Shown here in pieces: positions 1-64,000 of a stretch of 64,000 nt of DNA; positions within the stretch are counted from its first letter, which is position 1; each line of letters begins with the position of its first letter. Source of the stretch: Macrostomum lignano (Eukaryota); the NCBI GenBank assembly GCA_002269645.1, contig NIVC01002693.1, forward strand, positions 1-64,000. The letters are read 5' to 3'. The notes beneath the pieces were generated by a model that worked only from the letters and a program-made list of their open reading frames with translations, was not told where the DNA came from and ran no database searches. The position numbers and the translations under genes are program-made.

Positions 1-860
1 TAGCATCGTGCACCCGGGCGTATGTAGCGGCTGTTGGTCTTCTTATCAGAGTTTTCAGAGCGCGCTGTTCAGCTGAGTTGTGCAGAAGTTCCTTGGCGAC
101 TTCTCTGGCAAGCAAAATAGCTGAACAGGTTCAAATTGACTGGTTTAATAACGTCCATGTATGCAGTTGTCTGGTGTTCCATGATCCGTGCGTTGGGTGG
201 CAGGAATTCTCGAGCGAAGAACAAGTAGAATGGTGATTCATTCATCGTTGAGTGTGCGGCGATTGAAGTGCAGGGGTAGGAAGTCAATCCAGAGATCTGG
301 TTTGTCATGGACAAAGGCCGTAAGAGTTTGCTTCAGTGTCTTGTGTAGCTGGATGCTGTTGGTACAAGGTGTAGATCAGGTGATTTCCAAGGCAACCCAT
401 AAACTCTCGAAATTCTTGCGAGATGAATTGGGGTCCATTGTCTGAGATGATTGTGCTGGTAGTCCTGCGAAGGCGAACACACGGTTGAAGAGGTTGTTTG
501 CAGATAAGAAGTTGTCTCAGTTAGCGGAATGGTGAACAGGAATTTGCTAACGCCGCATTGGGCTGAGTATGTACTTGTAGACGTCGCGGCCGTGGGAAAG
601 CTGGTGGCAGTGGTCCTACAAGGTCGATAGCCAAATGAGAAAAAACCTCGTTGAATTTGACGGCTTTGTGCAGCGGTCAGACGAGGTGCTGTTTTCGCTT
701 TGTGGCAGACTTTCGCAGTTGTTAACGAAATTGAAGAGTCTTGCCGTAGTGTAGGCCAGTAATAGAAGTGACTGATTTTGTCTGCTGTCTTTTGGTGACC
801 TAGATGACCACCAAGGGCTGTCGAGTGGTTACTGTCAAAAGAGCTTCACGTAGCGTGTTG
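1..860 (-). pseudogene. Integrase, frameshifted
   Basis: Manual translation gives GGHLGHQKTADKISHFYYWPTL, an HHCC region, DLVGP and IISDNGPQFISQEFREF, spread over several frames. Confidence 0.85.
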
Positions 861-863
861 GTA

Positions 864-3300
864 TCACGAGGCGGCTTCGTCCTTCGTCATCTTCAAAGTA
901 TAGAGTGTTTCCGTCCAGGAAATAACGTGCCAGGTGTCGGCGAACATATTGTTGGTCTTTCTTGACAGCTCGTGAGTGGGTGATTTTTCCGATAGAAGCG
1001 CTTTGATTGTTGACAGTAATGGGTCTTGATCAATGGCATCCTGCAGTCCGTTGAATGTTGACAGCGATTGTATCTGACAGACTTTGGGGATGCGTGAAAG
1101 GCAGTCCGCTACTACGTTTGATTTGCCTTTCACATAGTTGAGAGTGAAGTTGTAATCTTGTAGCGCTAGAATCCACTTCTGAAGTCGTTTTGAGATAGGT
1201 TGCTTGTCACTGAATAGACTCTTGAGTGGCTGGTGATCAGTGAAGACGTGGAATTGTTGGTAAGAGGCGTAGAGGAACACGTGTAGCTTCTTTATTGCCC
1301 AATAGATGGCGTATGCTTCGCGTTCAATCGGTGGATAGCGTTGTTCGGTTGACTTAACGTCTTAGAAATGTAGGCAACCGGGCGTTGGTGGTTGCTGTCG
1401 TCTAGCTGTGAGAGTACTGCTCCAATGGCGGTATCCGAAGCATCAGTGTGCAGAAAGTACGGTTTTCGCGGATTTGGATGAACCAGTAGTATATCCGTAG
1501 AGAGAAGTTGTTTCAGCTTTTCAAAGGCTGCTTGGGCGGCGTTTGTCCAGACGAATTTGTTAGGCTTCGAAGTATTTTTGATGATACTCAGAAGTGGTTG
1601 TACTACTCGTGAGTAGCCAGCAATGTGCGTTCGGTAGAAATTTGCAAGTCCAAGGAAAGATTGTAGTTGTTTAACCGTTTGAGGCACAGGGAAGGTCTTG
1701 ATTTTCTCGATGAGGCTGGGTGCGGGTCTAATGCCTTGAGCAGAAACCACAAATCCAAGATATTGTACCTCTGTTTTGGCAAAGATGCATTTTCGTAGTG
1801 AAATTCGCAATCCATGATGTCGTAACTTTTGGAAGAAGCGTTCGATTTCTTTGAGCATGCCGGTGAAGTCTTCGGCGATGAGCATGACGTCATCCAAGTA
1901 GGCAATCTGATTTGGAGAGTCAGCTGTTAACAATGCTACAAGACGGCACATTAAGCTAGGACTGGACTTGAGTCCTTGAGGTAGTCGATTGAATTCCCAA
2001 AGTAGGCCGTTGGGTGCAATGAACGCAGTGTATTTTGTGCTTTCTGGATCGATCCGAACTTGGTAGAAAGCATCTGCTAGGTCACAGAGTGTGTACAGTT
2101 TAGCGTTTTTCAATCGATGTAGCAAATCCGGAATCTTAGGAGGTCGGATGCTAGGAGCACGAATTAGCTTGTTCAGTTTTCGGTAATCCGTCACGAGTCT
2201 TAGTTGTCGGCGACCTTGAGCGTCGAGCGTCTTCTTTTCCACGAGAAGACATGGACTTGAGTATTCCGATTCACTCGGACTGATGATTCCTTTTTGACGG
2301 AAGTTTTCGATGAGCTCATCAAACCGTTCTTGTAGTCCATGAGCGATTGGATAGGGTCTGGACGTGACTGGCTCAGAGTGTGGGTGTAGATGCAGGTGAG
2401 CCGTGTATTGGGTAGAGCAACCCATGTCGGTTGGCAGTAGTGCCAAGACGTCACGGTACTTGTTCATTAGAGTAACTAATTGTTCACTCTGCTCGGTTGA
2501 GAGGTGCTGGTTGGCTTGTTTGAGTTGAGTACGGATCATGTCAGTCGTAGGTGCTTCTTGTTGCAGCGTGCGGAGACTGTTGATTTGAGCTGCTGGGCGC
2601 ACGATGTTGTAGTCAGACATGTTAGCCAGATTTCCAATGACTTGTTGAGGATGCAAGGTTTGCGTTGTCAGCGACGGGTTGGCAATTTCCACAGTGATAG
2701 TTTGTCCGTCCGGCTTGACAGAAACAAGGCAAGTTGGTATCATCAACTGGTGTTTCTGGATCGTGTGGTCCTTAGGGACGAACAGGACAGGAATCGTTGG
2801 CTCATGTCGAGAAGAGAGTTTCAGCGTGACTTGGTGCGTTGTCTGTGGTGGTAACTCTAGCTTGTTTTGCATCACCGCAGAGGTTTCTTGCAACTGTTGG
2901 ATGGAGTTGAGCATCGCAAATTGCTCATTGCCAAGCTTAGCTGTCGCTTTCGAGTAGTCGAATTGTAGTGGTATTCCCAGTGACTTAAAGGTTTCTACTC
3001 CTAAGAGCAAATCATAGTCAGCGTCGGGGGTGTCGAGCACAAAGGCCGATATCTTGTGGTTGCGTCCATCGATTTCGAGATCAAAAGTAGCCTTTTTGTT
3101 GAGGTTTAGTTGTTGTCCTCCTGCACAAATGGCGTTCATGTTGGTGTCTTGTAATGGTACTCGAAGCTTTTTGGCGAATGCCGGTGAGATGCAGGAGATC
3201 GAGGCGCCGCTGTCAATGAGGGCGGTGCATCTGTGTCGAGTATGCGGTGCGTTGCGGCACCACAGGTTGATCATAGTTGCTGTTGTTAGATGCTTCAAAA
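864..3300 (-). CDS. pol: Pol: aspartic protease, reverse transcriptase, RNase H (frameshift ~1350)
   Basis: ALIDSGAS (~3210); LRLVTDYRKLNK, LPQGLKSSP and YLDD (1889-1900); HTDASDTAIGAVLSQ; after the shift EQRYPPIEREAYAI...FTDHQPL. Confidence 0.95.
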
Positions 3301-3539
3301 CAAAGGCGTATGAGTAGTTTGCTGGCCATTTTGGAACTTTAGGTTCTGGCGGTGGTCTCCGTGGTGGCGGAAGGGTGGCACGAAGTTCAATCGTTTCGAT
3401 GGGTGCCGAGGGTGTTGGCGCTTGTCTCGGTGGTATCAGTTGCTGTTGTTGGGAGTAGTCGTTTCGTGATTCCACTCGAGTTGGAGTTCGTTGTTGCCGC
3501 AGCACTTGTATAGTGTGCGTTCTGCCGTACCGGATGGTG

Positions 3540-6250
3540 CTGGCGACGCAGAGTCGGCCAAGATTGCACACGAAGATAATAACGGCAATGTAGACGATTA
3601 CAGCTGCTGTTAAGACGAACTTTTCTTGATAGTTTGCGACTAGTCGATCCCAGTTGAATATCGACGAAGACCATAGATTGAGAAGAGCTAGTTTTGAGTC
3701 CAGGAATGCACTGTCAGCATGTGCTGTTCTATGTCGTGTTCGATTCGGAAGTTTGAAAACCGTAATCAGAAAATCGCGAGTTTGCATGAACTGGTGCATT
3801 AGGTCGGTCACCGTTATCGGACTACGAAGTGAAGTATAATTGATATCTCCCATAGGTTTGAAGATGCTTTCGGAGACTGAAGTTTGCAAATCGGACAACC
3901 GATAGTTTTCATCGGATCTGACATTAGCGGTTGTGGGTTCAAATCTCGAAAAATTTAGTGTGGTCTTGAATAGCATCGATTGTTTAGGCAGGTAGTAGTA
4001 TGGGAAGGCGTCGCATGAGATTAGAGCTGGAGTAGCTGTGGAGACAATACGAGTCGTTGTGTCCAAAAATCCAAGAACAGTATAATTTTGTAGACGGAAT
4101 TCCAGTGGGGGACGCGTGAAGCATTGGTTCGTCTTGTACTTTGGTTGGACAAAGCGGAACTGGTGTAGAGGTTTGCACTGGTAGACGAAGAGGTATCCAG
4201 CAATGGATCTAGCTCGCAGAAAAGGATCATTTAATAAGAGTCGAGCAGCGAGCGTTGGTTGTGTGTAGTATAACTGTCGTTGTACTTGAGATTAGTTGCA
4301 TACATCATGCATTGAGTAGTTGCAAGCTGTTTCTGTACTTGGAGAAGGTCTTTTCGAGCTTTACTAGCAGCTCCTTGTAGTTGTCCAGCAAGAAGTTCAG
4401 CGGATGCGAACGTTGATGAAAGTTGCGCAGTAGAGTTGCCTGAAGGGGCTGCGATGGTTTTGTCGTCTGTGCTTCGCTTGTTGCGTGGTAGTAGTAGGAG
4501 ATCCGGTTGACTGCCTTGTGGTTCGTGATGTGGAACTGCTAGATTCGTGTGAATAGAAGCCAGTTGTGGATTGGTTGTTGTCGCTGGTGAGTTCGTGGTG
4601 AGGTTGAGGTTGCAGACTTTGCTGGTGCACTGGTTGTGCTGCTAGAGGTTGAGGTTGTTGGCGGTAAGGTGGTGGTACGAGGTTGTGTCGTCACTTTTGT
4701 AGTCGTCGTAGTTGAATCTGCTGTCGTTGTTGCTGCTGAGGTTGTAGCAGTGGTGGTTGTTGAAGTTGTCGGTGTTACGGTTGTGGTAGGTATTGTTGTC
4801 GTTGTAGTCGGTGGCATTGTCGTCGTAGCTGGTGGTGTTGTCGTTGTAGTCGGTGGTGTTGTCGTTGTAGTCGGTGGTGTTGTCGTTGTAGTCGGTGGTG
4901 TTGTCGTTGTAGTCGGTGGTGTTGTCGTTGTCAAAATTGTAGTTGTTGGTGTTGATTTTGTAGTAGTTAGTATCGTAGTTGTTGGCGTCATTGTTGTAGA
5001 AGTGCTTGACGTCGGTGGATGATCAGGTCGCTCTTGTCGTAAAGGTTGCGGCGGTAGGAATTGTCGTGACTGAGTTGTCGTAGTGAAAGGATGTTGAGTC
5101 GTCGATTGCTGAACGGGTAATATTGTTGGTGGCGTTGGTAGTATCGCTGGTGGTGAACGACGTTTTTGTCTCGAAGAAGTGGTTTCTTCGCTAGTTTGAG
5201 GTTTTGGAGTAGCTTCTTCTAATGGGCTTCGTAAGGTGGCGAGAAATTCTGCTTCTTTGTTGTCGAGGATGTCTACGTATAGACCTTGCGTTGAAAGGTA
5301 CAACGTCTTACGGACGCCAGTGCAGGTGAGAGTGTGAGTCGACGGCACTGGGTTGAAGGTTAGTCCCAATGTTTGATCATTAGTTAAGAACAAGCCGGAG
5401 TTTAAGTTGCCTTCAAGAGTACGAAATGGTTTTAAAGGACAATCAGCGAGTGGTGGAGGTGTCCAAATAAGATTTAGATGTCTTGGTCCTTTCACGTCAA
5501 TTTGGTAGATTGCTTCAGTTTCCAAAGGATCCCAGGGGGATGTTAGTATCGGCAAAGGTAGGTTGAAAGCTCGCATTTCTTGTGCAGTTGTTTTAATTGT
5601 ACAAAATTTGTCGGCGAGTTTGCAGTTGTCCATTGGGAAGGACAAAGATTCCATTTTTTGATCTGCTGTTGAGTAGGCTGGGATTCCGGTGATCACTGTT
5701 GTTACTATTTGTTCTGAATGTGAACCAGGAGTGCAACGCACAGCATTTTGCGTGTTGAATGTCGATTGCAGGCGTTGGATAGACTGAGTTGACGCAGTCT
5801 TTAACACTAATGATCCATCAGGCGATAGCTTTGTTCGTGCCCAGTTTTCACAATCAGCTTGAGTGACTGGTTGCGGTTCCAACTCTACCAGGGCGGATGT
5901 CCAGGTTCTTATCACCGCCTTATCACATCTGATAGTGATTTTCTCGCGGAAACAGACAGTCATAACCAGAGAACTGGTTTCCACGTTCGTTGTGTAAAGT
6001 TCCAGTTTCAACGGGAGTGTCGGCGTCGTTTGGTGTTTGAGCTGTTCACAACGGATCTCATGTGGTATCGTGAAAATTCGTGGGATCTGGTTGTACGGAC
6101 AGACCATTGGTGTGTCAATGAAGCCCTCGTGAGATTGTCTCTCAATCGATGGTGGAGTTGACGTCGTTATCGGCGTAGCGTTGGCTAGTGCGAAGAGTGA
6201 AGTTGCTAGGCACAGGAGAAAAAGTGTCAGTAGTGATCGGCGAATTCCGA
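3540..6250 (-). CDS. env: Env-like type I membrane glycoprotein, possibly class III fusogen-like; two frameshifts (~4590, ~4287)
   Basis: Internal signal peptide (RRSLLTLFLLCLATSLFALANA), Cys-spaced ectodomain and Thr-rich tract. Furin-like RQKRR and RNKR sites. My manual translation continues ...QPTLAARLLLNDPFLRARSIAGYLFVYQC...CFTRPP...GFLDTTTRIVST...C into the 924-aa ORF, then a TM helix (FVLTAAVIVYIAVIIFVC). Confidence 0.75.
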
Positions 6251-8087
6251 CGGAAGCTTTCACGGTTTTCTCGCGGTTGTTGTTGCTGGTCGGTGGAGTG
6301 TAGGCGTTTGTCACTCTTTCAACCGTACAAAGGCGAATAGAGTTGATAGTCGCAGCGGCAGTAGTCGGTTTTTTGAGTAAAGATTTCAGCTGCTTAGCGT
6401 CTCCAGAGTAGCGAATTTCGTTTCCAAAAGTCGGTGGGCGTTCATCAACTGTAGCAATGTGCATCAGTTGGGCAGACTCGGGAGCGTCGTGAGTCGTCCA
6501 TCCAATCTGCGGCTGTTGATTCCATCCTGGGTGGGACGTTTCAGGGTCCTGAGCAGTGATGGCGCGTATCGGTGGATATTGTTGTTGCGCAAATCTCGGA
6601 GGTTGTCGTTGATTGTTGGTGCCGTTGTATCGAGGCGGATAGCGTTGCTGAGGCCGGTTTCCATAGTCTTGACGGGGTGGAAATCGTGATTGTTGTGTCG
6701 CCGGTGGACCGTAGCCTTGTGTACGTTGGGCTCGTAGTCGGCACTGGTTAATAGAGTGTCCTGGTTTTCGGCAATAGTTACAGGTCAATCGTGGCGGTCC
6801 CTGCTGGTAACGATTTCGCGGGGCATCAGAGCCGTATTGGGCTGTGTTCCTTCGATCACTTGAGTTAGGTCGGAAGGGACGAGGTTGTTGGTCATTCCTT
6901 CGACGACAGTCGGCGGCATAGTGTCCAGGTCGACCGCAATGATAACAAGTGGGCTTCTGTTGCATATTAGCGATAGGTGGCTTGGTTTGTGTTTGCAGGG
7001 AGGCAACCACCTGCTGATTGGCTTCCTTCGTCGTTTTTTCTAAGGTAGTTAGACGCTCTGTGAGAGCTTTCAAGTCAGTGCCATCAGAGTCCATGGTGGA
7101 GTCGCGGATTTGTTCGGCGCGGATGGCCTTGTTGATTAGCGTACTTTCCGTGGTGATATTTTGCTTCAAGAGTTCTCGTTTGATGTAGGGTAGAGCATTG
7201 TTGATAGTCGTAGCCATCAGGGTAGCAAGGAAGTCTCGGTTGCGCTGGTCGATGACAGCTTGGTTCGCGGGTGGTGTTTCCGGACCGGCACCTTCCGGAA
7301 ATTCTTCCGGTATTTCCGGCATAGCTGACCTGAGCTTTCGACGAATATCGGTGAAATAAGACAGGAACGGTTCGCCGTACTGTTGTTTCCGGGTTGTTGC
7401 ATTATGCAGCGTTAGAGCCGAGCCAATGGTTACTTCCCGAAGGCGTTGAGACAGTGCCTCAATGGTGGCTGGATAAGAGGCTTGGACTGCGGCAGAGAGG
7501 CGACTGTATTCGAGTTTAAGAAGGTCATTCAGTAGTCGCGGGAAGAGCCGAATCTTTGCGTTCTCCGATAGTCCAAAGGAGCGTGTGATCAAGTCGAACT
7601 CTTCAGTGAAGGAGCGGAAGTCATGCATTTGGTCGATTCCTTTCAGGGATTGACGAATTTCAGCAAGAGCAGTAGCTGAGACGGGATGGTTTGATTGCAA
7701 TTGCAGACTGCGGTTCATAACGTCAGTAAGTTCACGGACAGCATTTGTCGCTGCAGCATCAACATGGGGAGCGCCGTCCTGATCAGCCATATCTAGAGTA
7801 GATTCTTCAGCAATATCGTTTGGGGCTGGTTGAACTGTTTCGTCCGCGTCTGTTAGGATGGAGCTGGGTGCTGGTGAGTGTGCACGGTTGTGTTCAAAAT
7901 GATCCGCGAGAGGGTTATTAAACTCAACGTTATTTGGTATAAACAGGTTAGGTACTGGTGAACTATTTCGTGGGAGCTGTTCACCTATTTGGCAGTCAGA
8001 AGTTTCTAAATTTTGTTCAGGGGGTCTGTTAATATTTGAGCTTTGAAAAACTGGTCTGGAACGTAAATCTCGGACAGGTGTGGTCAT
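6250..8087 (-). CDS. gag: Gag: capsid-like region plus two CCHC zinc knuckles
   Basis: CYHCGRPGHYAADC and CNYCRKPGHSINQC. Likely ATG at 8087. Continues in frame into the env-like region. Confidence 0.9.
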
Positions 8088-9125
8088 TAACAAGAATTCA
8101 ATCAATAATTTCAAGGCAACGATAGCACAAAAGTGTAACTAATAGCAAAGTAGAGTGTCAAATTCAAAGTGAGCAAACGGCAATGGCTTTCAGGGTTGCG
8201 GTTGGCGGACTGGCTGGGGAAGGGAGAAAAAGAGAGACTGTGTAATTTTTTAACTGTGATCTGCGACGAGCTTTGAAAATCGAAGTAATTTTGAATTGAA
8301 CTGCCTTTTGATTGGTTCTGAAACTTTGAATTTTGAAATTTTGAACTCGGAAATCTTGAATTGAACTGCCGTTTGATCGGTTCTGAAACTTTGAAACTGA
8401 ATTTGATAAAGGAGCTCCTGAATGTTGGACTAGACGGACATCAGTGGTGGCCAATAAAATCGAATTTGTATCATTGAAGTCGGCAGTTTTCTTTTTCTTG
8501 AAGTCGGCAGTTTAGTCTTTTGAAGTCGGCAGTTTTCTTCTGAGAATTTGTTCTGGCTTTTTGAATTTCGAATTTGAATTTTGAACTATCTGACGAGTTT
8601 CAGCTAGGGGGGTTGATTTCATAATTTTAAGCAAGCGTAGAGTAATGTTTTTGTAGTTTTGTAAATTTGCTATTTTTTAATTTTTGAAAATTTTATAATT
8701 TTTATTGATCGGACTGATCATTTTGTAACTTTAACATGATAAGAGCAGTACGGGTTGTACGAAATGAACTATAAGCAATGGTATTGTTTTTTGTGTTTTC
8801 AAGTTTTATTATTTTTTTTTTTGCGATCTAATGATCATTTTGAGTTTGTCGCAGGCTACGAAAATACTATGTGAATAGTCTAGCATAGATGAAGCGAAGA
8901 AGAGTAAATGGAGACGTGCGTTTTTTGAGGTTTTAAATTTTTTATATTTTTTGTCGATCAAATGATCATTTTCAAAGTAGTGTTTACACCATGCAGTTTA
9001 AAGTAACAGAAGGTGAGCTGGAAATGAGACTACGATCAAAAGACAATGAGAGAGTATAGTATATTTACAGGGCCCAAGGGGGGCTGATGCTGAGGCGATA
9101 GAAATTGCGGCTTATGGGGGGGGGA

Positions 9126-9934
9126 TCACTCAGGGCGACCACCGTATGCGGAGGCGAGAAGTTTGGGGCAAGGAGAGTCGCTAACGTCAAAACAGGGGTC
9201 GTCGGTAAAGTCGGGGTGGCCAACTATATGTTCCCGGTGGAACCGAGGGAGGGTGAGGAAATGAGCTTCAATGGCCTGACCTCTAGAACTGCCGCGATGG
9301 CGCGTCCAGGTCGACCAGAAGTGGTAGCGGAGTTGGTAAGAGGCAAGGTGGAACAGGCTTAAGGGTGAGTCGGAAACGGGGGGAACAAAGCTCTGGAGCA
9401 ATAGTTCGTGGCGTTCACACTCCTCGTCATCAATTTTGCGACAGTATATTCGGCGGAGATCTTTGTAGCGAAGAGGAACGCCGGTATGAAAATCAACGCA
9501 ACGCAGAGCGCGGAAGAGTAGCTCGAAGTCCTGGCCTCGGAGGGCTATATCGACGATTGCGGACTTAAAAGCTCCTTGCAGGGGCGGCAGATGGAGGCCT
9601 TCGAGATGGAATAGCATATTGTCTATCTGCCCCGGGATGTGGCATTGGAGGCAGTCATAAATGTGGGTCAGGTAGGAATCAGTAATGGTGAGGACAAACT
9701 TGGTTACGGGACCAGGGCGTCCATTACAACTGAAGAGATCGTGAAACAGGGAATCCGGGATTGCGGGCTTGACGGTACGAGGAAACGGAAAGGGCGAGAG
9801 ATAGGAGGGGTGATAGTAAATGAAACTGCGGCGATGTTGGCAATAATACGTCTGACACTGGCAATCAAATAGTGGGACATCATCGGGGCAGTAAGGGATG
9901 CGGCTTCAGCGTAGATACGTGCGAAAGTAGTCAT
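9126..9934 (-). CDS. Unknown accessory ORF upstream of gag (~270 aa if one frameshift near 9905 is repaired)
   Basis: The 163-aa ORF frame is stop-free from 9905 to 9126 (IPYCPDDVPLFDCQCQTYYCQH...HIYDCLQCHIPGQIDNMLFHLEG...). An ATG at 9934 lies in an adjacent frame. Confidence 0.5.
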
Positions 9935-12856
9935 GTTGAAATTATAATAAGTGAATTAAAGTACTTTAATTTAATTTACAGTGTTACCAAGTTGCTGGAA
10001 CGGTAGAGACTGGATGTGAAGAGTGTCGTTCTTGCAGTTGGCTTCGGTAGTACTGGAGAGGAGATTAACTCAAGAGTGCAGGATTCTGTCAATCTATAGT
10101 GCTGCAAAAGTGCTAGTATAATAGTGCTGTTGATGGCGAATTCTGAAGGGAGTTGGGAACGGAGTTTGCGGCGTCCTCATTGGTTGGTTAGGGGGATTCC
10201 AAGCCATGCCTGGGAGACGGGGCGGTTATATTGGTGAAACTGAAGGGGGACGGGTAAGGCTTGCTACTCCTTCGCGACTCCGCTACTTCAAACACTCCCG
10301 GACGACGATTGCTCGACTATTTATTATGGCTATGCAAGCTCAACTCGAAAGGACGAGGAAGACGGCAGATCAATGGTGGTGGCTCTGTCGGCGGTTGTGG
10401 GAGCTCGAATTGCTGCTGGAGGACGGCTGGCCCCGCGACACGAAGCGGGGTGCTCGGCGGGGTTCGCGACTCCTGTCAGCGTTCAGGCGGCTAGTCACAC
10501 CCGTCCGTAAGTGGTGTGAGCGCCGCCTCGAATGGTGGCAGGAGCTCCAGCACGTGGAAGAAGAGATTGTAGCGGGACGCCGATGGGGTAATTTTATCCT
10601 AGTTTAATGTAATGGAAGGGGCTAACCGACTGAAGGTAGGGGTAATCTTGAGTTTAATTTTTTGTAATTTTGTATAGTTTTTGTAGATATGCTAACAACA
10701 ATTGAATTACTTATTAGTGTACATATATTTATATTGTTATTGTTGCGATTACCCTTTTGTACGTGTGAATGTTTTTGTAAAAAAATACATAACTAACCTG
10801 TTTAACTATTTGAATTGATAAAGGCTGCTCAGGTTAGAGGGGGGGCTATGGGTAGGGCTCAATCTTGACAAAGCAAAGGATGGATAGCGTAACAAGATGG
10901 TTAACAAAATAAGTAGGGCAAAAGCTGTATGGGGCACTAAGCATCTATTGCCTTTGGCAATAGGGAGATGAGAGAAAAGTAGAAGTTGTTTGGATCTTAA
11001 TCCATCATACAAAAACGAGAAATGGCTAGGAAAAGAAAAAATTCCTGGGGAAATTGTTTATCAGAGATCGTGAAAAGGTCGCTGAACCGGAGGGTGAGTG
11101 GCAGGATGGAGCTGGCCTGGACAGTTTGATTAAGGAAAAGATTTTTTGTGGGAGATAAAGTTGAGTGATGGTTTTAATCAAGAAAAGAGGTCGCTCTGGG
11201 AGGTCGAGTAGGCACACAAAGTCTGATGTGGGCAGTTTGTTTAAGATTAATATTTATTGGAGGGAACTGGAGTTGATTAAACACGCAAGAAATTCCCAGC
11301 ATCCCGAATGATCCATAGAAGGCAACTGCCAGAATCAGCAATCCGAAAAAAAAAACTTGGGTCGATAAGGATTTGATGGATGGGGCTCGTGGGGTTTGCA
11401 AACAGTGAGTTTGGAGTGTTTAATCAAGAAAAATAATGAAAGGCTAGGCAAGCGGTCTACGAAAATCAGAAAAGTTTTCCGGATGAAGCACGCAGGTTCG
11501 GCAAACAATTGGTTGGGACTTTAATCAAGGAAAATGATGAATGGTCAGGCAAGCAGCCTGTCGGATAAGCGAAAAAAAATTTTTTTTTGTTGACAGCAAG
11601 AAATTGGTGGCTCCAGAGTTTGATTAATATTTGCTGAAGTGACTTTGTTTGAATAGCTCGTCAGGTTTTTTGCGTTTTCGTTCTTTCTTTCGGGCGCTTA
11701 ACGGCGCAGAGAATCTGAGATAAGCCAGTTTTCTAGATGTGGCCACACACTGGGAAAAACCGAGGAGGAAACGAATGGCTCAGTCACTTTGGAGAGTTTC
11801 AAGTTTACTTGAGGAAATCCAGAGTAGACTTTGCTATTCTATGGAAAAGCAGTGAAGAAAGAAGCGTCCAACATTAAATAAACTTAAACAATTGATGATG
11901 CCGCGGTCTTTGAAAAATCGAAGCTTGGAAGCTTGAACAATTGAGGATCCGAATAACTGAATTGAATTTCTGCATTGAAGCTCTGAGGCTTGAGAATAAG
12001 AACTCGATATCAGACGTTCGACGACGTTTCTTGAATTAGAGTGAAATTGAAATTGTTCCGGAACGATAATTTATTGACTTTCATGGATCCTTTGAATCTG
12101 AAAAAACTTGAATCAGGTCTCAGTGCACTGGACAAAACTTAGAACCGATTTGAATTCTGAATTTGAATTTGAGGGCTCGTGATTTACGATTCATTCTTCG
12201 AATATGTATTACTGACAGTCTCGAATGCTCAAAGGGGAGGGGGGGGGGAAGCCAGTCCAACCGTTCACACCCATCAGCCACGCCTATAGCTGTCTACCCC
12301 ATGCAGGGCATAGCGGCTATTGTGGTGAAAAGCATCGGAGGAAAAGTACGGTCAGGGAACCAGTGAAATATTTTAAAATATATGTTATTGTTCTTCTTCT
12401 GGTCTCTCACTTCTATGGCTCTTGTTCTACTTCAAATATCAATGTGAGAGCCAAATAACTGAGGCGGCGGATTCAACTGACTTTTCCTGATGATGCAAAC
12501 ACTTGATGGTAACTTACAGACCGTTGTATTTGATGGTCACAATCTCGAGATGTTTTCTCACAAAATATAATGTCTAAGGTGGAATTCCAAATAAGAAGCT
12601 CGTTCGATTTAAGTCACAAGGTGTTTCTAGTTGTTCGGGTGAACCGAAGGTTCAGTCTATTGTGAAACGTGGATTGGGTGTTGGTTTGGCTTTAGTAAGT
12701 CGACTTATAAGTTTTGGTGTTTGGGTTGAGACCCTAACTGTGTCAATCAAAATAGTCAAACGAGGTAAGCTAGGAGAATGGCGAAGGAGAGGCAAGGGCG
12801 TGGAGAGGCGGAGCGAGCAGAAAAAGGGGCGAGCTTCTTGCTTGGTTAACATGAGC

Positions 12857-12863
12857 TTTTATA
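12857..12863 (-). promoter_or_regulatory. Putative TATA box (TATAAAA) of a possible 5' LTR at ~12.45-13.2 kb
   Basis: Correct strand and position for the retroelement. No second LTR in the window to confirm it. Confidence 0.3.
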
Positions 12864-14120
12864 GTACTTTTCAGTCTTGATCGCATTGGATGGTACATAA
12901 CTGCTTTTCATTGGTTGAGGTTGGGGTCGTGTCCTCAGCTTTTGCTATTTGGAGCGCATTCATTGGTTAAAATACATTCAATCTGGATGGGAGCTTTCTA
13001 GAGCCAAAATGTATCACTTCACTAAGATGTGCAGTGGTCCTTTGGATGTGGTTAGTTCTGCAGGCATCGACGTAATTTATCAAATGAGACGAATTGTATA
13101 CCGAGCATGACAGCTAGTGCAGGGCCAGAATCGATTACAGAGGTTCGCCAGAGCAATTGCAGTGATCCATGTGGCTGCCGAGTCAGACGTCTGTAATAGG
13201 CTAATTAACTTACCAAGACCAAAGTATTTAATTTAAATTTATAAGCTGTTCTTTTAGTAGTTATGCAGCATAAGAAAATAGTATAGTAAAATAGTAAAAT
13301 AGTATTAAAGCTATGTTGCAGAATATAAATGCTTGCTGAATTATTTTTAAAAAAAACGCAAGTCTGTTCGAAAAAAGATACATGCATTTTAGGTTTTAAA
13401 AGAAATGGCTTCCTAGCTCGTTTACTATATATATTCTAATTCAAAAAAACTTTTAATGCTTTAAAAGACATATTTTGCAAGCCTAATTTTTAGCTAAACC
13501 AGTTTTGTATATTTTAAGCATCATATTTCGGTGTTTAAGTACAATATTAAATTCTTGAGTGGTACAATATCAATTATTTCGGGTGTTTCTTGTTACGCGA
13601 TAATTTTAAATACAAGCAATTTATACGAAAAAAACAAAATGTTGATTTAAAAATAACATTTTCTATTGAAATAATACTTATTAAATAGTAAACATAGAAT
13701 AAAAGATGTATCTAATTTATAAAAAAATAAAAGAAAACTTGCATTATTTCACAATTTTTGGTCGTTTTATTTTCCGTTGCGAAAAATAACAAATTGCTAG
13801 ATTTCGTCTTAAATATTTGGTTTCTTGTGGTTTTAACGGCAGTTTTTTAATTAAATTGACGAAAGAATCGTTTTTGCAAAATAATTACTTTATTCAAAAA
13901 CTTTTTTTTCTGTACCAAAACATCATGACCTTAATTTGAGAACTACCCGATGCAGGGATTCCCCGAGCGATATTCAAGATCGATTTTCGGAAATAACAAA
14001 AATCTTTGCTTTTAAAGCACCAAACGCTATGATTTTTTACAGAAAAAAACATCACCCACGAGATAAACCGACTTGAAAAAAATTACGGCTACAGATAGAA
14101 AGGATTTTTTACAATTTGCA

Positions 14121-14800
14121 AAAAACTGATGTTCCTATCTCCGCAATGTATTAGATTGATATTCGATTTCGAGTACTTCTGCTTGCTCTCTGTCGCTGAA
14201 AATTGACATGCAGGACTTCACCCAGACACTAAGCGATTATCATAACTCAAACCGAACTCAAAGCTTCATGCTCGAGAACTATTCGAGAAAAACTGATGTT
14301 CCTATCTCCGCAATGTATTAGATTGATATTCGATTTCGAGTACTTCTGCTTGCTCTCTGTCGCTGAAAATTGACATGCAGGACTTCACCCAGACACTAAG
14401 CGATTATCATAACTCAAACCGAACTCAAAGCTTCATGCTCGAGAACTATTCGAGAAAAACTGATGTTCCTATCTCCGCAATGTATTAGATTGATATTCGA
14501 TTTCGAGTACTTCTGCTTGCTCTCTGTCGCTGAAAATTGACATGCAGGACTTCACCCAGACACTAAGCGATTATCATAACTCAAACCGAACTCAAAGCTT
14601 CATGCTCGAGAACTATTCGAGAAAAACTGATGTTCCTATCTCCGCAATGTATTAGATTGATATTCGATTTCGAGTACTTCTGCTTGCTCTCTGTCGCTGA
14701 AAATTGACATGCAGGACTTCACCCAGACACTAAGCGATTATCATAACTCAAACCGAACTCAAAGCTTCATGCTCGAGAACTATTCGAGAAAAACTGATGT
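14121..14800 (-). repeat. 167-bp repeat, ~4 copies (left arm)
   Basis: AAAAACTGATGTTCC recurs at 14121, 14288 and onward with period 167. Confidence 0.97.
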
Positions 14801-15462
14801 TTCTACATGTACATGTACATGTATCTTCACAGTGCATTAGATTGGGATAATAATTTTGTTCATTTGTGTGAATATATAGTAAGATGTTTGCATGCATGAT
14901 GTACATATATTGGCTGATTTACAATAATTTTTTAAAGATTCTCTACTAGTAAACACTGACTCATTGGGTTCAATCAGTTTAATTGATTTCATTAAGCCAT
15001 GCAGCACTATTAAACTTTTTCGCGTTGTGTACACTGACCTGCCTACTTGGACTGTTCGTACAGTTTCAGCCGTGCAATCAAACATCGGTACACCCGTATT
15101 TTCTGCGCTGAAATACTTTTTGCACTGCACATTTGACTGATATATTTCTTCGGACAGGGCTGGATACAATTTTGCGTCAAATTGGACCCACTCAAAATCA
15201 CTCTGTAGCTACTGATTTTGAAAATAAGCTTTGAAGAAAATTTGCTGCGTCTAATTATTAGTTTCACGAATTGTTTCAGGAATAGTTTCACGTTCACGAA
15301 TGACAGGCTTCTTTGTTAGGTCATTTCTCTTCTTTGTATGTTGCTTACTGTTGGCTCAAAGTATTCCGCCAAAAGATGAGGTAAGCCACTTTTTGTCCCT
15401 GTGTCACATCTTAATCTTTGTGGCATAGTAGCCATTTGTAAATTTTATTTCATAGCTACGAA

Positions 15463-17268
15463 ATGCCTCGAAATTTGGACGATTTACAGATCGATAGCGT
15501 TGTGACTGATGGAATAAAAAAGTTTGCAACGCCTCGTAGTTTTAAAGCTTCGGCTCCCATCTTCTGCTACATCGCAGAACGACTAAATTTGAGGAATACC
15601 ATACGCAATCGAGCCATGATGTTCCACTGGATTCGCAAAAGAACAAAAGAAAAAAATGAATTGGCCGGATTGACTGGAACTTTCTCTGAGGGCCGCATTC
15701 CTTTGATTAGTACTCCCCCTAGACCTTCTGAGGGTCACCCTCCTCCGGTTAGCACTCCCCCTAGACCTTCTGAGGGTCACCCTCCTCCGGTTAGCACTCC
15801 CCCTAGACCTTCTGAGGGTCACCCTCCTCCGGTTAGCACTCCCCTAGACCTTCTGAGGGTCACCCTCCTCCGGTTAGCACTCCCCCTAGACCTTCTGAGG
15901 GTCACCCTCCTCCGGTTAGCACTCCCCCTAGACCTTCTGAGGGTCACCCTCCTCCGGTTAGCACTCCCCCTAGACCTTCTGAGGGTCACCCTCCTCCGGT
16001 TAGCACTCCCCCTAGACCTTCTGAGGGTCACCCTCCTCCGGTTAGCACTCCCCTAGACCTTCTGAGGGTCACCCTCCTCCGGTTAGCACTCCCCCTAGAC
16101 CTTCTGAGGGTCACCCTCCTCCGGTTAGCACTCCCCCTAGACCTTCTGAGGGTCACCCTCCTCCGGTTAGCACTCCCCCTAGACCTTCTGAGGGTCACCC
16201 TCCTCCGGTTAGCACTCCCCCTAGACCTTCTGAGGGTCACCCTCCTCCGGTTAGCACTCCCCCTAGACCTTCTGAGGGTCACCCTCCTCCGGTTAGCACT
16301 CCCCCTAGACCTTCTGAGGGTCACCCTCCTCCGGTTAGCACTCCCCCTAGACCTTCTGAGGGTCACCCTCCTCCGGTTAGCACTCCCCCTAGACCTTCTG
16401 AGGGTCACCTTCTGAGGGTGAGTTAAGCACGCAAGAAAATCTATTTAGCTATGTAATTTGATTTTGACGTTTCCCGAATTATTTCATTTTTAGGAAGTCC
16501 GTTTGATTTTGGTTCCCATGTTTACTGGAAGCCATTTTTACCTGGTAGCGATTAACGTATCAGCTAGAAATGTTTACCTCTTCGACTCCTCTACCAGTAA
16601 TATCCGCCAGCAGAATGTGTTGCCCAGAATTGTAGAAAACTGGAAGTAAGAAGCTTTTCCTTTCAACCTTTGACTTCAGATAAGACAATTATGAATGTAA
16701 GGATACACATCCATGTAAGCTTTTCCGAACACCAATTGTAGTGCTTTTCTACGTCTGGCACCAAAAGAAATCTACGAGTATTTTTCACTCAAAGAAAATA
16801 CTACTTTTCGCAGTGGCAGCGCTCCACACACTAAGCAAGACGATTCTTTTAGTTGTGGTGCCTTCGTCTGCTTGTATGCCAGAAGCATAATTCTTGGTAG
16901 GGAGCTACAATATCAGAAAGCAAGCAAAGACTTTCTTGAGAAAGTGCGTTGTTACATATGGAAAGTAATCAGTAACAACTCCGTCGATAGCAACCAAGGT
17001 TCTTGTGCAATTTGTCAAGCAGAAGAGCCGCCAAAAGCAGACGGTGCAGCAACAATTGATTGGGTGAGTTGTAAAATTCTTGTATGTATAAACACCTCTG
17101 TGCCAAATATCCATACACATGTACTCACTTTACCTTTACTTCTTGTACATGCACTACTGGTAGATTGAGTGCTCATTCTGTCTTGACTGGATCCACTGCG
17201 TCTGTGCATCCACAACGCAAGAAGAGGAAAACTTCTGCTGCTCGACCTGCATCAATTTACTCAGCTGA
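15463..17268 (+). CDS. Spliced Ulp1/SENP-like (peptidase C48) cysteine protease + C-terminal PHD finger. Exons ~15463-16417, 16494-16645, 16742-17063, 17164-17268.
   Basis: Three phase-compatible GT-AG introns. Spliced product contains LILVPMFTGSHFYLVAIN...YLFDSS, KQDDSFSCGAFVC, and CAIC...WIECSFCLDWIHCVC...FCCSTC. Two 1-nt deletions in C-runs of the 42-bp repeat (~15841, ~16050) break the frame as assembled. Confidence 0.8.
15711..16409 (+). repeat. 42-bp coding minisatellite (STPPRPSEGHPPPV), ~16.5 copies
   Basis: AGCACTCCCCCTAGACCTTCTGAGGGTCACCCTCCTCCGGTT in tandem. Confidence 0.97.
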
Positions 17269-17410
17269 TCGATTACCATACAAGTCAATGGCCTAACTTT
17301 GTGCAGCATTAAATATGCATGACTATTAGACTATAGTCTAATGATTTAATTAAATGATAAGATTAAAGAGCTAATTGAGTTTCATCTAAATTATAATTTA
17401 TTCAGTGCAA

Positions 17411-20400
17411 ATAAACGCTTAGTGTCTGGGTGAAGTCCTGTATGTCAATTTTCAGCGACAGAGAGCAAGCAGAAGTACTCGAAATCGAATATCAATCTAA
17501 TACATTGCGGAGATAGGAACATCAGTTTTTCTCGAATAGTTCTCGAGCATGAAGCTTTGAGTTCGGTTTGAGTTATGATAAACGCTTAGTGTCTGGGTGA
17601 AGTCCTGTATGTCAATTTTCAGCGACAGAGAGCAAGCAGAAGTACTCGAAATCGAATATCAATCTAATGCATTGTGGAGATAGGAACATCAGTTTTTCTC
17701 GAATAGTTCTCGAGCATGAAGCTTTGAGTTCGGTTTGAGTTATGATAATCGCTTAGTGTCTGGGTGAAGTCCTGTATGTCAATTTTCAGCGACAGAGAGC
17801 AAGCAGAAGTACTCGAAATCGAATATCAATCTAATGCATTGTGGAGATAGGAACATCAGTTTTTCTCGAATAGTTCTCGAGCATGAAGCTTTGAGTTCGG
17901 TTTGAGTTATGATAATCGCTTAGTGTCTGGGTGAAGTCCTGCATGCCAATTTTCAGCGACAGAGAGCAAGCAGAAGTACTCGAAATCGAATATCAATCTA
18001 ATGCATTGTGGAGATAGGAACATCAGTTTTTCTCGAATAGTTCTCGAGCATGAAGCTTTGAGTTCGGTTTGAGTTATGATAAACGCTTAGTGTCTGGGTG
18101 AAGTCCTGCATGTCAATTTTCAGCGACAGAGAGCAAGCAGAAGTACTCGAAATCGAATATCAATCTAATGCATTGTGGAGATAGGAACATCAGTTTTTCT
18201 CGAATAGTTCTCGAGCATGAAGCTTTGAGTTCGGTTTGAGTTATGATAATCGCTTAGTGTCTGGGTGAAGTCCTGCATGTCAATTTTCAGCGACAGAGAG
18301 CAAGCAGAAGTACTCGAAATCGAATATCAATCTAATGCATTGTGGAGATAGGAACATCAGTTTTTCTCGAATAGTTCTCGAGCATGAAGCTTTGAGTTCG
18401 GTTTGAGTTATGATAATCGCTTAGTGTCTGGGTGAAGTCCTGCATGTCAATTTTCAGCGACAGAGAGCAAGCAGAAGTACTCGAAATCGAATATCAATCT
18501 AATACATTGTGGAGATAGGAACATCAGTTTTTCTCGAATAGTTCTCGAGCATGAAGCTTTGAGTTCGGTTTGAGTTATGATAATCGCTTAGTGTCTGGGT
18601 GAAGTCCTGTATGTCAATTTTCAGCGACAGAGAGCAAGCAGAAGTACTCGAAATCGAATATCAATCTAATGCATTGTGGAGATAGGAACATCAGTTTTTC
18701 TCGAATAGTTCTCGAGCATGAAGCTTTGAGTTCGGTTTGAGTTATGATAATCGCTTAGTGTCTGGGTGAAGTCCTGCATGTCAATTTTCAGCGACAGAGA
18801 GCAAGCAGAAGTACTCGAAATCGAATATCAATCTAATGCATTGTGGAGATAGGAACATCAGTTTTTCTCGAATAGTTCTCGAGCATGAAGCTTTGAGTTC
18901 GGTTTGAGTTATGATAATCGCTTAGTGTCTGGGTGAAGTCCTGCATGCAATTTTCAGCGACAGAGAGCAAGCAGAAGTACTCGAAATCGAATATCAATCT
19001 AATGCATTGTGGAGATAGGAACATCAGTTTTTCTCGAATAGTTCTCGAGCATGAAGCTTTGAGTTCGGTTTGAGTTATGATAAACGCTTAGTGTCTGGGT
19101 GAAGTCCTGCATGTCAATTTTCAGCGACAGAGAGCAAGCAGAAGTACTCGAAATCGAATATCAATCTAATGCATTGTGGAGATAGGAACATCAGTTTTTC
19201 TCGAATAGTTCTCGAGCATGAAGCTTTGAGTTCGGTTTGAGTTATGATAATCGCTTAGTGTCTGGGTGAAGTCCTGCATGTCAATTTTCAGCGACAGAGA
19301 GCAAGCAGAAGTACTCGAAATCGAATATCAATCTAATGCATTGTGGAGATAGGAACATCAGTTTTTCTCGAATAGTTCTCGAGCATGAAGCTTTGAGTTC
19401 GGTTTGAGTTATGATAATCGCTTAGTGTCTGGGTGAAGTCCTGCATGTCAATTTTCAGCGACAGAGAGCAAGCAGAAGTACTCGAAATCGAATATCAATC
19501 TAATACATTGTGGAGATAGGAACATCAGTTTTTCTCGAATATTCTCGAGCATGAAGCTTTGAGTTCGGTTTGAGTTATGATAATCGCTTAGTGTCTGGGT
19601 GAAGTCCTGCATGCCAATTTTCAGCGACAGAGAGCAAGCAGAAGTACTCGAAATCGAATATCAATCTAATACATTGTGGAGATAGGAACATCAGTTTTTC
19701 TCGAATATTCTCGAGCATGAAGCTTTGAGTTCGGTTTGAGTTATGATAATCGCTTAGTGTCTGGGTGAAGTCCTGCATGCCAATTTTCAGCGACAGAGAG
19801 CAAGCAGAAGTACTCGAAATCGAATATCAATCTAATACATTGCGGAGATAGGAACATCAGTTTTTCTCGAATAGTTCTCGAGCATGAAGCTTTGAGTTCG
19901 GTTTGAGTTATGATAATCGCTTAGTGTCTGGGTGAAGTCCTGCATGTCAATTTTCAGCGACAGAGAGCAAGCAGAAGTACTCGAAATCGAATATCAATCT
20001 AATGCATTGCGGAGATAGGAACATCAGTTTTTCTCGAATAGTTCTCGAGCATGAAGCTTTGAGTTCGGTTTGAGTTATGATAATCGCTTAGTGTCTGGGT
20101 GAAGTCCTGCATGCAATTTTCAGCGACAGAGAGCAAGCAGAAGTACTCGAAATCGAATATCAATCTAATACATTGCGGAGATAGGAACATCAGTTTTTCT
20201 CGAATAGTTCTCGAGCATGAAGCTTTGAGTTCGGTTTGAGTTATGATAATCGCTTAGTGTCTGGGTGAAGTCCTGCATGTCAATTTTCAGCGACAGAGAG
20301 CAAGCAGAAGTACTCGAAATCGAATATCAATCTAATACATTGCGGAGATAGGAACATCAGTTTTTCTCGAATAGTTCTCGAGCATGAAGCTTTGAGTTCG

Positions 20401-23400
20401 GTTTGAGTTATGATAATCGCTTAGTGTCTGGGTGAAGTCCTGCATGTCAATTTTCAGCGACAGAGAGCAAGCAGAAGTACTCGAAATCGAATATCAATCT
20501 AATGCATTGCGGAGATAGGAACATCAGTTTTTCTCGAATAGTTCTCGAGCATGAAGCTTTGAGTTCGGTTTGAGTTATGATAATCGCTTAGTGTCTGGGT
20601 GAAGTCCTGCATGTCAATTTTCAGCGACAGAGAGCAAGCAGAAGTACTCGAAATCGAATATCAATCTAATACATTGCGGAGATAGGAACATCAGTTTTTC
20701 TCGAATAGTTCTCGAGCATGAAGCTTTGAGTTCGGTTTGAGTTATGATAATCGCTTAGTGTCTGGGTGAAGTCCTGCATGTCAATTTTCAGCGACAGAGA
20801 GCAAGCAGAAGTACTCGAAATCGAATATCAATCTAATACATTGTGGAGATAGGAACATCAGTTTTTCTCGAATAGTTCTCGAGCATGAAGCTTTGAGTTC
20901 GGTTTGAGTTATGATAATCGCTTAGTGTCTGGGTGAAGTCCTGCATGCAATTTTCAGCGACAGAGAGCAAGCAGAAGTACTCGAAATCGAATATCAATCT
21001 AATACATTGCGGAGATAGGAACATCAGTTTTTCTCGAATAGTTCTCGAGCATGAAGCTTTGAGTTCGGTTTGAGTTATGATAATCGCTTAGTGTCTGGGT
21101 GAAGTCCTGCATGTCAATTTTCAGCGACAGAGAGCAAGCAGAAGTACTCGAAATCGAATATCAATCTAATACATTGCGGAGATAGGAACATCAGTTTTTC
21201 TCGAATAGTTCTCGAGCATGAAGCTTTGAGTTCGGTTTGAGTTATGATAATCGCTTAGTGTCTGGGTGAAGTCCTGCATGCCAATTTTCAGCGACAGAGA
21301 GCAAGCAGAAGTACTCGAAATCGAATATCAATCTAATGCATTGTGGAGATAGGAACATCAGTTTTTCTCGAATAGTTCTCGAGCATGAAGCTTTGAGTTC
21401 GGTTTGAGTTATGATAATCGCTTAGTGTCTGGGTGAAGTCCTGCATGTCAATTTTCAGCGACAGAGAGCAAGCAGAAGTACTCGAAATCGAATATCAATC
21501 TAATACATTGCGGAGATAGGAACATCAGTTTTTCTCGAATAGTTCTCGAGCATGAAGCTTTGAGTTCGGTTTGAGTTATGATAATCGCTTAGTGTCTGGG
21601 TGAAGTCCTGCATGCCAATTTTCAGCGACAGAGAGCAAGCAGAAGTACTCGAAATCGAATATCAATCTAATACATTGTGGAGATAGGAACATCAGTTTTT
21701 CTCGAATAGTTCTCGAGCATGAAGCTTTGAGTTCGGTTTGAGTTATGATAATCGCTTAGTGTCTGGGTGAAGTCCTGCATGTCAATTTTCAGCGACAGAG
21801 AGCAAGCAGAAGTACTCGAAATCGAATATCAATCTAATACATTGCGGAGATAGGAACATCAGTTTTTCTCGAATAGTTCTCGAGCATGAAGCTTTGAGTT
21901 CGGTTTGAGTTATGATAATCGCTTAGTGTCTGGGTGAAGTCCTGCATGCCAATTTTCAGCGACAGAGAGCAAGCAGAAGTACTCGAAATCGAATATCAAT
22001 CTAATACATTGCGGAGATAGGAACATCAGTTTTTCTCGAATAGTTCTCGAGCATGAAGCTTTGAGTTCGGTTTGAGTTATGATAATCGCTTAGTGTCTGG
22101 GTGAAGTCCTGCATGTCAATTTTCAGCGACAGAGAGCAAGCAGAAGTACTCGAAATCGAATATCAATCTAATACATTGCGGAGATAGGAACATCAGTTTT
22201 TCTCGAATAGTTCTCGAGCATGAAGCTTTGAGTTCGGTTTGAGTTATGATAATCGCTTAGTGTCTGGGTGAAGTCCTGCATGCAATTTTCAGCGACAGAG
22301 AGCAAGCAGAAGTACTCGAAATCGAATATCAATCTAATGCATTGTGGAGATAGGAACATCAGTTTTTCTCGAATAGTTCTCGAGCATGAAGCTTTGAGTT
22401 CGGTTTGAGTTATGATAATCGCTTAGTGTCTGGGTGAAGTCCTGCATGTCAATTTTCAGCGACAGAGAGCAAGCAGAAGTACTCGAAATCGAATATCAAT
22501 CTAATACATTGCGGAGATAGGAACATCAGTTTTTCTCGAATAGTTCTCGAGCATGAAGCTTTGAGTTCGGTTTGAGTTATGATAATCGCTTAGTGTCTGG
22601 GTGAAGTCCTGCATGCAATTTTCAGCGACAGAGAGCAAGCAGAAGTACTCGAAATCGAATATCAATCTAATACATTGTGGAGATAGGAACATCAGTTTTT
22701 CTCGAATAGTTCTCGAGCATGAAGCTTTGAGTTCGGTTTGAGTTATGATAATCGCTTAGTGTCTGGGTGAAGTCCTGCATGTCAATTTTCAGCGACAGAG
22801 AGCAAGCAGAAGTACTCGAAATCGAATATCAATCTAATACATTGCGGAGATAGGAACATCAGTTTTTCTCGAATAGTTCTCGAGCATGAAGCTTTGAGTT
22901 CGGTTTGAGTTATGATAATCGCTTAGTGTCTGGGTGAAGTCCTGCATGTCAATTTTCAGCGACAGAGAGCAAGCAGAAGTACTCGAAATCGAATATCAAT
23001 CTAATACATTGCGGAGATAGGAACATCAGTTTTTCTCGAATAGTTCTCGAGCATGAAGCTTTGAGTTCGGTTTGAGTTATGATAATCGCTTAGTGTCTGG
23101 GTGAAGTCCTGCATGTCAATTTTCAGCGACAGAGAGCAAGCAGAAGTACTCGAAATCGAATATCAATCTAATACATTGCGGAGATAGGAACATCAGTTTT
23201 TCTCGAATAGTTCTCGAGCATGAAGCTTTGAGTTCGGTTTGAGTTATGATAATCGCTTAGTGTCTGGGTGAAGTCCTGCATGTCAATTTTCAGCGACAGA
23301 GAGCAAGCAGAAGTACTCGAAATCGAATATCAATCTAATACATTGCGGAGATAGGAACATCAGTTTTTCTCGAATAGTTCTCGAGCATGAAGCTTTGAGT

Positions 23401-25874
23401 TCGGTTTGAGTTATGATAATCGCTTAGTGTCTGGGTGAAGTCCTGCATGCCAATTTTCAGCGACAGAGAGCAAGCAGAAGTACTCGAAATCGAATATCAA
23501 TCTAATGCATTGCGGAGATAGGAACATCAGTTTTTCTCGAATAGTTCTCGAGCATGAAGCTTTGAGTTCGGTTTGAGTTATGATAATCGCTTAGTGTCTG
23601 GGTGAAGTCCTGCATGCCAATTTTCAGCGACAGAGAGCAAGCAGAAGTACTCGAAATCGAATATCAATCTAATACATTGTGGAGATAGGAACATCAGTTT
23701 TTCTCGAATAGTTCTCGAGCATGAAGCTTTGAGTTCGGTTTGAGTTATGATAATCGCTTAGTGTCTGGGTGAAGTCCTGCATGTCAATTTTCAGCGACAG
23801 AGAGCAAGCAGAAGTACTCGAAATCGAATATCAATCTAATGCATTGTGGAGATAGGAACATCAGTTTTTCTCGAATAGTTCTCGAGCATGAAGCTTTGAG
23901 TTCGGTTTGAGTTATGATAATCGCTTAGTGTCTGGGTGAAGTCCTGCATGCCAATTTTCAGCGACAGAGAGCAAGCAGAAGTACTCGAAATCGAATATCA
24001 ATCTAATACATTGCGGAGATAGGAACATCAGTTTTTCTCGAATAGTTCTCGAGCATGAAGCTTTGAGTTCGGTTTGAGTTATGATAATCGCTTAGTGTCT
24101 GGGTGAAGTCCTGCATGTCAATTTTCAGCGACAGAGAGCAAGCAGAAGTACTCGAAATCGAATATCAATCTAATACATTGCGGAGATAGGAACATCAGTT
24201 TTTCTCGAATAGTTCTCGAGCATGAAGCTTTGAGTTCGGTTTGAGTTATGATAATCGCTTAGTGTCTGGGTGAAGTCCTGCATGCCAATTTTCAGCGACA
24301 GAGAGCAAGCAGAAGTACTCGAAATCGAATATCAATCTAATGCATTGTGGAGATAGGAACATCAGTTTTTCTCGAATAGTTCTCGAGCATGAAGCTTTGA
24401 GTTCGGTTTGAGTTATGATAATCGCTTAGTGTCTGGGTGAAGTCCTGCATGTCAATTTTCAGCGACAGAGAGCAAGCAGAAGTACTCGAAATCGAATATC
24501 AATCTAATGCATTGTGGAGATAGGAACATCAGTTTTTCTCGAATAGTTCTCGAGCATGAAGCTTTGAGTTCGGTTTGAGTTATGATAAACGCTTAGTGTC
24601 TGGGTGAAGTCCTGCATGTCAATTTTCAGCGACAGAGAGCAAGCAGAAGTACTCGAAATCGAATATCAATCTAATGCATTGTGGAGATAGGAACATCAGT
24701 TTTTCTCGAATAGTTCTCGAGCATGAAGCTTTGAGTTCGGTTTGAGTTATGATAATCGCTTAGTGTCTGGGTGAAGTCCTGCATGTCAATTTTCAGCGAC
24801 AGAGAGCAAGCAGAAGTACTCGAAATCGAATATCAATCTAATACATTGCAGAGATAGGAACATCAGTTTTTCTCGAATAGTTCTCGAGCATGAAGCTTTG
24901 AGTTCGGTTTGAGTTATGATAAACGCTTAGTGTCTGGGTGAAGTCCTGCATGTCAATTTTCAGCGACAGAGAGCAAGCAGAAGTACTCGAAATCGAATAT
25001 CAATCTAATACATTGCGGAGATAGGAACATCAGTTTTTCTCGAATAGTTCTCGAGCATGAAGCTTTGAGTTCGGTTTGAGTTATGATAATCGCTTAGTGT
25101 CTGGGTGAAGTCCTGCATGTCAATTTTCAGCGACAGAGAGCAAGCAGAAGTACTCGAAATCGAATATCAATCTAATACATTGCGGAGATAGGAACATCAG
25201 TTTTTCTCGAATAGTTCTCGAGCATGAAGCTTTGAGTTCGGTTTGAGTTATGATAATCGCTTAGTGTCTGGGTGAAGTCCTGCATGCCAATTTTCAGCGA
25301 CAGAGAGCAAGCAGAAGTACTCGAAATCGAATATCAATCTAATGCATTGTGGAGATAGGAACATCAGTTTTTCTCGAATAGTTCTCGAGCATGAAGCTTT
25401 GAGTTCGGTTTGAGTTATGATAATCGCTTAGTGTCTGGGTGAAGTCCTGCATGTCAATTTTCAGCGACAGAGAGCAAGCAGAAGTACTCGAAATCGAATA
25501 TCAATCTAATACATTGCGGAGATAGGAACATCAGTTTTTCTCGAATAGTTCTCGAGCATGAAGCTTTGAGTTCGGTTTGAGTTATGATAAACGCTTAGTG
25601 TCTGGGTGAAGTCCTGCATGTCAATTTTCAGCGACAGAGAGCAAGCAGAAGTACTCGAAATCGAATATCAATCTAATACATTGCGGAGATCGGAACATCA
25701 GTTTTTCTCGAATAGTTCTCGAGCATGAAGCTTTGAGTTCGGTTTGAGTTATGATAATCGCTTAGTGTCTGGGTGAAGTCCTGCATGTCAATTTTCAGCG
25801 ACAGAGAGCAAGCAGAAGTACTCGAAATCGAATATCAATCTAATACATTGCGGAGATAGGAACATCAGTTTTTT
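17411..25874 (+). repeat. 167-bp satellite, ~50 highly similar copies (right arm)
   Basis: AGTGTCTGGG at 17421, 17588, 17755 and onward; only a few variable sites. Confidence 0.98.
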
Positions 25875-28559
25875 GCAAATTGTAAAAAATCCTTTCTATC
25901 TGTAGCCGTAATTTTTTTCAAGTCGGTTTATCTCGTGGGTGATGTTTGTTCTGTAAAAAATCATAGCGTTTGGTGCTTTAAAAGCAAAGATTTTTGTTAT
26001 TTCCGAAAATCGATCTTGAATATCGCTCGGGGAATCCCTGCATAGGCTTATGCTGCTGCTGCTGCACCCTGAGTTGCAAGTGGGGCAATATATTGGAGCT
26101 TTAAAAAAGTCCGGAAGATGTAGTACTGTCTTTATAACAAATATTTATACAATTTTAGTTATTGTGACATAATTAATGTAACAATTTTTAAAGTGCTTTA
26201 AGAAATTAAATAATAAAATTTAACTGTGCAATCAAGAATTCTACATATACAACACTAAATCCCTACGTGTTTATTAAATTACATGATTAGTTTTGAGTAT
26301 AGTTTGAGTTAACCCTCATTTTGGAGATGCAGACACTCGCTTTAGCACCGGAGGCACGCATTCATTTTAGCAGCGCAGGCAATCATTTCGGTGCCGCAGG
26401 CACTTATTCAAGGACCACTACATACATATACAGTATAGTCCTTGCACTGATCATTTTGTCGCTCCTCTGTATTGAAACAAAATTACTGATTTCCACAACC
26501 GGGTCACAAAAGTTGCGGGAGGACAAAGCACTCGCATGTCCCCTGACAGCTTTTTCTGGAGGGACGTGGCCCCTGAACATCCCGGTGGCGATGCCCCTAG
26601 GACTAGTGTTTAAACTTGGCCGATTTTACATGTACCTCAATGACCATACACTGTATGTAAATAATCTAGCTTATATTATAAGCGGGACTGATGAGGAAGA
26701 AAAGGTACATGTAAGAAGAAGATCAGAGAGAAAAGGAAAGAGAGGGCTTGAGAAGATAGGAAAGAGAAGATACATTAGAGAAGGAGAGGCGAGAGAGGAA
26801 ATCAGGGGGAGCGCACTCAGGGGTGTGGGGTGCCCCCGGCCCTTTAGTTGCATGGCGGAGGCATGAAAAATGACAACAGGGATTATTAAGCGCGTTTATG
26901 ACAAAATATATGTAGAGATCGAGCCACACCCCATCTGTCCGTTTTTAGGTCTTCATGCCCTCTCTGCAGAATCCCCTTCAACAAATTTCTGGTTGCGCTA
27001 ATGGAGGAGATTAAAAGAGAAGAGAAGATCTAGATCTACTGGTAAAGATCAAGGCTTCGCGGCCGGTCCACATCAGGCTGTAGTCTCCTGGCTAGAATTC
27101 CTATAGCTACATTAATTGGTTTAGTCCTGAACTGAAGTGTCGATTTGCATTTTGTAAGCTTCGGGTGTCAATTTCGACATTCGATTGAATGCCCATAGGC
27201 TTTGACAAAATTTATCTGTAATTCCATCTACTGTACATGTACCGCAAAAGAATCTGTATAAAGAATCAAATGCTGCATGTATCTATTAAATCAAGTACAT
27301 TTAGATTCGAATCTGACTCTTACATTTAATGTACGCTCGTGATTATACATTATGAGCCAAATTATCCAGTTTGGGAATCATTACGCTCGTAGTCTAACTG
27401 CTTCGATTCTTGAACCATGCACCGCTTCAGACTCGCTTACATGTGCATATGATTGTTGGCATTTGATGGCCATTGCCATGCTATCGACTCGAAATCGTTA
27501 AATATGTTGTCCCAAAGGCTGCAATTATTGTCCAAATCTTTGTCGAATGATTTCGTTTTTAGCACCGCTGCGAGGACGCGGTCGAGGATCTCCTCAGGCT
27601 CAATTTATTCAGCTGTTGACTCACAATAGTCCTGATCCCCAATCAAAGACCCCCAATCCTGATTCCCAATCCTGGTCCCCATTAAATGACTCCCAATACT
27701 GATCCCCGATCCTGATCCCCAATGCTCATCCCCAATCCTGATCCCTATAAATTCTGATTCCCGATTCTGAGCGCAGGGTCTATACATGAATTTTTTTACT
27801 TTAGCGAGTCAAGTTCATGGTACATGGAATATATGTGGGGAACCTTGACTGATCTCGTAGCTACGTAGCAGACACCTGCATTCCCAACCTGCCCTTTATG
27901 TAACGCACCAACATTATACTCGAACACAGCCAGCGCACTTCTCTCTCACGAGCAAGCTAGAGTAGCAATTGCAGTTTGTGCAGCAGTATTGTTTTCAAAT
28001 ATGCACGATTCCTTCAGTTACTGTTGAATCGCTCGTACAAGCTTTAAAACTGACTATTCAATTAAATGCCTTTGGGGTCCCCACCTCCCCCAGCACTCCG
28101 TCTCCGAGCTCGATTCCACCTCGGTGAGGTTGGGGTCTGAGCTGCCTAGCAACAGCATAAGGGGCCAGAGCTGTCTCTATGCTCATGAGTGCAGTGGCGG
28201 CCCTTTAACTGTCCGTGTGCATCCGAAAACGATTCAGCTCAATTCACAGAGGTGCACAGAGACAGGCATTGATGCTGAGCTCTCGCTATTGTTCTCCATC
28301 TGCTTGCAAGTTTAGCTCTCTGCCAGCCTTCTTTTCTGCTTTTCTTCGTTTCGAGCTTTTCTATAAGAGATGCAGAAGGGGCTTCTTGGAGCGCCTCAGC
28401 TCGGATCGGTCTCAGGCTCAGGTGGACTTCAACTTTCAAAGACCGCATTGGCTTTTTTTGGAGCGGAGAAGCTACAGACACAACTTTACAGTTTTAGTTC
28501 CGAATTCTCACAACACAGCTCGCAAAGAGCAACCGGTGAGTGCCTGTCTCCATGGCTTT

Positions 28560-28623
28560 AGTGACTGTCTGTTTGTGTCTGTCTGTCTGTCTACATGTCT
28601 GTGTGTCTGTCTGTCTGTCTACA

Positions 28624-28684
<61 letters not shown>

Positions 28685-28720
28685 TTCTGTGTGTCTGTCT
28701 GTCTGTCTATCTGTCTGTTG
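28560..28720 (+). repeat. (CTGT)n microsatellite inside predicted 5'-UTR intron 28536-28758
   Basis: CCG|GTGAGT donor and TTCTCAG| acceptor flank the tract in both paralogs. Confidence 0.85.
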
Positions 28721-28884
28721 TACCCAACTATCATTTCAAACCCCTCTTGCATTCTCAGACGCATCTCAATCTCAAGCTTAGCCCAGCAGCTCAGCTCCGT
28801 CAGCACCTCGGCAGCGATCGGGTGACTCAGCCGCCCTTGAGCAGCCGAAGGCAGATCTGCGGCACGCAGGACTCGGGCAGCTCC

Positions 28885-31800
28885 ATGGCTGAGGTGAGCA
28901 CTGAGCAGCCGTCTTTCTATTGTGTTTGCTGTACTGTAGAAATCGTAAAATTGTATTTATCTTCATGAATTATCAAACTCAGTAGATCTGGCTCAGATTT
29001 GACCTTCAATATCACCGCTATTCTCCAGTTTTTCTCGCCTCCCTGTCTTCCGTCATCTTTTCTTCCTCCTCCACAAATATTGGACAGGCTGCTGCAGCCT
29101 GAGAGCCTGAGAATAGCGGGTCTCACAACCGCGCACTGGCAAAGGCGCTCACCATGAACTCGCTGCTCCGTTTTGAACGCAGTGCAAAATTTACTGAATT
29201 TTATTGCGCACTTTGACAGCGCTGCAGACGCAGTTTGCACTGCGCTGTTGCGTCACTCAAAGTTTGTTTGCTCGATTATTGCGCCAGACTTTGACAAAAC
29301 TTTCACAGCCGCGCCTGAGCCAGTGCGAGCTTGATGAAGCTGCTCTGCCGAATCCATAATCGATCCATAAAATGTGCACTGTGCTCTTCTAATACCTCAT
29401 GGCTATAGTTGTAGTTTTTTACTTGCAGTTTCACGCAAACTAAGCCCAATTTCATATTTAAAATTGTGCTTTGTGCTATTGTGCTAATTAGAACTGTGCT
29501 TCATGGTAATCTCGTAAATCTGAAGGCACTCCTTCAGATTATCTAATTAGGCAGTTTTGTCTTGGGATTTGCACTTATTTGGGTCCACTTATTTGGGAAT
29601 ATATGGTCTGAATCCTTGGCTGGGAATCATGCCGCAGTTTCTGTTTTTTGTGTTATGTGCGATGTACTCAACAGCTCTCGCAAAGTTGACAATGACGAGC
29701 ATCTCAGTGGCGCTTTGAGACGTCACGGAGTCGCAGCATTTCAGACCTGCATGATCTAAAAGGGCGATCACGTGACGTCACATCGCATTTCAGGCTCATT
29801 GGTTGTTGACTTAATGTGTAACGTCTTTACTCGATTACAATTTATTATTGTTAAGCTGGTTTTCTGTTCATGAATCCACTATCTCATTGAATGACAATAA
29901 ATATATTTATTGCGTTTATTCAAAATGACTGAATGATTCGGGATCAGAAGTTACTTTGTATATTTAAGTGTTCAAGCTTTCCCGAAGTGCCGGTTTTTGC
30001 AATGGGACATTCATTCCTCTACTAGTGCAAAGAAATTTAAAAGGTTGTGGGACTCTTGTGGCCTTCAGCATCAAGGATGTCAGGTGAACATGAAAGTCAA
30101 TATTTCACAAAGTTCGTCGAGAGACCCAGAGACTCCCACTCGTGAAAGGTGAAAGTCGAACTCAAAATCGAAATGCTTGCTGACTTAACATCTCAAAGTG
30201 TCTGAGGTTGAGCTGGGTGGTACAAGGTCTTTGACATATTTGTTAAGTAGAGCTGAGGAAGCAAAGTAAAAGCGCAATAACCAAAGAAAAGGGGCACCAT
30301 TGATGAGCATCACTCGGTAGCGCCTCATCTCTAGCTGAGAACAAGACGAGCCCGTCGGCGCAGCCAATGGAACAAAGCCGCCACTTCAGTCGGTATCGAC
30401 CTACGACAAATGCCGAACAAAGAAAGGTCTCAAAAATCCTTCATCATTGGCAGGAAAGTCGGTCCTCAGCACCCAGGCAGCAACCCTGACAGATACAGAC
30501 GCAAGCAGACTCGAACTCAATCACCCTGGAGCAACCGAGAGGATACGTCAAATGAGTTCCACATATCGTCTACTCTTGACACAACAACATTACTCGCCAT
30601 TGCCATGATAGCGGAAACCAGATGCTCTGGCACGCTCTAGCAGCAGTTATTCGGCACCTCCACGATTCCGCCTAGCGCAGTGCAGTTATGGGCGGCAGTA
30701 GCGCTGCGGCAGCCTCTTTGTCACTGAGTCAAGAACTAGGGGTCAATGATCGAACAGCAAGCAGACTTCACTATCAGCATCGGTGCTCCGCACTGCAATC
30801 GCGCATTCTGCCATGCACTTTTACTGCCCGTCGGCTTGCGAATTCGGTTGTTACTCTGGTGAATTCGAAACATTCACATTTGACAGGAGTACAGCAATCA
30901 CATTCCTGCACACTTAATAATATCGCTTTAACGAGTCAGTTCGGCGTTGCAATGGAGTTCCTTGTTAATGACCTAACAAGGAGTAATGGCAGGCAGCAAC
31001 ACAACCTTCATTATCTACCCGAGCAAATGTCAAATTCTCCAGCTAGATGCGTTTTGGTTGACGAATGCCCTCAACAAAACAGCACAGACAAGTCCGCAGC
31101 AATGCTCATCGACATGATAGCGGAAAACAGCTGCTCTGCAACCTTTCAGTCACATAGCACGGCACTGAAGACCGAACAAAGCCGAAACGTTTCTATTTTG
31201 CCCTCTGTAATTTACTAATATATCCCCGAGCTTCACTGCCAATTTTATACGCTACAACATACCCTCTAAATATAACAATCTACCCCATCCGCATTTCAGA
31301 GAGCTCTGAGTCCCAGCGAGCCCAGCGAATATGAGGCCTCCCAGACTCTCTACAGGCAGATCAAGCAGGCGGTAGCAGCCGGAGACGAACGGCTCACTGA
31401 TGATCTGCTGTTCCAGGTGTCCGAGAACATCGTCGGACCTGGAGAAGACTTCGCCAAAGGCGTCATTTTTGCTGCAGCTCGGGACAGAGACGGACTGCCG
31501 GTTCTTCGATTACTGGAGATGGGGCACGGGGTCGACATATTTCGGCTGATTGACAGCGATGGCGACTCGGTGACTCACCTGGCAGCGAAGAGTCAGACTG
31601 CGGAGACAATGGAGTTCTTGAAACATCTGCTGCAGGCAGCAGAAGTGGACTGGAACCCATTCGAAGCAAGAGATAGCAGGCAGAAAACAGTGATGCATAA
31701 GGCAGCTGAGAATCACACAGATCATGGATCGACATTCAAATGGCTGATCTTCGAACTCGAGGCAGACTGTCTCACTGACAAAGATGCAGACAATAACACA

Positions 31801-33435
31801 GTCATCCACATTGCGGCTGAGTTCCAGAAGGCGGAATCAATGCAGTTCATCAAAGAGAAGATGAATGGAGTCGAGTGTTTCAAGTTTAGAGGATTCAACA
31901 ACAGGACTGCAGTGCACTGTGCTGCCTGCAATGCTGTGAGCAGCTCAGCACTCGAGTGGCTGGTGAACGAGCTTGGACCAGACTGTCTCACTGACAGAGA
32001 TGCAATCAATGAAACAGCCATCCACCTTGCGGCTGAGGTCCAGAAGGCGGAATCAATGCAGTTCATCAAAGAGAAGATGAATGGAGTCGAGTGTTTCATG
32101 CTGAGAGGAATGCAAAACATGACTGCAGAGCACTGTGCTGCTTGCAATGCTGTGAGCAGCTCAGCACTCGAGTGGCTGGTGAACGAGCTCGAACCAGACT
32201 GTCTCACTGACAGAGATGCTAACAATAACACAGTCATCCACATTGCGGCCATATTCCAGAAGACGGAATCAATGCAGTTCATCAAAGAGAAGATTAATGG
32301 AGTCGAGTGTTTCAAGTTTAGAGGATTCAACAACAGGACTGCAGTGCACTGTGCTGCTTGCAATAAAATGAGCAGCTCAGCACTCGAGTGGCTGGTGAAC
32401 GAGCTCGGACCGGACTGTCTCACTGACAGAGATCAATTTAATGACACAGTCATCCACCTTGCGGCTGAGTTCCAGAAGGCGGAATCAATGCAGTTCATCA
32501 AAGAGAAGATGAATGGAGTCGAGTGTTTCAAGCTGAGAGGAAGTTGCAACACGACTGCAGTGCACTGGGCTGCTTGCAACAAAGTGAGCAGCTCAGCACT
32601 CGAGTGGCTGGTGAACGAGCTCGGACGAGGTTGTCTCACTGAGAGAAATGCAATCAATGAAACATCCATCCACCTTGCGGCTGAGGTCCAGAAGGCAGAA
32701 TCAATGCAGTTCATCAAACAGAAGATGAATGGAGTCGAGTGTTTCAAGCTCAGAGGATGGAACAAAAACACTGCAGTGCACTGTGCTGCTGGAAATACTG
32801 TGAGCAGCTCAGCACTCGAGTGGCTGGTGAACGAGCTCGGACCAGACTGTCTCATTGATAAAGATGCAGATAACTTGACGGTCATCCACATTGCGGCCGT
32901 ATTACAGAAGACGGAATCAATGCAGTTCATCAAAGAAAAGATGAATGGAGTCGAGTGTTTTAAGCTGAGAGATTGTGGCAACATGACTGCAGTGCACCGT
33001 GCTGCTGGAAATACTGTGAGCAGCTCAGCACTCGAGTGGCTGGTGAACGAGCTTGGACCAGACTGTCTCACTGACAGAGATGCAGGCAATGACACAGTCA
33101 TCCACATTGCGGCTGAGTTCCAGAAGACGGAATCAATGCAGTTCATCAAAGAGAAGATGAATGGAGTCGAGTGTTTCAAGCTGAGAGGATGGAAGAACAT
33201 GACTGCAGTGCACTGTGCTGCTTTCAATGCTGTGAGCAGCTCAGCACTCGAGTGGCTGGTGAACGAGCTCGGACCAGACTGTCTTACTGACAGAGATAGC
33301 TCACGTCGGTCAGTTTTATCAATCTGCGAACAATTTCAGTGCAAGCATGTTTTTGATCGACTGTCAAGTTGTGTTCGTACAAGGCGTGCTGTCTCTTTTG
33401 GGGCAATAGCCAACATTTTTAAGTTAAGAAGGTAA
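28885..33435 (+). CDS. Ankyrin-repeat protein, paralog 1: ATGGCTGAG micro-exon (28885-28893) spliced to exon 31300-33435; 7 x 72-aa units (31777-33288)
   Basis: TxxHxAA ankyrin motifs with 216-bp period. Donor GAG|GTGAG and acceptor TTTCAG| are in phase 0 and conserved in paralog 2. Confidence 0.85.
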
Positions 33436-35317
33436 TTTTAGGCCATAGGCAAGGCAACAGACGGTATCTTGTTCTGGAGGTTTCTGTTGTTAATATTGTC
33501 AATGTCATGGTGTACCACAGAATAATGCATGGAATGGTTGGTTGTTTGAGTTGGTTACTAAAACTAGCTTTAAACTGGCTTGAAACAAGTGAGTTCGAAA
33601 TTATTTCTTTTGAAAATCAAGGATGAGATACATCGTAAAATTGCGAGTATTCTAGTAAATTTGTTAGAAAACTTATATAATTGTTATAGCTATTGGTAAA
33701 CCACACGTACCATGCGACTTCAACTGCTATTCTTTGTTAGCTCGTGGTATAAGCATGTCTCCTAATCAAAGAGGTATAAAGCAAACTTGCTACATCAGCA
33801 GGTTCTGTGCGAGAGAGCTGACTAACTTTTCTGTGTATTTTCTGTGGTTTATATATACTCGTAGCTATGCAAAATGCTGATAAATAGAACCTTTAAATGC
33901 TGATCAGTTTATTGACATTGCTAATCCTGTTTGTGTTACTCGTAGTAATACGAGTAGTTGCATTCTGTGGGATACCAATAAATGCTACTGAAGTGGACTT
34001 TTAAATGCTGATTTTTTTTATCCTTTTTGTTTTATTAGTTAAATCGATTTTACTACTAAATAATGGTTACAGAGTATTAATTTAGAAGTGAGTTAAAATA
34101 TTGTTATTTTCTCTAACTTATCAGGTATTAACGCATATGAATTATTCCTCACATTTTCCTTTGCCTGATTTTTTTGAGAACTGTCGAAAATTATGAAGAA
34201 TTATTTGATAACATTAAAGCCATGAATAGATTCTTTCCTCCATGATTAAACCCTGTTTTAAGTTTGAAGTCAGTTTTTGGCTTTAAATTGATATTGACAT
34301 GTTTATTTTTTGTTACATTCATTTGCTTTAGCATGATCCATAATCATATTTCTCATTTCATCGATACTCAGTTTAACCAAGTGAATTTGCTTTCCTGTGG
34401 GCTTTTTTGTGCTTCGTTTTCGTGTAGCTAATGGAATCAAATTGCTAATCCTAGTGAATTAGTTGTTATTAATTGTTATTTAGCTTTACTGGTATCTTAA
34501 TAGTTCACCCTTACCTGACCCCTTGAGTTTCCTCACCATAGCTAAGCCTTGCATTATCAAATATTAACTAATAGATTTAACTTAGGTTTTACGATATTCT
34601 CCTTTGTTTGGGCTTGTTTATGTGTGGGATTCAGCTATGTTGGTTACAATATGTTTAAATAATATTTTGCTCGATATTGAATGTATATAGCTAGTGGCGT
34701 ACGCTGGCGGAGGCGGAACTCTCCCTTATGTTATTCAATTTATAAATCTCCCAAAATGACCCAATTATGGACATTTTATCAAGCACTTCAGCGTTATTAT
34801 TAATAAGCAAGTGCTGAATTCCTATATTTCCTAATTTATAGCTAGCTATAGCTATTTCTCTCTATATGAATTTGGCTTTCTGATCTTAAAACCCGTCTTA
34901 AACCGGAGCCAGTAGCTAGCATGATTGCTTCCATAAAAATTGTTTTGTTGTAGCTATGTATGTCCCTGTATTTTATGTTTTATAAATAATCAAAGTGATT
35001 AAGAATTCCCATACGCAGAAATATCCCCCCTCCTGCATGCGTCGCTATTCAATTATTGATATCTTCGACAGAGTCCCTGACATCGGCCAATGGCTGGATT
35101 AGAAGAAGTGCCCTTAAAACTTCGCCCACGACAGGCACTTTTGCTTATGTGACTGGTGAAGGTTTGAAAACCAACTGGACCCAAAAATACAAAAACCCGC
35201 CGGTTTTTGTATTGTATGAAATTGAAGTGTTTTTTATGTTTACTTGTTTTGGAAATAGAACTTTATTGTAAGTTGAATTTTATTGTAAATTGAATTGTGT
35301 TGGAAATTTAACTAACC

Positions 35318-35595
35318 CTCACTCTCTCACCCTCACTCTCTCACCCTCACTCTCTCACCCTCACTCTCTCACCCTCACTCTCTCACCCTCACTCTCTCAC
35401 TCTCACTCTCTCACCCTCACTCTCTCACCCTCACTCTCTCACCCTCACTCTCTCACCCTCACTCTCTCACCCTCACTCTCTCACCCTCACTCTCTCACTC
35501 TCACTCTCTCACCCTCACTCTCTCACCCTCACTCTCTCACTCACTTTTTCACTCACTCCCTCACACTCACTTTCTCACTGTCTCTCTCACACTCA
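35318..35595 (+). repeat. 14-bp simple repeat (CTCACTCTCTCACC)n
   Basis: Direct reading. Confidence 0.92.
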
Positions 35596-36359
35596 CACTT
35601 TTACACTCAGTTCACTCTTGGAATCCTGGCACACTATATACTCGTTCATACACAACATAATTTCACATGGTACTCGTACAAGTAGATGCACATGCCGTAT
35701 TATGCTCCTCCAATTGTAAGCTGCAAATGATATTTAATTTTCTCGCTGCACAGATAGGAGCCGAAAGTATTTTTGCAACGAAAATCGACTAATAAATATA
35801 AAAATGAAATAAGCTGAACTTGCAGATACACGCAATTCAGATACATGAAATGTACATTTTGTAATTCAAAATCGAAACTTGTGGTGATGTCTTTCTACAC
35901 GAATTCCTCAAAATAGCTACAAAATCTGTCGCACGTGAAGCCTCCATTCATTGTCTAGCAATTTGACGATCATTATTTACATTTTTATGCAGAACAATAT
36001 ATTACTACTAACAATGCATTGTTTGTAGGATGATCAAGCAGTATAACAATGCAAATAATCAGCGGTCGCAGCACGACACTGGGACCGCTGATTATTTATC
36101 CATTGCTACGCAGACAGAAAGCAGTTTGAAACAAAACAGAGCCGTTTAGCACAAGTTCAGCTTCATTATTGCCAAATATCTGATATTACCAATAATCATA
36201 GCTATATACCAAACTTGGTTCTGTAAGATCGCTTAAAAGCTCAAAGGCCTGCAGAGCAGTCCATAGACAAATTTGTCTTTTTTGCTGAATCGAGTGCACA
36301 CCCTAGAAGCCCAGAAGTAAAGTATACCACAGACTTTTTCTGCTAGCTCCTGTTCAAAC

Positions 36360-36690
36360 CTTCCTACCCACAAATTGCTTCTACGCGCCCGATAAGGACA
36401 GCTAAAAGTGACGCCTTGCGCAGACTGGGACTCGATTCCGATTCGGAAGACGCTTTATCAAGCGATGACTCAACGGTTTTTGAGTCAGAAACGGAGTCGG
36501 AAAGTATGGATCCAGAAACTGATGAGAGCCAAGATGAGGCGACCGCGGAATGGGTTGAATTAGCCCCCTGGACCCAGTAAAAAAGGGTCGAAATGACAAC
36601 TCGTTTGACCATGACGGCCGGAATTCCGAGGGTTTCGACCATCAATCCAAGCATCGATCTACCAGAAAATCCAGACGAAAGTGAAGTGAT
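36360..36690 (+). pseudogene. Acidic N-terminal fragment reminiscent of a piggyBac-like transposase
   Basis: Reads LRRLGLDSDSEDALSSDDS...DESQDEATAEWVEL with an internal stop. No catalytic domain seen. Confidence 0.3.
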
Positions 36691-37078
36691 TAAAGTTAGC
36701 TACATTTAATACGACCAAAACATACATTTGTGCATCACCTCATTTTCACTGCACACGCTTATTTCACCTTTAACATTTGAGTGAAAACATAACGGAAATG
36801 CACAATGGACTTCTTTAAATCAATCATGACCTGCACAGCAGGCCATACGGGCAGTTGCTTTAGTGATTGGGAGATGGTTTTTGATGCCATAGACATTGTT
36901 CAATCTCTGGATTTTTGGGCCGTTTCGATATGGCCTGCAGTGCAGGCCTTTGGCTTCCAAATGGTTAAAAGTCTGGCCAATAAACCTCGGGCAGAGCACA
37001 TGCATATTGGAGCCGCTTGATCCGTTTGTATGAATATTTCTGAAGTACAACAACAACAACAAAATACGTTGTCAATCA

Positions 37079-38436
37079 AACCTCGCAGGCCGCGCCCCGC
37101 GAGTGGACAACCGAAGCTGTTCAACCGGGTGCTGCTGGCTCGGTTACAGCCTGTGCTGGACCAGTTCCTGCGAACTGAGCAGAACGGGTTCCGCCCACAT
37201 CGCGGCACAGTGACGCAGATCCTAGCCCTCCGCCGCATCATCGAGGAGGCGCGCATCCATCAGTCAAGTCTCGTGGTGATCTTCATTGATTTCCTCAAGG
37301 CCTTCGACTCGCTGGCTCGCGGCGCGCTGCCTCTCGTGCTTCGTGCGTACAATGTACCGGAGCAACTGATTTCCGCCATCATGGCGATGTACCAGGACAC
37401 GACCGCTTCGGTGATGACGCCAGATGGACTGTCAGATCAATTCAGCACGTCGTCAGGCGTGCTGCAGGGTGACACTTTGGCGCCTTTTCTGTTTGTGCTG
37501 GCACTGGACTGGGTGCTGAAAACCGGCCTGCCCAACCTGGATGACGGCTTCCTTTTGAGAAGACGCACGAGTCGGTGGCACCCGGAGAAGCGGCTCTCCG
37601 TTCTCGGCTACGCGGACGACCTCGCGCTACTTTCATCGACGGCTGAAGGTGCCCAGCGGCTGCTTGATGGCCTGATGGCGGCAGCGTCGCGGGTCGGCCT
37701 TAAGCTGAACGCGCGGAAGACGGTAGTGTTCACGGTGCCCTCCGACTTGCCGGCCGAGATCAATTACCGAGACGCTGCCGGGAATGCATTTATGCTTACC
37801 CGCTGCGAGCGCTTTGTGTACCTCGGCGGTTCCGTGCCGGACGTTGCCGACGACCTGAAGAGACGACGAGGACTGGCCTGGGCCGCATTTCGATCTGTGC
37901 GCTCCGTGCTCCAATCTGAGGCCCTGGACGACGGGCTCAAGGCTCGGCTGTTTCAGGCAGTCGTCGAGACTGTCCTGTTGTACAACGCCGAGACTTGGAC
38001 CCTGACGGACGCCTTGGAGAGGCAGCTGGACGCTGCGCATGCGGCAATGCTGCGTGCGGCTTTCGGAGTGCGCAGCGGCCCAGGCAGCGAGACCAATGCC
38101 GCGCTCTACACTAGGGCGCGCCTGACGCGGCCTTCTGACCTGCTGCGCGGGCGGCGACTTCGACTGGCTGGCCACGTCATCCGGTCGGAGGCCCGCTGTC
38201 CTGAGCCGCTACACGACGTGCTGCTGCTCAAGCTGCAGGGACCGCGGAGGCGAGGCCAAGGGCAAACGGTGCGATACCCTAACCGACTTTTGAGTGACGC
38301 TGGCGCCCCGGACCAAGCAGGGGGATGCGACTTCCTGAGGGCAATGGCCCAGAGACGCGCTTTCTGACTGCTCCCCCCTTTCTGGCTACTGCGTGGCCGG
38401 CGGGAGCAGTACCTTGTTGTTGTTGTTGTTGTTGTT
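37079..38436 (+). mobile_element. 5'-truncated RTE-like non-LTR retrotransposon (RT + C-terminus)
   Basis: QNGFRP, FIDFLKAFDS, GVLQGDTLAPFLF, YADD and LLYNAETWTL motifs; (TTG)n tail; 11-bp TSD GTTGTCAATCA at 37068-37078 and 38437-38447. Confidence 0.92.
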
Positions 38437-38444
38437 GTTGTCAA

Positions 38445-39060
38445 TCAGTTAGCAGACAATGTCACAAGGCGCGTTTCAAGGCCTGGGCGCGAACCTAGGC
38501 GGCGCCGCCGGCAGTTGTCCGGGGCGCCGGCATCAGCCAGCAGGCAGTCGACGAAACGCCGAGTACGCGCCTGCCCCCGCCGGTAGGGTGCCTGTAGCGT
38601 CAGTAGCAGCACCTCCTGCACCGGCTGTGAGCAGTACGACTCGGCTCGGATGAACTGGCCTGCCAGCTGGAGTCGCCGACGGCGCAACAGTTCGCTGGGG
38701 CGGGACAGGCCGGTGCGGCGATAGAGTGCCGCATTGGTCACTCGCTCGTAGCCGATCTTGAAGGCGGCGCGCAGCAGGCCAGCGTGCGCCGCATCGACCA
38801 GCTGTTCGAGCGAATCCGTCAGCGTCCAGGTCTCGGCGTTGTACAGCAGGACGGTCTCGATTACCACCTGGAACAACGCCGCCCTCTGGCAGTCGGGCAG
38901 CGCCTCGGACTGCAGGACAACCCTCACGGAACGGAAAGCAGCCCAGGCAAGTCCACGAAGACGTCGCAGGTCCTCGCAAACGTCAGGCACCAGACAGCCG
39001 AGGTTAGACGAACTGCTGACAGCACGGAAGCTTCGTCGCTTGTCCGTCGGCGCCTCGGCA
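38445..39060 (-). mobile_element. Older related RTE-like 3' fragment, interrupted by the plus-strand copy; its (TTG)n tail is at 37048-37062
   Basis: RRLRGLAWAAFRSV...LLYNAETWTLTDSLE is paralogous to the neighbouring ORF. Confidence 0.85.
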
Positions 39061-39654
39061 CAAAAAATAGCAGCTTCGATGAAGTACAGAAAGTGGGGAT
39101 GCTGCGAGTTTAAAACAAAAGCAGAATATTTAAAATCATCAGTTTAGGAGGGGAAAAGGAAAGGCACCGAGGGTGGCATCACGGTGGCAACAGGGAATCC
39201 TGAGGATGGGTGCTGGACTGCCATTTTCATTACTGGGAGAGAGGCGCACATTTTTTGCCCCAAATGCGCAGTCAAGCTATGGCAAAGATTGATTGTAAAA
39301 AGTAAAGTACGATAGTACATAGAGAAATATACGAGAACTATAAATTGGCAAAATAAATAGATTGAGTATGATGAGTAATAGATCAAAATAAATAGAATAA
39401 AAAACAAAAACTGGATAATAAATAAATTGTTACAACAATACAAGAAGGCCTTACCGACATTTAAATGTCAAATAAGATATTTCCAAATAGAATATCACCC
39501 GATAATATAAAACAAAAAAATTAAATAGGTAAGAAATAAACGTTGCGTAGAAAGAGTTACCGCACCGCACAAGGTGACAGAGTCAACAAACAAGTACAAA
39601 CAATGGCAGAGGAGCAGAAAAAACGCAGAGTAGGGAGAGCAAAAATACCTGAAT

Positions 39655-40830
39655 ATGTTAATTGGCAGGTTCGAGCCGACTGCGGCAGAGCAACTCCCGG
39701 AGGCTCCTGCCCTTGGTGTAGGCTGGCAGCACCGGGGCCTCGCAGTGTCGTTCCAGCCGGTCCCTCACCATGGCAACTAGGGCCTCGGATGCTGCACAAC
39801 GGCCAAAATCTCGTTGGCGCCATGCGGAAAACGGGTCCTCAGGACATCAATCAGCTTGGCTTCTTGGCGCTGACGCCGTTCATTGGCCTTCGGTCCTGCG
39901 CCGTCCTGAGTCCACACGCCGGTTAAGGCGAAGTCTGCCAGGCTGTGGCCATCGCTGGTGAAGTGGCGGGCCACCGGAGTGTCGCGGGCGTGTCGGATGT
40001 CGCCGATGTGCGCCAGTATGCGACGCGGATGCTGTTGACGGTCTCGCCGACAAACACAGTGTGGTCGCACCGGCGTTCATTGCGTTGCAGTCGATCCTGG
40101 GACTGATGACGAGTTGGACCGATGTGGCAGCAGATCCGGGGTAGACGGAGGTGAACCTGGCATGCGCCTGGCAGCACTTGCAGAGCCGGGCCGAGTTGCA
40201 CGGCAGGAAGCCGAACTCCCACCGTCTGGTCGGGTAGAAGCCCAGCTCAGTCAGCACGTCGTACTTGATGGTGCGGAGGAAACGCTGGCTGTAGCCTTGG
40301 TGTTGCACCAGATTCGACATCAGCGAGGTGCCTGCTGCGTCGAAGTTGGCCAACCGGGAGCACCGCCGGGCGTACCTGAGGAGCTGGGATTTCACCACGC
40401 CTCGGAAAGTCCACTTAGGATGAAAGGAGCCGTGGTGAATGAGGGCTCGGCTGTCGGTGGGCTTGAAGTACACCCTGCTTGCCAGGCTCTTAATGTGGCC
40501 TTCGCGGTCCCAGAGGACGGTGGTGTCCAGGAAGTTGACCTCTGCGCTGCAGAGTTGAAGCCGGATGTTCGGGTCGAGGGCGTCCAGGTGTTGATGGAAC
40601 TGGGCCAGCTCCGCCTCTGTGCCGCGCCACACGCCGAAGATGTCATCAATGTAGCGAAGCCAAAGGCTGAGCTTCTGCGGGCTGGTCTCCAGGCCTCTCT
40701 GCTCCCAGTAGCCCATGTAGATGTTGCTGTAGCTGGGCGCGAACGACTTCCCCATGGCAGTGCCTTTTACCTACAGGAAGTGCTTGCCATCGAATTGGGA
40801 ACTCGGATTCGTTGCGCTCCAGGTTCAGCT
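39655..40830 (-). mobile_element. 5'-truncated Penelope-like element (RT C-terminus + GIY-YIG endonuclease), frameshifted
   Basis: GTAMGKSFAPSYSNIY, WLRYIDDIF, VNFLDT, YFKPTD and SFHP; FVGET...R..AH...ARHF...H; GANE. Confidence 0.9.
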
Positions 40831-41074
40831 TGAGCAGGCTGAGCAGGAAGGCGAAGAATGTTGATTGCTCAGAGATTTTAATTTTTACGTGTCACAAAGT
40901 TTACAGCTTCTACTCGTACACTACGGTACACTGCCAAGGGTTTTTAAACCCAGGGTCTGCATGCGTACCTCAAGGGTCAGATAAAGAATCCAGTTCATAA
41001 GAGAGCCAAATGAGAGAGAAAAGGAAAGAGGGAGCTCAGAAGAGAAGATATGATATGACAGATAAAGAGGAGAG

Positions 41075-41076
<2 letters not shown>

Positions 41077-41160
<84 letters not shown>
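41077..41160 (+). repeat. (GA)n microsatellite
   Basis: Direct reading. Confidence 0.98.
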
Positions 41161-41163
<3 letters not shown>

Positions 41164-41639
41164 GAGATTAGAAAAAGAGAGGAGAGGGAAGAGACGAGAT
41201 TACAGATTAGAAAAACAGAGATGAGAGAGAGGAGAGAAGAGAGGAGAGCACTGAAAGAGACACAAGCCCGTGAGCAGTCCAGATCGCTAATACAATTATT
41301 AATCCCCGGGCCGGATCGAGAGGCTTCGGGAGAGTTTGCCGACCCCTTGGCTAACAACTTTCAGTTTCGTTCATTTTGGATGCAAAATTGGCCACATCTA
41401 CATGCAATTTTCTGGTGCCAATAGCAATATTGAAAGTCCTGTCTTTGACAAAACACTTGTGTACCCTAACTGTAGCAAAGGGCATCAGCTGTGTAAAAAT
41501 TCTTTATCAAGTGTATTTGAATCTGACTCTTAAATTTAATGTACATAATTGTTCCAGTAAATCAGGTTCTCCAGTTTGGGAGCATTAGCCTACTGCTTCG
41601 ATTCTTGAACCACAGCTTCAAACTCGCTTTATTGCTGGC

Positions 41640-42807
41640 CAAGGACTACTTAAGAACACAGAACGTTACACTTGCAAATATTGGCAGAATTCTAAAAGGC
41701 CGCTTTGAATGCATGTGTCAATGGTTTTAGTGGCCTTTTTGCTATTTGTAGCAATGTGTATAATACATGAATAGAAATTAAAGCCTAGTAAATAAAGCTT
41801 TTTATATGCATGTACACCGACAAAATATTTATATTTTCTCCAAAAGGTGATCGTGAACAGGGTGTAGAAGTTTAACAAAAAACGAAGAAATACCCAAAAA
41901 TAACAAGAATGACAATATTGAATGATAGAAACTACACTTGGTCAACAATAATAATACTTATTCGCTCATATCCCGATTCATGGACTTGTTTAAAATGTAG
42001 AAGCAACACGATGGTAGCAAAGATGACAGTGAAAATAGTAATAAATTCGTCACAAAGTTAACCGGAGTTTAATTTTCGTAACCGTCTTGCACCAACACCG
42101 CTTTGATGTCTCTCAGTTTCAGATTCCTTTCTTACTAAACCCTTGTAAAAGGAATTTGCAAACCGGCGAGATATTCTTATAAGTAGCTCGTTGCCAAGTG
42201 CAATATCCAAAAAAGAGTCGAAAATTCTCAGAAACACATTAACTGAACTGTTAACGCAACGCTGTCCGGAGCCGAGAAAGAAGACGTAGCAGAAACTAGC
42301 ATACACAACAAGCCATTCTGGCGGATGACTCAATTTTCCGCGAGACACCAACTTTGTGAACTCACAGCTGTTGTCTGTAGCATATGCCTCGGTGCTTTTC
42401 CCGGACAAATTTTCCTTGTACGAGACATAACCGCAAAGCCTTCATCCAGGAGTCAATTTCAGCCTCTTGTTTCGGAAAAGTATATACGGTGCACCTTTTA
42501 CCACTTTTGTAGTTGCTTGTGCAGCCTGGAACGCAACACTTCGTCGGCATCTTGTATAACTCAATTGATAATTTAATTTGAAGAAAGAAATAAAAGATCC
42601 AGAGAACACAATAAAGTGAGCTGTTTGCGATCTTGTCTGCTTGGTGCTCTAACGTAGACTTATGGGTTATGAGTATCATGCTACGCTGCGATGCGAATTA
42701 CTAAGCAAAAAGGCCACTAAAACCATAGACACATGCATTCAAAGCGGCCTTTTAGAATTCTGCCAATATTTGCAAGTGTAACGTCCTGTGTTCTTAAGTA
42801 GTCCTTG
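41640..42807 (-). mobile_element. Internally deleted P-element-like (THAP) DNA transposon
   Basis: 104-bp TIRs (41640-41743 and 42704-42807, 2 mismatches, CAAGG ends); 8-bp TSD TTGCTGGC; THAP start MPTKCCVPGC...FPK...W at 42550 joined to a C-terminal RGKLSHP segment. Confidence 0.9.
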
Positions 42808-42959
42808 TTGCTGGCATGGATGACACTCAAAATTATTAACTTTGTTGTCCCCAAGGCTGCAATTATAGTAGTGAATCTTTGAATTATTTGATTTTAGCAC
42901 CGCTGCAAGGATGGTCGAGCATCTCCTCAGTCTCAATGTGTCCGGCTGTTTCACTCCCA

Positions 42960-45900
42960 ATAATCCTGATCCCCAATCCTGATCCCCAATCCTGATCCCC
43001 AATCCTGATCCCCAATCCTGATCCCCAATCCTGATCCCCAATCCTGATCCCCAATCCTGATCCCCAATCCTGATCCCCAATCCTGATCCCCAATCCTGAT
43101 CCCCAATCCTGATTCCCAATCCAGATCCTCCGTGCTCATCCCCAATCCTGATCCTCAATCGCCATCCCCAATCCTGATCCCCAATTCAGATCCCCAATCC
43201 TGATAGTCTATCCCGATAGTCTATCCTGATAGTCTATCCTGATCCCCAATCCTGATCTTCAATCCTGATCCCCAATCCTGATCCCCAATCCTGATCCCCA
43301 ATCCTGATCCCCAATCCTGATCCCCAATCCTGATCCCCAATCCTGATCCCCAATCCTGATCCCCAATCCTGATCCCCAATCCTGATCCCCAATCCTGATC
43401 CCCAATCCTGATCCCCAATCCTAATCCCCAATCCTGATCCCCAATCCTGATCCCCAATCCTGATCCCCAATCCTGATTCCCAATCCTGATCCCCAATCCT
43501 GATCCCCAATCCTGATAGTCTATCCTGATCCCCAATCCTGATCCCCAATCCTGATACCCAATCCTAACCCCAATCCAGATCCCCAATCCAGATACCCAAT
43601 CCTGATAGTCTATCCTGATAGTCTATCCTGATCCCCAATCCTGATCCCCAATCCTGATCCCCAATCCTGATCCCCAATCCTGATCCCCAATCCTAATCCC
43701 CAATCCAGATCCCCAATCCTGATAGTCTATCCTGATCCCCAATCCTGATCCCCAATCCTGATCCCCAATCCTGATCCCCAATCCTGATCCCCAATCCTGA
43801 TCCCCAATCCTAATCCCCAATCCAGATCCCCAATCCAGATACCCAATCCTGATAGTCTATCCTGATAGTCTATCCTGATAGTCTATCCTGATCCCCAATC
43901 CTGATCTTCAATCCTGATCCCCAATCCTGATCCCCAATCCTGATCCCCAATCCTGATCCCCAATCCTGATCCCCAATCCTGATCCCCAATCCTGATCCAA
44001 TCCTGATCCCCAATCCTGATCCCCAATCCTGATCCCCAATCCTGATCCCCAATCCTGATCCCCAATCCTGATCCCCAATCCTGATCCCCAATCCTGATCC
44101 CCAATCCTGATCCCCAATCCTGATCCCCAATCCTGATCCCCAATCCTGATCCCCAATCCTGATCCCTAATCCTGATCCCCAATCCTGATCCCCAATCCTG
44201 ATCCCCAATCCTGATCCCCAATCCTAATCCCCAATCCTGATCCCCAATCCTGATAGTCTATCCTGATAACCAATCCTAATCCCCAATCCAGATCCCCAAT
44301 CCTGATAGTCTATCCTGATAGTCTATCCTGATCCCCAATCCTGATCCCCAATCCTGATCTTCAATCCTGATCCCCAATCCTGATCCCCAATCCTGATCCC
44401 CAATCCTGATCCCCAATCCTGATCCCCAATCCTGATCCCCAATCCTGATCTTCAATCCTGATCCCCAATCCTGATCCCCAATCCTGATCCCCAATCCTGA
44501 TCCCCAATCCTGATCCCCAATCCTGATCCCCAATCCTGATCCCCAATCCTGATCTTTAATCCTGATCCCCAATCCTGATCCCCAATCCTGATCCCCAATC
44601 CTGATCCCTAATCCTGATCCCCAATCCTGATCCCCAATCCTGATCCCCAATCCTGATCCCCAATCCTGATCCCCAATCCTGATCCCCAATCCTGATCCCC
44701 AATCCTGATACCCAATCCTAATCCCCAATCCAGATCCCCAATCCTGATTGTCTATCCTGATAGTCTATCCTGATAGTCTATCCTGATAGTCTATCCTGAT
44801 CCCCAATCCTTATCTTCAATCCTGATCCCCAATCCTGATCCCCAATCCTAATCCCCAATCCAGATCCCCAATCCTGATAGTCTATCCTGATAGTCCATCC
44901 TGATCCTCAATCCTGATCCCCAATCCTGATTGTCTATCCTGATAGTCAATCCTGATAGTCTATCCTGATAGTCTATCCTGATAGTCTATCCTGATCCCCA
45001 ATCCTTATCTTCAATCCTGATCCCCAATCCTGATCCCCAATCCTAATCCCCAATCCAGATCCCCAATCCTGATAGTCTATCCTAATAGTCCATCCTGATC
45101 CTCAATCCTGATCCCCAATCCTGATCCCCAATCCTGATCCCCAATTCTGATCCCCAATCCTGATACCCAATCCTAATCCCCAATCCAGATCCCCAATCCT
45201 GATAGTCTATCCTGATAGACTATTCTGATAGTCTATCCTGATAGTCTATCCTGATAGTCTATCCTGATAGTCTATCCTGATAGTCTATCCTGATAGTCTA
45301 TCCTGATCCCCAATCCAGATCTTCAATCCTGATCCCCAATCCTGATCCCCAATCCTGATCCCCAATCCTGATCCCCAGTCCTGATCCCCAATTCTGATCC
45401 CCAATTCTGATCCCCAATCCTGATCCCCAATTCTGATCCCCAATCCTGATCCCCAATCCTGATCCCCAATCCTGATCCCCAATCCTGATCCCCAATCCTG
45501 ATCCCCAATCATGATCCCCACTCCTGATCCCCAATCCTGATCCCCAATCCTGATCCCCAATCCTGATCCCCAATCCTGATACCCAATCCTAATCCCCAAT
45601 CCAGATCCCCAATCCTGATTGTCTATCCTGATAGTCTATCCTGATAGTCTATCCTGATAGTCTATCCTGATAGTCTATCCTGATAGTCTATCCTGATAGT
45701 CTATCCTGATAGTCTATCCTGATCCCCAATCCTGATCTTCAATCCTGATCCCCAATCCTGATCCCCAATCCTGATCCCCAATCCTGATCCCCAGTCCTGA
45801 TCCCCAATTCTGATCCCCAATCCTGATCCCCAATCCTGATCCCTAATCCTGATCCCCAATCCTGATCCCCAATCCTGATCCCCAATCCGGATCCCCAATC

Positions 45901-48900
45901 CTGATCCCCAATCCTGATCCCCAATCCTGATCCCCAATCCTGATCCCCAATCCTGATCCCCAATCCTGATCCCCAATCCTGATCCCCAATCCTGATCCCC
46001 AATCCTGATCCCCAATCCTGATACCCAATCCTAATCCCCAATCCAGATCCCCAATCCTGATTTTCTATCCTGATAGTCTATCCTGATAGTCTATCCTGAT
46101 AGTCTATCCTGATAGTCTATCCTGATAGTCTATCCTGATCCCCAATCCTGATCTTCAATCCTGATCCCCAATCCTGATCCCCAATCCTGATCCCCAATCC
46201 TGATCCCTAATCCTGATCCCCAATCCTGATCCCCAATCCTGATCCCCAATCCTGATACCCAATCCTAATCCCCAATCCAGATCCCCAATCCTGATAGTCT
46301 ATCCTGATAACCAATCCTAATCCCCAATCCAGATCCCCAATCCTGATAGTCTATCCTGATAGTCTATCCTGATCCCCAATCCTGATCCCCAATCCTGATC
46401 TTCAATCCTGATCCCCAATCCTGATCCCCAATCCTGATCCCCAATCCTGATCCCCAATCCTGATCCCCAATCCTGATCCCCAATCCTGATCTTCAATCCT
46501 GATCCCCAATCCTGATCCCCAATCCTGATCCCCAATCCTGATCCCCAATCCTGATCCCCAATCCTGATCCCCAATCCTGATCCCCAATCCTGATCTTTAA
46601 TCCTGATCCCCAATCCTGATCCCCAATCCTGATCCCCAATCCTGATCCCTAATCCTGATCCCCAATCCTGATCCCCAATCCTGATCCCCAATCCTGATCC
46701 CCAATCCTGATCCCCAATCCTGATCCCCAATCCTGATCCCCAATCCTGATACCCAATCCTAATCCCCAATCCAGATCCCCAATCCTGATTGTCTATCCTG
46801 ATAGTCTATCCTGATAGTCTATCCTGATAGTCTATCCTGATAGTCTATCCTGATCCCCAATCCTTATCTTCAATCCTGATCCCCAATCCTGATCCCCAAT
46901 CCTAATCCCCAATCCAGATCCCCAATCCTGATAGTCTATCCTGATAGTCCATCCTGATCCTCAATCCTGATCCCCAATCCTGATTGTCTATCCTGATAGT
47001 CAATCCTGATAGTCTATCCTGATAGTCTATCCTGATAGTCTATCCTGATCCCCAATCCTTATCTTCAATCCTGATCCCCAATCCTGATCCCCAATCCTAA
47101 TCCCCAATCCAGATCCCCAATCCTGATAGTCTATCCTAATAGTCCATCCTGATCCTCAATCCTGATCCCCAATCCTGATCCCCAATCCTGATCCCCAATT
47201 CTGATCCCCAATCCTGATACCCAATCCTAATCCCCAATCCAGATCCCCAATCCTGATAGTCTATCCTGATAGACTATTCTGATAGTCTATCCTGATAGTC
47301 TATCCTGATAGTCTATCCTGATAGTCTATCCTGATAGTCTATCCTGATAGTCTATCCTGATCCCCAATCCAGATCTTCAATCCTGATCCCCAATCCTGAT
47401 CCCCAATCCTGATCCCCAATCCTGATCCCCAGTCCTGATCCCCAATTCTGATCCCCAATTCTGATCCCCAATCCTGATCCCCAATTCTGATCCCCAATCC
47501 TGATCCCCAATCCTGATCCCCAATCCTGATCCCCAATCCTGATCCCCAATCCTGATCCCCAATCATGATCCCCACTCCTGATCCCCAATCCTGATCCCCA
47601 ATCCTGATCCCCAATCCTGATCCCCAATCCTGATACCCAATCCTAATCCCCAATCCAGATCCCCAATCCTGATTGTCTATCCTGATAGTCTATCCTGATA
47701 GTCTATCCTGATAGTCTATCCTGATAGTCTATCCTGATAGTCTATCCTGATAGTCTATCCTGATAGTCTATCCTGATCCCCAATCCTGATCTTCAATCCT
47801 GATCCCCAATCCTGATCCCCAATCCTGATCCCCAATCCTGATCCCCAGTCCTGATCCCCAATTCTGATCCCCAATCCTGATCCCCAATCCTGATCCCTAA
47901 TCCTGATCCCCAATCCTGATCCCCAATCCTGATCCCCAATCCGGATCCCCAATCCTGATCCCCAATCCTGATCCCCAATCCTGATCCCCAATCCTGATCC
48001 CCAATCCTGATCCCCAATCCTGATCCCCAATCCTGATCCCCAATCCTGATCCCCAATCCTGATCCCCAATCCTGATACCCAATCCTAATCCCCAATCCAG
48101 ATCCCCAATCCTGATTTTCTATCCTGATAGTCTATCCTGATAGTCTATCCTGATAGTCTATCCTGATAGTCTATCCTGATAGTCTATCCTGATCCCCAAT
48201 CCTGATCTTCAATCCTGATCCCCAATCCTGATCCCCAATCCTGATCCCCAATCCTGATCCCCAATCCTGATCCCCAATCCTGATCCCCAATCCTGATCCC
48301 CAATCCTGATCCCCAATCCTGATCCCCAATCCTGATCCCCAATCCTGATCCCCAATCCTGATCCCCAATCCTGATCCCCAATCCTGATCCCCAATCCTGA
48401 TTCCCAATCCTGATCCCCAATCCTGATCCCCAATCCTGATAGTCTATCCTGATCCCCAATCCTGATCCCCAATCCTGATCCCCAATCCTGATCCCCAATC
48501 CTGATACCCAATCCTGATCCCCAATCCAGATCCCCAATCCAGATACCCAATCCTGATAGTCTATCCTGATAGTCTATCCTGATCCCCAATCCTGATCCCC
48601 AATCCTGATCCCCAATCCTGATCCCCAATCTTGATCCCCAATCCTAATCCCAAATCCAGATCCCCAATCCTGATAGTCTATCCTGATCCCCAATCCTGAT
48701 CCCCAATCCTGATCCCCAATCCTGATCCCCAATCCTGATCCCCAATCCTGATCCCCAATCCTGATCCCCAATCCTGATCCCCAATCCTGATCCCCAATCC
48801 TGATCCCCAATCCTGATCCCCAATCCTGATCCCCAATCCTGATCCCCAATCCTGATCCCCAATCCTGATCTTTAATCCTGATCCCCAATCCTGATCCCCA

Positions 48901-49990
48901 ATCCTGATCCCCAATCCTGATCCCCAATCCTGATCCCCAATCCTGATTCCCAATCCTGATACCCAATCCTAATCCCCAATCCAGATCCCCAATCCTGATA
49001 GTCTATCCTGATAGTCTATCCTGATCCCCAATCCTGATCCCCAATCCTGATACCCAATCCTAATCCCCAATCCAGATCCCCAATCCTGATAGTCTATCCC
49101 GATAGTCTATCCGGATAGTCTATCCCGATAGTCTATCCGGATAGTCTATCCTGATCCCCAATCCTGATCTTCAATCCTGATCCCCAATCCTGATCCCCAA
49201 TCCTGATCCCCAATCCTGATCCCCAATCCTGATCCCCAATCCTGATCCCCAATCCTGATCCCCAATTCTGATCCCCAATCCTGATCGCCAATCCTGATCC
49301 CCAATCCTAATCCCCAATCCTGATCCCCAATCCTGATCCCCAATCCTGATCCCCAATCCTGATCCCCAATCCTGATCCCCAATCCTGATCCCCAATTCTG
49401 ATCCCCAATCCTGATCCCCAATCCTGATCCCCAATCCTGATCCCCAATCCTGATCCCCAATCCTGATTCCCAATCCTGATCCCCAATCCTGATCCCCAAT
49501 CCTGATCCCCAATCCTGATCCCCAATCCTGATCCCCAATCCTGATCCCCAATCCTGATACCCAATCCTAATCCCCAATCCAGATACCCAATCCTGATAGT
49601 CTATCCTGATAGTCTATCCTGATCCCCAATCCTGATCCCCAATCCTGATCCCCAATCCTGATCCCCAATCCTGATCCCCAATCCTGATCCCCAATCCTGA
49701 TCCCCAATCCTGATCCCCAATCCTGATCCCCAATCCTGATCCCCAATCCTGATCCCAATCCTGATCCCCAATCCTGATCCCCAATCCTGATCCCCAATCC
49801 TGATCCCCAATCCTGATCCTCAATCCTGATCCCCAATCCTGATCCCCAATCCTGATCCCCAATCCTGATCCCCAATCCTGATCCCCAATCCTGATCCTCA
49901 ATCCTGATCCCCAATCCTGATCCCCAATCCTGATCCTTAATCCTGATCCCCAATCCAGATCCCCAATCCTGATCCCTAATTCTGATTCCT
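42960..49990 (+). repeat. 13-bp minisatellite (GATCCCCAATCCT with interspersed GATAGTCTATCCT runs), ~540 units
   Basis: Direct reading; a short degenerate version is at 27629-27770. Confidence 0.98.
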
Positions 49991-50809
49991 GATTCTGACC
50001 GTAGGGACTATTCATTACTTTTTTACTTTAGCGAGTCATTACATGAAAATGTACTGTAAGGACCTTAGTTGTGATCTAACAGACAACCTGCATTCCCGAC
50101 CTGCAGCCCCTTGCCCCTTATCTAACGCACCCACCATTAGACAGCCAGCACACTTCTCTAGAGCAAGAATAGCAAGCAGCGTTTTCGACATTTTTTCAAA
50201 TATGAAAACACTCTCTTACCGAAGTCTTACCGAATCGCTTGTACAAAATTTAAACTGTGCAACTGTGCTTTAAAACTGTGCACTGCTGTCATTTCAATTG
50301 ACCATTCAGTTCAATGCCTTTGGGGTCCCCGCCTTCCCCAGCACTCCGTCTCCGAGCTCGATTCCACCTCTGTGAGGTTGGGGTCTGAGCTGCCCAGCAA
50401 CAGCATAGGGGGCTAGAGAGCTGTCTCTATGCTCAAGACCGTATGAGTGCAGTGGCAGCCCTTTACCTGTCCGAGCATCTGAAAACAGTTCAGCTCAATT
50501 CAATACAGTAGCTTCATCAGGCTGGGTGCACAGAGGCGGGCATGGATGCTGAGCTCGCTATTGTTCTCCATCTGCTTGCAGCTCTCTCTGTCTGCCTTCT
50601 TTTCTGCCTTTCTTCGTTTCGAGCTTCTCTTTAAGAGATGCAGAAGGGGCCTCTTGGAGCGTCTCAGCTCGGATCGGCCTCAGGCAGACTCAAGAATTTT
50701 CTTAGACTGCATTGGCTTTTTGGAGCAGAGAAGCTGCATAACTTTACTGTTTTGCTTCTGAATCCCCACAGCACAGTTCACAAAGAGTAACCGGTGAGTG
50801 CCTGTCTGA

Positions 50810-51820
<1,011 letters not shown>

Positions 51821-51953
51821 GTACACCACCGTCATCGTAAGTCCCACCTCCATTCTCAGACGCATCTCAAACTCAACGCAGCACATCAGCTCTGTCAGCA
51901 CCTCGGCAGCGACTCAGCCGCCCTTGAGCAGCCGAAGGCACTCGTGCAGCTCC

Positions 51954-54900
51954 ATGGCTGAGGTGAGTACTAAGCAGCTGGCTGTCTATTGTGTATGCCG
52001 TGCTGTAGAAATTGAATATTTGCATTTATCTACAAGAACTATCAAAATTATTAAGCCATCAAGCTGAAGAGTTTAATCGGGTAGTGATCAGTCACCCGAA
52101 AACTCTCACTTCCAGACCGCAAGCCTGGGAACAAAATTCAGTGATCACTCACGGGTGCGGGCTCCTCTTCTTTGTCGAGCAGGTTCGTAGGGCTCGTAGT
52201 CTTCTATGGAGTCTTCCTCCGGAGTAGTCTTCTTGAATTCTAAAAATCGGCCGAATGTGAGAGCGTTACAATTTAATCCGTCGACGTCGAAGAATTCCTC
52301 GAGTGCAGAAGTCAATTATCAGAGATGCGCCCTAATAACAAAGTCAACTCCATAACAATAACGACGTCCTCCAGAAAGGGCGTCTTCTTCTAGAAATAAC
52401 GGAATCGGAGTCGTGTGCCCCTATCGGTTACTCTAGGGTATCAAAATCAATTAAATCGATAATCCCTAAAGGGTCCGCAGATCCTATTCAATCCCTTAGG
52501 AATAGGGAGGCCTCAAATTCAATTAATTCAGTAATTCAACTGATCAGTAATAGCCGGCAATAAAATCGCTCTCAATAATCAAATAACGAAGACTCGAACA
52601 AAGGCTTACCAAACGCTATTTATTTCCCTCAGAGATGTAGCCTCGCTTAGCTGCTCCAGCAAGCTTAAGATCTTTGGAGCGTAACGTTTAAGTTTAACTT
52701 TGCTGCGAATGTGTGCATTGTTCTACTTACAGTAACATTCAATGAATGAACCTCTACAAAGCAATCAAAACTCATTAGATCTTGCTCAGGTTTGACCTTC
52801 AATATCACCGCAATCATCCAGTCTTGCTCCCCTTACTGCCTGCCGTCATCCCTTCCTCCACGATAATTGGCCAGGCTGCTGTAGCCTGAGAGCCTGAGAA
52901 CAGCAGTCGCTCTCGCAACCGCGCACTGGCGAAGGCGGGCGCCTTTAATTCGCTGCTCCGTTTTGAACGCAGTGCAAAATTTACTGAATTTTATTGCGCA
53001 CTTTTGCCAGCGCTGACGCAGTTTGCACTGCGCTGTTGCGTCACTTAAAGTTTGCTCGCTCGATGATTGCGCCAGACTTTGACAAAACATTCACAGCCGT
53101 GACTGCGCCAGTGCGAGCTTGATGAAGCGGCTCAGCTTATTCCATAATTGATCCATAAAATGTGCGCTTTGCTCTTTTAATACCTCATCTCTACAGTTAT
53201 AAAAGTATCAAAGTTCTGTATTTTGATTTTTACGTAAATTCGGCATAATTGCCATTATTAAATACACGGTTTCTCATAGTGATGAGGTAATCAGAATCCA
53301 TTTTCAGATTAAAAAACTAAGCAGTTTTTTCTTAGGATTTGTACTTATACTTGGGTCCACCATCTGCAATATTACGAAATATAATTTTTGCATCTTTGGC
53401 TGAGAATCACCGCAGTTTCTGCTTTTTGTGTTATGCGCGATGTACTCAACAGCTGCCGCGAAGTTGACAATGACAAGAACTTCAGTGGCGCTTTGAGACG
53501 TCTCGGAGTCGCAGCATTTCAGACCTGCATGATCCGCAAGGGCGATCACATGACATCATATGTCAACCATTCGGCTGTTGCCTGAGCGACTTGCAAGAAG
53601 TGTTGAGAAGTTCAGCATGTCACACCAGCGTATGAACGCGCTAAGACTGGATGCGTTTAGTCATTGTTGACTCACCTGTGTTCTTGGTAACTTGGTTACG
53701 ACTTAGCTCGTAATATCATTAAGCTGTTTCTCTGTACATTATGCACCCACTACCCCATTGACTGGTAATAAGTATATTTTATTGCGTTTATCCAAAATAA
53801 ATAAATGATTGTCGATATAAAGTACAATTATTGCGTTGCTTATTTATTCAAGCTTTCCTGAAGTCCTGTTCTTGCAACGCGACTTTCCTTCCTGCACTCG
53901 AGCGACAGATATTTAAATGGTTATGGGACTCTGATGGCATCCAGCATCAAGGATGTCAGGTCAGCATGAAAGCCAATATTTCATCAAGTCGCACTGCTTG
54001 CTGATTTAACATCTCGAAGTGTCTGAGGCTGAGCTGGGTGGCAGAAAGTCTTTCACTTATTATTATTAAGTAGTTATATTATTAATTATTAATTATTATT
54101 AATTATTAATTATTAAGTAGAAGCTGTGGAAGCAAAGTACAAGCGCAATAACCAAAGGAATGAGGCACCATTGGCGAGCATCATTCGTTAGCGCCTCATC
54201 ACTAGTTGAGAACAGTTGTTGTTGTTGTTGTTGAGAATAGCAGGGTGAGACCGTCGACGCAGCCGAAGACACCGTGTCAGTTCTGCGATGCGATAGAGTT
54301 CCATGTTAATGACCTGCTTGTCTAGAAAGTAGAAATTCTTCACCTATCTTGCAGGCAGCAACACTGACTTCATTAGCTATCCGAGCAAGTTTGTCAAATT
54401 CGAGGTCTTGGCGATTTCATCCTTCAAATATTTCTACTTTCTGTTTTGCAATACAGACTCGTACTTATCAGTTAGCTGGCTCCCTTCGTCTACCACGCTT
54501 TTCCCACAGACTAGCATAACCGTTAATTTGCCACAGACATTTCAGCTACCCTGTTCGCTATGTTAGTATAAATACAAGTTCAACTCGCGGCCTCGGCCCT
54601 TCACCTCTGCTTCTCTTCTACTGATTCCTTCCCCGCTAACCGCTCGTTCAATGTAGTTTATTGTCAACTTCCACAAGTTGGTAGCAGAGCGTGGTTCCTT
54701 TCTCTTCCTCGAGTAATCGATTCGACAAATTGGTAGCAGAGCGTCCGGATTACCATGGTTATCACGATATCAACAACTGACCTATCTGGCGACCAGATCA
54801 AGCAGTCCAAGAACGACCACAGCACAGCCTCTGCTGAAGCGCCAATCGACGCGGAGCAGCCGCACGTCGAAGCCAGTGACCCGCCGCCTGCTGCTTCAGC

Positions 54901-57900
54901 AGCCAGCAGCCGCGACATCTGCTCTTCCCGCTTCTCCTTCCACGACTGCAATCCCTGAAGCAGCTCCAGCTGCCTCCGTTGATATCAACGCCCTCCTGAC
55001 CGCTATGACCGCGATGATGCAGCAGAATCAGCTGCTCATACAACAGCTCGCCGCTAATGCCCATCCTGCCCTGACATCTGCGTCATCGTCCGCAACCAGC
55101 GATAGCGATCCGGCCGCTCTCATCCACTCCACTGTTCTCCAGAAGGTTCGTCTCCCGACATTCGACGGCACCGACCCCACCGCATTCCCAGGGTTCTGGA
55201 ACGCCTTCCTCTACCGCGTCGACCAATCCAATCTCAACGACGTCGATAAGTTTGAGGCGCTCCGCGGTCTTCACTCTGGCCCGGCACTCCGGAAGCTTGG
55301 CGCCCTCGACGCTTGCCAGCCCAACGCCTACGCCGAAGCCTGCCGCGTCCTCCAGGCCAACTACGCCGATGCCCAGGAGCAGAAAAACGCCTTCTTCCAG
55401 CTCCTTTTCGCTCTTCACTGCAGCTCCGCCTCCGACTTGGACGAGCTCGAGAATTACACCGACGCCCTCCAACTCGCTACCGGCCAGCTACTCCGCCTAG
55501 GTGAGCTCGCGTGCACCCTCGACAGCCGCGTCTACGCACTCTGGAACCGCCTCCCGCTCGAGCTCCAGACCGAAATCCGGAACAACCGCGCCGCCAACGG
55601 GCTGCCCCTCGTGCCCACCATGGCCCAGCTCCAGGGCCTCTTTACTGATTACTTGCATGTTGTATCACATTTACAATGCGTATTCTCTCGGCTCTTCCAG
55701 CTCCAATATCATCGACGCCAACATCCTCCGGTTCGTCTTCGATGTCAAGCTGGATCGGCACAACCAGTGAAACTCCTCTGTTGATCGCAATGTTGTGCAG
55801 CACAAAACAGGCGCTTATTATCAAGCAAAACTTGCTCGGATGGAATCGGAGACTTGCGGAATGACGATTCAGGCATTAAAATCGAGACTTTAGAATCCCG
55901 AATGAACATTCTATTTTCACCTGAGTTTGTCGCAGCCTCCGGTTGAAGTCGGTCTCTCTTGCATCTCTTGGAGTGTCGAAAACCTTCATGAGAAATGGTC
56001 TCAGAGGATATCCACTATCTCCGACGAGGAATCTTGCCACTAACCCTTCTGATAGAATCTCCTTTAATGCAGAGTTGTTGAACATGAAAGAATCGTGTGT
56101 ACTTCTCGGCCAGAGTACTAGAATGTTCGTGAATGACATTGCGACACTGCACACAGCTTGAACAATAATAGAAGAAAACGATTTTCTGTTCTCAAAAACA
56201 TACTCATTGTTAGTTGGACTCTTTATAGCGACATTTGTGCAGTCGATAACACCTATGACATGTGGCAGTTCGGCGATCAAATGGAACCCGGCCATGGTCT
56301 GATTGATTTCAACGTGGCTCCTAGGAAAACTAACAAAATTGTTCGTAGCGACTGTCAAATAGTCTATGTTCCGATTTCGGCACAGCCGTTGGCAACAAGG
56401 GTGAGGCCAAGCACCACTCGTCACGTAGAGGTTAAAGGACAGCAGGGCGATATCATCGGCCTAGACAAACACACCGTCTGTCTCTCGCGCATTCTGCTAG
56501 TTTCTGCACACACCCCGCCGAAGCAGAGTAGATGTCGTTGATAGGAAGTGTAGATAGCGGCACCACCAAGTTGAGCAACGGACAAACAGAAATGGTGCTT
56601 TCTCATATATCGCGCTTTACCTACAAAGATCATAGATCAAAAAGTCGGAGAGGCTGCAAGGTGATGACACGGCAGCCCATCAACATGATAGCGGAAAACA
56701 ACTACTCTGCCACTTTGCAGTCACATAGCACGACACTCACGATCAAACCGAGCGGAAATGTTTCCGCTCTGCCCTTCACAATTTACCTATATGTCCTTAA
56801 GTTTCACTGCCAATATCATAGGCCTTTAATTAACGTAGACTAATTATAACTATTGAATATCTGCCTAATCCGATTTCAGAGACCTCAGAGTCCCAGCGAG
56901 TCCAGCGAATACGAGGCCTCCCAGAGTCTCTACAGTCAGATCAAGCAGGCGGTAGCAGCCGGAGACGAACGGCTCACTGATGATCTGCTGTTCCAGGTGT
57001 CCGAGAACATCGTCGGACCTGGAGAAGACTTCGCCAAAGGCGTCATATTTGCTGCAGCTCGGGACAGAGACGGACTGCCGGTTCTTCGATTACTGGAGAT
57101 GGGGCACGGGGTCGACATATTTCGGCTGGTTGATAGCGATGGCGACTCGGTGACTCACCTGGCAGCAAAGAGTCAGACTGCGGAGACGATGGAGTTCCTG
57201 AAACAGCTGCTGCAGTCAATAGAAGTGGACTGGAACCCATTCGAAGCAAGAGATAGCAGGCAGAAAACAGTGATGCATAGGGCAGCTGAGAATCTCACAG
57301 ATCATGGATCGACATTCCAATGGCTGATCTTCGAACTCGAAGCGGACTGTCTCACTGACAGAGATGCAGACAATGACACAGTCATCCACACTGCGGCTCA
57401 GTTCCAGATGGCGGAATCAATGCAGTTCATCAAAGAGAAGATGAATGGAGTCGAGTGTTTCAAGCTGAGAGGATGGAACAACAGGACTGCAGTGCACTGT
57501 GCTGCTTTCAATGAAGTGAGCAGCTCAGCACTCGAGTGGCTGGTGAACGAGCTCGGACCAGACTGTCTCACTGACAGAGATGCAAAAAATAGCACAGTCA
57601 TCCACATTGCGGCTGAGTTCCAGAAGGCGGAATCAATGCAGTTCATCAAACAGAAGATGAATGGAGTCGAATGTTTCAAGCTGAGAGGAAGGCGAAACAA
57701 GACTGCAGTGCACTGTGCTGCTTTCAATGCTGTGAGCAGCTCAGCACTCGAGTGGCTGGTGAACGAGCTCGGACCAGACTGTCTCACGGACAGAGATGCA
57801 GACAATAGCACAGTCATCCACATTGCGGCTGAGTTTCAGAAGGCGGAATCAATGCAGTTCATCAAACAGAAGATGAATGGAGTCGAGTGTTTCAAGCTGA

Positions 57901-59825
57901 GAGGATGGAACAACAGGACTGCAGTGCACTGTGCTGCTTGCAATGATGTGAGCAGCTCAGCACTCGAGTGGCTGGTGAACGAGCTCGGACCAGACTGTCT
58001 CACTGACAGAAATGCAAACAATAGCACAGTCATCCACATTGCGGCTAAGTTCCAGAAGGCGGAATCAATGCAGTTCATCAAAGAGAAGATGAATGGAGTC
58101 GAGTGTTTCAAGCTGAGAGGAGTGAACAACATAACTGCAGTGCACTGTGCTGCTTTCAATGCTGTGAGCAGCTCAGCACTCGAGTGGCTGGTGAACGAGC
58201 TCGGACCAGACTGTCTCACTGACAGAGATGCAAACAATAACACAGTCATCCACATTGCGGCTGACTTTCAGAAGGCGGAATCAATGCAGTTCATCAAAGA
58301 GAAGATGAGTGGAGTCGAGTGTTTCAAGCTGAGAGAAAGGCAAAACATGACTGCAATACACTGTGCTGCTTTCAATGCTGTGAGCAGCTCAGCACTCGAG
58401 TGGCTGGTGAACGAGCTCGGACCAGACTGTCTCACTGACAGAGATGCAAACAATAGCACAGTCATCCACATTGCGGCTAAGTTCCAGAAGGCGGAATCAA
58501 TGCAGTTCATCAAAGAGAAGATGAATGGAGTCGAGTGTTTCAAGCTGAGAGGAGTGAACAACATGACTGCAGTGCACTGTGCTGCTTTCAATGCTGTGAG
58601 CAGCTCAGCACTCGAGTGGCTGGTGAACGAGCTCGGACCAGACTGTCTCACTGACAGAGATGCAAACAATAACACAGTCATCCACATTGCGGCTGAGTTC
58701 CAGAAGGCGGAATCAATGCAGTTCATCAAAGAGAAGATGAATGGAGTCGAGTGTTTCAAGCTGAGAGGAATTCTAAACATGACAGCAGTGCACTGTGCTG
58801 CTTGCAATAAAGTGAGCAGCTCAGCACTCGAGTGGCTGGTGAACGAGCTCGGACCAGACTGTCTCACGGACAGAGATGCAGACAATAGCACAGTCATCCA
58901 CATTGCGGCTGAGTTTCAGAAGGCGGAATCAATGCAGTTCATCAAAGAGAAGATGAATGGAGTCGAGTGTTTCAAGCTGAGAGGAGTGAACAACATAACT
59001 GCAGTGCACTGTGCTGCTTTCAATGCTGTGAGCAGCTCAGCACTCGAGTGGCTGGTGAACGAGCTCGGACCAGACTGTCTCACGGACAGAGATGCAAACA
59101 ATAACACAGTCATCCACATTGCGGCTCAGTTCCAGAAGGCGGAATCAATGCAGTTCATCAAAGAGAAGATGAGTGGAGTCGAGTGTTTCAAGCTGAGAGA
59201 AAGGCAAAACATGACTGCAATACACTGTGCTGCTTTCAATGCTGTGAGCAGCTCAGCACTCGAGTGGCTGGTGAACGAGCTCGGACCAGACTGTCTCACT
59301 GACAGAGATGCAAACAATAGCACAGTCATCCACATTGCGGCTAAGTTCCAGAAGGCGGAATCAATGCAGTTCATCAAAGAGAAGATGAATGGAGTCGAGT
59401 GTTTCAAGCTGAGAGGAGTGAACAACATGACTGCAGTGCACTGTGCTGCTTTCAATGCTGTGAGCAGCTCAGCACTCGAGTGGCTGGTGAACGAGCTCGG
59501 ACCAGACTGTCTCACTGACAGAGATGCAAACAATAGCACAGTCATCCACATTGCGGCTGAGTTCCAGAAGGCGGAATCAATGCAGTTCATCAAAGAGAAG
59601 ATGAATGGAGTCGAGTGTTTCAAGCTGAGAGGAATTCTAAACATGACAGCAGTGCACTGTGCTGCTTGCAATAAAGTGAGCAGCTCAGCACTCGAGTGGC
59701 TGGTGAACGAGCTCGGACCAGACTGTCTCACTGATACTGATTGTTCACGTCGGTCTGCTTTATCAATCTGCAAACTACGTCAGAGCAGGCAAATTTTCGA
59801 TCGACTGTCAAGATTAGTTCGCTAA
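51954..59825 (+). CDS. Ankyrin-repeat protein, paralog 2: ATGGCTGAG micro-exon (51954-51962) spliced to exon 56880-59825; 11 x 72-aa units (57357-59732)
   Basis: 990-aa open frame, 216-bp period, splice sites conserved with paralog 1. Confidence 0.87.
54442..54674 (+). mobile_element. Putative 5' LTR of a BEL/Pao element (TG...CA, TATAAATA at ~54567)
   Basis: Ends in CCACA just upstream of a PBS; absent from paralog 1. 5' boundary is tentative. Confidence 0.55.
54679..54696 (+). promoter_or_regulatory. Primer-binding site complementary to initiator tRNA-Met 3' end; partial second copy at 54731-54744
   Basis: TGGTAGCAGAGCGTGGTT. Confidence 0.85.
54755..55650 (+). pseudogene. gag: Truncated BEL/Pao gag (DUF1759-like)
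   Basis: [11 protein letters not shown]...FWNAF...[10 protein letters not shown]...Y.EA..VL..NY. Confidence 0.85.
55645..56420 (-). pseudogene. PIF/Harbinger (DDE_Tnp_4, HARBI1-like) transposase C-terminal fragment
   Basis: [27 protein letters not shown]...[14 protein letters not shown](stop)...ACFVLHN. Confidence 0.9.
56425..56620 (-). pseudogene. Small degenerate non-LTR RT fragment
   Basis: Manual translation: APFLFV and (stop)ADDIALLS, resembling the RTE ORF at 37-38 kb. Confidence 0.45.
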
Positions 59826-61739
59826 AACTGCTTTTTGCGCACTTACAACTGTTTTTATGTTAATAGTGCATATTTTAGGCTATTGGCAAGGCAACGCGCG
59901 TTTTTTTGTTGGTGGTGTTTTTTAATTCCATGGTTACGCTCACATACCGAAGAATATGCACGGATTGGTCTATTTACTTTTCCCGTAATTAGCCCACTTT
60001 TTCGACGGATGATGATAACTTATAAGCAGTCCCAATAGATTCGTTGACATTCTTGGATTCAACAATGAGGTACAAGTAAGAGAACTTCAACAGGTATTAT
60101 CCGGTTGAACCGCCAAGCGAATTCAGCTGGTATAATTTATTGCTGAGCATGGCTTCTCATCAATAGAGGTAGCTCGTAGAAAGCGAACGTCAGCAAGGTC
60201 TGTGCGAGTGCTGGCTGACGTTTCTGTGTATTTCTGTGGTTGACACTGCAAAATGCTGCTATATAGGACTTTCAAATGCGGATTTTTCGTTGGCACTGGG
60301 AGTCCTATTTGGTTTTTCACCAGAATTTACTACTAAGTAATGGTTGCGGAGTAGATATACGAGAACTAGTACGTGCGGTCGAATTCTATTAGTTTCTCTT
60401 ATACTGATTCAATATGCACGCATATGAGTATTTCTCACCTTTTGCCTTTGCTTCGACTGTTTATTATCTTATAAACTTTTGAAGACTTATTTGATAATAT
60501 CTCAGACGCTGTTGTAGTGTGAAGTAGCACCGAAGCCATGAATTTTTTTAAAGACTTTGTTTCGTTAGACCTCCCAATATTTTATCTGTTTCATAAATGA
60601 TCGCAGTAATAAATTTTGGTAACACAGATTTATTTAATCCGTTTTGTGCGTCGCTAAATGCTAAGTTGTTTATTTTTCGTTGACTGATTGCTGTCTGTTC
60701 GTAAAACTCATGCTCTTATTTACAGTGGCTTCAGACACTGGGTGTCTGACACTAAGTGCGCGCAACTCACTACTAACATGACCCACCTAGGCATGTCAAT
60801 TAAGACGCGTTTAGACTGCCATGAAAAGTGAAAAGTGCCACCAAACCATGAGACTTATGCACGGACAGAGAAACAAGAAAATATTTAAAAGACGTGGAAT
60901 CTGCACTCAAAAGCGATGTTAATCTAGTGGCAGTGTGAACGAATCTTTTGACTAAAATATTAAACCTCCGTTTGTTTTACCCAGGCTTACGCATGCTTAT
61001 TCAGATTTTTGTGTCTATTTATTAATCAATTTTATGCCCACATTTGTTTTACTCTGTGTAGCGAACTCTTATTTGCACGCCTTGATGGTGCCACGATCCC
61101 GAACTCTCATCGCACCCCAGCCAATCGCGGCTGCACTCGTGTGATGACGTCACTGGTTGCTTAAGCAGCGGAATTCAAGGTCTGTTCAGCGGTCACGTGA
61201 TGCATGCTCTTGGATAAGCTTCCCCACCCTCCAATCCCAGTCTTGCTTGCCCGCCTTTCGAGGCGTCAATGGGAATCTGCAATGCAGCTTCATCGCTACC
61301 ATGCACTTGCACTTGCCCTTTCCGACCATTTCCAGTAGGCTGACCTCCCCGATTCCTTTTACTGGCCAAAATTGTCGCCAGCTTCGGCTGGGCCAGCGGC
61401 ACCGACTGCTCCGTGAACTGCGACCGACCGGACCCGCTGCTGCCAGCGACCTCACGGCCTCCCTTAGTGTCAGCGACTGCCTGTTTTTGCTCTTGTAGAC
61501 TGGTATGCTCAGATGTGAGCTGGTTTGCTGATCCATTTTTATTTCCTGATCGATTTTTACCTACAATGAATTAAAGTACATATCGTACAAAACTCAACGC
61601 TATCAACGATTTGGCGATGACTTTGGAACTGAAAATTATTTCAGCCTATTTTTGTTTTATTTAAGTTGATTGACACGTCAGAATGGCAGCTGCAAAAGTA
61701 GGAGCAGAAGGAGCGGACTGCATGGACTCATACTGGAGT

Positions 61740-62610
61740 CAGGAGCGACACGCTCTGTCGTCGGTCAAATCCTCAGACTAAATCGAGTCCAAAGTGTAAT
61801 GATTCGAGAACGAAGTCTTGATTCGCTATGCACTGGGAATTGGCTCCCGAGTGGCAGACAGGAATAAGAGATGTAAACCAGACCGTATCGTCTAGCTTTG
61901 CCATATATTTGTGGGCTCCTGGGCCCCAACATAGCCAGGTGCGCTGTGGCACGATGCATGGAACACGCGTACGAATGGTGCATACGTAGCATGGGGGAAG
62001 TGTCCAGAAGGGGTGACTCCGGTGAGTCAGTGAGGGGAACAAACAGAGTGCAAACAAGCATAGTCAGTGGGAGCGGCAGACCATATGGCCAGGGCTGCGG
62101 AGCGATCCCCAGCCCAGGCCATCACACAAAGTTCGGCCAGCAGCTCTCCAATCTTGCGATTGTAGTCAAGCTAGCCAAGGACGTCAGTCAGGAGACCATC
62201 AGTGCGTCCAGTAGTCGCGGGGAGTTTTTCCTTGATCAGCTTTTGCAGGATGACCAATTTAGCCGCGATCCACTGACCAGCAGAGATACTGGACAGCTTC
62301 GGCTCCTGCTTTCTGAATACGAGGGAGCCTGCATAGGAACACCCACCCCTTATGCAGAACTTCTCCTCAGAATGTGTGTCGGTAAAGCAAAGTTGGCGGG
62401 CAGCGGCGGCGTTCTCAATACCGGCGAAGAATTGTGACGCAGTTTTTCCTGCGCTTCTCTGCCGGCCAGGTTCAGCGCCAGGCGCCTCTTGCGCCCCCGC
62501 CAGTGTCCGAACGGCTGCTGTGATTGACCGGACGGCGTTGTCAACTGCAGCCTGTATCCGCTCGTACGAAAGATGCGCAAAGGATTCTTTGGCTGCGGGC
62601 CGTCAGTTTC
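61740..62610 (-). pseudogene. Degenerate DIRS/Ngaro-like gag and possible RT N-terminus
   Basis: Manual translation: KLSSISAGQWIAAKLVILQKLI...(stop)LDYNRKIGELL; then NQDFVLESLHFG. Confidence 0.5.
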
Positions 62611-63291
62611 TCCGAGAAAGCTCGAGAGACAGGTAGAGAGAGGGGGAGAGTGATAGAGGAAGGGAGGGAGAGAGAGAGGTAGAGAGGAGGAGATAGATGT
62701 AGATAGGTAGATAGATGTAGAGAGAGATCGCAAAAACGATGGGACTTTAGTTGAACTCAAAGGTTTTGTGCAGGCTATTTTCTGTGTGCCGTTTAAACAG
62801 TTTTTTCTGCAAGCCACGCAGCAGTTTCAATACACAGCAGCGAGTGCGGTTACTGTAAGTTTTAGCATAGATAATTGCTACATTGTGCTTGGGTTCGTGA
62901 TGACATGTGAAGTCACAGCCAAATGTGACCGCCGCCTCCAACATCCGAGCGCCGGTAGATACTCACAGTTTTGATATTCAAAGTGAGCATGAAAATTTCT
63001 GCACTAAAATCGGCTCCATCGTGCAACCCAGTGAGTAACAATTCATACTTATGCGTACATTCGCATGTACACGAAATACCAGCGGTGTGACTGCACGACT
63101 CACCCGTATCATCCAAATCTTTGGATCGGCATTCGGACACATTACTGTTCGACCCCTGCATGACATTTACAGTTCCGGCAAGCTCAGGTTGTAACAAAGT
63201 CAACCAACTTTTAAAATCGCATTCGAAACTTCCGAAAATGCAGCTACCAGTGTTGTTTCACAGCTTGCTGCTACACCTTTTTGCGTTCTAT

Positions 63292-63675
63292 TTCGGCAAA
63301 CTGGCTTTCATCTTCGGCAAACTGGCTTTCATCTTCGGCAAACTGGCTTTCATCTTCGGCAAACTGGCTTTCATCTTCGGCAAACTGGCTTTCATCTTCG
63401 GCAAACTGGCTTTCATCTTCGGCAAACTGGCTTTCATCTTCGGCAAACTGGCTTTCATCTTCGTCAAACTGGCTTTCATCTTCGGCAAACTGGCTTTCAT
63501 CTTCGGCAAACTGGCTTTCATCTTCGGCAAACTGGCTTTCATCTTCGGCAAACTGGCTTTCATCTTCGGCAAACTGGCTTTCATCTTCGGCAAACTGGCT
63601 TTCATCTTCGGCAAACTGGCTTTCATCTTCGGCAAACTGGCTTTCATCTTCGGCAAACTGGCTTTCATCTTCGGC
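63292..63675 (+). repeat. 21-bp minisatellite (TTCGGCAAACTGGCTTTCATC), ~18 copies, with degenerate TTCGRCAAA motifs continuing to ~63850
   Basis: Direct reading. Confidence 0.97.
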
Positions 63676-64000
63676 ATCAGCTTTGGCCGCACATCCAAAC
63701 TGCATTCGAATTCGACAAACCGAGAAACGATTCGGCAAATTGCACTCAATTTCGACAACTCGAGTTTCTATTTAGACAAACTGATATTCAAATTCGACAA
63801 ACCGCATTCAATTTCGACATCGTATATTCAATTTCGGCAAACTGCACTCAATTTGAAGACAGAAGAGTGGGATTTCTTAGGGTCTGCACAAGTACTGCAT
63901 CTGGAGTGCAGTTAAGGTGTAATTGAACGCGCAAACAACTCCTTGGTAATTCCCCTCACGTAGCTCTGGTAGTGCACAAGTCCAGCCTATGGAGACATTG

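Follow-up and report, generated by a model that had tools for sequence, protein, structure and literature searches.

Two paralogous Macrostomum lignano genes with near-identical ankyrin units and variation concentrated on predicted binding-face codons

The zinc-finger arrays of PRDM9 and of the KRAB proteins are minisatellite-like coding arrays that evolve in concert, change their unit number frequently and are under selection only at a few ligand-contact residues per unit. Their fold is the C2H2 zinc finger, their ligand is DNA, and they are known to act in recombination or transposon silencing. The variable lymphocyte receptors of lampreys, either secreted or membrane-bound, are LRR proteins used for recognition; they are put together somatically out of flanking cassettes and gain diversity on their concave face by cassette recombination. 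Among artificial proteins, the DARPins, which go back to Binz and co-workers in 2003, are said to be randomised at the ankyrin positions 2, 3, 5, 13, 14, and 33. The ANK-N5C library randomises positions 2, 3, 5, 10, 13, and 33 (PMC4308713), and in designed ankyrin repeats the framework is fixed and the diverse positions form one continuous paratope (PMC4308713, PMC8683736). In nature, the ankyrin, TPR, and WD40 repeats of fungal NOD-like receptors (NLRs) of the Podospora HET-e/HNWD type are highly conserved internally (Dyrka et al., 2014, PMC4986451), and positive or diversifying selection on the ankyrin repeats acts only on the concave face, at the inner helix and the beta-hairpin or loop (PMC4986451). 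Such highly conserved repeats occur in only 0.8% of metazoan ANK, TPR, and WD proteins (PMC4986451), and we found no published description of animal ankyrin arrays of near-identical units that vary only at groove residues. Here we describe two genes, paralog 1 and paralog 2, on the forward strand of a window of 64,000 nucleotides of the flatworm Macrostomum lignano (contig NIVC01002693.1, assembly GCA_002269645.1, positions 1 to 64,000).

Position 31300 does not begin the gene but is a splice acceptor, and the stretch 31300-33435 is the large second exon of the two-exon paralog 1 gene. The coding end of its first exon, nine bases at 28885..28893, reads ATG GCT GAG and is followed by the donor GTGAGC. 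Within the window the motif GCTCCATGGCTGAGGT is found solely at 28880 and 51949, and the spliced product is predicted to read ATGGCTGAG directly followed by AGAGCT at the joint of exon 1 and exon 2. UniProt models of the same gene family (P0172 and P0173) start with MAE joined to the RPQSPSES of exon 2. The intron (28894..31299, GT...tttcag) is non-coding; the paralogs align here with 77-87% identity, many indels and no common ORF, the acceptor tttcag before AGA is kept in both, and in paralog 1 an in-frame stop lies at 31273. Exon 2 begins with an N-terminal helical cap and one diverged, non-homogenised double ankyrin unit (31300..31764, 95.5% nucleotide identity with paralog 2), the latter with about 35% identity to the homogenised units. 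Seven 216-bp units, each an ankyrin repeat A plus a repeat B, follow at 31765..33276, and a C-terminal half-repeat cap with a tail and a TAA stop at 33277..33435. From 31300 the frame is open for 711 codons up to the stop at 33433-35, and the remaining two frames contain 37 and 38 stops. In paralog 2, an upstream non-coding exon at 50645..50787 is implied by a UniProt gene model skipping a (TGTC)n microsatellite, and residues 1-52 of P0173 match there with 97-100% identity in tblastn. The start-codon exon ends at 51954..51962 with the same ATG GCT GAG before GT, which agrees with the beginning of P0172 and P0173, and exon 2 (56880..59825) carries an eleven-unit array at 57345-59720. The intron in between (51963..56879) is enlarged by transposon insertions and contains a gag-like DUF1759 ORF (54876-55784, forward strand) and a Harbinger DDE_Tnp_4 ORF (55876-56424, reverse strand). 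Both genes lie in a region dense in transposons and satellites, and an Rfam scan of the window gave no matches. No transposon is common to the window and two M. lignano loci, and one homology search gave a best match of 48% identity, which could point to another source species; this reading was discarded once an exhaustive HMMER search had revealed near-identical M. lignano models. Spliced-leader trans-splicing was considered as source of the start codon, since the M. lignano leader ends in ATG (PMC8629364) and would be in frame, but it was dropped as the conserved ATG GCT GAG exon was found and the UniProt models agree with it; moreover, the window does not contain the leader sequence.

The predicted products are soluble ankyrin solenoids of 714 (paralog 1) and 984 (paralog 2) residues with a common layout of N-terminal helical cap, one diverged double repeat, 7 or 11 near-identical 72-residue units and C-terminal cap. 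That the arrays are mis-assembled repeats, or pseudogenes without a product, is extremely unlikely. Repeat arrays are prone to assembly collapse, and P0172, in which half A of paralog 2 unit 1 is joined to half B of unit 2, may itself be such a case. However, both exon-2 frames run without interruption for 2.1 and 2.9 kb, whereas the alternative frames carry 37-65 stops, and the variation respects codon structure. Moreover, an independent assembly yields both P0173, which is identical to the spliced paralog 2 product in 222 of 223 residues, and a third array with the same scaffold as the two window paralogs. In addition, the N-terminal region has a dN/dS of 0.47 between the paralogs, so that this unique part appears to be under purifying selection.

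Tandem Repeats Finder reports the paralog 1 array at 31763-33297 (period 216, 7.1 copies, 87% matches, zero indels) and that of paralog 2 at 57345-59734 (11.1 copies, 94% matches), and each unit encodes two ankyrin repeats of 36 residues. Pfam assigns both to Ank_2 (E = 5e-42 for paralog 1 and 4e-63 for paralog 2). The seven 216-bp ankyrin units described from the letters alone are real, and they are in frame. The AlphaFold2 model (mean pLDDT 90) is one continuous solenoid of alternating helix pairs, with low confidence in paralog 1 solely at residues 694-711, and its best structural matches in Foldseek are the 24-repeat ankyrin-B, NOMPC, TRPA1, latrotoxin, and DARPin fusions. By profile and predicted fold both genes can thus be assigned to the ankyrin repeat superfamily. 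In phmmer, a repeat segment of the array aligns with DADGDTFLHIA, the canonical segment in an ankyrin protein of known structure, and therefore the position numbers used in the sequence-only reading are the canonical ones. The motifs quoted there are all present in the given order: the paralog 1 units read ADNN/AINE/ANNN/QFND/AINE/ADNL/AGND at A2-A5, EF/EV/IF/EF/EV/VL/EF at A13-14 and GFNNR/GMQNM/GFNNR/GSCNT/GWNKN/DCGNM/GWKNM at B1-5, with C/W/R at B10 and CNA/CNK/GNT/FNA at B13-15. Positions 2, 3, 5, 10, and 13-15 had been named as variable, and the clustering there holds, with A3, A5, A13, B2, B3, B5, B13, and B15 as the hypervariable codons of paralog 1; however, B14 is an invariant Asn, and A2, A10, A14, and B10 vary only mildly. 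The variation also falls in large part on positions randomised in ANK-N5C and, as had been proposed, in DARPins: 2, 3, 5, and 13 vary in both repeat types and A14 weakly, whereas B14 and the equivalent of position 33, an Arg or Lys, do not, and B15 and B10 vary besides. The arrays resemble DARPins and ANK-N5C in having a fixed framework with a variable set, here the natural one of A3, A5, A13, B2, B3, B5, and B13. In contrast to DARPins they are natural, have two alternating types of 36-residue instead of 33-residue repeats and 16-24 instead of 2-3 repeats per array, vary at B15 but not at the position-33 equivalent, and allow Cys and Gly at variable sites. The variable positions would line the canonical ligand-binding groove of ankyrin proteins (beta-turn and helix 1), as mapped by canonical ankyrin geometry and alignment and by the secondary structure of the model rather than by measured coordinates.

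The ten codons of the 72 that correspond to DARPin positions 2, 3, 5, 13, and 14 of repeats A and B were defined a priori. In paralog 1 they account for 54% and in paralog 2 for 67% of the pairwise nonsynonymous difference, which was reached in 0 of 200,000 permutations in paralog 1 and with p = 5e-6 in paralog 2; the variation is concentrated on the face beyond chance (p <= 5e-6). Furthermore, 42% of the paralog 1 comparisons at these codons involve changes of 2-3 bases, compared with 3.3% elsewhere. In a three-class test, in which tolerant positions were defined from 66 diverged M. lignano units and dN was divided by scaffold dS, the face codons reached 4.6 (paralog 1) and 8.8 (paralog 2), the tolerant non-face codons 0.9 and 1.2 (0.5-0.6 without B10 and B15), and the constrained codons 0.3 and 0.4. 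Site-wise parsimony counts gave dN values of 3.7-8 times the global dS for B2, B3, A5, A3, B15, B5, and A13 (Poisson p <= 0.004), whereby unit trees are unreliable given recombination; site-by-site binomial tests of the SLAC type gave no significance, as there are too few synonymous changes per site. The expected dN/dS above 1 at face codons stands clearly only against scaffold or array-wide dS, which concerted evolution may have lowered artificially. Against the face codons' own synonymous sites, a conservative count of distinct variants (37 nonsynonymous, 4 synonymous) gives 1.7, which is not significant (binomial p = 0.22).

A neutral origin, with a very young tandem amplification and unconstrained surface residues but no selection for diversity, is disfavoured already and very unlikely. 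Ankyrin consensus positions are structural and non-consensus positions always vary more, and the dN/dS of the whole array is about 0.85. However, at 18 off-face positions, which are freely variable in older family members, dN is at or below dS, in contrast to the 4.6- to 8.8-fold value on the face, and unit pairs with 0-2 scaffold differences carry 6-11 differences in face codons. Moreover, the same positions are variable in two other subfamilies of the species. Near-identical units of kinase-fused relatives vary most at A3, B3, A13, B2, and A2, and those of a caspase-fused relative at B10, A5, B2, B13, A13, and A14. In the gene P0006, two 213-bp units differ by six bases, which all fall in codons A2-A4, and the remaining 204 bases are identical.

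In paralog 2 the units are on average 90% identical in amino acids and 95% in nucleotides, and in paralog 1 80% and 88%. The scaffold had been described as nearly identical even at synonymous sites, which applies to paralog 2 (pS 0.033) and to most units of paralog 1 (pS 0.116), but not to units 5 and 6 of the latter, where 10-22 of 183 scaffold bases are unlike those of other units. Between unit 7 of paralog 1 and unit 6 of paralog 2 there is 1 difference in 183 scaffold bases but 8 in the 33 hypervariable ones (Fisher p = 1e-6), and the N-terminal single-copy sequence is 4.5% different between the paralogs. Hypervariable half-unit cassettes recur in differing combinations across several units and both paralogs. 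Together with this cassette sharing, the pair of units strongly indicates that concerted evolution keeps the scaffold uniform both inside each paralog and across the two, as had been suspected. Units 4-7 and 8-11 of paralog 2 are a recently duplicated block of 864 bp with 854 identical bases. The unit count is 7, 11, and at least 8 in the three M. lignano arrays, which may be alleles, homeologs or paralogs. Mutagenesis of adenines as in DGRs was rejected, since the variable columns are evenly spread over the consensus bases (A 16/64, C 15/47, G 22/60, T 17/45).

A near-identical scaffold beside a diverse face would require selection that favours or protects diversity on the face. It is possible, although we regard it as rather unlikely, that the diversity is old and was shielded from homogenisation, so that face codons are older instead of faster. 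Conversion would then erase scaffold differences, while conversions overwriting the face are removed, which corresponds to balancing or diversity-maintaining rather than recurrent positive selection. This is consistent with the recurrence of identical cassettes, with the value of only about 1.7 against the face codons' own synonymous variants and with the Nei-Gojobori pS of face codons, which is 0.50 and 0.16 in paralogs 1 and 2 compared with 0.12 and 0.03 for the scaffold. However, this excess comes largely from path averaging over multi-base codon differences, and with 4 purely synonymous face variants against 1.9 expected, their enrichment is not significant (p = 0.12). Since tolerant non-face positions are homogenised, shielded old variation still requires selection for face diversity; it alters the tempo and not the conclusion of a recognition surface.

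The comparison with fungal NLR repeats made in the sequence-only reading is apt: near-identical DNA units, unit shuffling and variation concentrated on the face are found in both, and repeat number varies in the fungal repeats (PMC4986451) and differs among the three M. lignano arrays. The threshold for the fungal type is a unit identity of at least 85% across 100 residues or more, which paralog 2 reaches and paralog 1, with its 80% and 88%, reaches partly; the hypervariable sites of both are predicted to lie on the concave face. Unlike the fungal receptors, the genes belong to an animal, have a 72-residue A/B double repeat as unit and show no RIP. Pfam finds neither a NACHT/NB-ARC NOD domain nor an N-terminal effector in the window genes, and upstream of the second exon lies the non-coding intron. 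Moreover, in the sister proteins STE kinases or a caspase stand at the C-terminus, whereas HET, HeLo, and PNP domains are N-terminal in fungi. With PRDM9 and KRAB zinc fingers the arrays share the animal minisatellite-like coding array, its concerted evolution and the diversity of predicted contact residues, and they differ from lamprey receptors in being ankyrin proteins with no sign of somatic rearrangement.

In the homology search, matches 1-13 are all from M. lignano and then fall to generic ankyrin proteins, and an exhaustive HMMER search yields 44 representatives at E <= 1e-30. The closest full-length relative, P0001 (E = 1.4e-286, 48% identity over 99% of the query), is ankyrin-only too. 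Further relatives have an STE-group kinase fused to the array, whose best matches among solved structures are MAP3K2, ASK1, and TNIK, and one gene model has a caspase fusion (Peptidase_C14, E = 1.3e-24), whereby the set of gene models also includes the clearly chimeric P0161. Ankyrin-prodomain caspases have been described as a platyhelminth innovation (PMC11463336). In relatives the ankyrin part is a single exon, and in the majority of them the units are diverged and not homogenised. Judged by the homologous N-terminal cap and the same A/B unit, both genes belong to an M. lignano family of ANK, ANK-kinase, and ANK-caspase proteins. Unlike the fused relatives, the window genes end after the C-cap, without a C-terminal STE-group kinase or caspase. 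The view that no effector domain is obvious thus fits the two genes but not the family. A hidden effector exon was sought with two kinase domains in tblastn, without a match in the 64 kb at E <= 1; the window contains no caspase sequence and no further ankyrin sequence elsewhere, and the conserved upstream blocks are indel-rich, without ORFs common to both paralogs and without a hidden effector exon. On the array proteins Pfam reports ankyrin families only, the few non-ankyrin matches being short stretches that recur per repeat and of which none passes singly. As had been noted, signal peptide and transmembrane segment are lacking, with a maximum 19-residue Kyte-Doolittle hydropathy of 1.1.

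Taken together, it is fairly likely that the two genes encode germline-encoded, recombination-shuffled recognition modules, that is, solenoids from two exons with concerted units and selected face diversity, for which an immune or cell-death role is inferred. There are strong indications that the 216-bp unit evolves as minisatellites do, in that unequal crossing-over and gene conversion in short tracts alter the unit number, keep framework codons near-identical within and between paralogs and recombine half-unit cassettes. About 8-11 residues per unit (2, 3, and 5 of the beta-turn; 10, 13, and 14/15 of the end of helix 1 and the following loop) stay highly diverse, presumably because selection promotes or preserves diversity on the binding face. 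Since this face is the canonical groove, each allele or paralog would present a long, individually patterned binding surface, and the arrays may serve as sensors or adaptors whose protein ligands are variable or evolve fast. As sister arrays are fused to MAP3K-like STE-group kinases or a caspase, the ankyrin-only proteins would most likely act in stress, cell-death or innate-immunity-like signaling, where they would work in trans as adaptors, decoys or regulators.

The modules could be real and diversifying, but driven by something other than pathogens, which we consider unlikely: by sexual conflict or sperm-egg interaction in this hermaphrodite, by transposon proteins or by co-evolution with fast-changing paralogous kinases or caspases. 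Reproduction-related genes of Macrostomum evolve fast, the surroundings are dense in transposons and satellites, and Pfam finds no NACHT, TIR or Death domains in the window. However, a secreted seminal role is unlikely since there is no signal peptide, and the MAP3K-like kinases and the caspase to which sister arrays are fused suggest stress or death signaling, although neither point is decisive.

For the recognition modules proposed here, a wider role can be put forward tentatively, although it is less probable than the modules themselves. In Macrostomum, and perhaps in flatworms more widely, hypervariable germline ankyrin arrays, shuffled by recombination, might form an intracellular repertoire for non-self or danger, as an animal counterpart of fungal NLR sensors without a NOD. 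Its coupling to effectors of stress-kinase and cell-death pathways would be in cis in the ANK-MAP3K-like kinase and ANK-caspase proteins and in trans for the ankyrin-only genes of the window. If the proposed reading of the arrays holds, this would be a natural "DARPin library", an animal family with a fixed ankyrin framework in which the paratope alone diversifies, and it would extend the combination of concerted evolution and diversifying selection seen in fungal NLR repeats and PRDM9 to metazoan ankyrin proteins. It would also offer a testable candidate for the sensing of variable ligands in a group without several classical components of innate immunity and extrinsic apoptosis, and the hypothesis is directly testable since M. 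lignano is tractable for transgenesis and RNAi. For flatworms in general, a loss of extrinsic-apoptosis adaptors has been reported.

The seven 216-bp units that the sequence-only reading had described in paralog 1, the ankyrin gene with exon 2 at 31300-33435, are recovered by Tandem Repeats Finder as an array at 31763-33297 (period 216 bp, 7.1 copies, 87% matches, no indels), and all motif strings quoted for it were found exactly as given. In paralog 2, which has eleven units and exon 2 at 56880-59825, the array spans 57345-59734 (11.1 copies, 94% matches). The frame of paralog 1 is open from 31300 for 711 codons up to a TAA at 33433-35, and the remaining two frames contain 37 and 38 stops. 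Each unit is translated into 72 residues, which are two 36-residue ankyrin repeats, A and B. The array proteins matched only ankyrin families in Pfam (Ank_2, E = 5e-42); the non-ankyrin matches are a few short stretches repeated in each repeat, none of which passes individually, and no hydrophobic segment is present in the protein (maximum hydropathy 1.1). On the minus strand, antisense ORFs of 139-264 residues run through both arrays (31722-33227 and 57398-59773), for which the simplest explanation is that the repeat unit happens to be stop-free in one antisense frame.

Directly before 31300 lies the splice acceptor tttcag/AGA, which is conserved in both paralogs, and an in-frame stop is located at 31273. 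Spliced-leader trans-splicing was considered first as the start, before a conserved GCTCCATGGCTGAG/GTGAGC was found at 28880-28899 and again at 51949. Both genes thus consist of a 9-base coding first exon and one large exon, joined as ATGGCTGAG/AGAGCTCTG in paralog 1 and ATGGCTGAG/AGACCTCAG in paralog 2, and encode proteins of 714 and 984 residues, respectively. The introns measure 2.4 kb in paralog 1 and 4.9 kb in paralog 2, the latter swollen by transposon sequence at 54214-56675 that is absent in paralog 1 and includes a gag-like DUF1759 ORF (54876-55784, plus strand) and a PIF/Harbinger DDE_Tnp_4 transposase fragment (55876-56424, minus strand). M. lignano models in UniProt were found by an exhaustive HMMER search and cluster look-ups; a word-indexed protein search had missed UPI0007A303B3 and the near-identical fragments P0018, A0A1I8GBD8 and A0A1I8GUW5. 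A0A1I8GBD8 has the N-terminus MAE/RPQSPSES, and A0A1I8GUW5, whose model also includes a non-coding exon upstream (50645-50787), is identical to MAE plus paralog 2 at 222 of 223 residues, with the sole mismatch at the hypervariable position B15. UPI0007A303B3 is collinear with the window, with stretches of 100% identity in intron and LINE element, and holds a third array of at least 8 units. It is a chimeric annotation of 1760 residues, made up of intron sequence, a transposon gag, the ankyrin array and a LINE reverse transcriptase, and is useful here solely as evidence for the third array.

The position numbers of the sequence-only reading are canonical, because phmmer aligns the repeat to DADGDTFLHIA of a solved ankyrin protein. 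The hypervariability as a whole was confirmed, as were most of the variable positions listed; however, B14 is invariant, with B15 varying instead, and A2, A10, A14 and B10 vary only mildly. Positions 2, 3, 5, 13 and 14 are reportedly among the sites randomised in DARPins, and these positions of A and B were set beforehand as ten codons. In paralog 1 they account for 54%, and in paralog 2 for 67%, of the pairwise nonsynonymous difference between units (permutation test, 0/200,000 and p = 5e-6, respectively), and 42% of paralog 1 comparisons show two- to three-base differences there, versus 3.3% elsewhere. When 26 units from three arrays are pooled, entropy is highest at B2, followed by A13, B3, A5, A3, B5, B15, B13 and A10, and 36 of the 72 positions are invariant.

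A three-class comparison was used to tell selected codons from merely unconstrained ones, with a position regarded as tolerant at an entropy of at least 2.5 bits among 66 diverged units taken from 13 relatives in M. lignano. By the Nei-Gojobori method, paralog 1 has a dN of 0.58 at the face codons, the ten set beforehand, and a scaffold dS of 0.126; for paralog 2 the two values are 0.295 and 0.034, giving ratios of 4.6 and 8.8. The ratio for the eighteen tolerant non-face codons is 0.9 and 1.2 (0.5-0.6 without B10 and B15), and that for constrained codons 0.3 and 0.4. In a parsimony count based on trees of the units, which are unreliable under recombination between units, dN is 3.7-8 times as high as the global dS at B2, B3, A5, A3, B15, B5 and A13 (Poisson p <= 0.004), and per-site binomial tests on units have no power. 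Counting distinct variants conservatively, the face codons hold 37 nonsynonymous and 4 synonymous ones, which corresponds to a dN/dS of 3.6 when pooled synonymous variation is the reference, but of only 1.7 (p = 0.22) when the reference is the 4.6 synonymous sites of the face codons themselves. The finding of a face-specific force that keeps the binding face diverse, while the rest is homogenised, change-tolerant positions included, is robust.

Homogenisation is also seen across the two genes. At scaffold bases, the divergence among units is 6% in paralog 1, 2% in paralog 2 and 4% from one paralog to the other; at hypervariable bases it is 43%, 25% and 39%, respectively. Unit 7 of paralog 1 and unit 6 of paralog 2 differ at 1/183 scaffold bases versus 8/33 hypervariable ones (Fisher p = 1e-6), whereas divergence between the paralogs is 4.5% in the single-copy N-terminal regions (dN/dS = 0.47) and about 20% in flanking non-coding DNA. 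It follows that the two loci, at a distance of 25 kb, exchange units. Inside paralog 2, a four-unit duplication of 864 bp is identical at 854 of 864 bases, and in paralog 1 the repeat-A cassette AINE...EV adjoins different repeat-B cassettes in units 2 and 5, GFNNR is common to units 1 and 3, and GNT to units 5 and 6. Retroelement-type mutagenesis as a source of the diversity is excluded, because the variable sites show no adenine bias.

The great majority of the significant full-length relatives are proteins of M. lignano. The closest one (P0001, 48% identity) is likewise ankyrin-only and single-exon, and many others carry a C-terminal kinase of the STE group, with MAP3K2, ASK1 and TNIK as best solved-structure matches. 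A single model, A0A1I8F2E4, has near-identical ankyrin units and an added caspase domain (Peptidase_C14, E = 1.3e-24) with QACRG. Within the 64-kb window no kinase or caspase sequence is present. Hypervariability extends beyond the window genes to both kinds of fusion: eight near-identical units of the kinase-fused subfamily vary most at A3, B3, A13, B2 and A2, and the caspase-fused protein at B10, A5, B2, B13, A13 and A14. In the genomic DNA of P0006, a kinase-fused relative (NIVC01002760.1, 10417-11137), two units of a 213-bp coding array differ at 6 bases, all in a 9-base patch of codons A2-A4 (CAATGCGAT versus TCTAGAGGT), and at none of the other 204; a replaced patch (micro-conversion) seems a better account of this than separate point mutations. 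Ankyrin-prodomain caspases have been described as an innovation of the platyhelminths, which have lost FADD and DED-caspases (PMC11463336). A recent survey found them in parasitic flatworms only, apart from a single annelid, and gives a caspase with a kinase prodomain for M. lignano; should the A0A1I8F2E4 model not be chimeric, a free-living flatworm would also have ANK-caspases.

In the independent designed library ANK-N5C, positions 2, 3, 5, 10, 13 and 33 were randomised, and crystal structures show them as one continuous surface of beta-turn 1 and helix 1 (PMC4308713). AlphaFold2, run with a seven-sequence alignment, predicts a single unbroken solenoid with a three-helix N-terminal cap (mean pLDDT 90, pTM 0.77), for which the best Foldseek matches are 24-repeat ankyrin-B, ankyrin-1, NOMPC, TRPA1, latrotoxins and DARPin fusions. 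The model places the turn between two bridging residues at A1-A5 and helix 1 at A7-A14, and in repeat B positions B2-B5 precede a shorter helix 1 (B7-B12) that is followed by a loop (B13-B18), so that every variable site is placed in a turn or at a helix 1 end. By canonical ankyrin geometry, the variable sites would lie on one surface. On the established structural biology of ankyrin proteins, the diverse face would be a ligand-binding paratope.

The sequence-only reading had proposed a modular, rapidly diversifying recognition family of immune, allorecognition or anti-TE function, and this is supported in part: the anatomy, concerted evolution and face-specific diversity of the arrays stand. 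As to function, the effector domains of the relatives suggest a role in stress, cell-death or immune-like signalling. Among metazoan ANK/TPR/WD proteins, the study of highly conserved repeats of the fungal NLR type found such repeats in no more than 0.8% (PMC4986451), and no animal ankyrin counterpart of such arrays was found in the literature searched. The window genes operate like the fungal NLR system but do not belong to it, having no NOD domain; in evolutionary mode, PRDM9-type zinc-finger arrays are their nearest animal analogue.

Upstream of both genes lies a 13-base satellite (AATCCTGATCCCC), with 9 copies at 27630-27745 for paralog 1 and about 540 copies over 7 kb at 42962-49986 for paralog 2, as well as a (CTGT)n/(TGTC)n microsatellite in the 5' UTR intron (28565-28718 and 50841-51819). 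The segmental duplication of the genes therefore covers at least 6 kb, and its satellites have since expanded unequally. Downstream of paralog 1, LINE-type reverse-transcriptase ORFs are found on both strands (37030-40755), and UPI0007A303B3 has this element, too, after its ankyrin array, with up to 100% identity over 155 residues. At 14044-25950 lies a foldback-like element whose inverted terminal arms consist of 167-bp subrepeats; the left arm has 4 of them (14121-14805) and the right arm about 51 (17411-25873). Complementarity between the arms is 99% and extends to about 70 bases of unique termini. Between the arms is a 2.6-kb centre, in which an ORF (15463-16056) and an array of 42-bp repeats (15707-16409) are located. 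On the minus strand at 1292-8114 lies an LTR-retrotransposon-like pair of long ORFs, one of 924 residues with protease, RT and RNase H, the other of 1191 residues, in which two gag zinc knuckles precede a hydrophobic segment and a long mucin-like tail rich in Thr and Pro, a composition that is unusual for a gag.

What the first reader, a model, noticed from the sequence alone, without database searches (positions are those of the whole stretch)
56880..59825. Second hypervariable ankyrin gene with a different specificity string on the same scaffold
Seen: 11 units share the scaffold of paralog 1 but have a largely different set of variable motifs (repeat B: GWNNR, GRRNK, GWNNR, GVNNI, ERQNM, GVNNM, GILNM; repeat A: AA-Q/E/K/D-F). 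The ORF is intact despite heavy TE load in its intron. Repeats stay homogeneous across paralogs while flanks have clearly diverged. Inference: an ordered, TALE-like code of variable residues, maintained by inter-unit conversion and selection.
Basis: partly seen in the sequence, partly recalled or inferred. Interest (0 to 1): 0.75.

Follow-up and report, generated by a model that had tools for sequence, protein, structure and literature searches.

The report
Hypervariable ankyrin-repeat gene in a flatworm
This is an intact Macrostomum lignano (flatworm) gene for a long ankyrin-repeat protein: eleven nearly identical 72-residue units differ almost only at eight residues placed where ankyrin repeats usually touch their ligands, a pattern well known in fungal immune receptors and in man-made binders (DARPins) but not found described for flatworms in my literature searches.

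Summary
Window 56880-59825 is exon 2 of a two-exon M. lignano gene. Exon 1 supplies ATG-GCT-GAG at 51954-51962. The 4.9-kb intron carries transposon-derived inserts. Exon 2 encodes an N-terminal cap, 11 x 216-bp units (two ankyrin repeats each) and a C-terminal cap. Units 8-11 are a 98.8% copy of units 4-7, so only seven units are distinct.

Variation sits in eight codons per unit (columns 9, 11, 19, 44, 45, 47, 55, 57). Within the gene, dN at these codons is 0.56, against scaffold dS of 0.037. These columns fall in the finger loops and at the ends of the inner helices of a confident ankyrin-solenoid model. The same columns vary in paralog 1 and in three other M. lignano arrays.

Silent divergence between the two paralogs is about 0.08 in exon 2, against about 0.2-0.33 in the intron and flanks. 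Linked patches of change and chimeric units show exchange between units.

The best reading is a cytosolic binding protein with a fast-diversifying recognition groove. It belongs to a family that among the best database matches is almost entirely M. lignano, and some members carry kinase or caspase domains. The "TALE-like code" is only an analogy. The closest known case is the highly conserved ankyrin repeats of fungal NLRs. The ligand and biological role are unknown.

The parts
51822..51962 (+). Gene 2 exon 1: 5' UTR plus start codon and two codons (ATG GCT GAG = MAE at 51954-51962)
   Evidence: tblastn of the M. lignano model P0165 N-terminus matches 51822-51962 exactly over '[34 protein letters not shown]'. 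The sequence reads ...tccATGGCTGAG|gtgagt. The true 5' end of the exon was not determined.
51963..56879 (+). Gene 2 intron 1 (4917 bp), GTGAGT donor ... tttcAG acceptor
   Evidence: Colinear blocks with the 2406-bp intron of paralog 1 are 77-87% identical. The 200 bp before the acceptor have K=0.33.
54402..56674 (.). Transposon-derived insert in the intron, absent from paralog 1: gag-like DUF1759 ORF 54876-55784 (+) and Harbinger-type DDE_Tnp_4 ORF 55876-56424 (-)
   Evidence: Gap in g1/g2 colinearity (67 bp in g1 against 2.27 kb in g2). Pfam DUF1759 E=5e-8, DDE_Tnp_4 E=9e-22. The same gag-like ORF lies upstream of a sister paralog in the chimeric M. lignano model P0159.
56880..57344 (+). Exon 2, N-terminal cap (155 aa, degenerate ankyrin repeats; no signal peptide)
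   Evidence: It is 95.5% identical to paralog 1 (dS 0.079, dN 0.037). Helical repeat model, pLDDT about 90.
57345..57992 (+). Units 1-3 (216 bp each; two ankyrin repeats per unit)
57993..58856 (+). Units 4-7: first copy of the four-unit block
58857..59720 (+). Units 8-11: second copy of the four-unit block, 98.8% identical to units 4-7. Unit 8 is a unit-3/unit-4 chimera.
   Evidence: Of 10 differences, 5 are in hypervariable codons (binomial p=0.0026).
59721..59825 (+). C-terminal cap (34 aa) and TAA stop; strongly diverged from paralog 1 (p=0.22, different stop position)
   Evidence: It resembles the C-terminus of the single-exon M. lignano homologue P0001 in length and position.
28885..28893 (+). 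Paralog 1 exon-1 coding part (ATG GCT GAG) followed by a GTGAGC donor
31300..33435 (+). Paralog 1 exon 2: N-cap, 7 units (31765-33276), C-cap and stop

Best explanation
Gene 2 is an intact two-exon Macrostomum lignano gene. It encodes a 984-aa protein with no hydrophobic N-terminal segment that would suggest a signal peptide, so it is probably cytosolic. The protein consists entirely of ankyrin repeats: N-cap, 11 double-repeat units, C-cap, about 25 repeats in all. They form an elongated solenoid.

In each 72-aa unit, eight residues carry almost all the variation: three in repeat A and five in repeat B. They lie in the finger loops and at the C-terminal end of, or just after, the inner helix. 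These are the usual ligand-contact positions of ankyrin repeats, so they are inferred to line the concave groove. The framework is kept nearly identical, even at silent sites. The protein is therefore a natural 'consensus scaffold plus randomised paratope' binder.

Shown:
- the repeat anatomy;
- the gene structure;
- the ankyrin fold;
- the concentration of nonsynonymous change in these codons, far above the silent rate;
- recurrence of the same variable columns in four other arrays;
- a recent four-unit block duplication;
- chimeric units and patchwise exchange between units;
- lower silent divergence in exon 2 than in the intron and flanks.

Inferred:
- The array evolves by unequal crossing-over and short-tract conversion, which homogenise the scaffold and reshuffle variable patches.
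- Diversifying selection acts on a ligand-binding surface.
- The protein recognises fast-changing protein ligands.
- Related M. lignano proteins attach the same kind of array to a STE-group kinase or a caspase domain. The ankyrin-only genes in this window would then act as adaptors, decoys or regulators of such a recognition and signalling family, perhaps in defence, non-self recognition or genetic conflict.

The ligand and the biological role are unknown.
For: Anatomy.

Gene structure and species: P0165 is 100% identical, and the MAE|RPQSPSE junction is present in several M. lignano models. Exon 1 and the donor were found in the window, and the same arrangement holds in paralog 1.

Fold: Pfam Ank_2 E=4e-63. 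AlphaFold with a 15-sequence alignment gives pLDDT 92.8 and pTM 0.88. Foldseek top matches are Espin-1 ANK (TM 0.61-0.67), ankyrin-B/R, NOMPC, MIB1 and DARPins. The repeat register against ankyrin-1/2 puts TVIH/TAVH on TPLH.

Position of the HV columns: in the model's secondary structure, columns 9 and 11 lie in the beta-turn, column 19 at the end of helix 1, columns 44/45/47 in the loop before helix 1, and columns 55/57 just after helix 1.

Rates: within gene 2, HV dN 0.56 against scaffold dS 0.037 and scaffold dN 0.016. Within paralog 1, 0.82 against 0.133. Units differ from the consensus at 0-5 of 192 scaffold nt but at 4-9 of 24 HV nt. Permutation p<5e-5.

Independent replication: the M. 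lignano ANK-kinase P0005 array varies at 7 of the same 8 columns (hypergeometric p=4e-6). With the HV set fixed in advance, dN is 0.375 against rest dS 0.028. P0159 and P0018 also have their top-entropy columns at 9, 11, 19, 43-45 and 55.

Exchange between units: and the P0166 recombinant.

Family: among the best-matching protein clusters whose source was checked, those at about 35% identity or more are M. lignano apart from one bacterial MAG protein (P0024); two mussel and environmental hits at 25-28% rank among them, and other weaker hits are from other organisms. Architectures are ANK-only, ANK+Pkinase (nearest solved structures MST3/4 and ASK1) and ANK+Peptidase_C14.

The same evolutionary regime is documented for fungal NLR ANK repeats (PMC4986451).
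Against: - No expression, ligand or phenotype data were available. The functional role is pure inference from architecture and evolutionary pattern.
- Scaffold dN/dS is only moderately below 1 (0.34-0.45), and N-cap dN/dS is about 0.47, so constraint is not strong.
- Because the array is young (dS 0.037), an open reading frame is partly inherited by recent amplification rather than proven by long-term selection.
- Part of the HV diversity may be imported in patches from other paralogs rather than created in place. Linked silent markers travel with HV changes, which inflates apparent dN relative to local dS.
- The unit comparisons are not phylogenetically independent, and no formal site-model test (PAML or FUBAR) was run.
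- No model coordinates were available, so placement on the concave face rests on the repeat register and secondary structure, not on measured solvent exposure.
- The ANK-caspase relative P0016 and P0159 come from an old fragmented assembly and may be chimeric gene models.
Confidence: 0.7

Rival explanations
1. TALE-like modular code. Each unit reads one element of a linear ligand, either nucleotides as in TAL effectors or successive residues of an extended peptide. The ordered string of variable residues then spells a target sequence.
For: The formal pattern resembles TALE arrays: near-identical tandem units and few variable residues per unit. Unit order is roughly preserved between paralog 1 and the sister array P0159 while HV residues change. 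From established knowledge, the 24-repeat ankyrin-B/R groove binds extended peptides through several semi-independent sites. Those structures are among the fold matches (4rlv, 5y4d). DARPins selected to bind G-quadruplex DNA are reported (title and abstract of PMC4132713).
Against: No TAL-effector domain or any nucleic-acid-binding domain was found. The fold is ankyrin, not a TALE superhelix. There are eight variable residues per 72-aa unit spread over two repeats, not a two-residue RVD. No clear nuclear localisation signal is visible by eye. No ligand is known, so a one-to-one rule has no support.
Confidence: 0.07
2. Non-adaptive by-product. The array is a very recent amplification of one unit in a repeat-rich genome. 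Framework residues are held by folding constraints and by homogenising conversion. Surface residues are simply free to drift or are mutational or conversion hot spots. The protein has no diversifying recognition function and may be on its way to becoming a pseudogene.
For: The array is young (dS 0.037), with a 98.8% block duplication. Scaffold and N-cap dN/dS are 0.34-0.47, which shows only moderate constraint. The locus is embedded in satellites and transposons. A sister paralog model (P0159) is interrupted by a reverse-transcriptase insertion.
Against: Relaxed constraint cannot push dN above dS, yet HV dN exceeds scaffold dS 6- to 15-fold in three arrays. Homogenising conversion without selection would erase HV differences too. 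The same columns are variable in arrays that are only about 40-46% identical and carry different effector domains. Both window paralogs keep their start codon, splice sites and reading frame.
Confidence: 0.13
3. Combinatorial shuffling without new mutation. The variable patches are an old, limited alphabet shared among many paralogs. Short-tract conversion moves them between units and loci, so the apparent high dN reflects old alleles pasted into a young scaffold rather than ongoing positive selection.
For: Differences between duplicated units come as tracts that join silent markers (columns 4 and 20) to HV codons 9 and 19. Unit 8 is a unit-3/unit-4 chimera. Related motifs recur across paralogs: GFNNR in g1 and P0159, xRQNM/xMQNM in all three, GSCNT/GCCNT/ESCNT, and the C..K and F..A helix pairs. 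Silent divergence in exon 2 is below that of the intron, which suggests conversion between paralogs.
Against: Most repeat-B loop motifs of gene 2 (GVNNI, GVNNM, GILNM, GRRNK) are not seen in paralog 1 or P0159. Keeping an alphabet at ligand-contact positions against homogenisation still requires selection for diversity. This is therefore a mechanism that feeds the main explanation rather than a true alternative.
Confidence: 0.1

Closest known systems
Highly conserved ('HiC') ankyrin repeats of fungal NOD-like receptors (Dyrka et al. 2014, PMC4986451; Podospora Pa_3_8560 and related; same regime as the HNWD WD40 repeats)
   Same: Tandem ANK repeats at or above 85% identity over more than 100 aa. 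[quoted passage not shown] Repeat number changes. Concerted evolution occurs within and between loci. Family members combine the repeat array with different effector domains (compared).
   Different: This is a metazoan (flatworm); that paper finds such repeats to be rare in metazoa (0.8%). There is no NACHT or NB-ARC domain in the window genes. The evolving unit is a 72-aa double repeat. Relatives place the effector domain (STE-like kinase, caspase) C-terminal to the repeats rather than N-terminal. The window genes are repeat-only.
Designed ankyrin repeat proteins (DARPins)
   Same: A consensus framework carries a small set of variable surface positions per repeat that form the paratope (PMC8683736). 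By my alignment, the natural HV columns correspond to module positions 3, 5 and 13 (repeat A) and 2, 3, 5, 13 and 15 (repeat B). The library positions 2, 3, 5, 13, 14 and 33 of DxxGxTPLHLAAxxGH... are from my own knowledge of Binz et al. 2003 and were not checked here. DARPin structures are among the fold matches.
   Different: DARPins are synthetic, with 2-3 internal repeats of 33 aa. This protein is natural, has about 25 repeats of about 36 aa in an A/B alternation, and has cysteines and other non-consensus framework residues.
TAL effector repeat arrays (Xanthomonas/Ralstonia)
   Same: Near-identical tandem repeats, even at the DNA level. Specificity is presumed to reside in a few hypervariable residues per repeat. 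Evolution proceeds by repeat gain, loss and recombination.
   Different: The fold and Pfam family differ. TALE repeats are 33-35 aa with a 2-residue RVD and read one DNA base per repeat. No evidence of nucleic-acid binding exists here.
Platyhelminth ANK-caspases and the M. lignano kinase-prodomain caspase (PMC11463336)
   Same: These are flatworm proteins that couple an ankyrin region to a caspase. The M. lignano relative P0016 joins a hypervariable 71-aa-unit array to a Peptidase_C14 domain containing QACRG.
   Different: The window genes have no caspase or kinase domain. That paper does not describe repeat homogeneity or hypervariability. It reports ANK-caspases as specific to parasitic flatworms. 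P0016 may be a chimeric model.
Canonical long ankyrin solenoids (ankyrin-R/B 24 repeats, NOMPC 29 repeats, Espin-1)
   Same: A long ANK superhelix. These are the best sequence and fold matches. From established knowledge, ligand binding occurs along the inner groove.
   Different: In those proteins the repeats are diverged from one another and conserved between species. Here the repeats are near-identical to one another and the groove residues turn over rapidly.

Membership tests
Ankyrin repeat superfamily (Pfam clan CL0465) | Sequence match to the ANK profiles with the T-x-x-H / A-A core motif | tested here: met
   Ank_2 E=4.3e-63, Ank_4 2.3e-46, Ank 7.3e-29. TVIHIAA and TAVHCAA align on TPLHxAA of ankyrin-1/2.
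Ankyrin repeat superfamily (Pfam clan CL0465) | Helix-turn-helix plus beta-hairpin repeats stacked into a solenoid | tested here: met
   AlphaFold model of N-cap plus 3 units: pLDDT 92.8, pTM 0.88. Foldseek prob 1.00 to Espin-1 AR, AnkB, ankyrin-1, NOMPC and DARPins.
Repeats with high internal conservation (criterion of Dyrka et al. 2014) | At least 85% identity between repeats over at least 100 aa | tested here: met
   Gene 2: mean pairwise unit identity 0.90 (aa) and 93-100% (nt) over 792 aa. Paralog 1 averages only 0.80.
Repeats with high internal conservation (criterion of Dyrka et al. 2014) | Hypervariable positions with an excess of nonsynonymous change, located on the binding face | tested here: met
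   HV dN 0.56 against scaffold dS 0.037. Replicated in L002. Positions lie in the finger loops and at the ends of the inner helices. A formal codon site model was not run.
Repeats with high internal conservation (criterion of Dyrka et al. 2014) | Repeat-number polymorphism and recombination between repeats | tested here: inconclusive
   Seven against 11 units between paralogs, an 864-bp block duplication, a chimeric unit 8, and the P0166 model with one unit fewer. No population sample was available, so true allelic polymorphism is not shown.
NOD-like receptor / STAND | Central NACHT or NB-ARC nucleotide-binding domain | tested here: not met
   No such Pfam hit in gene 2, in paralog 1 or in the relatives scanned.
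TAL effector | 33-35-aa TAL repeats (Pfam TAL_effector) with a repeat-variable diresidue at positions 12-13 | tested here: not met
   No TAL_effector hit. The unit is 72 aa (two ANK repeats) with 8 variable residues.
TAL effector | One repeat binds one DNA base | not testable with these tools
   Needs binding experiments.
M. lignano ANK-kinase / ANK-caspase proteins | C-terminal protein kinase or caspase domain after the ANK array | tested here: not met
   tblastn with the P0005 kinase region finds nothing in the window (best E=0.38). Gene 2 ends in a C-cap and stop like the ANK-only homologue P0001. The window genes are ANK-only members of the same repeat family.
M. lignano 72-aa double-ANK repeat family | Shared unit architecture (DCLT..T.(V/P).H.AA..Q...SM.F.K...G..CF...G...RTA.H.AA.N...S.L.WLV.ELG) | tested here: met
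   Among the best hits whose source was checked, those at about 35% identity or more are M. lignano apart from one bacterial MAG protein, and they share this unit consensus. P0165 is 100% identical to gene 2.

The most novel reading that the evidence does not exclude
The window genes are part of a previously unrecognised, germline-encoded, rapidly diversifying recognition repertoire of flatworms. Hypervariable ankyrin solenoids serve as sensors. They are either free (as here) or fused to STE-type kinase or caspase effectors. The system would be functionally convergent with fungal NLR highly conserved repeats and plant or animal NLRs, but without a NOD module. It would couple ligand recognition directly to phosphorylation or proteolytic cell-death signalling in defence, allorecognition or intragenomic conflict.
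Probability: 0.22. Interest if true: 0.8.

Novelty: new variant of a known kind. Interest (0 to 1): 0.6.

Why it matters
Repeat arrays that are homogenised yet hypervariable at the ligand face are a hallmark of fast-evolving recognition systems: fungal NLRs, TAL effectors, and by design DARPins. Dyrka et al. (PMC4986451) found them to be rare in animals. My literature searches found no description of them in Macrostomum.

If these genes are real sensors or adaptors, they offer three things. First, a tractable animal model, since M. lignano is reported to be transgenic- and RNAi-amenable. Second, a view of how binding specificities are generated by unequal crossing-over, patch conversion and selection. 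Third, a possible entry into flatworm innate recognition linked to kinase or caspase signalling.

They are also a natural experiment for ankyrin-binder engineering. The positions that nature varies largely coincide with those chosen for DARPin libraries.

On the technical side, the locus illustrates how such genes are fragmented or missed in short-read assemblies and annotations.

Tried and rejected
1. Spliced-leader trans-splicing as the source of the start codon. The M. lignano SL ends in ATG (PMC8629364) and would be in frame at the 56880 acceptor. I dropped this once a cis exon 1 (ATGGCTGAG|GTGAGT) was found in both paralogs and in gene models with the exact MAE|RPQ junction. Alternative trans-splicing is not excluded.

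2. A downstream kinase exon, as in most relatives. No kinase-like sequence exists anywhere in the window.

3. Single-sequence AlphaFold of the full 981-aa protein failed (pLDDT 43). It succeeded only with a family alignment on a 371-aa fragment.

4. Extra Pfam and NCBIfam hits on the repeat protein. These include DUF6189, DUF6837, DHBP_synthase, phage gp12 and precorrin-8X methylmutase. No single stretch passes on its own, and the scores are sums of eleven weak identical matches. I treat them as artefacts.

5. Positional orthology of units between the two window paralogs. The scaffold tree shows no such signal. All gene-2 units form a near-star cluster with paralog-1 unit 7 at its centre (1.6% scaffold difference). 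The other paralog-1 units sit on long branches. Only the xNNR motif at units 1 and 3 of both genes hints at retained order.

6. dS measured inside the HV codons is not usable. There are only about 3.6 silent sites, and multi-hit path averaging distorts the estimate. I used scaffold dS as the neutral yardstick instead.

7. Comparison of the window with two M. lignano loci (L001, L002) by blastn found no shared DNA. Species identity came from the protein matches instead.

8. Literature search for Macrostomum plus ankyrin found no description of this family.

Full report
WHAT IS THERE

The window is eukaryotic and comes from the flatworm Macrostomum lignano. An M. lignano UniRef protein (P0165) is 100% identical to the start of the gene. 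Among the best-matching protein clusters whose source was checked, those at about 35% identity or more are M. lignano apart from one bacterial MAG protein.

The finding's coordinates, 56880-59825, are exactly exon 2 of a two-exon gene.
- The reading frame is open from the acceptor tttcag|AGA (56879/56880) to TAA at 59823-59825. It has no in-frame ATG near its start.
- The start codon lies 4.9 kb upstream, at ...tccATGGCTGAG|gtgagt with ATG at 51954.
- Several M. lignano gene models carry the junction MAE|RPQSPSE.
- Paralog 1 has the same structure: ATG at 28885, donor at 28894, acceptor at 31299/31300, stop at 33435.

Compared with the 2.4-kb intron of paralog 1, the intron of gene 2 has about 2.27 kb extra (about 54402-56674). 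The extra sequence holds a DUF1759 gag-like ORF and, on the other strand, a Harbinger-type DDE ORF. A further ~0.7 kb is also extra.

THE REPEATS

TRF reports a 216-bp period and 11.1 copies. Translation gives 11 units of 72 aa, each made of two ankyrin repeats (A and B). They are preceded by a 155-aa cap of degenerate repeats and followed by a 34-aa cap.

Pfam confirms ankyrin. A family-alignment AlphaFold model of the cap plus three units is confident (pLDDT 92.8). It matches Espin-1, ankyrin-B/R, NOMPC, MIB1 and DARPin structures.

Units 8-11 are a 98.8% copy of units 4-7, an 864-bp block duplication, so the gene has seven distinct units.

WHERE THE VARIATION IS

Across the 18 units of both paralogs, eight columns each carry 1.4-2.8 bits of amino-acid entropy: columns 9, 11, 19, 44, 45, 47, 55 and 57. 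Most other columns are invariant, even in codon choice.
- In gene 2, 18 of 30 variable nucleotides fall in these 24 nucleotides. No permutation out of 20,000 concentrates variation this much.
- Each gene-2 unit differs from the consensus at 0-5 of 192 scaffold nucleotides but at 4-9 of 24 HV nucleotides.

The register against ankyrin-1/2 and the model's secondary structure place the columns as follows:
- columns 9 and 11 in the beta-turn of repeat A;
- column 19 at the end of its inner helix;
- columns 44, 45 and 47 in the finger loop of repeat B;
- columns 55 and 57 just after its inner helix.

These are the canonical ligand-contact positions of ankyrin repeats. From my own knowledge of the DARPin design, they are nearly the positions randomised in those libraries.

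RATES

Nei-Gojobori estimates:

| Comparison | Scaffold dS | Scaffold dN | HV dN |
|---|---|---|---|
| Within gene 2 | 0.037 | 0.016 | 0.56 |
| Within paralog 1 | 0.133 | 0.059 | 0.82 |
| Between paralogs | 0.088 | 0.040 | 0.80 |

The HV codons therefore change 6-15 times faster than silent sites. Relaxed constraint alone cannot produce this.

The pattern replicates independently. P0005 (locus L002) is an M. lignano ANK-kinase only about 40-46% identical to gene 2, and it has a homogenised 71-aa-unit array. Its variable columns overlap 7 of the 8 (hypergeometric p=4e-6). With the HV set fixed in advance from the window, dN is 0.375 against 0.028 for silent sites elsewhere. Two further arrays (P0159, P0018) also show their top-entropy columns at 9, 11, 19, 43-45 and 55.

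HOW THE ARRAY CHANGES

Four observations bear on this.
1. Block duplication of four units.
2. Chimeric units. Unit 8 equals unit 3 over nt 1-90 and unit 4 over nt 61-216. The model P0166 joins repeat A of unit 1 to repeat B of unit 2 and so has one unit fewer.
3. The ten differences between the duplicated blocks are enriched in HV codons (5 of 10, p=0.0026). They come as short tracts that link silent markers (columns 4 and 20) to HV codons 9 and 19. This indicates patch conversion rather than independent point mutations.
4. The scaffold tree has no positional orthology. Gene-2 units form a near-star cluster with paralog-1 unit 7 at its centre, while the other paralog-1 units are on long branches. 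Gene 2's array has therefore been rebuilt recently from one or a few units.

The array of paralog 1 is roughly colinear with that of a third M. lignano paralog (P0159), apart from a one-unit indel, and the HV residues have changed.

PARALOGS AND FLANKS

The two genes lie 25 kb apart in a segmental duplication: 28048-33849 corresponds to 50296-60241.
- Silent divergence is 0.079 in the unique N-cap and 0.088 in the scaffold.
- The intron blocks are 77-87% identical. The 200 bp before the acceptor have K=0.33. The C-cap coding region differs by 22%, and the 3' flank by about 35%.
- The N-cap silent rate is significantly below that of the adjacent intron (Fisher p=4e-5).

Either conversion between paralogs covers exon 2 up to the last unit, or silent sites are constrained. 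The sharp 5' boundary at the splice site is unexplained.

FAMILY CONTEXT

Relatives in M. lignano share the 71-72-aa double-repeat unit. They come in three forms:
- ANK-only (P0001, a single-exon gene with diverged repeats; P0004; P0008);
- ANK plus a C-terminal protein kinase, whose nearest solved structures are MST3/4 and ASK1;
- in one model (P0016), ANK plus a caspase domain.

The window contains no kinase. At least three close paralog types of the window genes exist in M. lignano, each with a different HV string. The literature describes platyhelminth ANK-caspases and an M. lignano kinase-prodomain caspase (PMC11463336). It does not describe hypervariable repeat arrays there.

INTERPRETATION

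The best-supported explanation is a cytosolic ankyrin solenoid whose ligand groove is under diversifying selection. Its scaffold is homogenised, and its variable patches are reshuffled, by unequal crossing-over and short-tract conversion. This is the same regime as the highly conserved ANK repeats of fungal NLRs (PMC4986451). It differs in three ways: it occurs in an animal, it lacks a NOD domain, and the effector-bearing relatives are of another kind.

The 'TALE-like code' is a fair description of the pattern but not of the mechanism. The fold, the number and placement of variable residues, and the absence of any TAL or nucleic-acid-binding domain all argue against it. No one-unit-to-one-element rule can be tested here.

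A recognition role (defence, non-self or conflict; adaptor or decoy for the kinase and caspase paralogs) is inference only.

LIMITS

- No expression, population or ligand data were available.
- The unit comparisons are not independent, and no formal site model was run.
- No model coordinates were available to measure exposure.
- Some relatives come from a fragmented assembly and may be chimeric.

VERDICT

This is a new variant of a known kind of system and of moderate-to-good interest (0.6).

Noticed in passing
window 17411-25873 and 14121-14805: A 167-bp satellite (50.7 copies, 98% matches) has a 4-copy array of the same unit in inverted orientation 2.6 kb upstream. The segment between them (14806-17410) holds a 42-bp tandem repeat (15707-16409) that overlaps a 197-aa ORF (15463-16056).
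   Followed up: no
window 42962-49986 and 27630-27745: A 13-bp satellite AATCCTGATCCCC (about 540 copies, 7 kb, GC skew about -0.6) lies upstream of gene 2. A 116-bp remnant of the same 13-mer sits at the corresponding place upstream of paralog 1. The satellite therefore expanded, or collapsed, after the segmental duplication.
   Followed up: partly
window 50841-51819 and 28565-28718: A (TGTC)n microsatellite of 979 bp lies just upstream of exon 1 of gene 2, against 154 bp in paralog 1. The M. lignano model P0165 reads through sequence on both sides (50638-50787 and 51822-51962) without it. It is therefore either spliced out of the 5' UTR or absent from the other haplotype or assembly.
   Followed up: partly
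window 56880 (5' border) and 59720 (3' border) against 31300/33276: High similarity between the paralogs starts almost exactly at the splice acceptor and ends at the last repeat unit. Silent divergence is about 0.08 inside, against K of about 0.26-0.33 just outside. This could reflect conversion between paralogs, possibly through a spliced cDNA, or constraint on silent sites. It is not resolved.
   Followed up: partly
protein P0016 (M. lignano, UniRef A0A1I8F2E4): The same hypervariable 71-aa-unit array as the ANK-kinase P0005 is joined to a caspase domain (Peptidase_C14 E=1e-24, QACRG motif). This is either effector-domain swapping on a common sensor array or a chimeric gene model from a fragmented assembly.
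   Followed up: partly
protein P0159 (M. lignano, UPI0007A303B3): This chimeric 1760-aa model fuses the same gag-like TE ORF seen in the gene-2 intron to a sister ANK gene. Its ninth unit is interrupted by a reverse-transcriptase sequence. The TE association therefore predates or recurs among paralogs, and at least one copy may be disrupted.
   Followed up: partly
window 1292-8114 (-) and 37030-38367 (+): Two long minus-strand ORFs encode retrotransposon proteins: 1292-4066 has aspartyl protease, reverse transcriptase and RNase H, and 4539-8114 has a zinc knuckle. A separate reverse-transcriptase ORF lies at 37030-38367. The locus is embedded in mobile elements.
   Followed up: no
window 57398-59773 (-): Long antisense ORFs (up to 215 aa) run through the repeat array. 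They repeat with the same 216-bp period and look like a by-product of the repeat unit lacking stops on that frame, not like a gene.
   Followed up: no
window 56853-59825 protein, Pfam/NCBIfam output: Repeat summation makes unrelated families (DUF6189, DUF6837, DHBP_synthase, phage gp12 and others) exceed their whole-protein cut-offs although no single stretch is significant. This is a trap for automatic annotation of homogenised repeat proteins.
   Followed up: yes
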